Source: Promethearchaeota archaeon
GTDB lineage: Archaea; Asgardarchaeota; Lokiarchaeia; Sigyniarchaeales; SOKP01
DNA length: 64,000 nucleotides
NCBI GenBank assembly: GCA_048940445.1
Contig: JBHLON010000010.1
Coordinates: 139-64,138 of the forward strand
Reading direction: 5' to 3'
Positions 1 through 64,000 of this stretch are shown one piece after another. The notes below the pieces were generated by a model. That model saw only the letters and a program-made list of their open reading frames with translations, was not told the origin of the DNA and did not search any database. Within the stretch, counting starts at the first letter, position 1. Every line of letters starts with the position of its first letter. The position numbers and the translations under genes are program-made.

Positions 1-228
1 CTCTTTTCATTATCTTTTTCCATTATTTTCAATTTCTATTAATCCTTGAATTGCTTTCCCTTTTCTTTTAACAAAGGAGCTTTCAATAAATTTATGAATC
101 TGCCTTCTAAATTTCTGAATATAAATCTTAGATTTTTCCCTTAGGCATAAACAAAATCAATTAACCATTATTAAAAAATATGAACATTAAAAAAATGTAA
201 ATTATTTATAATCTCCTTACTTAAAGAT

Positions 229-444
229 ATGATAACAAATAAAGAGGGATCTGAATTTTCACCATCAAAAAAGAAATTAATAAAGAAGGTAGATGAAGCT
301 ATAGAAGTATTGGATAGCCAAATCAACAATGCTGAGGGGATCGATGAGAACAAGCTAAAAGAGTTAATCGAAATGAGAAAAAAACTCGAGAAGTCAAAAA
401 AGGATTTAAAAAGGAGATCATTTGATTTTTCATTTCCAGTATAA
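229..444 (+). CDS. hypothetical small K/E-rich coiled-coil protein (71 aa)
   Basis: ORF track only. Heptad-like charged sequence with no recognisable motif. The antisense ORF 171-353 looks like its shadow. Confidence 0.25.
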   Translation: MITNKEGSEFSPSKKKLIKKVDEAIEVLDSQINNAEGIDENKLKELIEMRKKLEKSKKDLKRRSFDFSFPV

Positions 445-473
445 TATTAGAAGGAAACAGCATCTATTAACTT

Positions 474-1727
474 TTATACTATCCGAACCAGAGTTGTATG
501 GCAAAATTCACATCTAATCGCCCCCTTCTTTGAATCTTTTTGAGTTAAAGACTCTTTGAGTTGAATACCGCAATATGGACAATTTAATTCATGAATTTTG
601 GCTCTTAATTTTTCAAACAGCCATAGTGGAATCTCATTTTTGAAGAACCAATTTGGTAAGTTGCTTAAAAAGTTGGAATTCTCGAACACAATGTCTAGTT
701 CTTCATCATTAAGGTAATTCAAATATCCTTGATTGATTAGATATAAAACAACAGAAGGATAGCCACTTTCTAAACGTAAGGCAATTTCTTCTTTGAATAC
801 TTTATTAGCAAGGGGATCTCCAGCCTTTACAAGAGCCTTTAATAACGGAAAAGCTAAATTTCTGTGTAACAAATTTGAAGAGTAATTGTTTTCATACCAC
901 GCCTGAATGTTAGAGCAATGTGCCCAAAATTCAACTTCGGGAGAGATACTAAATTTAGAAGCCCCTTGTTGTTCCATTGAGGTATCTAAGATTTCTGCAG
1001 CTTCATCTATTGACTCAATCTTATCATAGTCTCTGATTTTATCAAGTTGAAGATTTAGCAGTAGATATTTGCATTGTCGAAATAGAGAGCCTCCCACATA
1101 TATATTTGTTTTTTCATTTTCCAATCTAAGCTTTAAGTAATTATTAATTATGAATTCTTTTCTTATATATACAAAGGGGTTCTGCTCCCCATTGCAATAC
1201 TGAAATATCATGTTTACCAAAGTTTGAAAAGCTTGGTTAACATTTTGTTCATTTTCAAGAGGAATTTCTGCGAATGCTGAAAGGTGATAGCTTTCTGCCA
1301 ATGATCTTCCTTGTTCCCATGATACTTCTCTTGTTTTATCTTTTGAATTAACTGATGAACCTAAGAGCATGATTGGGATGTCTCTGGTTCTTTGTCTTAT
1401 TAATCTGATATGATCTGCTAAGCAATCTAAAGATCCCGAATTCATGATATCATATAAAAATATAGCACCTAAAGCTCCACAAGAATACATTGGTATAAGA
1501 GATCTGAAGCGTTCTTGTCCTCCTACTAACCAAATCTGTAATTTGATCATCTTACCAGATGATTCTACCGATTTAACATGAAATTCTACACCAATTGTCA
1601 TTTCATAGTCTTCTTTAAAGACGTTATGACAATAATTTGCTTCCAGAAATTGTTTGCCAACAACCTCATCACCCATGATCATTATTTTATAAAGATAATC
1701 ATACATTGGCATTTTATGAATTTCCAA
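474..1727 (-). CDS. Rab-like small GTPase-fold protein with degenerate nucleotide-binding motifs, C-terminal helical domain and zinc ribbon
   Basis: 417 aa. The first ~170 aa align by eye to the paralog at 8323-9117 (YDYLYKIMIMGD, MTIGVEFHVK, KLQIW..GGQERF, GALGAIFLYD). G1 is GDEVVGKQ (no Ser/Thr) and G3 is WLVGGQE (Asp lost). NKxD is replaced by GSSVNSKD and SAK by AEIP. The C-terminus ends in CPYCG-x17-CEFC. Confidence 0.75.
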   Translation of the reverse strand: MEIHKMPMYDYLYKIMIMGDEVVGKQFLEANYCHNVFKEDYEMTIGVEFHVKSVESSGKMIKLQIWLVGGQERFRSLIPMYSCGALGAIFLYDIMNSGSLDCLADHIRLIRQRTRDIPIMLLGSSVNSKDKTREVSWEQGRSLAESYHLSAFAEIPLENEQNVNQAFQTLVNMIFQYCNGEQNPFVYIRKEFIINNYLKLRLENEKTNIYVGGSLFRQCKYLLLNLQLDKIRDYDKIESIDEAAEILDTSMEQQGASKFSISPEVEFWAHCSNIQAWYENNYSSNLLHRNLAFPLLKALVKAGDPLANKVFKEEIALRLESGYPSVVLYLINQGYLNYLNDEELDIVFENSNFLSNLPNWFFKNEIPLWLFEKLRAKIHELNCPYCGIQLKESLTQKDSKKGAIRCEFCHTTLVRIV

Positions 1728-1780
1728 AAATGTTTTCTCTACTATTCATATAAAAAATTATAAATATAAATTTCACACTT

Positions 1781-4700
1781 TTATGAGTGTTCTGATAAGG
1801 GCAGAACAATTGATTTCTCAATAAGGGATTCAAGGGCTTTAATTACCAGATCTTTTTTCTTCTCATGAACCTGTTCGATTGCATCCTTTAAATAAAAGTC
1901 AGGCTTAACGTTGGTCATGGATATGATCACATTGAGAAGTCTTAGTTCCATTTTATTTAACTCTCCTTCTTGCTTTATTCGATTAATGTTTTTCATTGTA
2001 GTTAATTTAAAATATTCTTTATAATAGAGCTGTAAATGTTCATCTAAAAGCTGTGGCAATTTTTTATTAAATTCATCTAAGTCTCCATTAAAGGCTTCAA
2101 ATTTTTCTGAAAAGATTGAACTTATCGATAGTAGAAGTTCTGAGGTTTGAGCTTTTAGTCTTTCAGAAGCTTGTTTTTTTAGAATAAAAACAATTCTAAT
2201 ATCCTTATTTTCACATATGAATACATTAAAAAATCTAAAATCGAGACTCATCATTCTATCAATTCCACTTAGATTTTTTGGAGTCTCAATGGAATAGTCT
2301 TTAATGTGCTCATCCCCTACAATTCTTTCACCTAACATAGTAATTGCTTGAATAAAACCACCGAGCAAATCATCTTGAAATCTTTGTTCTGAGAAATAAC
2401 TTTTTGAATAAATCCCCAAACCGCTTCCTTCCATTGATAGCGTAATTGCTTCAATATTCATGACATCTCTATATTTTTGGGTTTTTGCGAGAAGCTCAGA
2501 TTCCTTTTTCCTTTTTCGAGGTAAAATAACATAACTTCTCAAGCCAATTATTCCAAATATCCCTATAATTCCAATTAATCCGAATACAACAAACCAAAGT
2601 GGAACATTAGATTGGGGTAATACTTCTTGTGTGATGACTATAACAAAGGAATATTCTTTAACCTCGTATAATGAATTTTCCTTCGAAATGGTTAAATTCA
2701 TTCGATAACTTCCTTGAATATTGACTGGAAGCCTCAATTCTAATTCATAAGTTCCAGAACCGAAGTAGTCAAAATAACCGTTACCAAATCTCCACGAGTA
2801 GAAAACTGTTGCATTTTCAATATAAATATGGGAATTGCTTTCAGTTAAGTTAACTTTAATTGTAATTACTTCTCCAACGAAAGCTTCAAGTGAGTCTTTA
2901 AAACCCATCGTATTTACAGTTATGGGTATATTATTAATGTTGACAATGATAGTTTTATAAATAGTAGTGTATCCTGCTTTTTGCAACTTAATTGTCGCTG
3001 CATAGGTCTTAACAGAAAGAGACGTTGTGTTTAAGCGCACTACAAATCCATATGAGTCGGTTATGACTTTATATGCGGCATCCCAGCTAACAGTACAATT
3101 TGCTCCAAGGATTAAGGTTCCTGAGCTTTCGACTGTGTAATTCACTCTAATATCATAAACTTCATTAAGATCCGCAAATATTGAAGTTCTATTTACATTG
3201 CCTTCCGCTTGGATTGGAAATATAGTCATAGCTATAAAACCTGTAGTCGCTTGATAGTTACTCTTATTAGCAAAAATTGTAATAGTATATGTCTCTATAA
3301 TTCCTTGTTTTGGCAAATCCCAAGTAGAGAAATTTAAGGAATACGTACCATTGTTATAATCTGTAATGAAATATGGGTTTTGCCAATTAGTACTTATATT
3401 TGCTTGCGAAATTAAGGTACCAGTAGAGGCTCCAGTTACATTTATCTGACAACTAATATAGTCATTTCCTAAACCACTAATCACTTTCTTTGGAGTCTCT
3501 AAAGCTAATGGTTGAGCTAAAATTTTTAGTTGAACTAAATTGATTGAGGTTTGATTCTCATAATAGCTTTTTGAGGCATTAAATGAAAAATAATAATTTC
3601 CAAGATCGAGAGAGTCTGTATTAATCTCACTGATATAAACGCCAGGTTGATAAGTCATCATTCCAAATGAATCGAATGTAGAACTATAGGTAATAGTCCC
3701 ATAAGCAATTGATGCATTTAGATCAGAATCGATAAATTTTACCTTTAGCAAAAAAGATTCTCCAGCAATCCGTTCTAAATAAGTATCTATTGCAATTAAA
3801 CTCGTTTTATGGATAACATTAAATTTCAACAATTTAATTCCAACTTGAGAGGCGTTTTGGTCGTGATCAGTCCATATAATCTGGGCAGAATATTTTCCAC
3901 ATGTTATATTTTCTACTCCAATAGTTATTTTCGAAAATTCGAATATTCCATCAGCGTCAACTAAAATCTTATCTTCTTGATACATCAAGGTTCCATTTGA
4001 ATAATAAATTTTTAAACTCGCGTTTGTTTCATCTAAATTTGGAATAGATGCTGTATTGATTGTTCCATTTACTTTCAAATCATCTAAGGCGTAGAAAGTA
4101 TTGTTCTGTGCCCAATAACTTCCCGTTCTCCTGTATATATTAGCTTCTTCAACATAATTTGGAGCATCCACTACTACCTTCCAAATTCCATTAGTTACAA
4201 TAGTATTAGGAATCTTTAAAGTTGAATTCCCATATCCAGCTGTCGCTAATACATCATTTATTTTATTAGCACCGTAAGGATTAATTAATTGAGTAACATT
4301 CCAATTAGTTGGTTTTGTTACATTCAAATAATAATCAGTAGAGTATGTACCGGGTATTATGATGGTAAAATACATAGTCCAAGTGGCTTTTGTGTTCGTA
4401 TCGACTTGAAATTCTGATCCTGTAAAACCTAATTGAGTTTTTGTTTGCTTTTGAGATGTGGCCTTTACAAAGAATTCAGTATTTAAGACTATTCTACCTG
4501 AAGAGTTAGAGCTGAAACCAAATAGGTGATATCTTCCATCAATATCACCTTCCCACATATTTTTAAGAGTGATGGTGCCTTCACCTGGACCGATATCGTT
4601 TATATTAGTCCAATCATCATTGGTGATATCATTGATATTGAGATTAATATCGGAAGGTTTTGGAAGGGTCGATAATGAAAGTGTAATATTATCATAAAAT

Positions 4701-5587
4701 AACTGTAAAAATCCAGATGGATTAATTCCAGAGTTTCCGAAATTCACTCCAAATTTTAAGGAAATTTTGCCTGGGAGAGCCATACCATATTGTTCTGGAG
4801 TGAACAATGGTATAGAATCTTGATGGATTTCATTATCGGCAATATTTGATAATTTCTCAGAAAAGGATTGTGAAATTCCATTAACATATAAAGAGAAAAA
4901 AACTTTAGCCCCCCCAAGCCCAGTCATCCAATTAATATCACTGTAAGATGCCCAATACTTAAAATTAATATCCCAATATTGATATGGAATTTGATATCTT
5001 GGTAAATTAAATGTATAATTTACATAAGAATTAAAATTGTTCCATGGTGTTCCTGGTTCATTAGCATCTTCAAATCTAATGTATATTGAGTCATTGTCTC
5101 CTTCTGGATTGTTATACCAACCAAAAGTGACATTCTGTGGGCGCTTAGTATAATTGCTCCAATGTGATAAATCTATACCTGTATTAAAGGTTTCATTTAC
5201 CCAAAGTGAATCATAATCATAAATGTTTGAAATATTACATATTACCTCATTAGCTTTCCAGTCTTCAGGAACAATTATAGATGCATTGTCATTATTGTTT
5301 AAATCTAATCCATTATTTGGAAAATCAGCAAAACCATATTCAGTTATATTTTGGGCTTTACCTATCCCAGAATATTGACTTATGGATATATCATTTAGTT
5401 TTAACTCTAAATCCATAGAAGGTGTATCTATTTGATTAAAATTGAAATCTTTCTTATAATTTTCCTCTGATTTCCATACAATTTGATTAGAGAGTAATAA
5501 AATTGATAAGTTTAAGGCAAGTAAAAAGATTACATTTATCCATTTCCTTGTTTTAAATTTCACTTTTTTCACAAGAATTAAGTACAA
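1781..5587 (-). CDS. large single-pass surface (glyco)protein with tandem beta-sandwich-type repeats and a cytoplasmic longin/roadblock-like tail
   Basis: 1268 aa. N-terminal signal anchor (WINVIFLLALNLSILLL). The ~950-aa N/T/Y-rich ectodomain has about 35 N-x-S/T sequons (hand count) and at least four ~98-aa repeats. One TM helix (LWFVVFGLIGIIGIFGIIGL) is followed by RKRKK and a 246-aa tail. The TTG start is uncertain by a few codons. Confidence 0.75.
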   Translation of the reverse strand: MYLILVKKVKFKTRKWINVIFLLALNLSILLLSNQIVWKSEENYKKDFNFNQIDTPSMDLELKLNDISISQYSGIGKAQNITEYGFADFPNNGLDLNNNDNASIIVPEDWKANEVICNISNIYDYDSLWVNETFNTGIDLSHWSNYTKRPQNVTFGWYNNPEGDNDSIYIRFEDANEPGTPWNNFNSYVNYTFNLPRYQIPYQYWDINFKYWASYSDINWMTGLGGAKVFFSLYVNGISQSFSEKLSNIADNEIHQDSIPLFTPEQYGMALPGKISLKFGVNFGNSGINPSGFLQLFYDNITLSLSTLPKPSDINLNINDITNDDWTNINDIGPGEGTITLKNMWEGDIDGRYHLFGFSSNSSGRIVLNTEFFVKATSQKQTKTQLGFTGSEFQVDTNTKATWTMYFTIIIPGTYSTDYYLNVTKPTNWNVTQLINPYGANKINDVLATAGYGNSTLKIPNTIVTNGIWKVVVDAPNYVEEANIYRRTGSYWAQNNTFYALDDLKVNGTINTASIPNLDETNASLKIYYSNGTLMYQEDKILVDADGIFEFSKITIGVENITCGKYSAQIIWTDHDQNASQVGIKLLKFNVIHKTSLIAIDTYLERIAGESFLLKVKFIDSDLNASIAYGTITYSSTFDSFGMMTYQPGVYISEINTDSLDLGNYYFSFNASKSYYENQTSINLVQLKILAQPLALETPKKVISGLGNDYISCQINVTGASTGTLISQANISTNWQNPYFITDYNNGTYSLNFSTWDLPKQGIIETYTITIFANKSNYQATTGFIAMTIFPIQAEGNVNRTSIFADLNEVYDIRVNYTVESSGTLILGANCTVSWDAAYKVITDSYGFVVRLNTTSLSVKTYAATIKLQKAGYTTIYKTIIVNINNIPITVNTMGFKDSLEAFVGEVITIKVNLTESNSHIYIENATVFYSWRFGNGYFDYFGSGTYELELRLPVNIQGSYRMNLTISKENSLYEVKEYSFVIVITQEVLPQSNVPLWFVVFGLIGIIGIFGIIGLRSYVILPRKRKKESELLAKTQKYRDVMNIEAITLSMEGSGLGIYSKSYFSEQRFQDDLLGGFIQAITMLGERIVGDEHIKDYSIETPKNLSGIDRMMSLDFRFFNVFICENKDIRIVFILKKQASERLKAQTSELLLSISSIFSEKFEAFNGDLDEFNKKLPQLLDEHLQLYYKEYFKLTTMKNINRIKQEGELNKMELRLLNVIISMTNVKPDFYLKDAIEQVHEKKKDLVIKALESLIEKSIVLPLSEHS

Positions 5588-5741
5588 TTGGGTAAAGATA
5601 AAAGTTATATTACTAATATCAAGAAAAATTGCATTTTTAAATCTATTCTGAATAAATTATTTTGACGACAATAACTAAAAGATTTACGAAATGAGAAATT
5701 TGAACCTTAAAAATTTATCAAGTGTTAGACAATAATATCGA

Positions 5742-5921
5742 TTATTCGTTCTCAAAGTTATATTGAATACTACAAATTGAAAATCCTAATATCTTATATG
5801 TATGAACAGCGGGATCATTCTCAACCCTTACCGTGATTAAATATTCTTCCTTTTCCTTAAAAATATCTTTTAAAACGGAGGAAATTAAAGAACTAGCTAA
5901 TCCTATGTTCCTATACTTGAT
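5742..5921 (-). pseudogene. truncated remnant of a GNAT acetyltransferase gene (paralog of 7472-8344)
   Basis: 5761-5915 aligns without gaps to 7491-7645 at 128 of 155 identities (hand count). The translation is IKYRNIGLASSLISSVLKDIFKEKEEYLITVRVENDPAVHTYKILGFSICSIQYNFENE-stop, against DYRNRGLASSLVSSVLKAVFKEKEECLITVRVENDAAVHTYKKLGFSICNIQNSFERE-stop in the intact gene. An in-frame TAA at 5922-5924 closes the frame and there is no start codon. Weaker, frameshifted similarity may extend to about 6030. Confidence 0.7.
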
Positions 5922-6138
5922 TTATTTTTTGGATTTTGCTCTTTCCCATAAATAAATCCAATTAACTACTATTAAAAAATCTAGAGAGATTAATCTATCG
6001 CAAAAGAATTTTTCATGCAAGTCTCTTTCATAGTAGTCAATTTGAAATATTTATCTTTATTTTTTGGTATAATTTTATATGCAATCGTGTTATTTATAAC
6101 ATTATTAAAATTTTAATTTCTTAATCTAATCCGATGTT

Positions 6139-6612
6139 ATGTTTCCACCACATTTGCCTGTGTTAATAATTGGTCTTTTAATTGCTGGTACTGTTGTTGT
6201 AGTAATTATAATTATATTGTTGATAATAGATTTATCTAAGAGGAGAAGGGTTTTAGCTTCTATTTCACAATCAAATTTAAATAATCTATTCGCATGTCCT
6301 AAATGTGGAACTATTGCTACTATTTATCTTATAAAAGTTGTCAGAGACTATATTTTAGTAAAGCAGAGATGCCCAATCCATGGAATAGGACATTCTCTAA
6401 TTCCAACAAGATTAAAAGATGATTCTATGCCCTATTTCCGAGATGCAATATTTCGATGTTTTAAATGTGGACAAAAAGCTAATTTATTTCACGAAAAATA
6501 CTCAGGACCCTGGGCTTTGATCTCAGTAGATTGCCCAACTCATGGAATAAAAACCTATAGAATATGGCACTCAGTTTATGAAGAAATTACAAAAGGTAAA
6601 ACCGATAATTAG
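6139..6612 (+). CDS. membrane-anchored protein with two tandem CxxCG...CPxHG zinc-ribbon-like modules
   Basis: 157 aa. N-terminal TM helix (LPVLIIGLLIAGTVVVVIIIILLII) followed by KRRR. It then carries CPKCG-x21-CPIHG and CFKCG-x22-CPTHG, an internal duplication. Confidence 0.55.
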   Translation: MFPPHLPVLIIGLLIAGTVVVVIIIILLIIDLSKRRRVLASISQSNLNNLFACPKCGTIATIYLIKVVRDYILVKQRCPIHGIGHSLIPTRLKDDSMPYFRDAIFRCFKCGQKANLFHEKYSGPWALISVDCPTHGIKTYRIWHSVYEEITKGKTDN

Positions 6613-6675
6613 CAATAATGTAGCAACTAGCTGGTGTAATTGTTGATACCCAAGCCTTTACCTTATTGGTAAAAA

Positions 6676-7368
6676 CTAAGATTTGTTAGCGGAGTTTATC
6701 TTTAACCTTCTTGCTCCATAGGCTTGAAAGAAAAAGCATGCCAACATCGTATAAATGACCACTTTTTGTCCTATTGCAAATCTAGGAGTGATGATTGGAG
6801 AATCCACATCTAAAAACATCATTATAATAAAAATGAATAACACCACTCCTAATAGCGCATAGATAATGGCATAAGTATTAGGATATTCTTTATTAATAAT
6901 AATAGCAACACTAAATAAAATCGTTAAGGGCAACCCAATAAAAAATGCAAACATACCAAATGTTAAATGGATATTCATCAATAGGTCTGCTGGTGTTACA
7001 CTTGCTCCTATCAACATTATGCTTAAAAAGAGTCCCGCTACAGATCCTGCGATGCAAAACCATCTCGATTCTTTCAGTCCCCTAAATAGATTAGGCACAG
7101 CTAGGAAATATGGGATTAATAGGGCACCCATAAAGAATAAAGAAATATTGTAAATAACACATGATATAAGATTAGACTGTCCAGAATAAGCATAAAGTCT
7201 TCCTAAATCGCTTAATATGTTTTCAAAGAAAGAATAACCTGGAGAAGAAGGATTGCTAATAGTACCTCCCGTATAGAAAAACATTGCAATTGTAGAAAAG
7301 ACAAGTGATTGTATTGAACCTATCATCGCTAAAATATATGCAATATTTCTCCAATTTTTGGTAGTCAT
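6676..7368 (-). CDS. multi-pass membrane protein (possibly DUF998-like)
   Basis: 230 aa with about six hydrophobic helices. The motif FENILSDLG after helix 1 resembles DUF998 as I remember it. The family call is weak. Confidence 0.55.
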   Translation of the reverse strand: MTTKNWRNIAYILAMIGSIQSLVFSTIAMFFYTGGTISNPSSPGYSFFENILSDLGRLYAYSGQSNLISCVIYNISLFFMGALLIPYFLAVPNLFRGLKESRWFCIAGSVAGLFLSIMLIGASVTPADLLMNIHLTFGMFAFFIGLPLTILFSVAIIINKEYPNTYAIIYALLGVVLFIFIIMMFLDVDSPIITPRFAIGQKVVIYTMLACFFFQAYGARRLKINSANKS

Positions 7369-7471
7369 AATAAATAACTAATGTTAGTATCTGAGTGGAT
7401 ATCAAATAAAAATAATTAATCAACCGAGAAATATAAGTTTATACTTAATAAGAAGCAATAAGAATAATGTT

Positions 7472-8344
7472 TTATTCTCTTTCAAAGGAATTTTGAATAT
7501 TACAAATTGAAAAGCCTAATTTCTTATATGTGTGAACAGCAGCATCATTCTCTACTCTTACCGTGATTAAGCACTCCTCTTTTTCTTTAAAAACAGCTTT
7601 CAATACAGAAGAGACTAATGAACTAGCTAATCCTCTATTTCTATAATCTGAATGTGTTCCAACGACCGTTATATATCCCACTTTTTGATACATCCATAAG
7701 CTAGTAATACATACCAACTTCTCTTTCTCAATAATGCCAAACCAAATATTATTTTCATCCATTAAGTTATCATCTAAACTATGATTACCCCAAAATATAG
7801 GATCTGCATTTCTCATGAACAAGACAATCTCTTCTTTATTGCTTTCCTTTAAAGTTTCATATGGATATTTTTCGTAATCCTTTTGTTCTCCTTTTTTCAT
7901 ATCCATACGGTACATTACAATTTCTTTTTTATAATTAGGAAAGAATTTTGCTATAATCGGCTTATGATGTTCAAAACCGGTTATTGAAATTGGGTTGTAA
8001 TTCTCCTCATTCAATAAAAATTCCAAACTTTCATTCGATCCTCTCAATTGAAGCCTGCGATCTTTCCACATTAGGGTCATTCCTTGAATCTTATCATTAA
8101 CATCTAATGCTAAGAAAATTTCAGTATCTTTAGGGTATTGAACATAATCAGCATGGAAGAAAAAATATTCCGCAAAGTTATCTTTAATGAAATCATAAAA
8201 TAATGGTTCATTAACTGGAGTTAGATGAACTGATCGTAATCTTTCATGTATCATATTTCCTCTTAAGAAATGAGATGCTAAAAGAATTTCGGATTTCTTA
8301 TTTATCAAAAATAAGCTAAATTCTATGCTGCCCTTTTTCTGCAA
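7472..8344 (-). CDS. GNAT family N-acetyltransferase
   Basis: 290 aa. The C-terminal acetyl-CoA motif A is VVGTHSDYRNRGLASSLVSSVL, followed by VENDAAVHTYKKLGF. The annotated ATG overlaps the upstream GTPase stop by 22 nt. An alternative Met lies 30 codons downstream. Confidence 0.8.
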   Translation of the reverse strand: MQKKGSIEFSLFLINKKSEILLASHFLRGNMIHERLRSVHLTPVNEPLFYDFIKDNFAEYFFFHADYVQYPKDTEIFLALDVNDKIQGMTLMWKDRRLQLRGSNESLEFLLNEENYNPISITGFEHHKPIIAKFFPNYKKEIVMYRMDMKKGEQKDYEKYPYETLKESNKEEIVLFMRNADPIFWGNHSLDDNLMDENNIWFGIIEKEKLVCITSLWMYQKVGYITVVGTHSDYRNRGLASSLVSSVLKAVFKEKEECLITVRVENDAAVHTYKKLGFSICNIQNSFERE

Positions 8345-9117
8345 TTATGCGTAAATCTTTCCGAGATCGTGAGTTCCTTACCGCAATATGGACAATAGTT
8401 TTTACTCTCTGGTTTATTTACATGTGTTTGTCTTTCAAGTTCTGAGCTCGGAGGCCTAAAGATAGAAGATAAAGAGTTTCTTTCATTAAGTGGCAGTCTG
8501 GGTTTAGATTCAATTGTAGATGGTTCTTTTAAAGTGATCCTTCCAGGACTAAATACAGTTTCATTAGCTATTAATTTGTCGGGTACGCCCTCCCCAATCA
8601 TAAGACAAGTCATGATATAAAAGCAATCTCCTACTCCATCGCCAGTTTTAGCCGAAGTTTCCATATAATAAAGGTTAGCATTCCTAGTAAAACGATTAAT
8701 TTCACTAATAGATACAGTTCTTTCGTCTGATAAATCACTTTTATTGCCTACGAGTAATAGAGGGATATTAGCGGCAGTGTTAGCCCGTATTTCTTGGATC
8801 CATCGAGGAAGATGCTCAAAACTAGCATAGTTAGTAAGATCAAAAACTAAAACAGCTCCTAGAGCTCCTCGATAATATATAGGCCTGATTGTACTAAATC
8901 TTTCTTGGCCTCCTGTATCCCATAGTTGCAGTTTGCATCTAATTACACCTTCATATGTGTCTATAGGAATTGTCTTAACATGAAAATCTACGCCAATTGT
9001 CATCTTATAGTCTTCAGTAAATAGGCCAGTTGAAAATCTTACGGTTAATGCTGTCTTACCGACTCCACCATCCCCTATAGCAATTGTCTTAAAAAGATAA
9101 TCATAATTGTCTGCCAT
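8323..9117 (-). CDS. Rab-like small GTPase with C-terminal zinc knuckle
   Basis: 264 aa. G1 GDGGVGKT, switch I TIGVDF, G3 KLQLWDTGGQERF, YYRGALGA, LVFDLT, G4 GNKSD, G5 TSAK. An ~80-aa S/P-rich linker leads to CPYCG-x11-HNC at the C-terminus. There is no CAAX or CC motif. Confidence 0.9.
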   Translation of the reverse strand: MADNYDYLFKTIAIGDGGVGKTALTVRFSTGLFTEDYKMTIGVDFHVKTIPIDTYEGVIRCKLQLWDTGGQERFSTIRPIYYRGALGAVLVFDLTNYASFEHLPRWIQEIRANTAANIPLLLVGNKSDLSDERTVSISEINRFTRNANLYYMETSAKTGDGVGDCFYIMTCLMIGEGVPDKLIANETVFSPGRITLKEPSTIESKPRLPLNERNSLSSIFRPPSSELERQTHVNKPESKNYCPYCGKELTISERFTHNCRKRAA

Positions 9118-9915
9118 TTTTCATCAATATTCTCTAAATGATTGATTCAAATCCTCCTAGAAACATAATATGACTATTGTAATAAATTATATCAAAATAT
9201 TACATATAAAATATTTTTTATATTTTTAAAGAACAAATAGAAATTTAAACTTGATTTTAAATGCAATATCGAAAGATTAAGTAATTCTTATTCTTTTTCC
9301 ACCTTACACTATCTCAAAGATTTCGTTGACTAAAAAACGTTTTCCTATTAATTAAAAGCCTTTAATTATAAATATCTATTTCCTATAATAGCAAAATTGA
9401 AATCTTTGAATTTTCTTGAAATATATGGAATTTTAATATTCTTATTAAGAATGGGATATTATGATAGAAGATAAATATAAAAGAGACAAAAAAAGAAACG
9501 AATATTTATATTATTATTGTGATAATATAAAAGAATGTATAGATAGGAATAGCTTTATCAAGGAAACTCGGAAAAAATTGAAAAAGAAAAAGCTAATTGA
9601 TGTTTACAATTTAATTGAAAAAATTTGATTTTATTACTCAAAATTAGCTAATAATGAAACAATAAACCGAATTTAACTCTCATTTTCTTTATCAAATTAG
9701 TATTATTCTGTCCTATTTTTTATAGTATAAATATCAAAAGAATAATTGAAATATTTATGATTTTCAAGGAATATAATTCATAATAAATATAAAGAAATTC
9801 AGTAAAATTCGTATTTAAAAATTCAAAAATTATAAATAAGTGATTTATTATTATGATTAAAAAGGTGTAGAGAAACAGACTCTTGCCAATATGATTATGA
9901 AATGTGATATAAAAA

Positions 9916-10314
9916 ATGGCAGTTTTTTGTAAAAGATGTGGGAGAGTTTTGAAATCAGCTAGAAGTATTAAATTAGGTTATGGACCCACATGTTATAGAA
10001 TAAAAACATTAAATGAAAATCCTGTTAATATTGAAGAGGAAATTAAATTCTTAAAAATAGAAGTAAAAATGGTAAAAAAAATACTTAAAGAATTAAGATC
10101 TTCTGAGTTTATACCTAACCAAACTTCTCCAATAATAAAGATAAAAAAAGATGAAAGCCTCCCTGAAAGAGAAAACAATAGGGGTCAAATGAGAGAAGTG
10201 ATTCAAGAATTAAAGACTTGTTTTCAAAACTGTAATGGAGATGTAAGAAACCTATTAAAACCAATCCAAATTGAAACAAATCTTAATGAAACGTCTCATT
10301 TGGCAATAGTATAA
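9916..10314 (+). CDS. small protein with N-terminal CxxCGR...GYGPTC motif (DUF6011-like) and coiled-coil region
   Basis: 132 aa. MAVFCKRCGRVLKSARSIKLGYGPTCYRIK matches the C-x2-C-G-R...S...G-x-G-P-x-C pattern I associate with phage-borne DUF6011. The rest of the protein is charged and helical. Confidence 0.5.
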   Translation: MAVFCKRCGRVLKSARSIKLGYGPTCYRIKTLNENPVNIEEEIKFLKIEVKMVKKILKELRSSEFIPNQTSPIIKIKKDESLPERENNRGQMREVIQELKTCFQNCNGDVRNLLKPIQIETNLNETSHLAIV

Positions 10315-10451
10315 TAATTTTTTTTATTATTTTTTTATTTATATTAAAATTAGCTTTTTAGAAATTTTAAATTTAAATATATTTTAATAAGATTACTCGA
10401 TTATTTAGTAAGAAAGCTAAGATTTATAATGATGAAGAAGGGTTATTATCT

Positions 10452-13400
10452 TTGAGAATTTTAGTATTAAGCCACCGGAATCCATTTTTTCCTCCCTATA
10501 TTTTTCAAAAAGTGCCAGAAACAATTGAACGGGACGACCTTAAACAAGTTCCAACATTAATAGAGCTTTATGAAGATGGATTTTTTATCCATATGTTTGG
10601 AACTTTTAAGACAGCTAATCTATTGTTTGATATTCCGAGTAAATATTCAAGAACAAAAAAGGAGCGCCTTTTAATATCAATTATAGTTGACAATAAGAGC
10701 AAAATTAAAGCCACATTAGCTCAAGAGCTTTTAGAGGGTTTCGTTGAAGAATTTAAAAAAATTAAAAAGGTTTACAAAGCATTTTATGTAGACTCTCAAG
10801 TGTATCAAGGAGATCCAGATAAATTAGAAAAAATCAAAACACTTTTAAATACTTTTAACGCAACTTTTCCGGAAGAACAAGTTATATTTGAACAAAAAGA
10901 AGCAAAAGTATTAATATTTGGGCTTTCGCTAGCAGGAAAAACGACTATCATTAGAACAAGAAGAAAAACGGTATCAAAAACGATATTTCCAACTATAAAT
11001 GTAGACATTTCTAGAATCTTAGTAAATAATGTATCGTTATTAACTTATGACACTCCAGGTCAGGTAAAATTTAAGGAAATATGGAAACCGTATTTGAAAG
11101 GGCAAGATGGTCTAATTTTCGTATTAGACGTTTCAGATAATTTAAAGTTTCCGGATGCCCGTAAATTGTTGCATGAAGTAGTAGGTATACCAGAGTTGAG
11201 TGAACTACCTCTTCTTATTCTATTTAATAAGATTGATTTAGAAGAACCAAACGTCAGTGATCTAGTAGAAGCTATGGGATTGGAAAAACTCGAAAAAATG
11301 CCAATGAAGTACTTTTTAACAAGTGGAGTTAATAACATAAATGTTGATGAAGCGTTTAATTGGCTTTCACTTAAAATAGCAGAAAGAGTTGAAACGTATA
11401 CTCCAAGAAGGGAGATAGGGATAATATTTTGTCGATGGGATGAGAATCTAGGAGTTAAGATTGAAGCTGTGTACCCTGAAGATGCTTTCGAGAATCCGGA
11501 ACTGATTTCTGTAAAAAGCTTTTCAATTTCACAATATGTTTTTGGAGGAGAGGAATTTAAGCGAGCCATGGTAATTTTACCTTTTCCTCATTTGAATTCA
11601 AATGCTGCGATTTATTTTGATTCAGTATCTGATGAGAGTATTAGAGGGGGTTTATTACCTTTATCATTAATAATTTATTACAATGATAGGATTCCTAAAA
11701 GCATTATTAACCAATTCAATCATTTCGTTCTCAAACAATTTGAAATTATAAAAAATAATTATTTAAATAATGTCCAGGTATTAGAACTTCTTAAAGAAAC
11801 TCATAGTACCATAATTCATCAAATTGATGCGTATAAACCCTCAATTGAAGCGCTCAAGATTGCAGAATTACGATATGAGGTTTTATTCAAAGCAGCTCGA
11901 GACGCGATTTTAATAATTGATAAAAAATCGGGGATTATAATAGATGCAAATAAGCAAGCAGAAGAATTATTCCAACGCCCTTTTGAGGATTGTATTGGAT
12001 ACCATTCAAGCCAATTATTAAGTGATATTATTAACATCGATTTTAATGAGGAAATATTTGATGAACTTAACAATCCATTTCCTTTAAGATTAGACGTTGT
12101 TGATAATTCAGGCAACCTTATTCCTGTTGAAATAAGTGTAAGTGAAGTCCAAATGGGAGGGCAAGTCTTTATTCAATACATAATTCGAGACATTAGTAAA
12201 AGAATGGAAGCTGAAATTAAATTAAAGAATTCTGAAATTAGGTATCGTCATCTTTTTAAAGATTCACCTTTCTTTATACTTTTAATTGATCCAAATGGTT
12301 CAATTGTTGATTGTAATCCTGCTTTAGAAAAAGCTTTAGGATATACAAGAGAAGAGTTAATGGGAAGAAAGTTTGTAGACCTTTCACTTATTCATCAAAA
12401 TTATCTTATAGAGGTTCTTAAAAGATTTAAAAAAGAAGAAAGAAGTAGAATTTTTCCACCATTAGAAATTCAACTTTTTCAAAAAGATGGGAATCTCATT
12501 TGGGTAAATATGCAATCGTCTTTTGTAGAGATTGGGAATGAAACGTTTTACCAAATTATTTGCCATGATGTAACAGAACAGAAAAGAACAGAACAGGATC
12601 TCAAGAAAATTTCTAAATTACAAGCTATAATTGCGAGAATTATTTCAAGATTTGTTGGTATAAAAGATTTCAATCAAGCTATTAATGATTCTCTTAGAGA
12701 ATTTGGAGAACTAATTAATGCAGCACGAGCTTATATTTACATTTTTAGTAATACGTATAATTTCATGAAGAGACATTATTTATGGTATGGTAAATTGCTT
12801 TATCCCCAAATTGAATTACCTCAATTTATATCAATCAACAACTTTCCATGGGTAATTGAGAAATTAGATACTTCTGAATATTTTTATGTTAATGATATTA
12901 CTATCCTTCCTGATCAGGCAAAAAATTTCAAAATATTTCTTGGAGATCAAAAAATTGAAAACTTTTTGCTATTTTCAATAAGAATTGATGACCATTTAGA
13001 AGGTATAATGTGTTTTGACAATCTTTCAGAAAAAGACTATTGGAATGAAGAAAATCTTGAAATATTGGGAATTTTTTCTGATATCCTTAAAAATGCAATA
13101 TTGCGTAAGTTAGCAGAAGACAATTTGCGTATTAGTGAAGAATCTTTTCATGATGAGTTTGATAGAGAATACTTTTATAAAGAGCTCTTTGTAAATGATA
13201 TGAATAATATCATTAGAAATCTTCAATCATCAATAGATGATTATATCAAACCAATTAATCAGATAGCTACAAAGCTACCAAATGAACTATTAGATAATGT
13301 GAAAAGTCAATGTATAAACGCACAACTCTTAATCTACATAATACAAAAATTAACGTTGCTTAACGAAACTAAAATTGTAATTGAAAAGGTAGATCTAAAT

Positions 13401-13823
13401 AGAGTGATTGATGATGTCATAGATTTCATTACCAGTACCTATACTAACAAAAAAATAAATATACTTGTTGAACATCCAAATGAGCATTTATACGTAAAGG
13501 CTGATAAGTTCCTAATAGATATTTTTGTTAATTTACTTATTAGCTCGATTAGATATAGCAAAAAACCTTCAATTGAATTTAAAATTGTTATCAATAGAAG
13601 TCAAGAAAATAACATAAATTATGTTAAAATTAAATTCATAGATTATAAGAAAGAGATATTAAATGTAGAGAAAAACTTGATTTTTAAGAAAGAAATAAAA
13701 TATGACAGCAAAATTAAAGAAATAATTTTAGGTTTTCTCTTAGTTGAACGCATCTTAAATAATTATAAAGGGAGAATATGGGTAGAGAACTACAATTTTG
13801 TCATTTCAATTCCTGAAGCATAA
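10452..13823 (+). CDS. multidomain Arf-like GTPase / PAS-PAS-GAF / degenerate histidine-kinase fusion protein
   Basis: 1123 aa with a TTG start. The Arf/Arl-type motifs are GLSLAGKTT, PTINV, YDTPGQ, FNKIDL and NWLSLKI (aa ~150-310). PAS-like segments start at LRYEVLFKAARDAILIID and IRYRHLFKDSPFFILLIDPNG. A GAF-like segment spans aa ~720-885. The C-terminal HK-like core has N-box VNLLISSIRYS but no H-box His and no DxGxG. Confidence 0.85.
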   Translation: MRILVLSHRNPFFPPYIFQKVPETIERDDLKQVPTLIELYEDGFFIHMFGTFKTANLLFDIPSKYSRTKKERLLISIIVDNKSKIKATLAQELLEGFVEEFKKIKKVYKAFYVDSQVYQGDPDKLEKIKTLLNTFNATFPEEQVIFEQKEAKVLIFGLSLAGKTTIIRTRRKTVSKTIFPTINVDISRILVNNVSLLTYDTPGQVKFKEIWKPYLKGQDGLIFVLDVSDNLKFPDARKLLHEVVGIPELSELPLLILFNKIDLEEPNVSDLVEAMGLEKLEKMPMKYFLTSGVNNINVDEAFNWLSLKIAERVETYTPRREIGIIFCRWDENLGVKIEAVYPEDAFENPELISVKSFSISQYVFGGEEFKRAMVILPFPHLNSNAAIYFDSVSDESIRGGLLPLSLIIYYNDRIPKSIINQFNHFVLKQFEIIKNNYLNNVQVLELLKETHSTIIHQIDAYKPSIEALKIAELRYEVLFKAARDAILIIDKKSGIIIDANKQAEELFQRPFEDCIGYHSSQLLSDIINIDFNEEIFDELNNPFPLRLDVVDNSGNLIPVEISVSEVQMGGQVFIQYIIRDISKRMEAEIKLKNSEIRYRHLFKDSPFFILLIDPNGSIVDCNPALEKALGYTREELMGRKFVDLSLIHQNYLIEVLKRFKKEERSRIFPPLEIQLFQKDGNLIWVNMQSSFVEIGNETFYQIICHDVTEQKRTEQDLKKISKLQAIIARIISRFVGIKDFNQAINDSLREFGELINAARAYIYIFSNTYNFMKRHYLWYGKLLYPQIELPQFISINNFPWVIEKLDTSEYFYVNDITILPDQAKNFKIFLGDQKIENFLLFSIRIDDHLEGIMCFDNLSEKDYWNEENLEILGIFSDILKNAILRKLAEDNLRISEESFHDEFDREYFYKELFVNDMNNIIRNLQSSIDDYIKPINQIATKLPNELLDNVKSQCINAQLLIYIIQKLTLLNETKIVIEKVDLNRVIDDVIDFITSTYTNKKINILVEHPNEHLYVKADKFLIDIFVNLLISSIRYSKKPSIEFKIVINRSQENNINYVKIKFIDYKKEILNVEKNLIFKKEIKYDSKIKEIILGFLLVERILNNYKGRIWVENYNFVISIPEA

Positions 13824-13897
13824 AAAATTAAAAAAGAATTAAAAAATTTTTTATGGATTAATTATTTTATTCGGAAGTTTAATTTAATTGTTAAAAT

Positions 13898-14728
13898 TTA
13901 TTCTTTCAAGAAATTCATGATAGCATCGTTTACTTCAGGTGTTCTAGTCATCGGAGCATAATGAGCTGCTTTCTCGATAACAATAAGAGAGCTACTAGGA
14001 ATTTTCTGGTTCATCTCTTCCATCGTTACCTTCGGAGTTAACCTATCATGAGAAGCTGCTATAAGAAGCGTTTGACTTTTTATATCTTTCAATCTGTTGT
14101 AAGTATTATGTGTTTTAAGTGCTTCCCCTTGATTTTTGATATCCTCAGTGGTAGCTGGATCTGTACTTAGGAATTTAATAAAATCTTCAGCTGACCAAAT
14201 TCCAAAAAATTTCTTTTTTGGATCTTTTTCCATCTCTTTTCTATAAGTGGAAAAGAAGTTAGTCCGTGCAGTTTCCCAGAATGCTTTCTCAGGCCCTACT
14301 TCCAGTTCATAGAGGCGCATTTTTTTATATATCTCTGGACCTTCTTCTGTTGGGTATCCTGGTACTGTACAAATGAGAACAAGCTTAGCCACTTTTTCTG
14401 GATATTTTAACACAAAATTTTGAGCAATCATTCCTCCAAGACTCCATCCAATAACATGAGTCTTGGATATCTTTAAATTATCGAGTAAATTTGCCGTATC
14501 ATCAGCAAAAATTTCCATAGTCGTTCCTGCTGGACGATTACTTTTTCCAGATCCTCTGTTATCAAATCTAATGACTTTAAAATGTTTAGATAATTCATCC
14601 ACTTGACACATCCATACTTCCTTCTTAACCCCAAATCCATGTATTAAGAGTACTGGATATGCATCTTCCTTTCCGAGGATTTCGTAGCATAGTTTAATAT
14701 TTCCAATTTGTGCATATTTTTCAGTCAT
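13898..14728 (-). CDS. alpha/beta-fold hydrolase
   Basis: 276 aa. HGFG oxyanion motif, nucleophile elbow GWSLGG, and a C-terminal AAHYAP His motif. Confidence 0.8.
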   Translation of the reverse strand: MTEKYAQIGNIKLCYEILGKEDAYPVLLIHGFGVKKEVWMCQVDELSKHFKVIRFDNRGSGKSNRPAGTTMEIFADDTANLLDNLKISKTHVIGWSLGGMIAQNFVLKYPEKVAKLVLICTVPGYPTEEGPEIYKKMRLYELEVGPEKAFWETARTNFFSTYRKEMEKDPKKKFFGIWSAEDFIKFLSTDPATTEDIKNQGEALKTHNTYNRLKDIKSQTLLIAASHDRLTPKVTMEEMNQKIPSSSLIVIEKAAHYAPMTRTPEVNDAIMNFLKE

Positions 14729-15007
14729 AAAATCAACTTAGAACTTATAATTTAAATAGATTTATTTTTTTTCACATTTACTTTTAGTGTTTTTAGTCTA
14801 ATTATTGAAATTTTAGATGTCGATAGAGTGTAGTGAATATTACTTTTCTCCCATCTAGTTGAAGAATATATCTTCATATCATTATTTCTTACTCTATTGA
14901 ATGTGAAGAAGATAAGATTAAGTAAGTATTTCATCTCTTTTTTGTACGACTTAGAGTGAACATGCATTTTTATCAACACCGATTTCTATACAATCTTGTG
15001 ATTCAAG

Positions 15008-15682
15008 ATGAATAAGTTAAATTTAGAAGATTTGGAAGAAACTATAAGAAATCAAAACGAATATCAGCAACTAAAGAAAAAAAATAAATTAATAGGCGGA
15101 ATTTTGGCTCCTCCGGTTTTGATGTTAGTCATGTATCTCATTTATAATGTATTTGGTATAATTTTTGGGCCAGAACTTGGTTGGTATTTAGGATTATTCG
15201 CCTATTGGATGCTTTGTGGATTAATCTATTCTACATGGCTTATTGGAATTGGAAAGATTAAGAAATTAATTACTCCGCGAAAAATCAAACTGAAAATAAT
15301 TCCTGCCATTACATTTCCAATAATAATGGCATTAATTTTCAGGGTTTTTTTGGGGGTTAAATTCAATAAAATTAGTATAGTTGGAGCAATCCTTTTAGTT
15401 ATAACTGCATTTGGAAATGGAACTTTTGAAGAAATTTTGTGGTGAGGCGTATACATGGAATTATATTCTAAAAATTATTTTTTAAGAATTATCTATCCCA
15501 CTATTTGGTATGCTGTGTTTCATTTTGCATCGGGTTCTATCTCTCCAAATTCTAATGTTTTGAGTTTAGTTATTGGATCAGCATTTTTTGGAATATATCT
15601 TGCTCTATTAGCTAAATGGTCTAATACAATTTGGTGGAGTATGCTTTCCCATATTCTAGGTGCTTTTGTCATGATCACATAA
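15008..15682 (+). pseudogene. CPBP (CAAX protease/Abi) family intramembrane protease gene interrupted by one in-frame TGA
   Basis: ORFs 15008-15445 and 15455-15682 are in the same frame. The read-through is FEEILW-TGA-GVY, where the family motif is EExxxRG. The downstream motifs FHFASG and SHILGAF are present. Confidence 0.6.
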
Positions 15683-15958
15683 ACTTTACTTTAAGAAGTC
15701 ATGACTAAATAAAAACCTAAATTTAGAATCTAATAAATCATTAGTACTAGATGAGCAAATTCGGGCTGATAATAAGAAAAAAATGATTTCATTTAATAAG
15801 AGGGCGTTTCTGTTTATGCAAAGTTCATTAAAGATCCTAAGGATAAATGTTTTGCAAATTCCGAAAACGGTAATAATACAGTATATACTCAAGTGATTAA
15901 TTTATAAAACAGTTTGAGATCTATAAATTTGTTATTTTAATCATTTTATTAAAAGTAT

Positions 15959-16549
15959 TTATTTATCTCGAACACCTATTTTTTCACCAATTGGACAAGT
16001 GTATTTTGCTTGGCAGTGTAAACATGCTATTTTAGGGAAAATAACAAAGAAACGAAATGCTAACAAGCCTAAAACTGTGAGAAACATTATCAGTAGGATG
16101 AAAGAGAAATTTATAATTAATGCAGGGATTGAGGCTACAATTGGGAAGAATAAAGTAGCCATATAAATATTATTGTAGCAAAATAATCCATCTGCTCTTT
16201 TCGGAAAATCTTCCGGATTTCCTTCCTTTGATAACTTTTTTGAGATTTTATTTAAACCAGACACACAACATGAATTTTCTATTCTGTAATATACACAGTT
16301 TGGGCATACCGTCAATGGCATTAGAATATACATCTGTAGAAAAGCAAAAATAATGTATATTACGCCAATTAAATATCCCAACCATAAAAATGCGTACCCG
16401 ATGATTAATCCAAGCCCTCCTATTATGAAATGTAAAATTGTCGAAGCCTCATAAATGAAAACTCTAAAGACGGAATATTTTTGATACAATTTCGCTTTTG
16501 GTTTTATCTCTTTAACTTTTAATAAAGTTTTATTACTTTTTTCTCTCAT
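15959..16549 (-). CDS. Cys-rich multi-pass membrane protein
   Basis: 196 aa with four or more hydrophobic helices. It carries the cysteine motifs CPNCVYY, CCVSG and CLHCQAKYTCP. I recognise no family. Confidence 0.5.
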   Translation of the reverse strand: MREKSNKTLLKVKEIKPKAKLYQKYSVFRVFIYEASTILHFIIGGLGLIIGYAFLWLGYLIGVIYIIFAFLQMYILMPLTVCPNCVYYRIENSCCVSGLNKISKKLSKEGNPEDFPKRADGLFCYNNIYMATLFFPIVASIPALIINFSFILLIMFLTVLGLLAFRFFVIFPKIACLHCQAKYTCPIGEKIGVRDK

Positions 16550-16681
16550 TTAATGATTCGACCTTTTCTATAGCGTTCAAATTTTCATTAAAGTATTATT
16601 ATTTTTAATTATAAGTGCTAAATTTGCATAGAATATCTTTAAAGAAGATGTTTCCGTTATAAGAGAAAAGAATATGCATTT

Positions 16682-17434
16682 TTATCGCTTTTCCTTCTTA
16701 CTTTCTTCAAGACTTTCTGGAGGCCAACCTCTTGGGGTTTTGTAATTCTTGATGAATCGAAAGTCACAGAGGTTAGCCCCATTTGCTATGGTTTTTGTTC
16801 TTTTAAATCCTACTCCAATAGCTTTCATTCTTGCATAGTCACATAAACATGCATATGGAGCAATATCCTCAACGCCCTCATTCTTTATGAGTTTAATCCA
16901 ACCACACTCAGTGAAGTTAAAACCATAATCAAACATTTTCCCATCACCATCGATAAATTCACCAACCCAATTTTCAGGATATTCTCGTTTTTGACTCTCC
17001 TTTAACCATATCTTCCAAGAGTTTTTCATCTTTTCAGAGAAAACAGCTCTCCTATATAACCATTTTTTAATTGAAGGAATAGATTTGGCAAATTTATCGG
17101 CTATTTCATAAATAAGCTTGCCAATTTCTCGATTAGATAACTTGAGAAGTCTAGTTGCCCTGTAAAGTGCAATTGTTTCCGCTGACTGTATCATAAAAGA
17201 AGTAAATGGCCCCTTATCACCGCCTACATAAGGAAGTTTTGAAAGAAGGCTTTCAAATTCTATACATGCGTTTTCTTCAATGGAATCAAGAATTGATGGA
17301 TTGTAAGTTTGTGAGAGAACGGATTTTGCTGCTTTCATTAATGAAATAAACTGTTTGAATATCGAATTTTTGTTTTTCATGTAATAATTCTCAACATAGA
17401 TAGAAATATCAATTCGTTCGTTCAGATTAAGCAA
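16682..17434 (-). CDS. L-2-amino-thiazoline-4-carboxylic acid hydrolase-like protein
   Basis: 250 aa. The C-terminal pattern PYACLCDYARMKAIGVGFKRTKTIANGANLCDFRF resembles the ATC hydrolase family as I recall it. Confidence 0.5.
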   Translation of the reverse strand: MLNLNERIDISIYVENYYMKNKNSIFKQFISLMKAAKSVLSQTYNPSILDSIEENACIEFESLLSKLPYVGGDKGPFTSFMIQSAETIALYRATRLLKLSNREIGKLIYEIADKFAKSIPSIKKWLYRRAVFSEKMKNSWKIWLKESQKREYPENWVGEFIDGDGKMFDYGFNFTECGWIKLIKNEGVEDIAPYACLCDYARMKAIGVGFKRTKTIANGANLCDFRFIKNYKTPRGWPPESLEESKKEKR

Positions 17435-17667
17435 CTCTAAATTAATTAAATTTGATCATAATTTAAGTACATTATTTTAAAAGTTTTATTAATCAGAAAA
17501 AGAAATTTTATAATCGGAAAATATTTTTAAATTAAAAATTAAGATTAGCTAGAATATGGTTTGAAATTATAATTATAAAGAAATAGATCTAATTTAATAC
17601 TATCTATCTTTTTATATAAAATATCCGCTACAAAAAATTAAAATTGAGAAGTATTGAGTAGATTTGT

Positions 17668-17922
17668 ATGAAAAAGTGGACAGCTTTTATTATTGGAATG
17701 ATTCTGATCATAATCTTCATAATAACAATGTTTGTGTTACCTCCATTATTCGGATGGTATTTCCCTAATATAACAAGTTGGGATGACTTTATAAATGCTA
17801 TTAGTACGCCAGAACGTTTTATAATTGGTATTATTACCCAGGTAATTCCAATTATATGCGTTACGATCGGAGCTATATTTCTAATAATTTTTCTAATTAA
17901 GTTAATTCGAGGAAAAGAATAA
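17668..17922 (+). CDS. small two-TM membrane protein
   Basis: 84 aa with two clear hydrophobic helices and a basic C-terminus. I prefer it over the overlapping antisense ORF 17628-17933. Confidence 0.4.
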   Translation: MKKWTAFIIGMILIIIFIITMFVLPPLFGWYFPNITSWDDFINAISTPERFIIGIITQVIPIICVTIGAIFLIIFLIKLIRGKE

Positions 17923-18221
17923 TTGCATAACAATTTTTAACTTTAGTTCCTTCTTTTTAAAAATGATTAAAATATAATAAAATTCAATATAGAATATTAA
18001 AATATAATATCTATATTACAAAAAATTGAAATTTCTTAGAAGCTACAAGAATTCCATTAATTTCCGTGAAAAAAGTGAAAAATTGAGTAGCTTTCTTGAA
18101 AAGATTTATATAAAAATATTACTTTTTAAAATTTTGCATAGTTCTTTTACATAATGTTATAATAATGAAAAGGAATCTAACAGGATTAGTTTTAAACGTA
18201 AAATGAAAACCGGCACTTAAA

Positions 18222-18776
18222 ATGTATGATGCAATCTTCAAAATTGTTGTTTTTGGTGATGTTGGGTGCGGGAAAACAACCTTAACTCAGCGTTTTTTAA
18301 CAAAAAACTTCATCCCAAATACCTTTAAAACAATTGGAGTCGACTTTAGTACCACGAGCTTCATGGTTGATAGATTTAACGTTAAGTTAATGATCTGGGA
18401 TTTTGGTGGAGAAGAGAGGTTTAGGTTCATCTTTCCTCAATATGTGCTTGGAGCAATGGGCGGAATTATGATGTATGATATAACAAATCAATCTTCACTC
18501 TATCATTTAAGTGATTGGTTATCGATCATTAGTGATACGAAGCAGATATTTCCAATCATTTTAGTTGGTGGAAAGTCTGATTTAGAGAGCAAGAGAGAAG
18601 TATTATTCAATAAAGGCAGGAAGAGCGCAAAATTAATGGGATTGGATGACTTTATAGAGTGTTCTAGCAAAACAGGGGTACATGTAGAGAATGTGTTTGT
18701 TAGTTTAACTAGATTAATGTTATGTAATATTAATATTAAGGGAATCCCTGGTTCATTTCTTATTCCCAATATATGA
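18222..18776 (+). CDS. Rab/Ras-like small GTPase (divergent G3 and G4)
   Basis: 184 aa. G1 GDVGCGKT, switch I TIGVDF, G3 WDFGGEE (Glu at the catalytic Gln position), G4 GGKSD (Asn to Gly), G5 SSK. There is no C-terminal Cys motif. Confidence 0.85.
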   Translation: MYDAIFKIVVFGDVGCGKTTLTQRFLTKNFIPNTFKTIGVDFSTTSFMVDRFNVKLMIWDFGGEERFRFIFPQYVLGAMGGIMMYDITNQSSLYHLSDWLSIISDTKQIFPIILVGGKSDLESKREVLFNKGRKSAKLMGLDDFIECSSKTGVHVENVFVSLTRLMLCNINIKGIPGSFLIPNI

Positions 18777-18850
18777 ACTTTTTTTTAGAGAATTATTTTT
18801 ATGCATAAACTTCTAATTGTCGTGCCGTAATATATTCGAAACTATTTAAT

Positions 18851-20716
18851 TTAATAAATCGGCAAATTGATGATAAATTTACTTCCTTTATTTCTTCCAG
18901 ACGATTCAACGCTTATTTTACCATGATGTAATTCAATTATTTCTTTTGATATGAACAATCCAAGTCCCGAACCTTGGATATCAATATACTCTAAACCTTC
19001 TCCATATCTTTCTATTTTTCCAAATCTGGAAAATAATTTTTCTCTCTCTTCTTGCGTTAGGCCCACTCCCGTATCGTTGACAGAAACTGTTGCCCATTCT
19101 TCATTTTTTGATGCATTAACATTTATCAATCCATAAGGAGGAGTATTTTTTATTGAATTTGAAAGTAGATTTAATATGACTTGTTCAATTCTAATTTTAT
19201 CGATTTTGACGATTAATTCTTCCGGAAGGTATAGTTCTATCTTTAAATTTCGAATTTTAATTAAATACATGACTTCTTTTACACAATCTTTAATTAGTTT
19301 AATTAAATCTACAGATTCCCATTTTAATTCGAGTTTCTTATATTCTATTTTTGTTATATCAAGTAAATTATCAATTAAATGTTTTAATCTTGTTCCTCCT
19401 TTTTCGATCACTTCTAATAGATCTAATTCTTCTTTTTCAAACTTATTTTTAAATAGGGTCATTAGTAGTTCAGTTCCTCCACATATAGAGACAAGTGGTG
19501 TTTTTAACTCATGTGAGACTCTAATGATTAAATCTTTTCTAATTTGGTCTAATTCTTTTAATTTTTTAACTTCTTGTTCTATAATGCGAATTGCTTTTTT
19601 ACGATCTGAAATTTCTCGTACGAATATTGCTACACGATCCTTAGAGAAATAAAGATGGCGAGCTTCAAAATCTCGAGTTTTATCACCTATTTGAAGTTCA
19701 TATTCCATCATTTGTGGTTGTTGGGATTTTATTGTACTTCTTACAGCATTTAAGGACAATGATCCTACTTTTTCTGGCATAATCTCTGATAACTTTTTTC
19801 CAAGGAACTCCTCAGGAGGTAAATATAAGTTTTCCATTTTTCCTTTGTAATCTAAGATGGTGGTTTCCCCATCAACAAGGAAAAACAAATCTGGGATTGA
19901 TTCAAAAATTCTACGAAATTTACTTTCTGATTCTTTTAGTTTCTGTTCAACTATTTTGCTATCTGTGATATCTGTAATGTAAGCAAAAGAGCCCTTAAAA
20001 TTTCCATTTTCACCCAAAATAGGAGCCGCATTAACTCTTGTATTTAATATTGTTCCATTTTTTTTAATAAAATCAAGTTCATAAGTATCTTTTAAACCAT
20101 TTTTCCTCCGTTCTGTATAGCTATTGACCAAGGTACTCATTTCTTCATTAAAAAAATTATGTAGATTTGTGCCAATCATCTCATTTTTTGTATATCCGAG
20201 CATTTCACAAAGTTTCGGATTAACAAATATAGTATCATCGTTTTCATCTACAGCCCACACGCCTTCATGAGCATTTTCTATTAAATTCTTGTAATTCTCT
20301 TCAGACTCTTTTAATTTCTCATTTAATTGCTTCCATTTGTTTATATCTTCAACAATACCTTGGATACCGATTATACGATTTGAACGATCTTTGGTCGAAT
20401 TTAGATATAATCTGCAATATAAATCTTTCCCCCATTTTGATCTGTAGAAGAATTCATTCACGCTTGATTCTCCAGTTTCAATACAAAGTTCAATTGTTTT
20501 TGAAATCCCAGCGGCTTTTAATGATGGGAATGTTAAAAGATTTATCTCTTTTGTGGCTTCTATAGATGGTGAACCAAGTATTTTTAATAATGAATCATTA
20601 ACTAACTTGATATTTCCATCATGATCGGCTAGAAATATACCTAAAGGGGAATGCTGTATCAATAATTTATATTCCTCTGAAGGTTTCCACTCTACCTTTT
20701 TTCCTTCTCTTTTCAA
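18851..20716 (-). CDS. multi-PAS sensor histidine kinase
   Basis: 621 aa with three PAS-like segments. H-box SHELKTPL, N-box NLLSNSIKNT, G1 DTGVGL, G2 GSGLGLFISKEI. Confidence 0.9.
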   Translation of the reverse strand: MKREGKKVEWKPSEEYKLLIQHSPLGIFLADHDGNIKLVNDSLLKILGSPSIEATKEINLLTFPSLKAAGISKTIELCIETGESSVNEFFYRSKWGKDLYCRLYLNSTKDRSNRIIGIQGIVEDINKWKQLNEKLKESEENYKNLIENAHEGVWAVDENDDTIFVNPKLCEMLGYTKNEMIGTNLHNFFNEEMSTLVNSYTERRKNGLKDTYELDFIKKNGTILNTRVNAAPILGENGNFKGSFAYITDITDSKIVEQKLKESESKFRRIFESIPDLFFLVDGETTILDYKGKMENLYLPPEEFLGKKLSEIMPEKVGSLSLNAVRSTIKSQQPQMMEYELQIGDKTRDFEARHLYFSKDRVAIFVREISDRKKAIRIIEQEVKKLKELDQIRKDLIIRVSHELKTPLVSICGGTELLMTLFKNKFEKEELDLLEVIEKGGTRLKHLIDNLLDITKIEYKKLELKWESVDLIKLIKDCVKEVMYLIKIRNLKIELYLPEELIVKIDKIRIEQVILNLLSNSIKNTPPYGLINVNASKNEEWATVSVNDTGVGLTQEEREKLFSRFGKIERYGEGLEYIDIQGSGLGLFISKEIIELHHGKISVESSGRNKGSKFIINLPIY

Positions 20717-20859
20717 ATCTAGCTTTGTAATATACTTTTTGGGTTTAAAATTTATAACAAAATATTTACAGATTTAAAGCCTTTATACGAATATTTAAAT
20801 ATTTTTTTTTCAAAAAGTTAGTATGGAATGTACGAATTAGATTTTTTTCTTTTTCCACG

Positions 20860-21669
20860 TCATTCAATCCCAATTTGGAAGCATCTCATTGAGATAGTCC
20901 CGTGTTGAAATCCTTCGTATACAAATTTTACTGAATCGTGTTCATCTTGGAGCGCAAGAATATAAATCATAGGAAGGTAGTGGTCCCAAGTGGGAATTCC
21001 TAACCTTCCATTCGGTCCTAACTTTTCAATATGAATCAAACTATCATGACCTTTATCTATAATTCTTTGTTTAATTTCAGCATCGAGTCTTTTTGCCCAC
21101 TCTATTGTAGGGGCGTCAATATCATAATCAATCATCCTAAGGTTGTGCACAATATTTCCACTTCCAATTATAAGAATCCCTTCTTTCCTTAGAAATGCTA
21201 AATTTTTAGCTAATTGATAATGATATTCGATTGGTTTGGTTCGCCAATCATTAAAACCATAATCTAAGCTTAATTCAATCATAGGGATATCTGCTTTGGG
21301 ATAAATATGTTTTAAAATAGCCCAAGAAGCATGATCATATCCCCAATTGTAATCACATTCAACATTATGAGAAATAAGATTTTTGCTAATTTTTACTGCC
21401 AATTCAGGATACCCAGGACTTGAATACTTAAGTCTATAAAGTTGTTCTGGGAATCCATAAAAATCATATATAGTTTTTGGGTGAGCATTACATAGTACCC
21501 TCGTTCCAGGTGTTAACCAATGAGCAGATATAACTAATATAGCTTCTGGTTTAGGTAAGTTTTCTCCTAAATTTTTCAAACTGCGGGTAAAAGCGTTATC
21601 AGAGATAATATTCATGGGTGAACCATGCCCGATAAAAAGAATAGGCATTTTTTCTACCATAATAATCAT
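20860..21669 (-). CDS. 4,5-DOPA dioxygenase extradiol-like (LigB/YgiD family)
   Basis: MPILFIGHGSPMN, VISAHW, YDFYGFPEQLY and YDHASW match the YgiD-type class III extradiol dioxygenase pattern. Confidence 0.8.
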   Translation of the reverse strand: MIIMVEKMPILFIGHGSPMNIISDNAFTRSLKNLGENLPKPEAILVISAHWLTPGTRVLCNAHPKTIYDFYGFPEQLYRLKYSSPGYPELAVKISKNLISHNVECDYNWGYDHASWAILKHIYPKADIPMIELSLDYGFNDWRTKPIEYHYQLAKNLAFLRKEGILIIGSGNIVHNLRMIDYDIDAPTIEWAKRLDAEIKQRIIDKGHDSLIHIEKLGPNGRLGIPTWDHYLPMIYILALQDEHDSVKFVYEGFQHGTISMRCFQIGIE

Positions 21670-21830
21670 GAACTTAAATAACTGGTGATAAAAAAAGCCA
21701 ATCCTTTTAATTTATTAGAAATTTTCTTTTCTTTTTAGAAATTTAAAAGTCTTATAAATAACATAGAATTTACAATTACTGGGCTATTCAAAGTTAATAT
21801 TTAAACCTTCTTTTACTTACTCATATAATT

Positions 21831-22313
21831 TTGAAAATTTTTGTGACTATCATGAAGAAAGTATGGATGATTCACAACTCTTTGTATGGAAATTCTGAGA
21901 AAATTACAAACCAGATTGCTGAAATATTAAAAATCGATTACGATATTCGAGTTAATCATATTAAAAATGTTAATCTTGAGGATATTGTGGATGAGGAGCT
22001 CTATGGTTTGATTATTGCTGTAAGAATTGTCGCTTTTTCATCTGATCGTGAGATGAAAGCATTTCTCAAAAAACTAGACAAAGTCATAACCCACCCAGTT
22101 TCGAAAGTTGCCTATTTTTCTACTCATGCTTTGAAATGGAGAAAATTCTTTATCAGAGGAATCAAAAAGACTCTTAAAAAAATTGGATGTGTAGGAGATG
22201 TTTGCCCTGAATTTCTTGAAATAAGAATGCAAACTGCAGAAGGTCCAGTTGAAGAAGGCTCTGATATAAAAATCCAGCACTATATATCTACATTACAACA
22301 ATTTCTGAAATAA
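21831..22313 (+). CDS. flavodoxin-like fold protein (weak)
   Basis: MIHNSLYGNSEKITNQIAE resembles a flavodoxin N-terminal phosphate loop. The true start is probably the ATG at MKKVWMIH. Confidence 0.35.
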   Translation: MKIFVTIMKKVWMIHNSLYGNSEKITNQIAEILKIDYDIRVNHIKNVNLEDIVDEELYGLIIAVRIVAFSSDREMKAFLKKLDKVITHPVSKVAYFSTHALKWRKFFIRGIKKTLKKIGCVGDVCPEFLEIRMQTAEGPVEEGSDIKIQHYISTLQQFLK

Positions 22314-22340
22314 AAAATCTAGAAATTTATTTATTACTCC

Positions 22341-22757
22341 TCATTTTTTTTGTATTTTTTCAACTTTAAAAATTGAAAACGTTCCATAAGCTTTTGCAAC
22401 AAGAAGACCTTCTTTTTTAATCTCTGATTCAAGAGATCCTATCGATTTTCCTTTATGGATCACTTTGGTATCACACAGAATTGTTCCTTCTTTTACAGAT
22501 TTAAAATAGCTTATTTTGATTTCAACAGTTGCACATAGCTCATCATTTTCTAATAGAGAATACAATGCTGCACCCATACCTGTATCTGCCATTGAATATA
22601 GTACTCCGCCATGTACAACTTTATGGGGATTAAAATGATTTTCATTTATTCTTAAGGCACACTGGGAATAACCTTCTTCAAATTTAGTAAATTCGATGCC
22701 TAACAAATCCCCAAATTTATGAAATCCTTTCAAATTCATAGGAAATGGTTTGGGCAT
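22341..22757 (-). CDS. PaaI-type hotdog-fold thioesterase
   Basis: 138 aa. The HGGVLYSMADTGMGAA motif is typical of PaaI/YdiI thioesterases. Confidence 0.75.
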   Translation of the reverse strand: MPKPFPMNLKGFHKFGDLLGIEFTKFEEGYSQCALRINENHFNPHKVVHGGVLYSMADTGMGAALYSLLENDELCATVEIKISYFKSVKEGTILCDTKVIHKGKSIGSLESEIKKEGLLVAKAYGTFSIFKVEKIQKK

Positions 22758-22928
22758 AATTACTAAAATTCGCTATTATTATAAATAAATTTTTATCGAA
22801 ATTTAAAAGGATAATATTATTATGTTATAAAAATGGAGTAATCTTTTGATTGAGAGTCATGAAAGAAATAAGAAAAACAATTCAATAAATAATAAAAGAA
22901 AAGAATAAATAAATTTTAAAAATGCAAA

Positions 22929-23567
22929 TTATACTATCTTAGATTCTTCTTCGATGTTTATAGCTTCAGCTTTTTGTTTGACATTTGAGACTGCAGTTAG
23001 TATCTTTTCATGGTATACTTTTTCAATTTCTACCATATTACGGAGAACTTTCTGTATTGTTTCTAATTTTATCTTATTAAATTCTTCCGCGGCAGTTTTC
23101 GCTTCATTTTCTTCCTTTTCTGCTTTTTGTTTTGCGGTCTTTAAGACAGTCTCAGCATTTTCTAATTCCCCAGGTTTTAATTTTTCCTTTGGTTTATTTT
23201 GAGCTTTATTAAGATTTTTCTCAGCTTTTTCAACTTCTTTAACTGCTTTTGATGCTTCGTCTTGCTCGGATTGTAATGTTTTCAAATGTGTAATCAAATT
23301 ATTCAAAGGAGCAATATATTGCTCTCTTAACTTTGTTACTTTTTCTTTGCGTTCATTTTCAATGATTTCAAAAGTTTTGGCTAACGAACTCATTGCTTCT
23401 CCTAATGAAGGAGTTTCTGTTTCAGCATAACTTTTTAATGCTGTTACAGTTTTGCTTATATCTTTTGTTACATCTTCCTCTGCCTTTATGTAATGATTGC
23501 TCTCTTTAACCAGATCAGTGATCTTATCACTTGTCAATCCTAAAGCATCCATAAATTTCTTAAACAA
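22929..23567 (-). CDS. all-helical K/E-rich protein, BAR-domain-like (tentative)
   Basis: 212 aa. A TTG start is preceded by GGTGA 5 nt upstream. The N-terminus MFKKFMDALGL is amphipathic. YIAPLNNL and EKVYHEKIL resemble BAR helix 2 and helix 3 signatures. Confidence 0.6.
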   Translation of the reverse strand: MFKKFMDALGLTSDKITDLVKESNHYIKAEEDVTKDISKTVTALKSYAETETPSLGEAMSSLAKTFEIIENERKEKVTKLREQYIAPLNNLITHLKTLQSEQDEASKAVKEVEKAEKNLNKAQNKPKEKLKPGELENAETVLKTAKQKAEKEENEAKTAAEEFNKIKLETIQKVLRNMVEIEKVYHEKILTAVSNVKQKAEAINIEEESKIV

Positions 23568-23698
23568 TCAATTCACCTATGAAAAAAAATGCAAAAATTC
23601 TATTTAAAAATTACCTCAATAACTTAAAGATTAATTTTGAGAGGAAGAACATAACTGCTAACAAAAGTAAAGAAAATAAAAAAAAAAGAATATATTCA

Positions 23699-24499
23699 CT
23701 ATTTTTTTAAAGACTCTTCTCTTACCGATAATTTTATCTTCCATACAATTAAAATAATTAAAGCAAAGATAGTAATCATTATGGTTAAATAGATCTGTAG
23801 TTCTCCGATATTAAAGAGCCAAACAAGGTTATTCGTAATATGGAAAAGAATGGTTACAAAAGCACTCCCTCCGGAGCTATTAAAGAGGAATGTAAGTATT
23901 ATAGAACCCATAAATAAACTATATAGCCATCCAAATAACATATCAACAGAAAAGTGATATAAAAACATAGGAAAATGCCAAAATGCCCATCCTATTGTGA
24001 GAATAATGGTGGCGATTAATGGATTATATTTTTCTTGCAATTTAGGTAATGCATACCCTCTCCATCCAATTTCTTCAAACAAACCATAGGAAATGGCTCC
24101 AACCCAAATCCATAAAAAAACTGAAAGCGGATTAGAAATTCCATTGTCAACAAGGTATCCAATTAGGTTAATTAAGTTTCCTGTAAAGAGGAAGTTAAGT
24201 AAAATACTTAATAATAAGAAAAATGGCATTATTAAAGCTGAAAATAGAATCCAAAAAGGGCCTACTCTCCACTTAAAACTCGTTTTTCCTAATTCCTTAA
24301 GTCCTCTTTTTTTAGCAGAAATATAAGCTACTATAATAGCTGAAATAGTTGGTCCAAGTGCCCCTAAAAAATGCCAATTCATATTTACTGATAAAAGCCC
24401 AAAATTTGCTAAAATTAATGGCAAGACTAAAATCCACGTTGATATCCAAGCTATAGTAAAATAGCTTGCTATAGGATGTTTTTTAATCACATTCATCAT
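23699..24499 (-). CDS. CPBP family intramembrane glutamic endopeptidase
   Basis: 266 aa, multi-pass. It has FEEIGWRG, FWHFP and FHITNN, the three CPBP motifs. Confidence 0.8.
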   Translation of the reverse strand: MMNVIKKHPIASYFTIAWISTWILVLPLILANFGLLSVNMNWHFLGALGPTISAIIVAYISAKKRGLKELGKTSFKWRVGPFWILFSALIMPFFLLLSILLNFLFTGNLINLIGYLVDNGISNPLSVFLWIWVGAISYGLFEEIGWRGYALPKLQEKYNPLIATIILTIGWAFWHFPMFLYHFSVDMLFGWLYSLFMGSIILTFLFNSSGGSAFVTILFHITNNLVWLFNIGELQIYLTIMITIFALIILIVWKIKLSVREESLKK

Positions 24500-24519
24500 G
24501 TTAACACCATTTATTTTAA

Positions 24520-24939
24520 TTAAGTATCAGGAACTATTTCTAGGTAAACTCGTTCATCAATTTTCTTTTTATCATTTGATGAACTTAACTTTGAGAGGAA
24601 ATCTCCTAATCTAAAACGAAAATAGCGTTTTCTCAATGCTTTATACGCAATATCCTGTTCGGAAGATCCTAAAATTCTTGCTTTTCCTTTGATAATTGAC
24701 CCATTAACTTTCCCTCTCATTGTACAAGCACTAAATTGCACATCGGGATTGTTGATGATCCGTTTTACTTTATATCTCGAAGCTCGAGTTTCAACGTATA
24801 ATCTATTATTTACTTCTGCAAACATAACAGGTGTTGGAACACCCTCTCCATTTGCTCTATAGGTTGTCAAATTTATGTATTTACTCTTTAATACCCCATT
24901 TAGCATATCCTTTGTTATACTTTCAGACATATTTTTCAC
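24520..24939 (-). CDS. PPOX-class (pyridoxamine 5'-phosphate oxidase-like, possibly F420-dependent) protein
   Basis: 139 aa. INLTTYRANGEGVPTPVMF and RLYVETRASRYKVKRI resemble a split-barrel flavin-binding fold. Confidence 0.6.
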   Translation of the reverse strand: MKNMSESITKDMLNGVLKSKYINLTTYRANGEGVPTPVMFAEVNNRLYVETRASRYKVKRIINNPDVQFSACTMRGKVNGSIIKGKARILGSSEQDIAYKALRKRYFRFRLGDFLSKLSSSNDKKKIDERVYLEIVPDT

Positions 24940-24963
24940 CTCATATTTTTAAACATTTAATTT

Positions 24964-25653
24964 TCATCTAGGTTTTAAACCCTCAGCAATCCATTCAAAT
25001 ACTAACGATATTATATCCTCTTCATGAATTTTTAGATTCTTCAAGAAATTCCTGTTTTTTGTTAGTTCGTCAATTAATCCACCAGTTATCATACTCAAAG
25101 TCAAGGCAAGCAAATTTGGATTGAGGTCTTTTCGAATAGAGTTACTCTTTATCCCTTTAGTAATGATTTGAATAAACAATAATCTATATTGGTTAACAAT
25201 TTCATTTAATTCCTTAAATTCACGTGAGTTAATAAGTGAATCTTTTTTTTCTATGATAGCTTTGGATAAATTCGTCTTGGAATCATAATTATGAACTACT
25301 TTTGCATAATTCGGATATTCTCTTGAGAATGTGTAAAATGCTTTTCCAAATGCATTTAACTTATTTATTCCGACTTTTAATCCTTCAATTGACTTTTGGG
25401 TGTATTCTAAAAGTTTTTGGTAAGTAATACTAGCAATTGCTAAATAAAGTTGCTCCTTTGAATCAAAATAATTATATACGGTCCCTTTACTCAAAGAAGC
25501 TTCATAGGCAACTTCTTCAATCTTAGTGTCATTATATCCTTTAGTAAGGAATAATTTTTCTGCTGCCTTCACTATTTGATTCCGTCTCAATTCTCTTTCT
25601 TTTTCTCTTCTTTGTTTGATTCTATTTTTTTTAATATCTTCATTCTTACTCAT
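24964..25653 (-). CDS. TetR/AcrR family transcriptional regulator
   Basis: HTH region IVKAAEKLFLTKGYNDTKIEEVAYEASLSKGTVYNYFDSKEQLY. Confidence 0.85.
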   Translation of the reverse strand: MSKNEDIKKNRIKQRREKERELRRNQIVKAAEKLFLTKGYNDTKIEEVAYEASLSKGTVYNYFDSKEQLYLAIASITYQKLLEYTQKSIEGLKVGINKLNAFGKAFYTFSREYPNYAKVVHNYDSKTNLSKAIIEKKDSLINSREFKELNEIVNQYRLLFIQIITKGIKSNSIRKDLNPNLLALTLSMITGGLIDELTKNRNFLKNLKIHEEDIISLVFEWIAEGLKPR

Positions 25654-25692
25654 AATAATCCTTCTTTTTTATTAATTGACCGAGGGTTTTTT

Positions 25693-25707
25693 ACTGACCA
25701 TCAGTCA
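25693..25707. promoter_or_regulatory. candidate TetR operator half (overlapping palindromes ACTGA-CCA-TCAGT and TGAC-N5-GTCA)
   Basis: Perfect inverted repeats read directly from the sequence, in the divergent intergenic region between the TetR gene and the permease gene. Confidence 0.4.
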
Positions 25708-25745
25708 TTAATATATATAAAATTATGATTATATTTAAACCTTTG

Positions 25746-25758
25746 GTCACTAAGTGAC
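25746..25758. promoter_or_regulatory. candidate TetR operator (GTCAC-TAA-GTGAC)
   Basis: Perfect 5-3-5 palindrome that shares the GTCA core with the site at 25693-25707. Confidence 0.4.
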
Positions 25759-25821
25759 TGAAGGTTCAATATTAAATTTAATAACCTATTTTTTATATTA
25801 GAAACCCCTTCTATTTATTTA

Positions 25822-27114
25822 ATGAACTTTTCCGCAATAATACTAAATTTAATTCTATTTGCCATTTTAATGGCATTTTACTCTCAGAGCAAGATCGATT
25901 ATTTTCCAGTTGCTTTAATTATCGGAACCATTGCAGTGGTTTCAATGCTCATGATCGGGATTCAGGAGGGAGAAATTCTCGGATTTATTAATTTCAGTAC
26001 ACTAATCTTTATATTTGGTATGCAGATAATAGTCTATTTCGCCATTAATGATAGAGTTTTAGAATATCTAGCAATTAAATTGATTCACATTACGAAAGGG
26101 AATAATAGGACGTTCTTTTACATGATATGTCTATTTACAAGTATAATGGTCGCATTTATCGAGGATTTAACCCTCTCATTAATATTAGTTCCATTGATCT
26201 ATAGAACATGCAGAATTTTAGACATTCCTGCAGGGACGTATATGATGGGAATGACTATTACCATTAATATTGGAGCCGTGCTTACACCTGTCTCGAGTCT
26301 AAAAAACTTAATAATTAGTAAGCAGTTTGGGTGGGGTTTTGGAGAATTTTTCGCTAATTTGGGCATTCTGTTTGTAATAGTGTTAATTATTACGATCTTT
26401 TTGATTGACAGGCTCATATTGAGAAAAGAAGAAAAACCAACTGAAAAGAATAAAACAATATTATTATCAATGCTTAAACCAGGAATCGTCATTAGAGACA
26501 GAAAATATTTTTTTTTAACTACTATAACTCTCTTAGGTACTTTTGGGTTTATGATTATAGGATTCGAACCTGGGCTCGTTGCTATCACATCTGCAGCAAT
26601 TCTTCTCCTTCTTCATTATAAAACTTCTGAATTTTCAGACGTGAAAAGCGAAATTGAATGGAAACTTATTATAGTATTTGCGATTATGTTCATTATTTCT
26701 AATTCTTTGGCTCAATTAGGATTTTCTGAACTTATTTCTGTAGGGCTGTCAAACTTGGTAAATAATAATATATATTTTGCTGTGTTGATCACCTTAGGGC
26801 TCTCTTCTTTCTTATCTGCTTTCCTTGCTGGTACACCAGTCACCATCATTCTTCTCCCCATTTTTTCAACTATCGCTGCCGGATTCTCATTTCCTAATCC
26901 AATAATTATTGCATTCATAAGTGGTGTAAATATGGCAGGCAACTTTTTACCACAAGGTTCTGCATGTGATTTACTTACTTTGTCTTTAGCAAAAAAGTAT
27001 AAAGTAGCGAATTTAAATTATAGACGACTCCTAAAAAATGGTGCTTTTTTCGCAACAATTCATTTCCTCATCATTTTGGGATACACAATGCTTTATACTG
27101 TTATAATAGGTTGA
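25822..27114 (+). CDS. ArsB/NhaD-superfamily (CitMHS-like) permease
   Basis: 430 aa with about 11-12 TM helices and a central charged loop. The pattern is typical of ion-transporter superfamily permeases. Substrate unknown. Confidence 0.55.
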   Translation: MNFSAIILNLILFAILMAFYSQSKIDYFPVALIIGTIAVVSMLMIGIQEGEILGFINFSTLIFIFGMQIIVYFAINDRVLEYLAIKLIHITKGNNRTFFYMICLFTSIMVAFIEDLTLSLILVPLIYRTCRILDIPAGTYMMGMTITINIGAVLTPVSSLKNLIISKQFGWGFGEFFANLGILFVIVLIITIFLIDRLILRKEEKPTEKNKTILLSMLKPGIVIRDRKYFFLTTITLLGTFGFMIIGFEPGLVAITSAAILLLLHYKTSEFSDVKSEIEWKLIIVFAIMFIISNSLAQLGFSELISVGLSNLVNNNIYFAVLITLGLSSFLSAFLAGTPVTIILLPIFSTIAAGFSFPNPIIIAFISGVNMAGNFLPQGSACDLLTLSLAKKYKVANLNYRRLLKNGAFFATIHFLIILGYTMLYTVIIG

Positions 27115-27219
27115 CAAAATCCTTTTTGAACGGTCTCGAAATATTAATTATAAAATATTAAAATAGATTTTTAATACTACGGCTTGCTAAGTTTAATAAA
27201 AAAAAGGAAGGTGAAAAAT

Positions 27220-27651
27220 TTGGTTAAAGTTAATCCTTTTTTATTGGTAAAGAACGGAAAAGCTGCTATCGAGTTATATAAAGAATTATTTGGAGCAAAA
27301 TTGATAGATCATATGCCATTTACAAAAGAAATGGCTAAGGAATCTGGATTCCCTAAAGACTTTGATTATCAAAATTCTACGATGCATGCAGTACTAGACA
27401 TAGGAGGCGCTGAAATAATGCTTGCTGATAATACTATGGGGCTCTCTACGGGTGGAAATGTAGAAGTCGTTTTACATTTAGATACTAAGAAACAAATTGA
27501 AACAATCTATAAAAAAGCGAAAGCCAAAAATTTTAAAATAAAAATGGAGCTTCAACAGACATTTTGGGGAGCTTGGTATACTAGATTTGAAGATTCAGAA
27601 GGTGTGGGATGGCAATTAAATTATCAAGAGCAAACTCCTGAAAAATCCTAA
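27220..27651 (+). CDS. VOC/glyoxalase-fold protein (PhnB-like)
   Basis: VKVNPFLLVKNGKAAIELYKELFGA and FWGAWYTRFEDSEGVGWQLN. I place the start at TTG 27220, preceded by GGAAGGTGA with 5-nt spacing, rather than the track start at 27184. Confidence 0.7.
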   Translation: MVKVNPFLLVKNGKAAIELYKELFGAKLIDHMPFTKEMAKESGFPKDFDYQNSTMHAVLDIGGAEIMLADNTMGLSTGGNVEVVLHLDTKKQIETIYKKAKAKNFKIKMELQQTFWGAWYTRFEDSEGVGWQLNYQEQTPEKS

Positions 27652-27689
27652 TTCCTTATCTCAAACAAACAAATAAAAATCTAATTCTT

Positions 27690-28505
27690 ATGAGCGAAAA
27701 AATAATTCTGATTACTGGTTCTACGGATGGGATAGGATATCAAACAGCAATTGAATTAGTTAAATCAGAATTTCAAGTTATTGTTCATGGCAGGGATCAA
27801 GAAAAGGCTGACTTAACATTAAATCGGATCGCAAGGATAACCCAGAGGAAAAATATTAGTGCCGTTTATGCGGATTTACGTTCTTTTAATCAAATAAAGG
27901 AGATGGTCAATAAAATTAAAAGTAAATTTGATAGATTAGACGTGCTTATTAATAATGCAGGTGTATATAAGCCAGAGCGATCTATAACTGAAGAAGGATT
28001 TGAAACAACATTTGCAGTAAATTATATGGCTCCTTTTCTCCTCACCAAATTATTGATGGATATGTTGAAAAAAAGTGAATCGGGAAGGATTGTCAATGTG
28101 GTATCAAGAGTCCATTCTAATCATTTTGATTTTAAAAACTTACAGTTAGAGAGGGGATATACGGGTGTTAAAGCGTATGCCAACTCGAAAACTGCACTGA
28201 TTTTGTTCACGTATTTTCTTGCTGATAAATTAAAAAGTGCAAATATTACAGTTAATTGCCTTCATCCTGGGGTAATAAATACAAAATTACTGAATTCTGC
28301 TTATGGATCATATGGAGCACCAGTAATAGAGGGTGCTAAAACTTTAATTTTTGCAGCTACATCACCAAAGTTAGAAAATATATCTGGAAAGTATCTTGTA
28401 TATAACCATCCAAAACCCTCAAAAGATATCACCTATAATAAAGAACTACAGAAAATGCTTTGGGATAAAACTGAAGAACTCATTGGTATAAAAATTGATC
28501 TTTGA
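27690..28505 (+). CDS. short-chain dehydrogenase/reductase (retinol-dehydrogenase-like)
   Basis: TGSTDGIG, NNAG and YANSK motifs. Confidence 0.85.
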   Translation: MSEKIILITGSTDGIGYQTAIELVKSEFQVIVHGRDQEKADLTLNRIARITQRKNISAVYADLRSFNQIKEMVNKIKSKFDRLDVLINNAGVYKPERSITEEGFETTFAVNYMAPFLLTKLLMDMLKKSESGRIVNVVSRVHSNHFDFKNLQLERGYTGVKAYANSKTALILFTYFLADKLKSANITVNCLHPGVINTKLLNSAYGSYGAPVIEGAKTLIFAATSPKLENISGKYLVYNHPKPSKDITYNKELQKMLWDKTEELIGIKIDL

Positions 28506-28510
28506 TGAGT

Positions 28511-28867
28511 TTAAGATTTTTGATAAGATTCATTTTGGAATAATTCATTGATTTTTGCGGCCAAAATGAAATCATTAAGATGTAGTCCTTTAATTGCATG
28601 AGTGTGTAGTTCCAAAATAACTTGGTTATAATAAATAAATATATCGGGATGATGACCCTCATCTTCTGCAAGCTCTGCTACTTGATTCACAAATTTCATC
28701 GCTTCTTTAAAATCCTCGAAACTAAATTCTCTATTAATTCTGTGAATTCCTTCTTTAATTAGTGACCATCCTTTTACTTGGTTTATATATTCTTTTTCTT
28801 TTTCCTTAGAAAACGGGGGGATACCTCCTTCACAGGGTACACATTTTTTTTCTAATAAATCGGCCAC
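28511..28867 (-). CDS. pterin-4a-carbinolamine dehydratase
   Basis: EGHHPDI and the H-T-H motif (LELHTHAI). GTG start with GGTGA 6 nt upstream. Confidence 0.85.
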   Translation of the reverse strand: MADLLEKKCVPCEGGIPPFSKEKEKEYINQVKGWSLIKEGIHRINREFSFEDFKEAMKFVNQVAELAEDEGHHPDIFIYYNQVILELHTHAIKGLHLNDFILAAKINELFQNESYQKS

Positions 28868-29000
28868 TTTTTTTCACCTATTCTTTATACATTTGATTCT
28901 ATTAATAAACACTTTTAATATAAAATATAATTATATTTCCATAAAAAGTATAAATTTTACTATTACTAGACAAAACCTTTAACTAATATTCTAACCATTT

Positions 29001-30488
29001 ATGTATAATATGACAATTATAGATCTCAAGTTGGGAAAACTAGAAGGGTATACCGAGAATGGTTTATCTATATTTAAAGGAATACCTTATGCTGAACCTC
29101 CGATTGGGGATTTACGATTCTATCCCCCAGTCGCAAAAAAACCTTGGGATGGAGTATTAAATGCAAAAGAATTTGGTTCTTGTGCATTCCAAGGATATAG
29201 TGAACTAGAAAAATTGGTAGGTAAACTAGAACCCGAAAGTGAAGATTGTTTAACCCTTAACATCTGGACTCCTGGTATTGATAATGAAAAACGTCCAGTA
29301 ATGTTCTGGATACATGGTGGAGCATTCATCTTTAATGGAAGTAAAAGTCCAGCTTATGATAGTGCAGAATTAGCTCATCGAGGTAATTTAGTTGTGGTAA
29401 CAATTAATTATCGATTAGGAGCTTTGGGTTTTTTATATGTTCCTGGTGTTACTGTTAATGCTGGAATACTTGATCAAACAATGGCCTTAAAATGGGTGCA
29501 TGACAATATTGCGTCATTTGGAGGTGATCCTGATAATATTACAATTTTTGGAGAATCTGCGGGAGGTTATTCTGTTATAGCCCTTGCTGCCATGCCATTG
29601 GCAAAAGGACTTTTCCATCGAATTATTGGTCAGAGTGCACCAACTATTGATCCAAAACTAGATCAAAAACCTACCAAAACGTTAATGCGTTCATTAGGCT
29701 TAAAGAGTGGGGATATTGATGGTTTAAGGAAAATTTCTCCAGAAAAAATTATAGAAGCCCAAAATAAAATTACTAATAAGGAGTTATTGGCTTTTAGACC
29801 TTTAATTGATGGGGAAATAATCCCTATTCATCCATTACACGAATTCATGAAAGGAAATTGTAAAAACATTGATTTATTGATTGGAACCAATCTAAATGAA
29901 GCAAAACTTTTCACTTCGTTGGATCCTAACATAAGCAAAATAGATGATGAAAAGTTTATTTTTGGATCTTTAGCAATGATGGGAATAAATCTTGATAAAG
30001 CCAAATTGATTGTCAATACCTATAAAAACGCTCGTGAAGGAAAATATTCAAATGAACCTAAAGAATTACTTGACGCTATTATGACAGATATGTTGTTCCG
30101 AATTTCAACTACACGTCTGCTTGAAGCTCAATCAGTACATCAGCATAACACTTATAATTATTTATTCGCGTGGCAAACCCCCTTTTTCAATGGAAACTTA
30201 GGTGCTTGCCATGCACTTGAAATTCCATTCGTTTTCAATAGTTTTGATGATCCTGCAATGAGAGAATTTGTTGGCAGCAAATCAAATGTTGAGTCTCTAT
30301 GTAATCAAATGATGGATGCTTGGATTTCTTTTGCCCATACTGGAGATCCCAATCACAATGGAATTCCCCACTGGCCTCCATATGATAAAGATAAGAGAGC
30401 CACTTTTATATTTGATGAAGAATGCAGAATAGAAAATGCTGTATTTGAAAAAGAGAGGAAAATATGGGACGGAATAACGGAGATATAA
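29001..30488 (+). CDS. type-B carboxylesterase (para-nitrobenzyl esterase-like)
   Basis: EDCLTLNIWTP, HGGAF and the nucleophile elbow GESAGG. Confidence 0.9.
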   Translation: MYNMTIIDLKLGKLEGYTENGLSIFKGIPYAEPPIGDLRFYPPVAKKPWDGVLNAKEFGSCAFQGYSELEKLVGKLEPESEDCLTLNIWTPGIDNEKRPVMFWIHGGAFIFNGSKSPAYDSAELAHRGNLVVVTINYRLGALGFLYVPGVTVNAGILDQTMALKWVHDNIASFGGDPDNITIFGESAGGYSVIALAAMPLAKGLFHRIIGQSAPTIDPKLDQKPTKTLMRSLGLKSGDIDGLRKISPEKIIEAQNKITNKELLAFRPLIDGEIIPIHPLHEFMKGNCKNIDLLIGTNLNEAKLFTSLDPNISKIDDEKFIFGSLAMMGINLDKAKLIVNTYKNAREGKYSNEPKELLDAIMTDMLFRISTTRLLEAQSVHQHNTYNYLFAWQTPFFNGNLGACHALEIPFVFNSFDDPAMREFVGSKSNVESLCNQMMDAWISFAHTGDPNHNGIPHWPPYDKDKRATFIFDEECRIENAVFEKERKIWDGITEI

Positions 30489-30520
30489 ATCAATTTCCCT
30501 AGACATTCTTTTTATTTCAA

Positions 30521-31540
30521 TTATATTTGAAATACTGACAATTTTAAGGTAGTATATATAATATAAAAACTAATTAATAATCCTCCTTCCCATCTTCTTA
30601 ATGTTTTTTCACTCCATAGAAAATATAGCCCAAGAGCCAATACTAAGAACAATACCGGGATATCAAAGACTAAAATGATCATTGGAACCTTAAAATTAAT
30701 AATTAAAGTCCCTGATCCTGTTGCTAATAAAAGATCACAAATATTAGAGCCTAATATATCTCCTATTGCGAGTCCATAGGATTCTCTTCTTATTGCCGTT
30801 AAATCCGCAACTAATTCTGGCAAACTTGTACCAAGGCCAACTATCAGAATTCCAATTACATTTTCTGGAATAAAGAAAACTTTAGCTATATCATGAGCAG
30901 ACAACAATGTAATTTCTGCTGTGAAAAGTAGGATGGTAAGACCAAGTAAGAAAATTGCAATATCTTTGATTATTGAGGAAGTTTTACGTGTTATTTCTAC
31001 TGGTTCGATATATACAGGATCCATTCGTTCCTTTTCAAGGTATTTAGGCTCACATTTTGATCTTATTAGGCGTTTCTCACTCCAAATAACTAAGGAGAGA
31101 TAAAAAATATAAACGAGTATCATTATTAAGCCTTCAAACTGAGAAAGGATTCCATCAAGAGAAAAGATAAGAAAAATTAATGCAGAAATCACAAGCATAG
31201 GACCTTCTCTTCTTAATTCCCACTTACTCACAAAAATAGGTTGGCTCACTGCTAAAATTCCAATTATTAGAGTAAAATTACTCAAAAATGATCCTATTTT
31301 ATTCCCAATTACTATCCCATCAATATTTGGATCAATCCCTAAGAATTTATCAAAACCACCAATTACACTAACTGCAATTTCAGGCAAACTAGTCCCAATG
31401 GCTAATATCGTCAAACCTACCATTATGTGACTAACTTTTAAGCGAGCTGAAATGTTTTCTAATCCAATGATTACTAATTTCGCACCAAAATATAATCCGA
31501 TAAAGCCGCTTAATAGAAGAACAAACGATATTAGGACCAT
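30521..31540 (-). CDS. Ca2+/cation antiporter (CaCA, YrbG-like)
   Basis: Two alpha-repeat motifs: GTSLPEIAVSV...GNKIGS and GTSLPELVADL...GDILGSNI. Confidence 0.85.
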   Translation of the reverse strand: MVLISFVLLLSGFIGLYFGAKLVIIGLENISARLKVSHIMVGLTILAIGTSLPEIAVSVIGGFDKFLGIDPNIDGIVIGNKIGSFLSNFTLIIGILAVSQPIFVSKWELRREGPMLVISALIFLIFSLDGILSQFEGLIMILVYIFYLSLVIWSEKRLIRSKCEPKYLEKERMDPVYIEPVEITRKTSSIIKDIAIFLLGLTILLFTAEITLLSAHDIAKVFFIPENVIGILIVGLGTSLPELVADLTAIRRESYGLAIGDILGSNICDLLLATGSGTLIINFKVPMIILVFDIPVLFLVLALGLYFLWSEKTLRRWEGGLLISFYIIYTTLKLSVFQI

Positions 31541-31753
31541 GGCTAGTTATTAAAAAAAAGTTCGAATATAAATTTTTCTTACGATAAAAATAGACTTCCA
31601 CGTTATTAACGAGGTGATTTCTAAAAAATATTAAAAGAAATGATGATCTAATCATTTGATCTCCCTTTAATAAGTTTTTTTAAAAAAAAATGCCCTTTTA
31701 AATAAAAAATGAATATAGTTAAATTTAATATTTAAAAATAGAATTATATTTGC

Positions 31754-32386
31754 ATGAGATTCAAAAAGAGAAAGAAACTTAAAAATAGATTAAAGGAAGA
31801 AGAACCTCATTTTGAAATACAACCTTTAATCGAGCATAAAGATAAAGAAAAGCATCGTTTTGAGCCTCACTTTTCATTCAAAGTCTTATTAGTAGGGCAT
31901 AATGATTCAGGAAAGATAAGTTATCTAGAAGACTTTGGAAATTCATGGTTTAAGGCTAATACAAAGTTATCAATTGGAATTAGTTTTGAAATAAAAGAGA
32001 TCAAAATAGAAGACGTTAATATAAAGTTGCAAATCTGGGACTTAGCTATAGAAGAACGTTGGAGAGATTTAGTTCCACTTTACTGTAGAGGTGCATTGGG
32101 AGCTATTTTAATGTTTGAAATGTCAAAACCAGAAACATTGTATAAATTACCAAAGTGGATTCGGATCATAAAGGATAATACTGCAAATATTCCTTTGATC
32201 TTAATGGGGAATATTGATCTCCCAAATAACCTAAATCAAGTTTCTAAAGAGCAAGCTTTAGATTTTGTTAGATCTGAACAATTAAATGGGTATTTCGAAT
32301 GTAATGTTCTTACGGGCAAGAATTTAAATAATGCATTTGAAAGTTTAACGAGACTAATAATTAAAAATTATGAAAACAAGACATAA
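31754..32386 (+). CDS. Rab-like GTPase-fold protein with lost catalytic motifs (pseudo-GTPase) and basic N-terminal extension
   Basis: 210 aa. G1 GHNDSGKI, G3 WDLAIEE, G4 GNIDL, G5 region NVLTGK. It retains the family core KLQIWD..RGALGAILMFE. The 40-aa N-terminal extension is K/R/E-rich with EPHF twice. Confidence 0.7.
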   Translation: MRFKKRKKLKNRLKEEEPHFEIQPLIEHKDKEKHRFEPHFSFKVLLVGHNDSGKISYLEDFGNSWFKANTKLSIGISFEIKEIKIEDVNIKLQIWDLAIEERWRDLVPLYCRGALGAILMFEMSKPETLYKLPKWIRIIKDNTANIPLILMGNIDLPNNLNQVSKEQALDFVRSEQLNGYFECNVLTGKNLNNAFESLTRLIIKNYENKT

Positions 32387-32505
32387 ATTCTTCTAATTTT
32401 ATAAAGGAGCCTAAAGTTGCATATTTCGATGACCCATTAAACTTTTTTAAATTTTAACAACTATATTCAGAGTATAATAAAAATATTTTATTTTTACGCA
32501 TATTT

Positions 32506-33702
32506 ATGTCAAAGCTTTTCGAACCTATGAAAATAGGTAAAATGGAGGTACGAAATCGATTTGTGCGATCTGCTACTAGTGAAAATATGGCGACCGAGAC
32601 TGGCAAAATTACTGCTGATTTTATCAAAATGTATAAGACTCTTTCCAAAGGACAAATTGGTTTAATCATTTTAGGATACATGTATATTCATCCTTATGGA
32701 AGAGCTTTCAAGTATCAGACTGGTATTTATAGTGACAAACATATTTCTGGTATTAAAAAGGTGGTAGACGTTATACATAAAGAAAAAGGAAAGGTTGCTG
32801 TACAACTAGTGCATGCAGGACCCCAAACCTATCCGCAAATTATAAAAACAAAACCTTTTGGTCCCTCTAAAAAAATATTGAATCCGTTCACATTTGCTAT
32901 GCCAAGAGAAATGAATGAAACCGAGATTCAGGACACTATTACCTTTTTTATTGATGCCGCAAAGAGAGCTGTAAGAGCTGGAGTAGATGCAATAGAAATT
33001 CACGCAGCACATGGTTACCTTATCAACCAATTCCTTTCTCCTTACTTCAATCATAGAAAAGATGACTGGGGTGGCTCGGATGAAAATCGATTTCGATATC
33101 TTAAAGAAATATATATTCAAATTAAGGTGGCTATTCCAAATGAAATTCCTGTCTTTATAAAATTGAATGCTCATGATCATACACCTAAAGAAGGAATAAC
33201 TCCTCCTTTAGCAGCAAAATATGCAAGATGGTTAGTTAAGCTTGGAATTGATGCTATTGAAATTAGTGGTGGAACTAATCATTATTCTCTTTTTGATGTA
33301 ATCCGGGGAGATATCCCTTCAGATGAAATGGTTATGTGGATCCCCAAAAACGTTAGAGAATCAGCAAAAAAAGTATTTCAGGAAATGGAAGGTAAGTATA
33401 CGTTGGAAGAAGGTTACAATTTAGAAGCCGCAAAAACTTTAAAGCCGGAAATGGGAAAAACGCCTTTAATATTAGTAGGAGGATTTAGATCTTTAACATT
33501 TATGGAAGAGGTTATAGAAAGAAATTATGCAGACTTCATTTCAATGTGCAGACCTTTCATTAGAGAACCTCATCTTATTAAACAAATTTATAAAGGTAGA
33601 AAGGATATGTCATCGTGTTCTTCATGTAATCGTTGTGTAGCTGCGTTACCCAATAATTTACCCGTTCACTGTTATGAAAAGAGTTTTCCGAAAATTATAT
33701 AA
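32506..33702 (+). CDS. Old Yellow Enzyme-family NADH:flavin oxidoreductase
   Basis: FEPMKIGKMEVRNRFVRSA, HAAHGYLINQFLSP and WGGSDENRFRYLKEI. A C-terminal Cys cluster (CSSCNRC) is present. Confidence 0.85.
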   Translation: MSKLFEPMKIGKMEVRNRFVRSATSENMATETGKITADFIKMYKTLSKGQIGLIILGYMYIHPYGRAFKYQTGIYSDKHISGIKKVVDVIHKEKGKVAVQLVHAGPQTYPQIIKTKPFGPSKKILNPFTFAMPREMNETEIQDTITFFIDAAKRAVRAGVDAIEIHAAHGYLINQFLSPYFNHRKDDWGGSDENRFRYLKEIYIQIKVAIPNEIPVFIKLNAHDHTPKEGITPPLAAKYARWLVKLGIDAIEISGGTNHYSLFDVIRGDIPSDEMVMWIPKNVRESAKKVFQEMEGKYTLEEGYNLEAAKTLKPEMGKTPLILVGGFRSLTFMEEVIERNYADFISMCRPFIREPHLIKQIYKGRKDMSSCSSCNRCVAALPNNLPVHCYEKSFPKII

Positions 33703-33741
33703 TCTTCACTTTAATTAAAATAAAACTATTAGAAGATTAAC

Positions 33742-33930
33742 TTATTTCAACTTATCATAACAATTTTGACAAAAAAATATTCTTCGATTTTTTGAGGCGT
33801 TTTGAACCATAAATCCTGCTGTATTCTTGGACTCACAACCCCAACACATCTTATTAACAGCAGTATCAACAAAATAAGCATCTTTTTTGTTGAAAATATC
33901 ATCTTTAATAATTTCTTGATAACTTTTCAT
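33742..33930 (-). CDS. small zinc-ribbon protein (62 aa)
   Basis: CWGC...CQNC pairs. There is no other signal. Confidence 0.35.
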   Translation of the reverse strand: MKSYQEIIKDDIFNKKDAYFVDTAVNKMCWGCESKNTAGFMVQNASKNRRIFFCQNCYDKLK

Positions 33931-34182
33931 TTTCTTTCTTTTGTGGATTATTATTCGAATATATATTCGCTATAACAGATTGTTTAATTAATATTTTTGA
34001 ACGTATTTAAGCATTATGTATACTTTTAAGAACAAAAGCAAGCTTAAAAGCAGATTTATTGTAATCATTATGGGAATTAGATAAAATTAAACAGAATGAA
34101 GTCAATTATAAATCAGATCTTAAGAGGATCATCTGGTGTTTCGCACAGATAAATTGATTAATTACAATTCGATTTTTCAGTT

Positions 34183-34695
34183 TTATTCTTCCCATAATTG
34201 AATCATAAGATTGAAGATAAATTTATTTTCATCCTTTTTTACAAACGTATGGTACCAATTAAGGTGTTCTTCATAACCTAATTCAAATCCATTTACTCCT
34301 TTTGTTTCACCAATATATTTATATTCACTTTCATTGACCCATTTCCATAAATTGCCCCAACATTCTCCCAATTTTTCTATCCCTTCACATCTTAATAATG
34401 CATATAAGCCACCAGGTATGATTCTTATGAAAATATTCTTTTCAATTTTTGTTTCAGGAGTTAATGCTATAAAGAAACCATACCCATGTGGTTCTGGGTT
34501 TTCAGTTGGGTAAGTATTTCTACCAAAAATCCGAATATTAGAGTTCTCCTTTAAGAAACCCTTGTTCTTTGCCCAAAGTTCTAACATTTTCCATGCATCT
34601 TCTTCAGGGGTATTTGAGAATGCATGGAAATATGCCGAACGAATGGCTCTCATATTGATAAGTTCAACATTCATAAATTCTATACCTTTTTTCAT
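34183..34695 (-). CDS. GyrI-like small-molecule-binding domain protein
   Basis: 170 aa. The pattern is typical of the AraC-effector/GyrI-like fold (AIRSAYFHAF, GYGFFIAL, IPGGLYALLRCEG). Confidence 0.6.
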   Translation of the reverse strand: MKKGIEFMNVELINMRAIRSAYFHAFSNTPEEDAWKMLELWAKNKGFLKENSNIRIFGRNTYPTENPEPHGYGFFIALTPETKIEKNIFIRIIPGGLYALLRCEGIEKLGECWGNLWKWVNESEYKYIGETKGVNGFELGYEEHLNWYHTFVKKDENKFIFNLMIQLWEE

Positions 34696-34801
34696 TAAAT
34701 TCTCTCATGAAAAAAATCTAATTCCTTCTGATATAACAAAATTAGATATATATTTAATTTTTAGCTTAAGTAAGGATGTTTCTATAAATAAACTATATTG
34801 A

Positions 34802-36034
34802 CTATTTATGAATGAATGCTGGAATTAAGTGTAAACTATTCAAAAAACCTAGATGTTTCATAAGTTTCCATTTTCTAGACATCATAATCTTCCAGATTTG
34901 TTTCCTAGTTTGAGAACCAGAAAACATTGCAGTAAGTGATTCCATCATTTCACTATCTTTCTGAGCTATTTCATAGGCTGCATCAATTATATTTCCCAAT
35001 AATCCACTATGAAATAGAAGGCGATGGATTTTATATGTATATTGCAATTCTTTTTCATAAAGATGTTTTAATAATAGATTTTGATATTGAGCTAGATATG
35101 TTTCTCGAAAATCGCCATGTTCAAGAGCTTCACAAAAAACTGTTGCGGCTAATTTTCCTGATAGCCGTGCCTGATAAATACCTTCATATAAAATAGGATC
35201 TGCTGTACCGCATGCATCTCCAATTACCATTATCTGATCACAAAATGGTTTTGAAATCAGACAATCAGGGATTGGTGCTGCCCATATTTTATGCCCTCCA
35301 TGCTCTATCATTTTTCTATTTGATATTTTCTCTCTTATAAATGGGTTTTTGAGAAATATGTTCAAATCCGTTATTTTGGGATTTTTACCCAAAATTCCTA
35401 TACTCACAGCTGCAAGCTTAGGAAATGCCCAAGCGAGGCCATGATCTAATTGGATAATGTCGAAAAACTCCCACACACAGTTGCCAAATTCTTCATCAAT
35501 AATTGATTCTGGTACTGCAAATTCTGCTTGTATGGCATTTATCATGCTTGGAACTTCTATACCAATTTGGCGCTGGAGTTTTGCTCCTCCAAGTCCGGTG
35601 GCAATAATCACACATCTAGCTCGATATTCTTTAGGTCCTCTAAGAATTACTGTTTCATCTTTTTTTCTCTCAATTGATTTTACATAAAAGTTATAATTAA
35701 TTTGAGAACCTGCATCACAAGCAAGATCGATAAGAAATTTGTCAAAATCAGTTCGAAACATGCAATAACCTTTATTCCTTTCTCCAGTAGCTTTAAATTC
35801 CATCATGCCATTTTTGGGAGTAACTAAGACTCCTCCCGTAATTTCTCGTTCACCAATGCCATGAGGAATTTCACTAAAAACCTCATTACTCACTGGGATA
35901 CCTCCAGCACAACATTTGTATCGTCCTTCTTTAGCTGCTTCAAGTAATAACACATTAGCACCGAATTCTGCAGCTATTCTTGCAGCTGTAGCACCACCCG
36001 GACCAGCACCTATAACTATAAGATCATAGACCAA
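34802..36034 (-). CDS. geranylgeranyl reductase-family FAD-dependent oxidoreductase
   Basis: YDLIVIGAGPGGATAARIAAEFGANVLLLE and a CCAGG motif. TTG start with GAGG 8 nt upstream. Confidence 0.75.
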   Translation of the reverse strand: MVYDLIVIGAGPGGATAARIAAEFGANVLLLEAAKEGRYKCCAGGIPVSNEVFSEIPHGIGEREITGGVLVTPKNGMMEFKATGERNKGYCMFRTDFDKFLIDLACDAGSQINYNFYVKSIERKKDETVILRGPKEYRARCVIIATGLGGAKLQRQIGIEVPSMINAIQAEFAVPESIIDEEFGNCVWEFFDIIQLDHGLAWAFPKLAAVSIGILGKNPKITDLNIFLKNPFIREKISNRKMIEHGGHKIWAAPIPDCLISKPFCDQIMVIGDACGTADPILYEGIYQARLSGKLAATVFCEALEHGDFRETYLAQYQNLLLKHLYEKELQYTYKIHRLLFHSGLLGNIIDAAYEIAQKDSEMMESLTAMFSGSQTRKQIWKIMMSRKWKLMKHLGFLNSLHLIPAFIHK

Positions 36035-36284
36035 GTATAAAGCCTCATGTTAAAAATTTTTTTGAATATGTATTATATCAATCCAAATACATAAATAGTT
36101 TAATAAGAGAAAGATTCCATCTCTAATTATTTATTAAAGAATGGCTTTAATTTGCAAATAGCTTGCTGATATTACTTATAGGCTATAAAATACGTTATTA
36201 AGGGATTAAATTAGTTAACGATGCAATTAAAAACTACCGCTCATACCTAAACATAACATTTTACGCAAAATTAGGTTTAAAATT

Positions 36285-37205
36285 ATGTTAGAGACGGCAG
36301 GAATCAAGATAAAGAAGATAACATGCCCAATGTGCGGAAAAAAATATGTTCCTAAATTTTTTCATCGTGAAAAAATGAATTATGAACTTGAAGCTCCGAT
36401 TTATAGATTTAAAATCCCTAAATTTAAAAAATCAAACAATCATGCTCGCCCGAATAGTATTATTCGGCGTTCTTGGGTAACTTATTGCCCTAAATGTAAA
36501 TATATTATCAAGTTTGCGGCAGAAGTAGGAAAAAAAGAATTATTAGCAGATTTCAGCTCACTTTTCCATCTTAAGGAATTTAAAGAGAATGGGAATATTT
36601 ATGAGTATAGCTTTTACAATTATGAACAACCTTATACTGATGCTTTATTTTATAATAAAAAACTCCTTAAATTTCTGGAAAATAGTATTTATAATGCTCT
36701 TGAAGATTTAAAGTTGGCACATTGGGGAAAATTGTACAAGATGTGGAAGAAGGAACAAACTATTGATTCATTTAAATTTCTAATTAGGTTCTATTCATAT
36801 CTATTGAACAAAAATCATGTTCATGATGCTAAAATAAGTAATGAAAAATTTTTAGACACAATTCAAGGATTAGAGATTTCAGATGATTTAAAGAAAGACT
36901 TGTTAGAAATTAAAACAATAAGAAACAAGATAATTTATGAATATTATGAGTTGAATAAAGATGATGAAAAATTCATCCATAACACTTTCACTAATTTAGT
37001 GTTTGAATTAGCTTTCAATAAATTGAAACTTTTAGGTTTAGACGGGATCTATAATAAAAAAGACGCAGATACAATAGATAGACAATTCCTTTACTCTGAA
37101 TTAAAAAATGTGTTTTCCCATTATTTTGAAGATCAGATTGGACTTTCAGAGTTTCTTAATGAATTTGTGATTTCTTTACTTAATAAGTTAGAAATAACTC
37201 TATAA
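36285..37205 (+). CDS. zinc-ribbon protein with C-terminal helical (HEPN/DUF4145-like?) domain
   Basis: 306 aa. CPMCG...CPKCKY at the N-terminus. The helical C-terminal region contains LLEIKTIRNKIIYEY. Confidence 0.5.
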   Translation: MLETAGIKIKKITCPMCGKKYVPKFFHREKMNYELEAPIYRFKIPKFKKSNNHARPNSIIRRSWVTYCPKCKYIIKFAAEVGKKELLADFSSLFHLKEFKENGNIYEYSFYNYEQPYTDALFYNKKLLKFLENSIYNALEDLKLAHWGKLYKMWKKEQTIDSFKFLIRFYSYLLNKNHVHDAKISNEKFLDTIQGLEISDDLKKDLLEIKTIRNKIIYEYYELNKDDEKFIHNTFTNLVFELAFNKLKLLGLDGIYNKKDADTIDRQFLYSELKNVFSHYFEDQIGLSEFLNEFVISLLNKLEITL

Positions 37206-37219
37206 AGAGATATCTTGCA

Positions 37220-38464
37220 TTATTCAGATAAAATCTGATTAATGTCAAAATCTTCCTTTAATATTTCAGTCTTGTATTTACTTATATTTGATTTATTAAA
37301 AATTGCTTTCTTAATTAGTGGTTTTAATTCTTTCTTATTAATATTTTTTCCCAGAATTAATGCCCCAACTAAGCTATCATCATCAAGTACAAACTTCCTG
37401 CAAAAATTATTTTGAAATGAAACCCATGAAATTTCATCAAAACTCTTTTTAGAATGAGTAATACCTGCCGCAATTGCTTGAAAATCAAAACCTTTAATTG
37501 TTTGGATGGGTATAGTTCCTTTATATTCATTAAGATTGCCAGTCATATTTTCTGCAGCAATTTTACCTTGTTTTTTAGCATTTCCCCATGTAGGGTGAAG
37601 GATAGGCTTTTGATAAAGAGGGTCTCTAATTTGGGCTACATCCCCTGCAGCAAATATATTAGGAATATTAGTTCTTAAATGCTTATCAACAATGATCCCT
37701 TTATCTACTTTAATATTTGTATCTTTTATAAATTCAATATTAGGACGTATTCCTATCGTTACTACAACTAGATCGCAAGGAATCTCCCGAGAGCTCTTTA
37801 AAGTAACTGATTCGACATTCCCATTCTTGCCATTAAATTTTACAACTTCGTCATTAAAGTAAAGATCAACTCCCCGATCAATGAATTCCCTCTCAAAAAT
37901 TCTTGAAATTTTTCGATCAAAACCAATAGGCCACAAATGTGAGCTTTTTTCAACAATTGACACTTTCAAACCTACTTTTATAAAATTCTTTACCAATTTT
38001 ATTGCTATAGAACCTCCCCCTATGATTACCACATTTTTGGCATCACAGGCGCTTTTCGCGACTTCTTTTGCATCCTTTAGCGTATATAGAGTTGATATTC
38101 CTTTAAGATTAACTCCGTTCCATGGTAAAAGTAAAGGACTTCCACCAGAGGCTATTAAAAGGAAATCGTAATTTAATATTGAATTATCATCTAATGATAG
38201 TTGATTCTTGTCTGGAATAACTTTGGTAACATGTCCATGGTAAAAATCAATCTTTAATTTTTCATACAAATCTTTACCCTTTAGAAAAAGTTCTTCTTCT
38301 GTGCAACTTTCTGATATTAAATTAATTATTTTGCTACGCTTGTAGTATGCATAATTTTCATCAGATATAAGAGTTATTTTAGCCAAAGGTTCAAGCTTTC
38401 TTAACTTTTCAGCAGCGTTTGCACCTGCTGGTCCACCACCTATAATTACATATTTTTTTGGAAT
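37220..38464 (-). CDS. FAD-dependent pyridine nucleotide-disulfide oxidoreductase (Nox/CoADR-like)
   Basis: Second Rossmann motif VVIIGGGSIAIKLV and AAGDVAQ. The first Rossmann motif, KKYVIIGGGPAGANAAEKL, is encoded in-frame upstream of the track start (TTG 38386). I extended the gene to the ATT at 38464, which follows GGAGTGGT. Confidence 0.75.
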   Translation of the reverse strand: MPKKYVIIGGGPAGANAAEKLRKLEPLAKITLISDENYAYYKRSKIINLISESCTEEELFLKGKDLYEKLKIDFYHGHVTKVIPDKNQLSLDDNSILNYDFLLIASGGSPLLLPWNGVNLKGISTLYTLKDAKEVAKSACDAKNVVIIGGGSIAIKLVKNFIKVGLKVSIVEKSSHLWPIGFDRKISRIFEREFIDRGVDLYFNDEVVKFNGKNGNVESVTLKSSREIPCDLVVVTIGIRPNIEFIKDTNIKVDKGIIVDKHLRTNIPNIFAAGDVAQIRDPLYQKPILHPTWGNAKKQGKIAAENMTGNLNEYKGTIPIQTIKGFDFQAIAAGITHSKKSFDEISWVSFQNNFCRKFVLDDDSLVGALILGKNINKKELKPLIKKAIFNKSNISKYKTEILKEDFDINQILSE

Positions 38465-38704
38465 AGAAATACCACTCCAGTTAATTATAAATTATTTTTT
38501 TCGGAATTTTTAATTTAAGATCTAATCTTATTAATAGACCAGAATAAATAGGAAATTTAATTCTAAGGCTTAAGGATTATAAATATTGTGTGAACACTAT
38601 ATTTTGAAGTAAATCCAAAAGGTATAAAGAGATAATAAAATATAAATTGAAAAAAACTAAAATTCAAAAAAGCTACTAAATTTTAAATTTTTATTTTTAA
38701 GTAA

Positions 38705-39445
38705 TTAGATTTCTCCATTTAGAAATTTCCTTACAAATTGTAGCACAAATTTTGTTATCATTTCAGTAGTTATATCGACTCGTGATATTAGTGACCGCCT
38801 TAATTCAATTTGATCCAGTAACCCAAATAAAGTCATTATAATTATAAAATTGAGGTGATGAATATTTTTTGGAGATTTAATAGATCCATCTTTCTTTCCT
38901 AGTTCAATGGCATCGAGCCATATTTGTCTGTATTTAATATATTGCTTTAACAGATCATAATATATTTTATATTGTGTTCCAGATACAGATTTAAATTGAA
39001 AATTCTTTTTTTCAATTAGATTAGTATAAAAAATATTTTCAATTGGTATGTTTAATTCTTTACTTCTATCAAAAAATCTCCTTAGCAAATTAATATAAAT
39101 TGGGAATTCTAAAAGATCCTTAACTAGATTTTCAGTTAAGAATAATATTTTATGTTCACCAGAAAATTTAGCAGAATCTACATGCTTAAACCGTTTAATC
39201 CATTCCTTAATTTTTAATAATCCGATATTTAAATAAATTTCTTCCTTAGTATCGAAATAATTGTATAAAGTAGCTCTACTAAGCGCTGCTGAATCAGCGA
39301 TATCATCCATTGTATTCATATCAAAACTTTTTTTTGAAAATAATTCTTTTGCGGCATCCAGAATGATATTTTTAGTTCTTAAAATTTTTCGTTCTTTTTT
39401 AGATAAATCTTCTTTATTTTTTTCTCTTATCTTATAATTTTTCAT
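38705..39445 (-). CDS. TetR/AcrR family transcriptional regulator
   Basis: ILDAAKELFSKKSFDMNTMDDIADSAALSRATLYNYFDTKEEIY. Confidence 0.8.
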   Translation of the reverse strand: MKNYKIREKNKEDLSKKERKILRTKNIILDAAKELFSKKSFDMNTMDDIADSAALSRATLYNYFDTKEEIYLNIGLLKIKEWIKRFKHVDSAKFSGEHKILFLTENLVKDLLEFPIYINLLRRFFDRSKELNIPIENIFYTNLIEKKNFQFKSVSGTQYKIYYDLLKQYIKYRQIWLDAIELGKKDGSIKSPKNIHHLNFIIIMTLFGLLDQIELRRSLISRVDITTEMITKFVLQFVRKFLNGEI

Positions 39446-39655
39446 TATTAGAAAGATATACTTGACGTCTAATAAATATATTGTGAATCTAAAAATTTAA
39501 TAAGAACCAAAAATTTTTAAAATTAGACTTAGGATTTAAAAAAAAGACTTCCAATCTATTTTTTATCTTAATGTAAATTAACTAAAAATTGCAACTAATT
39601 GAGTAATTTCACGATTTTGAACAATATTCAATATAATATCATCGAAAAATTAACC

Positions 39656-40039
39656 ATGGAAAAAAAGAAAATTAAGATCTTCATAATTGAAGATGAACAG
39701 ACAATTTTAGATTTGTATTCAAAATTTTTTTCTCTTAAAGGATTTGATGTAGTGGGTACTGCAAAAAATGGAATAGAAGCTTTAAAACAGCTAAAAAATT
39801 CGACTCTCAGACCAGATATTTTCCTGATAGATTATCATATGCCATATCTAAATGGAATTGAGATTTCAAAACTCATTTTAAATATCGATAGCTCTTTTAA
39901 AATTATAATGATGAGTGGAAATACTTCCATTAAGAAAAAAGCACTCTCAATTGGTATTTTAGATTTTTTTGATAAGTCTCTTGATCTTACTAAATTATAT
40001 ATCAAAGTTAAAGAAATCTTTGACTTAAGTAAGAACTAA
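39656..40039 (+). CDS. stand-alone response-regulator receiver domain protein
   Basis: IIEDE, phosphoacceptor context FLIDYHMP, MMSGN and FFDKS. I chose the ATG at 39656 over the track TTG at 39599. Confidence 0.8.
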   Translation: MEKKKIKIFIIEDEQTILDLYSKFFSLKGFDVVGTAKNGIEALKQLKNSTLRPDIFLIDYHMPYLNGIEISKLILNIDSSFKIIMMSGNTSIKKKALSIGILDFFDKSLDLTKLYIKVKEIFDLSKN

Positions 40040-40156
40040 ATACTTATTGATCTAATTCCAAAATCATAAATACATTATAATCTACTTTAATAGGATCATT
40101 TATTTCTATAATGACTAAACTTTTTAATCATACAAAAAGATTATACTAAATTAACA

Positions 40157-41008
40157 ATGGTGAATCACGTTAATAATATGAAAGGAAAAGTTTGTATAAT
40201 TACTGGGGCAAATTCTGGAATAGGGAAAGCCACTGCTATTGGGTTAGCAAAAATGGGGGCTACCATAGTAATGGTTTGTCGTAATAAAGAACGTGGAGAA
40301 CGAGCTCAAAAGGAGATTATTCAATCCATAGGGAATAGGAATGTAGATCTGTTATTATGCGACTTATCGTCTCAAGATCAAATTCGCAATCTTGTTAATG
40401 ATTTTAAGCAAAATTATCAAAAATTGCATGTGTTAATCAATAATGCCGGATTAATGTTGTCCAAACGCCAATTATCCGTTGATGGGATAGAAATGAATTT
40501 TGCAGTTAATTATCTCGCTCCTTTTTTACTAACAAATTTACTGCTTGATATGCTAAAAATGAGCGCTCCAAGTAGAATAATTAATATGAGTTCAGGTTAT
40601 CATAAAAGAGCAGCTCTAGATTTTAATGATCTTCAAGGTGAAAATAAAAAATATGGTCTCGTTAAAGCATATGGTATCTCAAAATTAGCCTTAACGATGT
40701 TTACTTATGAACTTAGCAGAAGATTAGAAGGAACAGGAGTAACCGTGAATGCAGTTCATCCTGGTGTAGTAAATACAAATCTGGGGCGCGATCAATCAAA
40801 ATTTTCTCAAGCCATTGCCACAGTTTTTTTTAAAAAGCCAAGTAAGGGCGCAGAAACCTCAATATATCTTGCTTCCTCACGTGAGGTTGAAGGTGTAACT
40901 GGAAAATATTTTGTGAATAAACAGCCTAAAGAATCTTCGGAAGCGTCCTACAACAAGGATTATGCTAAAAAGTTATGGGAAATGAGTGTTAAAATGACAA
41001 ATTTATGA
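40157..41008 (+). CDS. short-chain dehydrogenase/reductase (paralog of 27690-28505)
   Basis: TGANSGIG, NNAG and YGISK. Confidence 0.85.
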   Translation: MVNHVNNMKGKVCIITGANSGIGKATAIGLAKMGATIVMVCRNKERGERAQKEIIQSIGNRNVDLLLCDLSSQDQIRNLVNDFKQNYQKLHVLINNAGLMLSKRQLSVDGIEMNFAVNYLAPFLLTNLLLDMLKMSAPSRIINMSSGYHKRAALDFNDLQGENKKYGLVKAYGISKLALTMFTYELSRRLEGTGVTVNAVHPGVVNTNLGRDQSKFSQAIATVFFKKPSKGAETSIYLASSREVEGVTGKYFVNKQPKESSEASYNKDYAKKLWEMSVKMTNL

Positions 41009-41191
41009 ACCTGGGGTTTTTATTTAATTATAATTATAATTTGGATCTTCTTTCCAAAAGAAAATTATAAACAACATTTCAGAGAATTAAGTAAAGAAAT
41101 AAAGAATATTGGAAAAAAAAAGCAATTATTTTTATTTCTAATAAGATAAGACATCATATTGTAATGATTTTGAAAAATAGGATTAAATATT

Positions 41192-41668
41192 ATGCCTTAT
41201 ACTGAAATCCCTTACAATAAAAAAATGGATAATCCGATTCAACAATATACCAGAGTAGGATCGAGCACTATTCATGGCTTAGGATTATTTGCCAAGAAAT
41301 TAATACCAAAAGGAACAATTTGGTGGCATGCACGCCCTCAGGACGTCTTTATTATTTCCAAAAAGCAGTTTTTAACACTAGATACATCTCAAAAGTCATT
41401 GAAAATGGATGACTATATAAAAACATTGCTTACCTACTCTTATTATGAAAGAGAACTTGATGCTTTAATTTTTTGTTTGGATAATTCTCGTTATGTTAAT
41501 CATTCCTTTAATGCGAACTCTGGTGCTTCTGAAGACGAAAATGGATTCTGTTCCGTTTCTCTAAAAGATATTCAAGAAGGAGAAGAAATCACTGAAGATT
41601 ATACAAAATATACGATTTGTCCTTGGATACAAAAATATAAAAAGTATTTTGATCCTTGTTGTTGGTAA
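41192..41668 (+). CDS. SET-domain protein (putative lysine methyltransferase)
   Basis: GLGLFAKKLIPKGT, RYVNHSFNAN and EGEEITEDY, with C-terminal Cys residues (CPW..CCW). Confidence 0.75.
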   Translation: MPYTEIPYNKKMDNPIQQYTRVGSSTIHGLGLFAKKLIPKGTIWWHARPQDVFIISKKQFLTLDTSQKSLKMDDYIKTLLTYSYYERELDALIFCLDNSRYVNHSFNANSGASEDENGFCSVSLKDIQEGEEITEDYTKYTICPWIQKYKKYFDPCCW

Positions 41669-41694
41669 GAAAGCTCGAAATAAAAAATTCAAAT

Positions 41695-42849
41695 CTATTT
41701 AATTAATGTGTTTATCCCATAACGAGCAGCTGTCTTTTTCGTGATTTTAGATATATCTGCAAGTTCCTGTTTAGAAAAATCTGGCTTATAATATGTAGGC
41801 GTGTGCAAGTGACTAATATAGTATCTTTTTACTTTTTCAAACTTTTCACTAGATAGTTTAGTATGTTCAAGTATTTTATCTATGATTTTTGCGGGACTTG
41901 CACAAAGTTCATCATAATTAACCACTAATGTGGCTTCTCTAAATTTTTTATTCGCTTCAAGATTATCTGCAAGATATTCATAAATAGAATTCCAGTAATA
42001 CGCCCAACCTTTTACATAGGTTTTTTTGTTTGTCCACAACTTATGAATTTTATGGATAAGTTCTGTATTATCTAAATTTATACAAATTTGATGATAACCA
42101 AACTCATAGTGTCCGACTAACCTAAGCCAATCCTGTATTAAAGGTGCTTTACGTTCAATTTTCATAAATAACTTTGTTTGTTTGATCAATGAAGCAATTT
42201 GATTAACAGGATTTCTAACGATTAATAAAAATCTCACCTTTGGAAAAAGTTTAAGTAAATAATCGAACCTTGAAACGTGATAATTATTTTTGGCTACATA
42301 ACGAGGTCTATTTTGGTCTATTAAAATTTTCCGAATATGATTTTTATAAAAAGTTTCAAATTTAGGATTAGAGGTTTTCCTATCAAGAATATTTGATGTA
42401 TTCTCGTTGTGAAGATTATTAAAAAATTTTTGCCAAAATATTTCTTCCACAGCCTCCGGACTATCATGAGTAATTAATATCCCATCCATATGTATTCGTT
42501 CAAAAGGTCTTGTATAAATGTTTAAACTTTCTATAAGTAAACTAATCCAATGAGGAAGATAAGGCATAAGAAGGTGTTTATACCTATGAGAGCTTAAATC
42601 TGGATGTTTACTTAACATTTCCAAAGTGATAGTAGTTCCAGCACGAGCAAGACCTGTGATATAAATAGGTCTTTCGATAATAACATTCTCCAGATCTATT
42701 CTTAAATACATAGATTCAAATTTATCGAGTAAAAATGAAAAAGATTGAAAGGAATCGAAAAATTTAGTCACACCATACCCGATATATCCAAGAAGGGGAA
42801 ACTTAAATGAATCATTGTTTTTTGATTTCATTTTAATTCTAAGCATCAT
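41695..42849 (-). CDS. sulfotransferase-family protein
   Basis: 5'-PSB-like loop GLARAGTTITLEML and 3'-PB-like LLIVRNPVNQIAS. Confidence 0.65.
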   Translation of the reverse strand: MMLRIKMKSKNNDSFKFPLLGYIGYGVTKFFDSFQSFSFLLDKFESMYLRIDLENVIIERPIYITGLARAGTTITLEMLSKHPDLSSHRYKHLLMPYLPHWISLLIESLNIYTRPFERIHMDGILITHDSPEAVEEIFWQKFFNNLHNENTSNILDRKTSNPKFETFYKNHIRKILIDQNRPRYVAKNNYHVSRFDYLLKLFPKVRFLLIVRNPVNQIASLIKQTKLFMKIERKAPLIQDWLRLVGHYEFGYHQICINLDNTELIHKIHKLWTNKKTYVKGWAYYWNSIYEYLADNLEANKKFREATLVVNYDELCASPAKIIDKILEHTKLSSEKFEKVKRYYISHLHTPTYYKPDFSKQELADISKITKKTAARYGINTLIK

Positions 42850-43006
42850 ATATCCCCGTAATCAAATGAAAGAGCTATCTTTATTTATTTAACATTTTAT
42901 TTTAGCTTATTTATATTAGCTTATCAATTTCAAAATATCCATTAAAAGATCTAATTTTATAATCTAGGGAGAATCATTATATTTATTAAAAAAATAATGA
43001 TCGAAA

Positions 43007-43885
43007 ATGTCTGAAATAAAATCTAAATCTTGGCTAAAAAATCTCTTCATCCTGTTAATTTTTATTGGAATAATAATTGTAACTGCTGAAGTAGATTGGG
43101 TAGCTGAACATTCTGATGTAGGATTAACTGTACGCCTTATATGGTTGATTTTATTATTAAGTTTAGGTTTAATCCTTCCAATTACATTCATGTACCTTGC
43201 AGGTAATAGAGATGTTGAAAGAAACAATAGAGCCAAAAAATGGTTCATTATTGCTATAATTCTATTTTTAATAGCTAATGGAATACCTATTATATTCTAT
43301 GTAGTAATAGGGATTTCACCTGGATTTTTTTTATATCTGCAGCTAGTATTATTTGGTTTGATACCAGCTTTTTTTCTACAACCAGAATCGATTAAAATGC
43401 GAATTCTGATCTTGATTATTCTTTTTACGTTCATAATTATTCCTATTGGAATTCTTGTCAATTTTACAATTGATGATATTTGGATAAAATTAGGATTAGG
43501 CTTTACTTCTTCTGAAATTGATAAAACGATGTATTACTTAACATTCTGGGGATTATTAATGACTTTTTTCTATCTCATAATAGCGATTGGCTGGAAACTA
43601 GGTGGTGGTTCAAAGCGACAAAGCTGGAATATATTTGTAGCAGGAACACTCTTACAATTTAGTACTTTAGAAGACTTTCTTTATTACTTTTTAAATGGAC
43701 AACCTCTTCCTGGACCACCTGATTACTGGTCCTGGATGGAAAATTTTGTCATTAATTTGAAGGCTTTATTTGGACATAACCCTACAAGTTTAGATCTACT
43801 TATATTTTGCATAATTATTTCCGCGATTGCCATTTTGATTTTATTTGATATCCATGGTTATATCTGGAAGAAAATAAAAAAATAA
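43007..43885 (+). CDS. multi-pass membrane protein
   Basis: 292 aa with about 8 hydrophobic helices. I recognise no family. Confidence 0.5.
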   Translation: MSEIKSKSWLKNLFILLIFIGIIIVTAEVDWVAEHSDVGLTVRLIWLILLLSLGLILPITFMYLAGNRDVERNNRAKKWFIIAIILFLIANGIPIIFYVVIGISPGFFLYLQLVLFGLIPAFFLQPESIKMRILILIILFTFIIIPIGILVNFTIDDIWIKLGLGFTSSEIDKTMYYLTFWGLLMTFFYLIIAIGWKLGGGSKRQSWNIFVAGTLLQFSTLEDFLYYFLNGQPLPGPPDYWSWMENFVINLKALFGHNPTSLDLLIFCIIISAIAILILFDIHGYIWKKIKK

Positions 43886-43958
43886 TCCCTTCTAATTTTT
43901 CACTTTTTTTTGTTAAGTGTAAATTTTTTAAGTTTACTTCTCTCCTATTATTTAAATT

Positions 43959-44888
43959 ATGAGCAAAGAATCTAAAATCATCGAAGAATTTCATAAGGGA
44001 TTAAGTGCTATTGATTGCAAAGGGAAGGTTGTTTCTGGAATTCATATTGCTGATATTAATGAGGAGATTCAAAGTCATAAAAACAAACAACTTATCAATT
44101 TAAAATTTTATGAAGAATATAGAAATTATTTTGAAATTAAGCCTAATGTGAAGTTTCCTAAGATTAATTCCATTTTTATAATAGCATATCCAGACCCTTC
44201 AACTAAAGTTATTTTTCAATACAAAGAGAAAGAACTTTCTTTGCTTATTCCTCCCCAATATTTGCAAGGTCAAAAAATAATTGATAGATTACAGGAATTT
44301 CTAATCTCTATCTTGTCTCTAGAAGGTTATAATGTAGAATATGCAAGGATACCTATGAAGACTCTATCAGCTCATAGTGGTTTGACTCAATATGGGAAGA
44401 ACAACATTACATACATTAATGGCATAGGAAGTTTTTATCGTCTTGCTGCATATTATTCTGATTTTCCAATAGAACAGGATAGTTGGGGTGAGCATAAGAT
44501 GATGGATCTATGTAAAAATTGTTCAGCTTGCGTTCGTAATTGCCCAACTGGTGCGATTCCAACAGACAGATTTCTCCTACGTGCAGAAAAATGTCTTACT
44601 TATCATAATGAACATCCTCCTGAAATCCCCTTTCCAAACTGGATTGATCCTAGCTGGCATAATTGTTTAGTTGGGTGCCTCCATTGCCAAAGAGTATGTC
44701 CTGCAAATAAAAAAGTAGTTAATTGGATTAGAATTGGTCCTAAATTTTCTGAGGAAGAAACCAAATTAATCCTTCAGGGAAAGAAATTGGATCAACTTCC
44801 TGAACCAACAATAAAAAAATTAAAGAGTTATGATCTAAAAGAATATTTAGAATTGTTTCCTCGAAATTTAGGGGTTTATCTTCATTAA
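43959..44888 (+). CDS. epoxyqueuosine reductase (QueG)-like 4Fe-4S protein
   Basis: CKNCSACVRNCPTGAI, CLTYHNE and GCLHCQRVCPANK fit the QueG/reductive-dehalogenase ferredoxin pattern. Confidence 0.6.
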   Translation: MSKESKIIEEFHKGLSAIDCKGKVVSGIHIADINEEIQSHKNKQLINLKFYEEYRNYFEIKPNVKFPKINSIFIIAYPDPSTKVIFQYKEKELSLLIPPQYLQGQKIIDRLQEFLISILSLEGYNVEYARIPMKTLSAHSGLTQYGKNNITYINGIGSFYRLAAYYSDFPIEQDSWGEHKMMDLCKNCSACVRNCPTGAIPTDRFLLRAEKCLTYHNEHPPEIPFPNWIDPSWHNCLVGCLHCQRVCPANKKVVNWIRIGPKFSEEETKLILQGKKLDQLPEPTIKKLKSYDLKEYLELFPRNLGVYLH

Positions 44889-45022
44889 TTCTTATTTTAA
44901 TTTAGTCTCAAAACTAAAATAGGTTCATTATTGGATAAAATAGTTCTCTTTTATGTAAAAAAATCATTGAATTTTTAAAATCAGATCTAGAAAGAAGATC
45001 AAGAAAAATTACTTATAAAAAG

Positions 45023-45856
45023 ATGTATATGTGGTCTCAATACGTTAGGTTTAGAAACTTTAAGATTTCCATTTTAAGCATCTCTCTTCTCTTATTAGGA
45101 ATCTTTTCGGGATTATACTGGCTTTTTTGGGATATAATTTCTTATGTAGTTGTTGTAAATGATCTGCTCTTAGGTATTTTAATTTATCCTATAAAGATTT
45201 TAATCTTAGCAATGATGAGTCTCTTTTTATATAGAAAATGGTTTAGGCAAGAAGCAATTTACATAACAGATGCCTATTTTTGCTTTGGGACATTTTTCGG
45301 AATTTGGGTATTTGGTAAAATATTCGATGTACTTCTAAATTTACTCTGGTTAAGCGGAACGTATGACAATCTGAGATTATTTTTAATGAAAATTCGATAC
45401 ACAGTCATCGTAATCAATATTTTACCAATTCTCTATATAGGATTAGAAGCATTATTGGTGTTCATAGAATTAAGATCCAAAACCAAGGAATCTAAATCGG
45501 AGGCAAACAAAATTAGATATTCTTTTATGGGAGGTTATGTTTTCATTTTACTAATTTTGATATGGTTTGCAAACAATGTTAACTTACTAGTTAATTTACT
45601 TCCTATAGCAACCTTTATTATCTATCTGCTCTTGATGATAATGTTTTTCTTTATGTATCGCAATAAGAGATTGTCTCAAGCTAATTCGTTGATAATAGGA
45701 ATAGCATTTCTGCTTTTAATTCTTTCAAATATCATCCGAGCTATTTTTACAGCATCATATGAATCATGGAGTATTATCCTTTCTGAAGTAATAGATACAA
45801 TAATAATTGGGGTTCTCTTTACAGGATTTATCACAAAACCAAAATATGCGAAATAA
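45023..45856 (+). CDS. multi-pass membrane protein
   Basis: 277 aa with about 7 hydrophobic helices. I recognise no family. Confidence 0.5.
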   Translation: MYMWSQYVRFRNFKISILSISLLLLGIFSGLYWLFWDIISYVVVVNDLLLGILIYPIKILILAMMSLFLYRKWFRQEAIYITDAYFCFGTFFGIWVFGKIFDVLLNLLWLSGTYDNLRLFLMKIRYTVIVINILPILYIGLEALLVFIELRSKTKESKSEANKIRYSFMGGYVFILLILIWFANNVNLLVNLLPIATFIIYLLLMIMFFFMYRNKRLSQANSLIIGIAFLLLILSNIIRAIFTASYESWSIILSEVIDTIIIGVLFTGFITKPKYAK

Positions 45857-45983
45857 AAACATAATTTCTTTATTTTATTTATTTTTTAATTTTTTAAAAT
45901 AATTCCACTTAAATTTTTTAATAAAGAATATGTAAGTTAATTGTAATAATATAATAATTTTCGCTTTAAGTGAGAACTTTATT

Positions 45984-47219
45984 ATGAGTAAGGATTTAAA
46001 AGATTTGATTGATAAGGCTGAAGAAGATCAACAAAGTAAAGCATATTTAGAAAAGACCATCGAGAAATTACAGCTTGAAGTTGATAAGTTAAAAAGCAAA
46101 TTAGATAACGAAAAAATTACATTTAAACCTACGCCTATTAAGCATACTGATGATCTAAGTGACACTCAAGAAATCTTGGAATTAAAGGATATCGTTTTAT
46201 CCCTTAGCAATAAATTAGAAAATAAGGAGCAAGAAAAAGAGATTTTACAAACTAAAGTTAAAGATTTAACAATAGAGTTAGAAGAAGTACAAAAAAAATT
46301 GTTGGATCCATTAAAAGATGAAATGTTTTCTAGAACACAAAATTCATTAAATACACTAATTCAGGATTATGGGCGATTGGAACAAGAAAATAAAAATTTA
46401 AAGAATAAAGTGTTTGAATTATCAAAAGAAATTGAAATTGCAGACGAGACCGTAACATCATACAAGTCTGAAAGTACAATAAATAAACAATTGAATAATG
46501 AAATCGCAACCCTAAGGCAGACTATTTCCAACCTAGAGAGAGCAAATAATTCTCTCTCAACAAATTTGAATTTAATTAAAACTAAACAAGTTTCTGCTGA
46601 AGAACTAGATAGACTTGTTGAATCTCTAAAAAGAAATAATTTACAATTAAAAGAAGAAAATCTAATGCTTAATGAAAAATTAGAAGTTTTAAAGCGAGAA
46701 AAGATTAAAATTGTAAAACTAGAATCTCAAATTGCAAACTTAAATGAAAAGATTGAAGATTTAGAACAAAAAAATAAAGTACTTCGTGAAAAAGACACAA
46801 TTTTATTAGCGAAAACAATAACAGCGCTTCAACCCCATGATAAAAAGGAAATTTCAAAGCCTGAATCTAGCATTTTTAATTTAAAAGGATGGTCAAGCGA
46901 ATCAATTATCGAGGAAGAGAAAAAAACGATCGCCAAGGTCAAAGAATTGTCAACCAATATTACTAATAATGTAATTAAGCCTTATATTTCTGATCCAATA
47001 GTAGAATCGAGAAAATTAACAGAAGAAAAAGCATCAGAAAATGAAAATCTCGAAGAAGAAGATGAGGATATAATACGAAAATGGCAATGCCCTAGATGTG
47101 CAAATTCCAATAAAGCATATATAAGAGAAATAGATGATAAAACACGATTAATTTATGCTTATCCAAAGATATATGCAAAAAAATATAAATGCGGTCAATG
47201 TGGAGCAGAATGGAAATAA
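45984..47219 (+). CDS. long coiled-coil protein with C-terminal zinc ribbon
   Basis: 411 aa. The first ~290 aa are heptad-rich. The C-terminus is WQCPRCANSNKAYIREIDDKTRLIYAYPKIYAKKYKCGQCGAEW. Confidence 0.6.
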   Translation: MSKDLKDLIDKAEEDQQSKAYLEKTIEKLQLEVDKLKSKLDNEKITFKPTPIKHTDDLSDTQEILELKDIVLSLSNKLENKEQEKEILQTKVKDLTIELEEVQKKLLDPLKDEMFSRTQNSLNTLIQDYGRLEQENKNLKNKVFELSKEIEIADETVTSYKSESTINKQLNNEIATLRQTISNLERANNSLSTNLNLIKTKQVSAEELDRLVESLKRNNLQLKEENLMLNEKLEVLKREKIKIVKLESQIANLNEKIEDLEQKNKVLREKDTILLAKTITALQPHDKKEISKPESSIFNLKGWSSESIIEEEKKTIAKVKELSTNITNNVIKPYISDPIVESRKLTEEKASENENLEEEDEDIIRKWQCPRCANSNKAYIREIDDKTRLIYAYPKIYAKKYKCGQCGAEWK

Positions 47220-47281
47220 TTGACAGATATTTGTCTACAAATATATATTATATAAAATAAAGAAATAATTACTTTAGGTAA

Positions 47282-47686
47282 TTATCGTTTTTCTTCTCTC
47301 GAATAAAAGATAACATCAATTACTGCTATTACAATGATTATGATATTATCTATCCAATGATACATTAGATTTACTGGTGAACGAGGTAGATATAATGCAG
47401 TAGTGATGTTAATCACAAAAGTAACAAAAAGAAAGCAGATAGCAAAAAGAAACAGCAATTTAAAATAGGACCAATCTCCTTTCACTAATCCAAATATAGC
47501 AACTATTCCAAGCGTCATGCATACACCTCCCCAAAGTCGCCAGAAATGGGGATCAAAATTGGGTGCTTCATTTATAGCATAAATTATTTCTGGTAAAAAG
47601 AGGTACATAATCCCATAGATTAAAGCGACTATAATATTTATCACTAATAAAATTTTCAATTCTTTTGACATTTCTGCCATAGGCAA
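47282..47686 (-). CDS. small four-TM membrane protein
   Basis: 134 aa, hydrophobic helices only. Confidence 0.5.
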   Translation of the reverse strand: MPMAEMSKELKILLVINIIVALIYGIMYLFLPEIIYAINEAPNFDPHFWRLWGGVCMTLGIVAIFGLVKGDWSYFKLLFLFAICFLFVTFVINITTALYLPRSPVNLMYHWIDNIIIIVIAVIDVIFYSREEKR

Positions 47687-47837
47687 ACATCTTATTTTAT
47701 ATTTTCAGTTGAAAAATTAAATATGAATAGGAAGAGCAACCATAAAAGGTTTTACATAAGTGTAAGTTCTTAATTAAGTTAGTGTTTAAATCATAATAAA
47801 AGTTATATACTGTATTTAGATTAAAAAAAGATTAAAC

Positions 47838-48638
47838 ATGTCTATTGTTGGAATAGATTATAATAAATGCAATAGTTGTAAAATTTGTTTAAGCACATGT
47901 ATTCTTTTCAGATTTAATCAAGAATCTGAAAAGGTAGAATATATTGATTCAAAAGATTTCTGTAATTTATGTGGTCAATGTATCGCACGATGCCCAGAGA
48001 ACGCAATTTTATATAAAAATTTAGGAGTTACTAATGAATTTCAAGGAGTTAGTAAACCAGAAGAAATAATTACATATGAAATACTTTATGATTTTTTAAG
48101 AGCCCATCGCTCAATTCGGCGTTTTCGACAAAGAAAAGTTCCTAATGAACTTCTTCGGAAAGTATTTAATGCTATGAGTTATGCTCCTACAGGGGATAAT
48201 ATGAGATCTGAAAAATTTTCTATAATCTCTAATCAAGATCAGATTAAGCAACTTAATGATGCCGTTATTCAAGAATTAATAAAAGATACTTACATGAAAG
48301 AACGGTATGGAAAGCTATTTCATCTCCTGGGAAAAGCATTTCGCAGTCCTATTTATTTTGACGCTCCACATATCATTTTTGTTACTTCTTTTCAAAGAGG
48401 AGCTGTTGAGCAGAATAATATTGGAATTATTATTACATATGGACGATTAGCAGCGCAATCACTGGGATTAGGAACTTGCTGGAATGGATGGACTCAAATT
48501 GCGATGAAAATTAATCCTGAAATAAAAAAATTAGTGAATATTGAGGGTGAGAACATAGGAATATTTATCATTGGCTATCCTGCAGTAAAATTTCATCGTA
48601 CATCTCCTCGGACATTAAAAAATGTTGATGGTCTTTAA
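47838..48638 (+). CDS. nitroreductase-family protein with N-terminal 2x[4Fe-4S] ferredoxin domain
   Basis: CNSCKICLSTC and CNLCGQCIARCPENAI, followed by RSIRRFRQRKVP and a nitroreductase-like core. Confidence 0.8.
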   Translation: MSIVGIDYNKCNSCKICLSTCILFRFNQESEKVEYIDSKDFCNLCGQCIARCPENAILYKNLGVTNEFQGVSKPEEIITYEILYDFLRAHRSIRRFRQRKVPNELLRKVFNAMSYAPTGDNMRSEKFSIISNQDQIKQLNDAVIQELIKDTYMKERYGKLFHLLGKAFRSPIYFDAPHIIFVTSFQRGAVEQNNIGIIITYGRLAAQSLGLGTCWNGWTQIAMKINPEIKKLVNIEGENIGIFIIGYPAVKFHRTSPRTLKNVDGL

Positions 48639-48864
48639 AAATTCATAAAATAATTTTTCAATTTATAACATAAAACAAATTTAAATTCTGAACTTCATAC
48701 CAAATTTAATCTTAATATGAAGTTAAACCTACTATGAATTACTTTCCAAAAGTATAATTAAAAAAAATTGGAAATCCCATGAAATGATAAATACCTCATA
48801 TTTACTGGCTTTACTTTTTCTGAAATTCCCTTTTAGTTTACTTCACTTTATTAATTAGATCTAA

Positions 48865-49119
48865 TTAATAACGCTTTCTTCTAGGTTTAAAACTCGGGCG
48901 ATCAGCCTTTTCGGTAACTTTTAAATTACTAGCTTGAGGCCCTTTAGATCCATCGACTATATCAAATTCTACCTTATCACCCTCATAAATTGCTTTAAAC
49001 TCATTATCCTTATCTTCAATCGCAGAAAAATGAACGAATACATCAGCTGCTCCGTCGTCTCGAGTAATAAAACCATAGCCTTTACGGCGATCAAACCATT
49101 TTACTGTTCCTTTTACCAT
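48865..49119 (-). CDS. csp: cold-shock domain protein with basic C-terminal tail
   Basis: [15 protein letters not shown] (RNP1) and VFVHFS (RNP2). The tail is [13 protein letters not shown]. Confidence 0.9.
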
Positions 49120-49141
49120 TGAAAAAACCCAATGCGCAAAT

Positions 49142-49168
49142 TGAGTACGTACTTAATTAACGTACTCA
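49142..49168 (-). promoter_or_regulatory. 9-bp stem / 9-nt loop hairpin in the putative csp 5' leader
   Basis: TGAGTACGT-acttaatta-ACGTACTCA read directly from the sequence, 23-49 nt upstream of the csp ATG. Confidence 0.35.
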
Positions 49169-49238
49169 CAAATAAGTAAAAAGTAACCATTCCAAATAAA
49201 TTTATTACTAAACTGCGGGAATATCGAGTTTATAAACT

Positions 49239-49754
49239 CTAGAATTCATAGAAGCATTTGGTACAGACTCTTTTTTTAGCATAAATTCTTCGAGGAACAT
49301 AGCTTAGTAATCTAGATTTATCTTCAACTTCCTTTATTGCAAAACCAGATGCGCCACATTTGGGACACTCTCTTTTATGTGTGGAAGTATCTGCACTCGT
49401 GGTCACAATTGGATTTTCTGTTTGTCGAATTACTGGACCTTCTACTGTTTGCTGACTATAATAAGGAGTTTGTGTTTGTTGTTGCTCATATTGTTCATAC
49501 TGTGTTCGTTCATAATTCTGATATTGAGGAGAACTCGGGATTGAAGGCTTAACCTTTTGTTGAGCATAGTAGGGAGATTGTATATTTTCTATCTGAGCTT
49601 TTAATTTTAGATTTTCATTATAAATTTGATATAATTGTTCATCTTTCTCCTTAATAAGCATTTGAAGTTGATTTACGTGATTCTGTAATTCTGAAATTTG
49701 ATAATTAAGTTCATTAATTCTTCTCTCATAATCTTCTATATTTGAAAACATCAT
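49239..49754 (-). CDS. coiled-coil / Q-Y-rich low-complexity / zinc-ribbon protein (C-terminal paralog of 45984-47219)
   Basis: 171 aa. N-terminal heptads, a central region PYYAQQ...QYQNYERTQYEQYEQQQTQTPYYSQQ, and the C-terminus ECPKCGASGFAIKEVEDKSRLLSYVPRRIYAKKRVCTKC. Confidence 0.6.
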   Translation of the reverse strand: MMFSNIEDYERRINELNYQISELQNHVNQLQMLIKEKDEQLYQIYNENLKLKAQIENIQSPYYAQQKVKPSIPSSPQYQNYERTQYEQYEQQQTQTPYYSQQTVEGPVIRQTENPIVTTSADTSTHKRECPKCGASGFAIKEVEDKSRLLSYVPRRIYAKKRVCTKCFYEF

Positions 49755-49908
49755 TCTTTATTCGCACCTTTCATAAAAATATACTTAAATTATTAATCGA
49801 CAAATAAATACTAGACTTGATTATTATTTAAAAATTCTTAAATGTCGGATTTTTTATTTTATTTTTAGGAAGAATATTAATTAAGTCTATGGATTTTATT
49901 TAATAAGC

Positions 49909-51426
49909 ATGACTACAATCACTATTTACGATGGAGCGAACACGATTGGCGGGAACAAAATTTATTTAAAAGAAGGCAAAAATGGCTTATTTCTTGATTT
50001 TGGAATGAACTTTAAAAAGTATAATAATTATTTTCAAGAATATTTAACAGAGCGTTCTTCCAGAGGAATCTTTGATCTTCTTCACCTCAAATTAATTCCC
50101 AAGTTAAATATATATCGAAAGGATCTAATTACTTCGGATATAGATCTGTCAACATTCCCTTCATTAAAAATTGATGCAGTGCTATTAAGTCATGCTCATA
50201 TGGATCATTTTGGAAATATCTCTTTACTTGATGAATCGATTCCAGTTATAGCATCTCCCACGACTATTACATTATTGAAATCTATTCGAGATAGTTCGAT
50301 CGCAAGTCTAAATAACGAAGTCGCATATTTTACCAAAAAGATTGCAACTGAAGATGAGAGAATCTTAAAAAGTGATAAAGCAGCTATTTATTGCAGACAA
50401 TTTATCAGTACGATTAGATTTCCTGATACACTTGAAGATTTTTTAACCGTTCGTTTTAGAAAAAAAGATTATGTAAAGGGTGAGCTATGCATGTTAAATG
50501 ATTTCTACACACCGTTTCAAATTAAAGCATTTGAGGTCGATCATTCGATATACGGTGCTACAGCTTTTCTCATTCAAGGAGAAAATACTGTTGCATATAC
50601 AGGGGATTTACGCCTTCATGGAAAAAAATCAAATTCAAGTAAAGAGTTTATAGCCAACTCAAAAGAGGCTTCTATTTTAATAATTGAGGGGACAAGAGCG
50701 AAGAGAAAAGATTTTAATGAACCTGAAGAAATTGTTTATCAGAATTGCCTTAAGCTGGTTGAAATATCTAAAGGTTTAGTTATTGCAGACTTTACTGCTA
50801 GAAATTTTGAAAGATTAGAAACATTTCATACTATTGCAAAAAAGGTGGGTAGAAAGTTAGTTATTACCTCAAAAGATGCTTATTTGCTAAAAGCGATTGA
50901 AAAAGTCGATGGTATTAACCGAACTAAGGATATGTTAATCTATAAGATGTTGAAAGTAAAACCATTAAGCTGGGAAAATTATCTTCTCAAAAGTGAGGCA
51001 GATATACAATTAATCGATCCTCTTGAGATCTCGAAAAATCCTGAAGATTATTTACTTTGTTTTTCTTTTTTTGACGTAAAAAATTTATTAGATATTAATC
51101 CAACTAAAGGTACATACATTTACTCTTCAAGTGAAGCGTTCGCAGAAGAATCAGAATTTGACTTCATTAGGTTAAATAACTGGCTTAGGCATTTTGGATT
51201 TGAGATATATGGTTTTGAAATAATTGAAAAACAAAATAGGTTAAAACCTGAATTTGTGAGAGGATTTCACGCATCTGGGCATTTATCTCAAAGTGAAATT
51301 AGATGGGTCATTGAAAGGATTGATCCTGATATTATTATTCCAGTCCACACTGATAATCCAAAATGGTTTAAAGAAAATTATGACAATGTAATACTTTTAC
51401 AAGATGGACAAAGTTTTTCCAAATAA
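49909..51426 (+). CDS. MBL-fold beta-CASP ribonuclease (RNase J-like)
   Basis: SHAHMDHFG, VDHSIYG, YTGDLRLHG, HASGH and PVHTD match the MBL and beta-CASP motifs in RNase J order. Confidence 0.65.
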   Translation: MTTITIYDGANTIGGNKIYLKEGKNGLFLDFGMNFKKYNNYFQEYLTERSSRGIFDLLHLKLIPKLNIYRKDLITSDIDLSTFPSLKIDAVLLSHAHMDHFGNISLLDESIPVIASPTTITLLKSIRDSSIASLNNEVAYFTKKIATEDERILKSDKAAIYCRQFISTIRFPDTLEDFLTVRFRKKDYVKGELCMLNDFYTPFQIKAFEVDHSIYGATAFLIQGENTVAYTGDLRLHGKKSNSSKEFIANSKEASILIIEGTRAKRKDFNEPEEIVYQNCLKLVEISKGLVIADFTARNFERLETFHTIAKKVGRKLVITSKDAYLLKAIEKVDGINRTKDMLIYKMLKVKPLSWENYLLKSEADIQLIDPLEISKNPEDYLLCFSFFDVKNLLDINPTKGTYIYSSSEAFAEESEFDFIRLNNWLRHFGFEIYGFEIIEKQNRLKPEFVRGFHASGHLSQSEIRWVIERIDPDIIIPVHTDNPKWFKENYDNVILLQDGQSFSK

Positions 51427-51688
51427 TTTTTATTTCACTGTACACATATATCGGAAGGATTACATTTTAAAAAGAAAAAAAATAGAGTAAATTATATTAT
51501 TAAACTTTTTAGTTATAAAATATTATTAAAATATCACAATTATCTGTTAGTAAAACCAAGATAGATAATTTTATCTATAAAATAGTTATAATAATCCTTT
51601 ATGAGAGGGTTGGAGGTTATCTTCCTAAAAAAGGCTCATCTTGGATTCTAAGTAAAAGTCTAAAGACAAGAAATATTTATCTGATAAT

Positions 51689-52408
51689 ATGAAAATTGAG
51701 CAAATTTGGCAAAATGATGAATGGACAGGAGAGGCAAGAAGATTAATTTCAGGATTAACTCAATTTCCGAGTGACTCAAAGATAATCATAATTCTTCGTC
51801 ATTCTCATAGAAAACACTCAGATGATCCTTGGCGAGTCTCAAAACTCAAACTTACTTCACTTGGACATGAGATTGCTAGAATTTTTGGAGAGAATTTACC
51901 ATTAGAAAGAGAGTTACGATTATTTTATAGTTTTTTAGATCGTTGTAAGGAAACTGCTGAGGATATTTTGAGGGGCTTCAAAAGTAAAGGCGGGATTGGA
52001 TTTCTAATGAATAATCTTGATGTATTAGTTGATATTGGGATGGAACCAGATACTTTTTTTACTGAAATTACAAATCATTCTTTAATAAATTTCTTTTTCC
52101 GTTGGATCGCGGGATTATATCCTCCAGAGATTCTTACTCCATTTAATATATTTTGTCAACAAGCTGCATATACTATTTGGGAGAAAATTGAGCATGCTCC
52201 TAACAAAGGGATTGATATCCATGTTTCTCATGATCTTATTATCTTAAGTTATAAATTTGGGTGGTTTGGATTACTCCCAAATAATTATTGGCCTTCATTT
52301 TTAGGAGGTTTTGCATTTACTTTTAATAAAGAAACTATTTTACTTCTTGACAATAATGGTTTTACTTCGATTGAAATACCATATTGGTGGAAAAATTACT
52401 TGAGGTAG
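51689..52408 (+). CDS. histidine-phosphatase-superfamily protein (copy 1)
   Basis: ILRHSHR (RHG-type motif) and IHVSHD. It is paralogous to 53419-54129. Confidence 0.6.
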   Translation: MKIEQIWQNDEWTGEARRLISGLTQFPSDSKIIIILRHSHRKHSDDPWRVSKLKLTSLGHEIARIFGENLPLERELRLFYSFLDRCKETAEDILRGFKSKGGIGFLMNNLDVLVDIGMEPDTFFTEITNHSLINFFFRWIAGLYPPEILTPFNIFCQQAAYTIWEKIEHAPNKGIDIHVSHDLIILSYKFGWFGLLPNNYWPSFLGGFAFTFNKETILLLDNNGFTSIEIPYWWKNYLR

Positions 52409-52416
52409 GGATGGAT

Positions 52417-53352
52417 TTATAGGCTCATAGTTTTCATTTTGTGTTCAAGTAATTCAAATCCTGCCTTAATCATTTCTGGAATCTCATTGTCTAAACCAAA
52501 TGTGATATAAGGCAAGCTACTTCGACCATATATGAATTTCATTCGATTTTTAAAGTTAATGTCTAATTTATGTTGATAGGATGAGATTATATGGTCCAAG
52601 AAGAGATCTCCCTCTTTAAAAAATAAAAAATCAGCAGCGGGATCATAAATTCGTGAGTCCTCAAAATCAATTATTCCTGTAATTTTAAAGGTTTTTGGAT
52701 CTATTAGAATGTTAGAAGTGTCAAAATCTCCATGTATCAAGGTTGGCTTAAAACGAAAATTTTCTTTCTCATCTAAGAATTTCTTGAAGAGTTTATTTAA
52801 CCATTCCTTTTGTTTAGAATTAAGCAATGTAAATATCTTCTTTTGAATCGTGTTGTAATATTCATACCATTCTTTTTCATATTGCTTTGATGAATAATTT
52901 TCACCCATATCATTTGAGACAACGTCTCGAAGGGTATCTGAATGTAAATGCGATAAAAATTGTCCAATTTGCTCAGCAATTTTGATTTTTTGGCTTTTTG
53001 AGGTTTTATGAAAGCATTGAGATAGAGAGATCCCATCAATTTTATCATAACCAATTAATGGGTAATTCAATTCAACTGAGACATAAATCGGGTCAGGAAT
53101 AGTGAACGGGACATATTTTTCTATTAGATTTAATATTTTAAGTTCTCTTTTAATTAAGTTTACCCCCTTGATGTTTCTTAAATGTATATCAGGAAAACGA
53201 AAAATATATTTCTTTTTTACTTCAAAAACGTTATATGTTCCATGGTAAAGAAACTTAATGTCTGGCTTCTCGATATCATGAAAAAAAACATACAATGCAT
53301 CAATTAATTCTGATAAGGAGATGTCTGCTTTTCTACTCTCTTCATAAAACAT
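52417..53352 (-). CDS. aminoglycoside-phosphotransferase (APH)/choline-kinase-fold small-molecule kinase
   Basis: LIHGDFDTSNILID (HxDxxxxN) and IIDFEDS. Confidence 0.8.
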   Translation of the reverse strand: MFYEESRKADISLSELIDALYVFFHDIEKPDIKFLYHGTYNVFEVKKKYIFRFPDIHLRNIKGVNLIKRELKILNLIEKYVPFTIPDPIYVSVELNYPLIGYDKIDGISLSQCFHKTSKSQKIKIAEQIGQFLSHLHSDTLRDVVSNDMGENYSSKQYEKEWYEYYNTIQKKIFTLLNSKQKEWLNKLFKKFLDEKENFRFKPTLIHGDFDTSNILIDPKTFKITGIIDFEDSRIYDPAADFLFFKEGDLFLDHIISSYQHKLDINFKNRMKFIYGRSSLPYITFGLDNEIPEMIKAGFELLEHKMKTMSL

Positions 53353-53418
53353 AATTGAAAATAGCTTTAATGTGATTTTAAGTGTAAATTATGTAAATAA
53401 TGATTTATTTATTATGGT

Positions 53419-54129
53419 ATGGAAGATGAACCTTTATGGGAAATAGAAAGTTGGACCCTTCAAGTTCGTCAACTCATAAAAAAACTCTCAAAATTCTCTG
53501 AAAAATCCAAATTAATTCTAATTTTAAGGCATTCTGAAAGACTTGAGCCAAAAGAAATCGGGGATGGAATAGAATTGCATTTAACTGAAAAAGGACATAA
53601 AATGGCCCATCTTTTTGGTCTTAAATTGCCTAAAGAACGACAAATTAGAATATATCACAGTGTTGCAGCACGATGCAAAGAAACAGCAGTTGATATTTTA
53701 AAAGGCTTTGAAAGTAACGGTGGCAATGGAAATATAGAGGGGAATCTAGAACCTTTACATGTGCTAGGAGTCGATCGTGAATTTTTCATTAAGGAACTTA
53801 AGAAAAGACCGACAGCTGAATTTTTTAGGAGATGGATGGCAGTATTGTATCCTCCGCATAAAATAAGTAGACTTTCTACTTACTGCCAGAATGCTGCAAA
53901 AGTAATATGGAATCGTTTTTCTACTCTTCCAGAAGGAGGAATAGATCTCCATGTGACCCATGAAATTCTTATTATGGCTTTAAGGTTAGGATGGTTTGGT
54001 TTACCACCTAATGATTATTGGGTTAACTTTCTTGGAGGATATGCTTTTACATTTAAAAATGACAAGATTTTACTCTTAGACAATAACCAGTTTTTAGAAG
54101 TTGATTACCCATACTGGTGGAGATTATGA
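53419..54129 (+). CDS. histidine-phosphatase-superfamily protein (copy 2)
   Basis: ILRHSER and LHVTHE. It shares RCKETA, LYPP, GWFGL, FLGG.AFTF, ILLLDNN and PYWW with copy 1. Confidence 0.6.
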   Translation: MEDEPLWEIESWTLQVRQLIKKLSKFSEKSKLILILRHSERLEPKEIGDGIELHLTEKGHKMAHLFGLKLPKERQIRIYHSVAARCKETAVDILKGFESNGGNGNIEGNLEPLHVLGVDREFFIKELKKRPTAEFFRRWMAVLYPPHKISRLSTYCQNAAKVIWNRFSTLPEGGIDLHVTHEILIMALRLGWFGLPPNDYWVNFLGGYAFTFKNDKILLLDNNQFLEVDYPYWWRL

Positions 54130-54138
54130 TAAGAACCC

Positions 54139-55161
54139 TTATTTTAATCTAACTCTTGGATCAAGTGCACTATTAATAAGATCAGCTATAAGATTTAATA
54201 TAATCACTGAAATTGAAAAAACAAAAACAATAGCTATAATCAGAGAATAATCTGAAACTCTAACAGCTAATCGAAACAGGAAACCCAGCCCAGGGAAATT
54301 GTAAATTATTTCAACGGCAATCATTCCACCAAATACTAATGGAAATCCCATAGCTGATACTGTAATAACTGGTGGTAAAGCATTCTTAACAGCATGTTTC
54401 TTTACAATTTGCTTTTTCGAACATCCTTTTGCTTCTGCAGTTCTGATATAATCGTTTTGTAAAACATCCAAGAGACTAGATCTTGTATGCCTAATAACAG
54501 CAACCATTTGAATAATCGTCATCGCTGAAATAGGGACTATGAGATGCCAAATGTAATCTACAAATATGTATATTTGGCCAGATAAGAGAGAATCTATTAA
54601 ACGCGACCCAGTGATTATTGGTGGTTCGGGATATCTAAGATTTTTATATCCAAACATAGGTAATATTTTTAACGGTGTGTAAATATATAATTGCCAAAAA
54701 AATATTACTATGACAAAAGCTGGAATTGAAATAAAGAAATAAGTAAAAATTCTGATAATTTTATCTCTTAAAGAATTCTTATGGGAAGCAGCAATTCTCC
54801 CTAATAAAAATCCAAAAAACATAGCAATTAATAAGCTTATTATCGTAACTTCTAAAGTTTTTGGTAAATGAGTATTAATTAAGTCCCAAATGGGATAATC
54901 TGGTTGTACTGAAAGTGAAACACCCCAATTTCCTGTCAGTATATCTCCCATATAAACAAAAAATTGAACGATGATAGGTTCATCTAATCCTAACCTTGCC
55001 CTTTCTTTGTAATAGTCTTCCAGAGTAGCTTTGGCTGGAAGCCGGTGCCACACAGGATCTCCTGGAATCATCCTCGATAAGAAAAAAGTAATAACTATTA
55101 TCGCAAATATCGTAACGAGTGATAATAATATCCTTTTAATAAGATATTTTAAAAATTTCAT
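54139..55161 (-). CDS. ABC transporter permease (Opp/DppB-type)
   Basis: N-terminal IKRILLSLVTIFAIIVITFFL..IPGDPV and the EAA-loop region YIRTAEAKGCSKKQIVKKHAVKNAL. Confidence 0.85.
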   Translation of the reverse strand: MKFLKYLIKRILLSLVTIFAIIVITFFLSRMIPGDPVWHRLPAKATLEDYYKERARLGLDEPIIVQFFVYMGDILTGNWGVSLSVQPDYPIWDLINTHLPKTLEVTIISLLIAMFFGFLLGRIAASHKNSLRDKIIRIFTYFFISIPAFVIVIFFWQLYIYTPLKILPMFGYKNLRYPEPPIITGSRLIDSLLSGQIYIFVDYIWHLIVPISAMTIIQMVAVIRHTRSSLLDVLQNDYIRTAEAKGCSKKQIVKKHAVKNALPPVITVSAMGFPLVFGGMIAVEIIYNFPGLGFLFRLAVRVSDYSLIIAIVFVFSISVIILNLIADLINSALDPRVRLK

Positions 55162-55494
55162 ATCAAATTCACTCTACTAATCTTTTTATCACGAAGAATG
55201 GAAATAATTCTCTTTGCAAATTTCTTTCAAATATATAAATTTCAGTATCTTATTTAATTTAATTAAATATTATCATTTAATATTAACATTAGAGTACATT
55301 TTCATTTCGATTCAATGACTATAATAGATGTAAAAAGAGAAATACAAGCAGAAAGTAATACAAGTAATATAATAAATATTGAATTCTTTAGAGTTCTTAA
55401 GAATGTTAAATTCTTCTTTTTTTTAGATCATATCGATAGGGAAATTAAAGATATTCAATTATACTCAGATATAAAAAGGTCAAACGGAAGAACC

Positions 55495-56322
55495 ATGAAA
55501 TCCTTAAAATCATTTTTATTTATTATTGGATTAACTATAGTTTTTTGTCTTGTTAATATAGCTATTTTTCAAGATTGGTTTTCATATCGTACAAAAGCAT
55601 CAGGATTTGGACTCGGTTGGTTATCTAATAAAGCTTTTTCACCTCCATCGCCTCAACATCCCTTAGGGACAACATTTAGTGGTTTTGATGTTTTAGCCAG
55701 ACTTATTTTTGGCACTCGGTATACATTAATTGTTATTTTAGTTTCTACACTCATTAGTGTATTCGCAGGAATTATAATAGGATTAATTTCTGCATTTTAT
55801 GGAGGTTGGCTTGATATGATTGTAATGAGGATTATGGATATTTTGATGTCCTTCCCAGGAGTTGTTTTCGCTATTCTTTTTCTTTTAATTTTGGGTCGAA
55901 CTTACGAATTGACTATTATTGCTTTTGGGATAATTGGACTTCCTTACTTCTCTAGAGTTGTTCGAAGTTGTGTTCTGAAAGAAAAAGAATTACCTTATAT
56001 CCAAGCTGCGAAAGTAATTGGAGCAAAAAAGATGAGAATAATGTTTCTACATATTTTACCAAACTGTTATCAATCCATTTTAGTTTCAACAGCCTTTAAT
56101 GTTGGAAAGGTTTTGTTAGGTTTAACAGTTCTAGCTTTTTTAGGATTTAACAGAATTCCATTCTTCTGGGGACAGGATATCATAAGTGTCATGAATTATG
56201 TATATACAGCACCGTGGGCTATTTTTTGGCCAGTTGTTATGATAATTATAACTATAATGGGTTTCTTATTACTTGGTGATGGCCTACGAGAAACTTTTTC
56301 ATTAAAGACTGAGCAAATATAA
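55495..56322 (+). CDS. ABC transporter permease (Opp/DppC-type)
   Basis: HPLGTTFSGFDVLARLIFG and YIQAAKVIGAKKMRIMFLHILPN. I chose the ATG at 55495 (MKSLKSF, just before TM1) over the track start at 55315. Confidence 0.85.
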   Translation: MKSLKSFLFIIGLTIVFCLVNIAIFQDWFSYRTKASGFGLGWLSNKAFSPPSPQHPLGTTFSGFDVLARLIFGTRYTLIVILVSTLISVFAGIIIGLISAFYGGWLDMIVMRIMDILMSFPGVVFAILFLLILGRTYELTIIAFGIIGLPYFSRVVRSCVLKEKELPYIQAAKVIGAKKMRIMFLHILPNCYQSILVSTAFNVGKVLLGLTVLAFLGFNRIPFFWGQDIISVMNYVYTAPWAIFWPVVMIIITIMGFLLLGDGLRETFSLKTEQI

Positions 56323-56449
56323 TTAGTAATTTTTGATGCTTTATTTAGATATTAGATTAATTCTTATATTAATTGTTTTAAACCTTAAAATTTATAAGTA
56401 AAGATCGATTAGTTCTATATAGTACAATCCCATATAAAAATAAAATGAA

Positions 56450-56920
56450 GTGAACTATATGAATAATGAACAAGTGAAAAAAGAATGTTTAGAGTTAATG
56501 GAACGGTCTAAAGCAGCATATCTCACTACAATAGACCATGAAGGAAAACCTATCACAAGAGCTATGTTCAATTTAAGAAATAAACAGCAATTTCCAGACC
56601 TTTCTAAGTTATTCTTAAACCAAAAAAATCAATTTTTAATCTACATCTCCACAAACACATCTTCATCTAAAATATCCCACATTAAAAAAAATTCCGCAAT
56701 TAATGTTTATTTCTGCGATCCAGATGACTTTAAAGGGGTGATGTTAGGTGGAGATGCGGAGATAATTGAGGATATGAAGATAAAGCAACATGTCTGGTTA
56801 GATTGGTGGACGAGATACTACCCTGAAGGCCTTAATGATCCAGATTATACTCTGTTACGTTTAAATCCTAAAACTCTAAGATATTATTATAGATTAGATC
56901 AAATTAAGTTGAATTTGTGA
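56450..56920 (+). CDS. pyridoxamine 5'-phosphate oxidase-family (general stress protein 26-like) protein
   Basis: AAYLTTIDHEGKPITRAMF and GDAEIIEDMKIKQHVW. Confidence 0.65.
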   Translation: MNYMNNEQVKKECLELMERSKAAYLTTIDHEGKPITRAMFNLRNKQQFPDLSKLFLNQKNQFLIYISTNTSSSKISHIKKNSAINVYFCDPDDFKGVMLGGDAEIIEDMKIKQHVWLDWWTRYYPEGLNDPDYTLLRLNPKTLRYYYRLDQIKLNL

Positions 56921-56923
56921 AGT

Positions 56924-57376
56924 TTGATGGAATCTCAAAAGAGAGGTGGATTTTTAGTTGCTAAAGTACATCAACTTTCTCAGAGGATTTTCACTAAAAT
57001 TCTTAGAAAAGCGAATGTAACCGAATTAAACCCTGCTCAAGGAAGAATCATGTTTGTTTTATGGCGTGAAGATAATATTTCAATCCATGAACTATCAAAA
57101 AGAACTCTTTTGAGTAAATCAACTTTAACTTCAATGCTTGATCGCCTGGAGAAATCGGGATTTATAAAGCGAGTACCATCAAAAACAGATAGAAGGAAAA
57201 TCTTAATCCAATTAATAAATAAAGATGAGAGCTTTCAAACGAAATATATTAATGTCTCCAAAGATATGACAAGAGTTTATTACAATAATTTCACAGAGCA
57301 AGAAATTAATGAATTTGAAAAATATTTAGAACGAATTTTAAATAATCTTTTAAAATATAATAAGAAAAATAAATAA
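56924..57376 (+). CDS. MarR family transcriptional regulator
   Basis: LNPAQGRIMFVLWREDNISIHELSKRTLLSKSTLTSMLDRLEKSGFIKRVPSKTDRRK. Confidence 0.85.
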   Translation: MMESQKRGGFLVAKVHQLSQRIFTKILRKANVTELNPAQGRIMFVLWREDNISIHELSKRTLLSKSTLTSMLDRLEKSGFIKRVPSKTDRRKILIQLINKDESFQTKYINVSKDMTRVYYNNFTEQEINEFEKYLERILNNLLKYNKKNK

Positions 57377-57402
57377 TTCCAATTCTTTATTTCCTCTCTT
57401 TT

Positions 57403-58350
57403 TTATAAATGAGAATTTAACCAGCTTATTACATCATTATAAACTTCATCACGGTTAACTTCATTGAAGATTTCATGGCGAGCTCCTTCATAAAACTTGG
57501 ATGTAATCTCTTTAACACCGTATTTTTTAAGTCTCTCTATCATTGCTATAACTCCTTTTGTTTTATTTCCGACAGGACATAAGGATCCAGATATGAAATA
57601 GATGGGTAAATCTTTAGGAATTTTTTGTTCATTTTTTTCATCATATATCTTTTCCATTCCATGAATAAATTCTAGCCATAAGGTAGCTGGTGAAATAAAT
57701 CCACACCAAGGGTCATCAATATATTTCTGAACTTCTATTTTGTCTCGGCTAAGCCATTCAAACCCTGTAGCACCTTCATCCTTTTGCCAATCATGATTAT
57801 ATGAAGCAAAATTCATATCATGCATTTTCTGACTTGGTGCTGTAGGTTCTAACTTCTTAATCTCATTTTTTACAATTAATTTCCCAGCTTTCAATACCAT
57901 CTTTCTTACTTTACCATTAGTGCCACTTAAGATACATCCCTTTATTTCATTACCCCATTCTTGAATATAATCTTGCGTCAACATTGCACCCCAGGAATGT
58001 CCAATTAAGAATAAAGGGAGATTAGGATTTTCTTTCTTAATAATCATCGATAATTCATGAAGATCATTAACTACACCTTGCCATCCATTTGGTCCCAAAA
58101 CTCCAGCCTTTCCCTCTAATGTAGCCTCAGTTAAATCACCAGCAGTTAATCCATGCCCACGAGCATCGTTTGCATAACAAATAAAGCCTTCTTTACAAAG
58201 AGCTTCTGCTACTCTTGTGTATCTGGACGCATGTTCTGCTAACCCATGAACGAATTGAACAGCAGCTTTAGGATCTGTTTCGGGGGACCATTTATATACA
58301 AAAATCTCAATATCATCTTGATCCTTAAATGTAAAGGTATTAATTTTCAT
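57403..58350 (-). CDS. alpha/beta hydrolase, lysophospholipase/monoacylglycerol-lipase-like
   Basis: VHGLAEHASRY, nucleophile elbow GHSWGA and C-terminal ARHEIFNE. Confidence 0.8.
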   Translation of the reverse strand: MKINTFTFKDQDDIEIFVYKWSPETDPKAAVQFVHGLAEHASRYTRVAEALCKEGFICYANDARGHGLTAGDLTEATLEGKAGVLGPNGWQGVVNDLHELSMIIKKENPNLPLFLIGHSWGAMLTQDYIQEWGNEIKGCILSGTNGKVRKMVLKAGKLIVKNEIKKLEPTAPSQKMHDMNFASYNHDWQKDEGATGFEWLSRDKIEVQKYIDDPWCGFISPATLWLEFIHGMEKIYDEKNEQKIPKDLPIYFISGSLCPVGNKTKGVIAMIERLKKYGVKEITSKFYEGARHEIFNEVNRDEVYNDVISWLNSHL

Positions 58351-58700
58351 TTTTTTATCACATTCTTGTTTTTTAGTATTTTTTAATTCGAATAAAAAAC
58401 GAAAGTCTTATTTTTATTCCGTTAAGTATTCAAACATCATCCGTAATTTATTGATTTTAATAGATCTCTACAATTTTTAAATTTTTTCATTTATTGGGGA
58501 AGGTATAAAAATCTCGGAAAATATGGGAGCTAAATAAAATTTCATAAAATAAGTTGGTTCATTAAAAATGAGGAGATCTTTCCGTAGTATGAATATTTAA
58601 TATAATACTAGCAAAGAGATTTATGAATTTAGGGCCAGTAGAGTTTAAATAGAAGTAATAAGGAATCATATTGACAGAAAAGTAAATTCAGAATCTGATT

Positions 58701-59258
58701 TTAATGAATCACGCAATCTACCAAATTAACATCCTTTAACTGAATGCAAGCAAGTTCAACTTCATATCCATGTACACTAGAAACCTTAGCTTTATATATA
58801 GCATATTTCGCCAATTTGATTGCATTTTTATGCATAGGACTCAACCTTTTGATTTGATTAATTTTTTTAGCTTCTTGTTTGAATTGCTTGTATATTTTAT
58901 ATACTAGATCGATATAACAACGAGGATTTTCGTAATCTACATGGACAGCTTTTTTACCCACGTGGAGATGTGTTCCTTTTGGTTTATTATTTTTAATTTT
59001 TTCAAATAACTCTTTTTTCATTATATTCGGATCTTTATCTTTAGATGTAGTGTAAATTATGTCCACATCACTTGTACGGATATCAGTTTGCTTGCCTCCT
59101 GATCCTCCTTTTTTTACAGCTGCAATTTTAAATCCTGAAGTTTTGCGTAGGAAATTCATCATATGGTTCACTTTTGAGTTATATCTTTCTCGAGTTTTAG
59201 GATCGGTATTGATTTGATGCAAATGTTCTATTAATTTCTCCATAGTGAGTTTAATCAT
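58701..59258 (-). CDS. compact Pol-beta-superfamily nucleotidyltransferase, OAS/CD-NTase-like
   Basis: 185 aa. VKKGGSGGKQTDIRTSDVDIIY fits hG[GS]-x10-DxD. The third acidic residue is in CYIDLVY. The downstream helices AIKLAKYAIY...GYEVELACIQL resemble the start of the OAS1 C-terminal region. Confidence 0.55.
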   Translation of the reverse strand: MIKLTMEKLIEHLHQINTDPKTRERYNSKVNHMMNFLRKTSGFKIAAVKKGGSGGKQTDIRTSDVDIIYTTSKDKDPNIMKKELFEKIKNNKPKGTHLHVGKKAVHVDYENPRCYIDLVYKIYKQFKQEAKKINQIKRLSPMHKNAIKLAKYAIYKAKVSSVHGYEVELACIQLKDVNLVDCVIH

Positions 59259-59322
59259 CTATATTTCGCCTAAAGATAATCATCAACAATATTAACATAA
59301 TAAATTAAATAAAAAAACAAAT

Positions 59323-60756
59323 TTAGATATCTAAATTAGTAGTTATTGATTTTTGTTTCATTTTACCATATATTATTACAAATATTATAAATAAAGATGC
59401 AATAATCAATTGTATGCATGCAATTAAAAAAATTGATTTAAATGCAAATTGAGTGGAATATATATTATTATTTGCATTAGTTAGAAAAAATCCTCCAATT
59501 AAGGGTGTGAAAAGACCTCCAATTCCTTTAAATGTATTAAGGATTGCACCACTACTCCCTTTTTCTTCTTTTGGTGTGATCGAAAAGATTGTTACTTGAT
59601 ATGCTCCCGTTGCAGATCCCCAACCTATTGCTACGATTATAAGAAAAATTATAAGCCCTATTAAATTTTTGACAAAGATAGCCATAATAAAGAAACCAAA
59701 ACAGGCAATTAGCAAACCAATTAATAATATTAATTTAGATCCAAATTTATCAATAATCAATCCTCCTAATATTACCATAAGAAACATAATACCGGTGTAA
59801 ATAGTAAGTATATTACCACTGTTTGTAATATTAAAGTGTAATACCAATTGAGCGTATGTTGGTATAAATAAAGCAGTACATGTAGTTGCGGCGAAGGTTA
59901 GCATAAAAGCTAGATTTAGTCCCAAAACCTCTCTTTTTTTCAATATAGATATATTGATTATTGGTTCGGTTGTATTCCGTTCCTTTAAATATAATAATAA
60001 AAACAAAAATAATGAAACGATAAACAGTGAGAATACTGTTGGTTCTATAAAATTTACAGTTTCAACCCTTACTAATCCTAACAACATCATGATTAGAGCA
60101 CCAATCAATAAACAGGATCCAAGATAATCAATATTATGCTTTTTTTTGTAATTACTCTCTTTGATTTTAAAAGTTAATAAAATTGAAGTGATTCCTATCG
60201 GAACATTAAGATAAAATATGCTACGCCAACCAATATGCTGAATAAGAAATCCTCCAATATTCGGACCGATTATAGTTGCGAGTATACCCATAGATGATAA
60301 TATACTGATAGTCCTCCCTTGTTTATTTGCAGACGCAGCAGAACTCATTGCAGCTAACGCTGAGGGTAAAATAAGACCTCCCCCAACTGCTTGGATTGCT
60401 CTAAAACTCACTAATGAAAAAATATTCCATGATAAACCACAAGCGAGAGATCCAATTATGAATATTGTGACACCATATATATAGATTCGTTTCTTGCCAT
60501 ACACATCCGCAAATTTTCCCGCTAAAGGCAATATTGATGTCGAAATTAAGAGGTAAATTATAACGGTCCAAGATACCCAATTATAGGATGTATTAAAGTA
60601 TTTTACTATTGTTGGTAATGCAGGTGAAAAGATATAAGAATCTAGCCCTAGCATAAAAACACCCAAAGCTAATATCCCCATTACAAAATAAGGTGAAATT
60701 GATTTATGCCTAATGAAGTTCGAATCTTTTTTTTCCGTTGAATCTTTTTCATTCAT
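59323..60756 (-). CDS. MFS transporter, DHA2 (EmrB/QacA-like, 14-TM) family
   Basis: About 14 hydrophobic helices and motif A-like GKFADVYGKKRIY. I chose the ATG at 60756 because the track TTG at 60798 lies inside an intergenic palindrome. Confidence 0.85.
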   Translation of the reverse strand: MNEKDSTEKKDSNFIRHKSISPYFVMGILALGVFMLGLDSYIFSPALPTIVKYFNTSYNWVSWTVIIYLLISTSILPLAGKFADVYGKKRIYIYGVTIFIIGSLACGLSWNIFSLVSFRAIQAVGGGLILPSALAAMSSAASANKQGRTISILSSMGILATIIGPNIGGFLIQHIGWRSIFYLNVPIGITSILLTFKIKESNYKKKHNIDYLGSCLLIGALIMMLLGLVRVETVNFIEPTVFSLFIVSLFLFLLLYLKERNTTEPIINISILKKREVLGLNLAFMLTFAATTCTALFIPTYAQLVLHFNITNSGNILTIYTGIMFLMVILGGLIIDKFGSKLILLIGLLIACFGFFIMAIFVKNLIGLIIFLIIVAIGWGSATGAYQVTIFSITPKEEKGSSGAILNTFKGIGGLFTPLIGGFFLTNANNNIYSTQFAFKSIFLIACIQLIIASLFIIFVIIYGKMKQKSITTNLDI

Positions 60757-60796
60757 TTTTAATTCCCCTGTTTTTAATAAAAATTTAATTTTCTTC

Positions 60797-60820
60797 AATA
60801 AGATACTGAAGTATCTTATT
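60797..60820. promoter_or_regulatory. candidate TetR operator: perfect 10-bp inverted repeat AATAAGATAC-TGAA-GTATCTTATT
   Basis: Read directly from the sequence. It lies between the divergent MFS and TetR genes. Confidence 0.45.
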
Positions 60821-60870
60821 TAATATAGGAAAAGAAAGATTATTTAAGAAACTTTCGTTTCTTATTATTG

Positions 60871-61476
60871 ATGACAGAAAAACAAGATCAAAAAAAAGAT
60901 AAAAAATCTTCAGATAATTCTAAACAAACTCGTCGAAGAGGAGAAAAACTTGAAGATGCTATACTTCAAGCGACTTGGGATGAATTAGAAAGGATAGGAT
61001 ATAAAAATTTGACAATGGATAATGTTGCATCAAAAGCTCACACAAGTAAATCGGTAATTTATCGTCGATGGACCGGTCGTGCAGATTTAGTTCTTGCATC
61101 TCTGCGAAATAGGATGGGATCGGTTGAAAATCATATACCTGATACAGGAAATCTACGTGAAGATGTATTACAATTATTAAATCAAGAAAAAGGTAAATTT
61201 CTACAAATTCCAAAAAAAATTAGAGAAGAAATTATAACAGAGTTCTTACCTTTAGAAAAATCAGGTGTTTTTAGAGTATTACCAGATCTAATGAATGTTA
61301 TATTGGAACGTGCCAAAAACAGGGGTGAGATACCTAAAAAACCTATACCTTTTCGAATAATTAGACTCCCATTTGATCTTGTTCGTCATGAATTGATATT
61401 TAATCAAAAACTTATAAAAGATTCAGATTTGGAAGAAATTATAGATATCATTTTCCTCCCTTTAGTTTTAAAGTAA
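60871..61476 (+). CDS. TetR/AcrR family transcriptional regulator
   Basis: ILQATWDELERIGYKNLTMDNVASKAHTSKSVIYRRWTGRADLV. The ATG at 60871 follows the track TTG directly. Confidence 0.85.
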   Translation: MTEKQDQKKDKKSSDNSKQTRRRGEKLEDAILQATWDELERIGYKNLTMDNVASKAHTSKSVIYRRWTGRADLVLASLRNRMGSVENHIPDTGNLREDVLQLLNQEKGKFLQIPKKIREEIITEFLPLEKSGVFRVLPDLMNVILERAKNRGEIPKKPIPFRIIRLPFDLVRHELIFNQKLIKDSDLEEIIDIIFLPLVLK

Positions 61477-61721
61477 TAAATCAAAATCCTTTTTCTTATA
61501 TAATTACTTATTCCTTATTTTTTGAGGGGGAGATGGGAGATAGGTTTTATGAGTTTAATAAAAAATTGTTTTCTATAAGATTAATAATAAAAGATTCTTT
61601 AAAAGAATACTTTTGGGTTCCACTACCCATTTATGTATATATAATTAAATGAAAGATATGGTTTGATGGGATTAGATTACTTGAAACTATAAAAAGAACT
61701 TATTATTTTAATTTATTCTTA

Positions 61722-61979
61722 CTATCCATAAATTTCCAATAGGATAGGTTGGTTATCAGACAGGAATAAATTAATATCATTCGTGGTGATATCTTTTGGA
61801 TTGTATTTATTAATGATAGTAAAGAACTTATCTAAAATCGACAAATTATAAATCTGAGTAGCTTCTGAATTGGTTTCTAATTCTGATAAAGTAAATTTTT
61901 CAAAATTTCCGAATTGTGTTATTATTTTCTCTTTTCTTTGTTCTATCGAAGCGTTCATAATAGAAAATAATTTGACCAC
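61722..61979 (-). CDS. hypothetical protein (85 aa)
   Basis: ORF track only, with no convincing motif. Confidence 0.25.
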   Translation of the reverse strand: MVKLFSIMNASIEQRKEKIITQFGNFEKFTLSELETNSEATQIYNLSILDKFFTIINKYNPKDITTNDINLFLSDNQPILLEIYG

Positions 61980-62078
61980 GAATTTAAATGTTTAGTAAAA
62001 ATAAGACTTCAAAATTTTAATTCGAATAAAATCTAATTATTCTTATACTTTTTTGAAATAAAAAAAAAATTTGAAAAA

Positions 62079-62540
62079 ATGGTGATTAATTTGGATATTC
62101 ATTATTTTATTGATTTTAGTCAATTTATTATCATTAATGTATTTAATCTAATTGTATTTGCACTTTTTTTGGCTCGTGTAAGAAAACCTAAAATATCTAA
62201 AAAGATTGGAATACTCTCTTTAGTACTTGGAATTCCAACATTAGTAATAGCAATTTTAAATCTTTTATTACTGAGAGCTTGGTGGTATTGGGCTTTTCCT
62301 TTACTACTTGTAGCTTTTATTATCTTCACTCTAATTGTAGACTATATATGGAAGATTGAATTTCGAAATCCACGTAGATTGTCAATTCTGATTCCATTTC
62401 TTATTTTGTTTTATGTAAGTATAATTTTAATGTGGGGATTAACCTGGATTTTAGGAGTTGCGTATGGAGTTATAACGGGAATCACTTATTTTATACAATT
62501 ATTTGGTGCTTATTATGCCGGTAAACATGGAGTAGGTTAA
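62079..62540 (+). CDS. four-TM membrane protein
   Basis: 153 aa, hydrophobic helices only. Confidence 0.5.
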   Translation: MVINLDIHYFIDFSQFIIINVFNLIVFALFLARVRKPKISKKIGILSLVLGIPTLVIAILNLLLLRAWWYWAFPLLLVAFIIFTLIVDYIWKIEFRNPRRLSILIPFLILFYVSIILMWGLTWILGVAYGVITGITYFIQLFGAYYAGKHGVG

Positions 62541-62677
62541 CATTATCTAAAAAGAATTAACCGATTTTAAGAAATAATTTATGCATATAATCCTTAAATC
62601 CGAATTTTTTCCAAAAGAAAGCCGCTTCTGGATTTTTTGGAACAATACTGAGCTCTACTCTTGTTAAGAGAATATAA

Positions 62678-63691
62678 TCAAGATTTAATTTCTTGACCGC
62701 AAAAAGGACAAATTAATACAGCTGCATCAAGCAAATTATTACAAAAAGGACATGTTATTTTTACAATATGGTCATCATCCTTTAGACTTAAAAGAAACTC
62801 ATTAATATTTTCATGGGTAACAATCAAATATTCTCCATCAATCACAAAATTAAATTTTTTCGCCCATTTAAATATTTTATCCGCAAATGATTTTTCATCC
62901 ATTTCCAAGGCATTTCTCATCATATCAAGCTTTATCCTATTAGAAACTTTAATCATCGATTTTATTTTTTCAGTACGTCTTTTTTCCAGTTCCATTAAAC
63001 GAATTTTTTCAGAATCCTTATAAGTAAGCACCTGGTTTAATAATTCCAGAAATTTAACTGTCTTGATCTTATCCCTTATTAAATGATTTAAACGTTTTTT
63101 AATGAATAAAAGAGAAAAAGCGCGATTATTCTTAGTTACAATTTTAATAAATAGATCTGCACTTTTAGATTGCCCTATTATTTCTTTAACTTCCAAAATA
63201 TTAATTTGTTTTAAGTAATCTTCCTTAAATGGCTTAAAAGACACGAAATTTTCAGTTAATAAAATTATTCCCTTGTTCAAGGTAGATTTCCAGTCATTCA
63301 TATTCGGAATACCCTCCCAAAAAGCTCCTTTGGATTCAAAAAGTATAGGCAATTCATTTTTTGCGTACAATCGTGTAATATGCCTAAATAAATCTTCTGA
63401 CAATCTCCTTGAATTTGAATGATAACTATCTCTATTTAAAAGTGGAAAAAATGCATAACAATTATCTTTAATATCTATTAGTTCAATTACTGGAATTCTA
63501 TTTCTACTCTTAATATAAAATCCTTTAATATTTGATAATTTTACCTCATACCTTATTTTATCAATATCAGATTGAAAAGATATTTTACTTTCATTTAATT
63601 GAATAGTCACTCTTGCTCTTTTGGATATAAGAGCTCTATAGGATGGAATTCCAGAGGTAAAATTACCAGATGATTCAAAGTGGATGACCAT
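62678..63691 (-). CDS. protein with internally duplicated N-terminal (PH/GRAM-like?) domains and C-terminal zinc ribbon
   Basis: 337 aa. VIHFESSGNFTSGIP...ISFQ repeats as ILFESKGAFWEGIP...VSFK. The C-terminus is CPFCNNLLDAAVLICPFCG. Confidence 0.55.
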   Translation of the reverse strand: MVIHFESSGNFTSGIPSYRALISKRARVTIQLNESKISFQSDIDKIRYEVKLSNIKGFYIKSRNRIPVIELIDIKDNCYAFFPLLNRDSYHSNSRRLSEDLFRHITRLYAKNELPILFESKGAFWEGIPNMNDWKSTLNKGIILLTENFVSFKPFKEDYLKQINILEVKEIIGQSKSADLFIKIVTKNNRAFSLLFIKKRLNHLIRDKIKTVKFLELLNQVLTYKDSEKIRLMELEKRRTEKIKSMIKVSNRIKLDMMRNALEMDEKSFADKIFKWAKKFNFVIDGEYLIVTHENINEFLLSLKDDDHIVKITCPFCNNLLDAAVLICPFCGQEIKS

Positions 63692-63823
63692 TCTATGTTG
63701 AAAAGTAATAATTTAGGAATTTATAATTTTACATTATGATTTTAAAAATATTGTTACTATTGCAGTTTAAGAAGTAAAGGATATTGTATATTTTGGATAT
63801 ATTATTTAGAGAGGGAGTGAATT

Positions 63824-63895
63824 ATGGATATGAATGATCTTACAGACCTAATTTTTATATTAGTTGGAATTTTAACAGTTATTACTTCTATCTAA
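63824..63895 (+). CDS. candidate 23-aa single-TM micropeptide
   Basis: GGGAGTGA lies 3 nt upstream of the ATG. The peptide is MDMNDLTDLIFILVGILTVITSI. It is too short for any further support. Confidence 0.2.
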   Translation: MDMNDLTDLIFILVGILTVITSI

Positions 63896-64000
63896 ACTTT
63901 ACAAAATTCCGAGTCATTAGTTGATATAAGTTGCAATGTTGATTCAATAATATTATATTTTTCATTCAAATAATTATTAATCTTAGAAATTAAACTTCCT

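Follow-up and report, generated by a model that had tools for sequence, protein, structure and literature searches.

The gene considered here lies on the reverse strand of a 64,000-nucleotide stretch of a contig from a Promethearchaeota archaeon (hereafter the window), and its product is almost certainly a homologue of the BAR fold. The features of the locus are given below in the direction of transcription. The coding region was taken from the open reading frame list and characterised with Pfam, AlphaFold2 and Foldseek, and the flanking elements were read from the sequence; invariance of motif residues was judged over 45 close homologues.

23601 to 23610, minus strand: TTTTTAAATA, an archaeal TATA-box-like element at -43 to -34 from the start codon
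23573 to 23577, minus strand: GGTGA, resembling a ribosome-binding site, 5 nt before the TTG
22929 to 23567, minus strand: coding sequence of the BAR-domain protein, 212 aa, with a TTG start at 23565-23567 and a TAA stop at 22929-22931
23535 to 23567, minus strand: codons 1-11, MFKKFMDALGL, a short amphipathic (H0-like) helix of net charge +1, assigned from hydrophobic moment, conservation and AlphaFold2
23400 to 23423, minus strand: ETETPSLG (aa 49-56), the turn between helix 1 and helix 2, equivalent to STETPNLK of CIBAR1; E51, T52, P53, S54 and L55 are invariant
23304 to 23318, minus strand: YIAPL (aa 84-88), in which the invariant Pro87 aligns with the kink proline of helix 2 in CIBAR1 ('VVEPL'; Pro167 of mouse FAM92A)
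23175 to 23240, minus strand: stripe of conserved lysines with the tip loop (K110, K114, K117, K121, K125, K127, K129, K131; KPKEKLKP), lying distally on each arm and a candidate for contact with the membrane
22998 to 23030, minus strand: EIEKVYHEKIL (aa 180-190) in helix 3; E182, H186, I189 and L190 are invariant, and H186 corresponds by alignment to H264 of FAM92A
22932 to 22964, minus strand: conserved acidic C-terminal tail AINIEEESKIV (aa 202-212); I203, E208 and K210 are invariant, and the hhalign alignment runs through the tail
22860 to 22928, minus strand: T-rich stretch following the stop codon, a putative archaeal terminator

An earlier note on this DNA had described the 212-aa reading frame, its TTG start and the GGTGA 5 nt upstream, all of which agree with the open reading frame list and the sequence. 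The TATA-box-like TTTTTAAATA is also present in the closest relative of the gene (locus L004) and suggests that the gene may have a promoter of its own. The gene occurs in no RNA runs, and its DNA is present in sediment and mangrove metagenomes.

The best and sole significant Pfam match of the window protein is FAM92 (PF06730; E 7.8e-8, 32.5 bits, with a curated gathering cut-off of 23.6 bits), which covers residues 18-207 and profile positions 33-222 of 225. Weak, sub-threshold Pfam matches to unrelated helical families were also seen, and an NCBIfam search gave no meaningful match. When the PDB was searched by sequence, the only significant matches were CIBAR1 BAR domains (E 2.8e-8 with the single sequence, 4.9e-13 with a profile), and hhalign aligned the Asgard archaeal family profile with eukaryotic FAM92 end to end over 204 collinear columns (99.4 %, E 4.2e-21). 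Identity between the window protein and CIBAR/FAM92 proteins is only about 20-24 %, and the earlier note had itself cautioned that charged coiled coils align by chance. The similarity proves to be far above chance. Scored with an HMM built from 28 eukaryotic FAM92 proteins, the window protein reaches 82.3 bits, whereas 3000 residue shuffles peak at 9.8 bits, 3000 heptad-block shuffles at 18.3 bits, and the reversed sequence scores -4.7 bits. As none of the 6000 shuffles exceeded 18.3 bits, a chance alignment of coiled coils can be set aside.

The predicted structure leads to the same family. AlphaFold2 models the window protein (pLDDT 88.4, pTM 0.75) with helices at residues 2-8, 13-49, 53-124, 134-201 and 205-208, in keeping with its earlier description as all-helical. 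Three long antiparallel helices, the second of them kinked and carrying the invariant Pro87, form a module of about 200 aa, as in a classical BAR domain. The best Foldseek match in the PDB is FAM92A (9uhd; E 2.7e-7, TM 0.85, rmsd 2.3 Å, 204 columns), with 8ceg also among the top matches; all 50 PDB matches listed are BAR, F-BAR or I-BAR domains, and neither ESCRT-III nor PspA is among them. The earlier call of a BAR domain is thus borne out by Pfam, by the PDB sequence search, by AlphaFold2 with Foldseek and by the profile-profile comparison, and neither of the outcomes that the note had set against it (no significant BAR matches; a simple coiled coil or an ESCRT-III/PspA hairpin) was found. 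A chance resemblance, in which the protein would in truth be some generic coiled coil or a hairpin of the ESCRT-III/PspA type, might be suggested by its K- and E-rich, all-helical sequence and by the sub-threshold Pfam matches. It is scarcely credible and was rejected on the Pfam, Foldseek and shuffle results, given a FAM92 score above the curated cut-off, an hhalign E of 4e-21 over collinear columns, a Foldseek list of BAR-superfamily domains throughout and no Snf7 or PspA match in Pfam at E <= 10.

Within the superfamily, the earlier note had laid the sequence on endophilin-type landmarks. The motifs are indeed present (ETETPSLG, YIAPL, the K-rich turn and E-x-x-Y-H-x-K-h-L), but they are typical of FAM92/CIBAR and not specifically of endophilin. 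Membership of the endophilin-type N-BAR group was rejected, as PF03114 (amphiphysin/endophilin BAR) gave no match to the window protein at E <= 10, the PDB profile search returned no endophilin or amphiphysin chain at E <= 10, and the fold is closer to that of FAM92A, with endophilin only 33rd to 40th among the Foldseek matches listed (TM 0.65-0.67). Since Pfam, the PDB matches by sequence and fold, and hhalign all point to FAM92/CIBAR, this is taken as the nearest eukaryotic family. Of 49 members of the wider archaeal family, 25 match PF06730 at E <= 0.01; PF03114 is matched by 14 and Arfaptin by four, and there are also matches to BAR_3, BAR, Vps5 and IMD.

CIBAR1/FAM92A and CIBAR2/FAM92B (9uhd, 8ceg; PF06730) share with the archaeal protein the same kinked three-helix fold, collinear homology along their full length, the ETETP-x-L turn, the kink proline, a basic tip, the I-E-x-x-[FY]-H-x-K-x-L motif with its interface histidine, and an I-[DN]-x-E-E/D tail. 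The role of the kink proline (Pro167) has been described in mouse FAM92A, the dimer interface of which has been probed by mutagenesis at residues including H264, F256 and I257, and I281 packs in that interface (PMC12269497). In the archaeal protein M178 and V179, just upstream of EIEKVYHEKIL, align with F256 and I257 (phmmer alignment), and I203 of the C-terminal tail aligns with I281. Similar residues (V33, Y47, M178, V179 and H186) align with five of the six positions at which mutation abolishes or destabilises the FAM92A dimer, and the interface residue L120 aligns with the small residue T40. By analogy with CIBAR1, the archaeal protein would thus be expected to form an antiparallel, crescent-shaped homodimer. 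Tandem BAR-BAR proteins, which occur naturally in several Asgard lineages (Ca. Lokiarchaeum ossiferum among them), are in keeping with such pairing; a single-sequence AlphaFold2 model of the L. ossiferum fusion (P0124) has a pLDDT of 58.5 and a pTM of 0.28, too low to inform on the packing of its domains. The C-terminal extension that follows the BAR domain in FAM92/CIBAR proteins is absent from the archaeal protein, because the latter ends 11 residues after helix 3, and we know of no Chibby partner in archaea.

The two families also differ in charge. FAM92A is basic overall with a basic centre to its concave face, whereas the archaeal protein is slightly acidic (net -2, pI 6.1), and the median pI is about 6.0 in the archaeal family against 8.35 in eukaryotic FAM92 BAR regions. 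In FAM92A a central basic cluster accounts for about 90 % of liposome binding (PMC12269497). The residues of this cluster (R108, K109, R112, R114 and K116) align with K28, A29, D32, T34 and D36, and of the basic regions of mouse FAM92A the alignment keeps 1/5 residues in region 1, 2/3 in region 2, 1/3 in each of regions 3 and 4, and 0/1 alignable residues in region 5. The conserved basic lipid-binding clusters of the FAM92/CIBAR concave face were therefore not found by alignment, and the basic concave face that the earlier note had proposed to look for is not evident. The strongest conserved basic feature of the archaeal protein is instead found at the tip and along the distal arm, a stripe of lysines whose columns are at least 60 % K/R across the broad family, with K127 conserved only within the close family. 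The loop between helix 2 and helix 3 falls at residues 125-133 of the AlphaFold2 model, and in the alignment K125 and K127 are matched by R203 and R205, which belong to the tip cluster of FAM92A.

A second candidate membrane-contact element is the N-terminal helix, the amphipathic character of which had been noted earlier and is upheld by calculation. Residues 1-9 (MFKKFMDAL) have a hydrophobic moment of 0.85, the highest of the 204 nine-residue segments in the protein (residue-shuffle p = 0.0007), and AlphaFold2 places a helix at residues 2-8, with low confidence. Across the family the N-terminal amphipathic segment has a median length of 20 aa, and its 11-mer hydrophobic moment is 0.66 where the background is 0.37. 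In endophilin and amphiphysin the N-terminal (H0) helix is roughly 20-25 aa long. Most family members have a helix of about 20 aa, compared with about 9-11 aa in the subfamily of the window protein, in which an amphipathic helix nevertheless stands directly before BAR helix 1, as in N-BAR proteins. FAM92A1, by contrast, is explicitly without an N-terminal amphipathic helix (PMC11266426).

The existence of this helix depends on the choice of start codon. The identical protein in the public database (P0001) is called from an internal ATG (Met6; MDALGL, 207 aa), as is the closest relative (P0002; MDSLGL, 207 aa), and a protein truly begun there would have no N-terminal amphipathic helix. Such a start is very improbable, as the place of the TTG is taken by ATG in 16, TTG in five and GTG in one of 22 related loci, in which (M)FKK[FLI] is encoded at the start and a GGTG-type (Shine-Dalgarno-like) motif lies the same distance upstream in nearly all; the longer reading from TTG is favoured on this recurrence. 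In the window, the TTG is also immediately preceded by an in-frame TGA, and the amphipathic N-termini of more distant family members are longer still.

In layout the protein resembles the N-BAR proteins (endophilin, amphiphysin/BIN1), which have an amphipathic helix directly before helix 1 of a classical BAR domain and match it in fold with TM 0.65-0.77 (1zww, 1x04, 2fic, 4avm; Foldseek). It differs from them in its shorter helix (about 9-11 aa) and in having no SH3 or other effector domain. The compact BAR monomer of arfaptin-2 (4dcn, complexed with ARL1) is very similar in structure (TM 0.80-0.87, rmsd 2.1 Å), although identity is only 14 % and the window protein does not match Pfam Arfaptin.

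Asgard BAR proteins are already known, and the 'putative BAR domain protein' of Lokiarchaeum and the 'Vps5-BAR' proteins of Eme et al., 2023 belong to the same family. Reviews cite the Lokiarchaeum protein, and a 2025 paper traces it to Spang et al., 2015 (PMC4917890, PMC11791191). Only proteins with Vps5 as their best Pfam match were counted by Eme et al., 2023, who highlighted Vps28-BAR fusions in Thorarchaeia, whereas the window protein best matches FAM92 and stands alone. The literature searched on Asgard BAR and FAM92 proteins consisted of reviews, genome papers and one co-IP mention; it contained no biochemical characterisation and no text tying the Asgard family to FAM92/CIBAR or describing the N-terminal helix.

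The family was seen only in Asgard archaea and eukaryotes, with 121 matches at E <= 1e-3 among 1.84 billion cluster representatives. Among these profile matches there were no bacterial or non-Asgard archaeal members, aside from a giant Myroides repeat protein with 17 matched stretches (P0190), which was rejected as what seems to be a repeat or compositional false positive. Database homologues with 63-87 % identity carry the NCBI name 'BAR domain-containing protein [Promethearchaeota archaeon]'.

Taken as a whole, the explanation that we consider the more probable is that of a stand-alone classical BAR protein of an Asgard family, with FAM92/CIBAR as its closest eukaryotic relatives and a proposed role in membrane curvature. 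As in CIBAR1, a crescent would be formed by two antiparallel copies, and both the amphipathic N-terminal wedge and the lysine-rich tip of each arm would be presented to the membrane. Binding would rest on avidity, and the dimer may sense or stabilise positive curvature, possibly on the membrane protrusions of cultured Asgard cells, at their necks or shafts. Its action would be closer to that of a minimal N-BAR (wedge and tips) than to that of CIBAR1 with its basic concave centre. That membrane-curvature binding through wedge and tips is the main job of the protein is somewhat better than an even proposition.

A BAR protein may also work chiefly as a soluble dimeric scaffold or adaptor for small GTPases or actin regulators, with membrane contact at most secondary. 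Arfaptin binds Arl1/Rac, and the arfaptin-2/ARL1 complex is among the best structural matches of the window protein, whose gene has a genomic setting rich in Arf/Ras-type GTPases. The earlier description of a genome rich in small GTPases holds locally, the window having three Ras-family GTPase genes and one Arf-domain fusion protein, and a link between the BAR protein and Arf/Rab GTPases might be drawn from this setting. In 10 of 32 loci, GTPase genes of the Ras/Arf type are found no more than about 8 kb from the BAR gene, and an Arf-PAS-GAF fusion gene adjoins it in one locus (L021) and is close by in another (L017). The acidic pI of the family, the missing central basic cluster and the HEAT-repeat-BAR fusions that exist (P0160) are likewise in keeping with a scaffold, as is the recovery of BAR-domain proteins in a Lokiactin co-IP from L. 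ossiferum, although not at significance (bioRxiv 10.1101/2025.11.30.690169); the same data speak for expression of BAR-domain proteins at the protein level in L. ossiferum. However, the 10 loci are near a rough chance estimate of about six, small GTPases being so abundant in these genomes, and the positions of the GTPase genes are not conserved. Neither two long contigs nor all-against-all ORF clustering of the 32 loci gave a conserved operon, partner gene, or membrane-related or GTPase neighbour; the BAR gene alone recurs in all 32, and the CPBP/Rce1-like protease upstream is common to only two other loci. Both the lysine-rich tips and the conserved amphipathic helix at the N-terminus are, moreover, devices typical of membrane contact, and we regard a mainly scaffolding function as a rather unlikely, if serious, contender.

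The curvature-binding reading of the window protein can be carried further, though more speculatively still. The Asgard family could be a minimal prokaryotic N-BAR, with wedge and lysine tips in place of a basic concave face, that shapes actin-supported protrusions, possibly under the control of Arf-type GTPases, and could be the direct archaeal ancestor of FAM92/CIBAR and perhaps of classical BAR domains generally. We consider this doubtful; if true, one component of the membrane-bending toolkit of eukaryotes would become open to experiment in a setting of archaeal lipids.

The protein itself is a good but expected example and no new kind, its family having been annotated and cited for a decade (noted since 2015). 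What is added here is that the Asgard proteins are specifically FAM92/CIBAR-like, carry an N-BAR-style helix, are without the basic centre and occur naturally as tandem 'covalent dimers'. BAR domains are part of the eukaryotic membrane-sculpting machinery, and finding them in Asgard archaea is relevant to the question of whether the archaeal host was able to deform membranes before eukaryotes arose.

The earlier note had tentatively read one gene of the window as encoding a BAR-like protein with endophilin-type N-BAR landmarks, and cautioned that charged coiled coils readily align by chance.

22929-23567, minus strand: BAR gene, 212 codons, TTG start, TAA stop (ORF listing)

The sole significant Pfam family for this protein is FAM92 (PF06730; E 7.8e-8; 32.5 bits, where the curated cut-off is 23.6), matched from residue 18 to 207 at profile positions 33-222 of 225. 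Across all PDB sequences, significant matches are restricted to the BAR domains of CIBAR1 (= FAM92A; 9uhd and 8ceg), with an E of 2.8e-8 for the single sequence and 4.9e-13 for a profile of 45 close homologues. The AlphaFold2 model, from an alignment of 45 close homologues, is confident (pLDDT 88.4, pTM 0.75), and has a short helix (2-8) followed by three long ones (13-49, 53-124, 134-201). FAM92A is also the top Foldseek match in the PDB (9uhd: E 2.7e-7, TM 0.85, rmsd 2.3 Å, 204 columns). All 50 Foldseek matches listed are BAR, F-BAR or I-BAR domains, including APPL, SNX1/5, arfaptin-2, ACAP1, BIN1/2, endophilin and amphiphysin, with no ESCRT-III or PspA structure among them. The protein thus has a BAR fold and is homologous to FAM92/CIBAR; this supports the BAR reading of the earlier note, with its endophilin-type assignment corrected to FAM92/CIBAR-type. 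The landmarks themselves are real, but they belong to FAM92; Pfam gives no match to PF03114 (amphiphysin/endophilin BAR) even at E <= 10.

ETETPSLG: aligned with STETPNLK of FAM92
YIAPL: aligned with VVEPL of FAM92, holding the conserved kink proline (mouse Pro167)
K-rich tip: aligned with FAM92A R201, R203 and R205
EIEKVYHEKIL: aligned with TIEMLFHGKAL, holding the dimer-interface histidine H264

Chance alignment of a charged coiled coil is ruled out: an HMM of 28 eukaryotic FAM92 proteins scores the protein at 82.3 bits, against maxima of 9.8 bits (3000 residue shuffles) and 18.3 bits (3000 heptad-block shuffles) and −4.7 bits for the reversed protein, and profile-profile comparison of 49 diverse archaeal homologues with the 28 eukaryotic FAM92 proteins gives a probability of 99.4 % and E 4.2e-21, over 204 collinear columns.

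The coding-strand start region (AGGTGA-ATTGA-TTG TTT AAG AAA TTT ATG) has GGTGA 5 nt ahead of the TTG and an in-frame TGA as the triplet directly upstream. The public call of the identical protein (P0001) begins at an internal ATG and gives 207 aa. In 22 related loci, however, the codon at the TTG position is a start codon (ATG in 16, TTG in five, GTG in one), the next codons again read FKK[FLI], and a GGTG-type (Shine-Dalgarno-like) motif precedes the start in nearly all; because these features are kept, the 212-aa reading from TTG is preferred. In this window of ~30 % G+C, a TTTTTAAATA element at −43..−34 of the gene and a T-rich stretch 3′ of its stop codon would be consistent with a monocistronic archaeal gene. 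Many MAG loci (L002, L006, L007, L012-L016, L019, L020, L022, L026, L028, L033) share a strongly conserved non-coding block in the 90 nt upstream of the start codon, TTGATTTTTTATAAAC-N-GTTATAAAC...TAATTTAGATCTCGAA..ATAAAGAAGGTG, which probably contains the promoter and 5′UTR. The upstream region of the window and of L004, the closest relative, differs from this block and has TTTTTAAATA.

The amphipathic N-terminus described in the earlier note is borne out, with MFKKFMDAL having the highest 9-residue hydrophobic moment of the protein (0.85; rank 1/204, shuffle p 0.0007). Phe2, Phe5, Met6 and Leu9 make up one face, opposite Lys3, Lys4 and Asp7. Across the wider family, the medians for the stretch ahead of helix 1 are 20 residues in length, 0.66 for the best 11-mer moment and +1 for net charge; background 11-mers have a median moment of 0.37, and only 3.3 % of them reach 0.66. 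The predicted amphipathic helix is therefore a conserved family trait, shortened in this protein's subfamily. This differs from FAM92/CIBAR, as eukaryotic FAM92 N-termini are polar and FAM92A1 is reported to lack the additional helix (PMC11266426).

The dimer of mouse FAM92A is disrupted by mutating L113, L120, Y127, F256, I257 or H264 (PMC12269497). Five of these six have counterparts of similar kind here (V33, Y47, M178, V179, H186), the exception being L120, which is matched by T40; in the tail, conserved I203 pairs with FAM92A I281. By alignment, the interface residues are thus largely conserved, and natural tandem BAR-BAR fusions argue that two BAR units may pair. The charge pattern differs from that of FAM92A. 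A central concave cluster in FAM92A (R108, K109, R112, R114, K116) accounts for ~90 % of liposome binding (PMC12269497), and is aligned here with K28, A29, D32, T34 and D36. Unlike CIBAR1/FAM92A, the protein would thus have no central basic cluster and is slightly acidic (net charge −2, pI 6.1; family median pI ~6.0 versus 8.35 for eukaryotic FAM92 BAR regions), yet it keeps a basic tip. At K110, K114, K117, K121, K125, K129 and K131 basic character is conserved in the family; these residues form a predicted stripe that runs along distal helix 2 into the tip loop (KPKEKLKP) and overlaps the FAM92A tip cluster.

A word-seeded search returned 209 relatives, the best 120 being 63-100 % identical and ~207-240 aa long; the named ones among these 120 are from Promethearchaeota, Lokiarchaeota, Thorarchaeota and Hermodarchaeota MAGs. 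A one-genome-per-species scan found 31 loci, Asgard without exception. When 1.84 billion cluster representatives were searched exhaustively with a profile, just 121 matches reached E <= 1e-3: divergent single-domain Asgard proteins; tandem BAR-BAR proteins, including UYP47554.1 of the cultured Ca. Lokiarchaeum ossiferum; a HEAT-repeat-BAR fusion (P0160); and, from E ~1e-9 downward, animal CIBAR/FAM92 and short protist FAM92-like proteins (Mataza, Blattamonas). The sole bacterial match, a giant Myroides repeat protein, is taken to be a repeat/compositional false positive. Asgard tandem proteins P0124, P0127, P0147, P0159 and P0253 (441-553 aa) hold two complete BAR units, P0159 with an additional coiled-coil insertion within the first. 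Pfam matches in the wider archaeal family (n = 49) are spread over FAM92 (25), BAR_3 (19), BAR (14), Arfaptin (4), Vps5 (3) and IMD (3), so FAM92 is the nearest eukaryotic family yet one of several, and need not be the specific orthologue.

A ‘putative BAR domain protein’ of Lokiarchaeum is cited in reviews (PMC4917890, PMC11791191), and is traced to Spang et al. 2015 in a 2025 paper (PMC11791191). Eme et al. 2023 reported ‘Vps5-BAR’ homologues and Vps28-BAR fusions, restricting the count to proteins with Vps5 as their best Pfam match, and several close relatives carry the NCBI name ‘BAR domain-containing protein’. The protein is thus a further member of a known Asgard family. In the searchable literature we found no mention of the family's FAM92/CIBAR affinity, its N-BAR-like helix and missing central basic patch, its tandem BAR-BAR fusions or any biochemical characterisation.

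The BAR gene stands alone between the first two genes below, in an order common to its closest relatives only.

23699-24499, minus strand: CPBP/Rce1-like intramembrane protease (type II CAAX prenyl endopeptidase family), immediately upstream
22341-22757: 4HBT thioesterase, other flank
474-1727, minus strand: Ras-family small GTPase
8323-9117, minus strand: Ras-family small GTPase
18222-18776, plus strand: Ras-family small GTPase
10452-13823, plus strand: Arf-PAS-GAF fusion, 1123 aa (Arf PF00025, E 1.9e-33, aa 146-307; two PAS domains and one GAF domain)

TetR, PNPOx-like, CitMHS-permease, LigB-dioxygenase and PAS-histidine-kinase genes also lie around it. The protease arrangement is kept in L004 and L022 only, and no neighbour is conserved across 32 loci. 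Small GTPases lie within ~8 kb of the BAR gene in 10 of the 32 loci, against an estimated ~6 by chance if they are taken to make up ~2 % of genes. The three Ras-family genes in the 64 kb match PF00071 at E 2e-34 to 9e-52; the first continues at its C-terminus for ~240 aa that match nothing in Pfam, and the end of the second is overlapped by 22 nt by a GNAT acetyltransferase gene (7472-8344). Full-length Arf-PAS-GAF orthologues (67 % identity) occur in two related loci, L021 (2365-5733) and L017 (449-3817); in L021 the gene is the direct neighbour of the BAR gene (divergent, 268 bp between them), while the distance is ~1.7 kb in L017 and 9 kb in the window. This proximity (3/32 loci) is a weak lead to an Arf-BAR link. 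Sizeable ORFs unmatched in Pfam (E <= 1e-4) include 1781-5587 (minus, 1268 aa), 45984-47219 (plus, 411 aa), 49239-49754 (minus, 171 aa), 36285-37205 (plus, 306 aa) and 62678-63691 (minus, 337 aa), those of 411 and 171 aa having coiled-coil-like N-termini. The BAR gene sequence is present in sediment and mangrove metagenomes; no RNA data holding it were found.

The main rival reading of its function makes it a BAR-fold scaffold that would serve GTPases or actin regulators; speaking for it are the acidic surface, the arfaptin-like fold and a Lokiactin co-IP below significance. In the mechanism proposed here as the most likely, the protein would form an antiparallel homodimer, touching the membrane on each arm with a lysine cluster and a short wedge helix. 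With both on each of two arms, binding would be by avidity and would prefer positively curved membrane, closer to a minimal N-BAR than to the concave-patch mechanism of CIBAR1. The distribution of the family, in Asgard archaea and eukaryotes, is the pattern of a ‘eukaryotic signature protein’.
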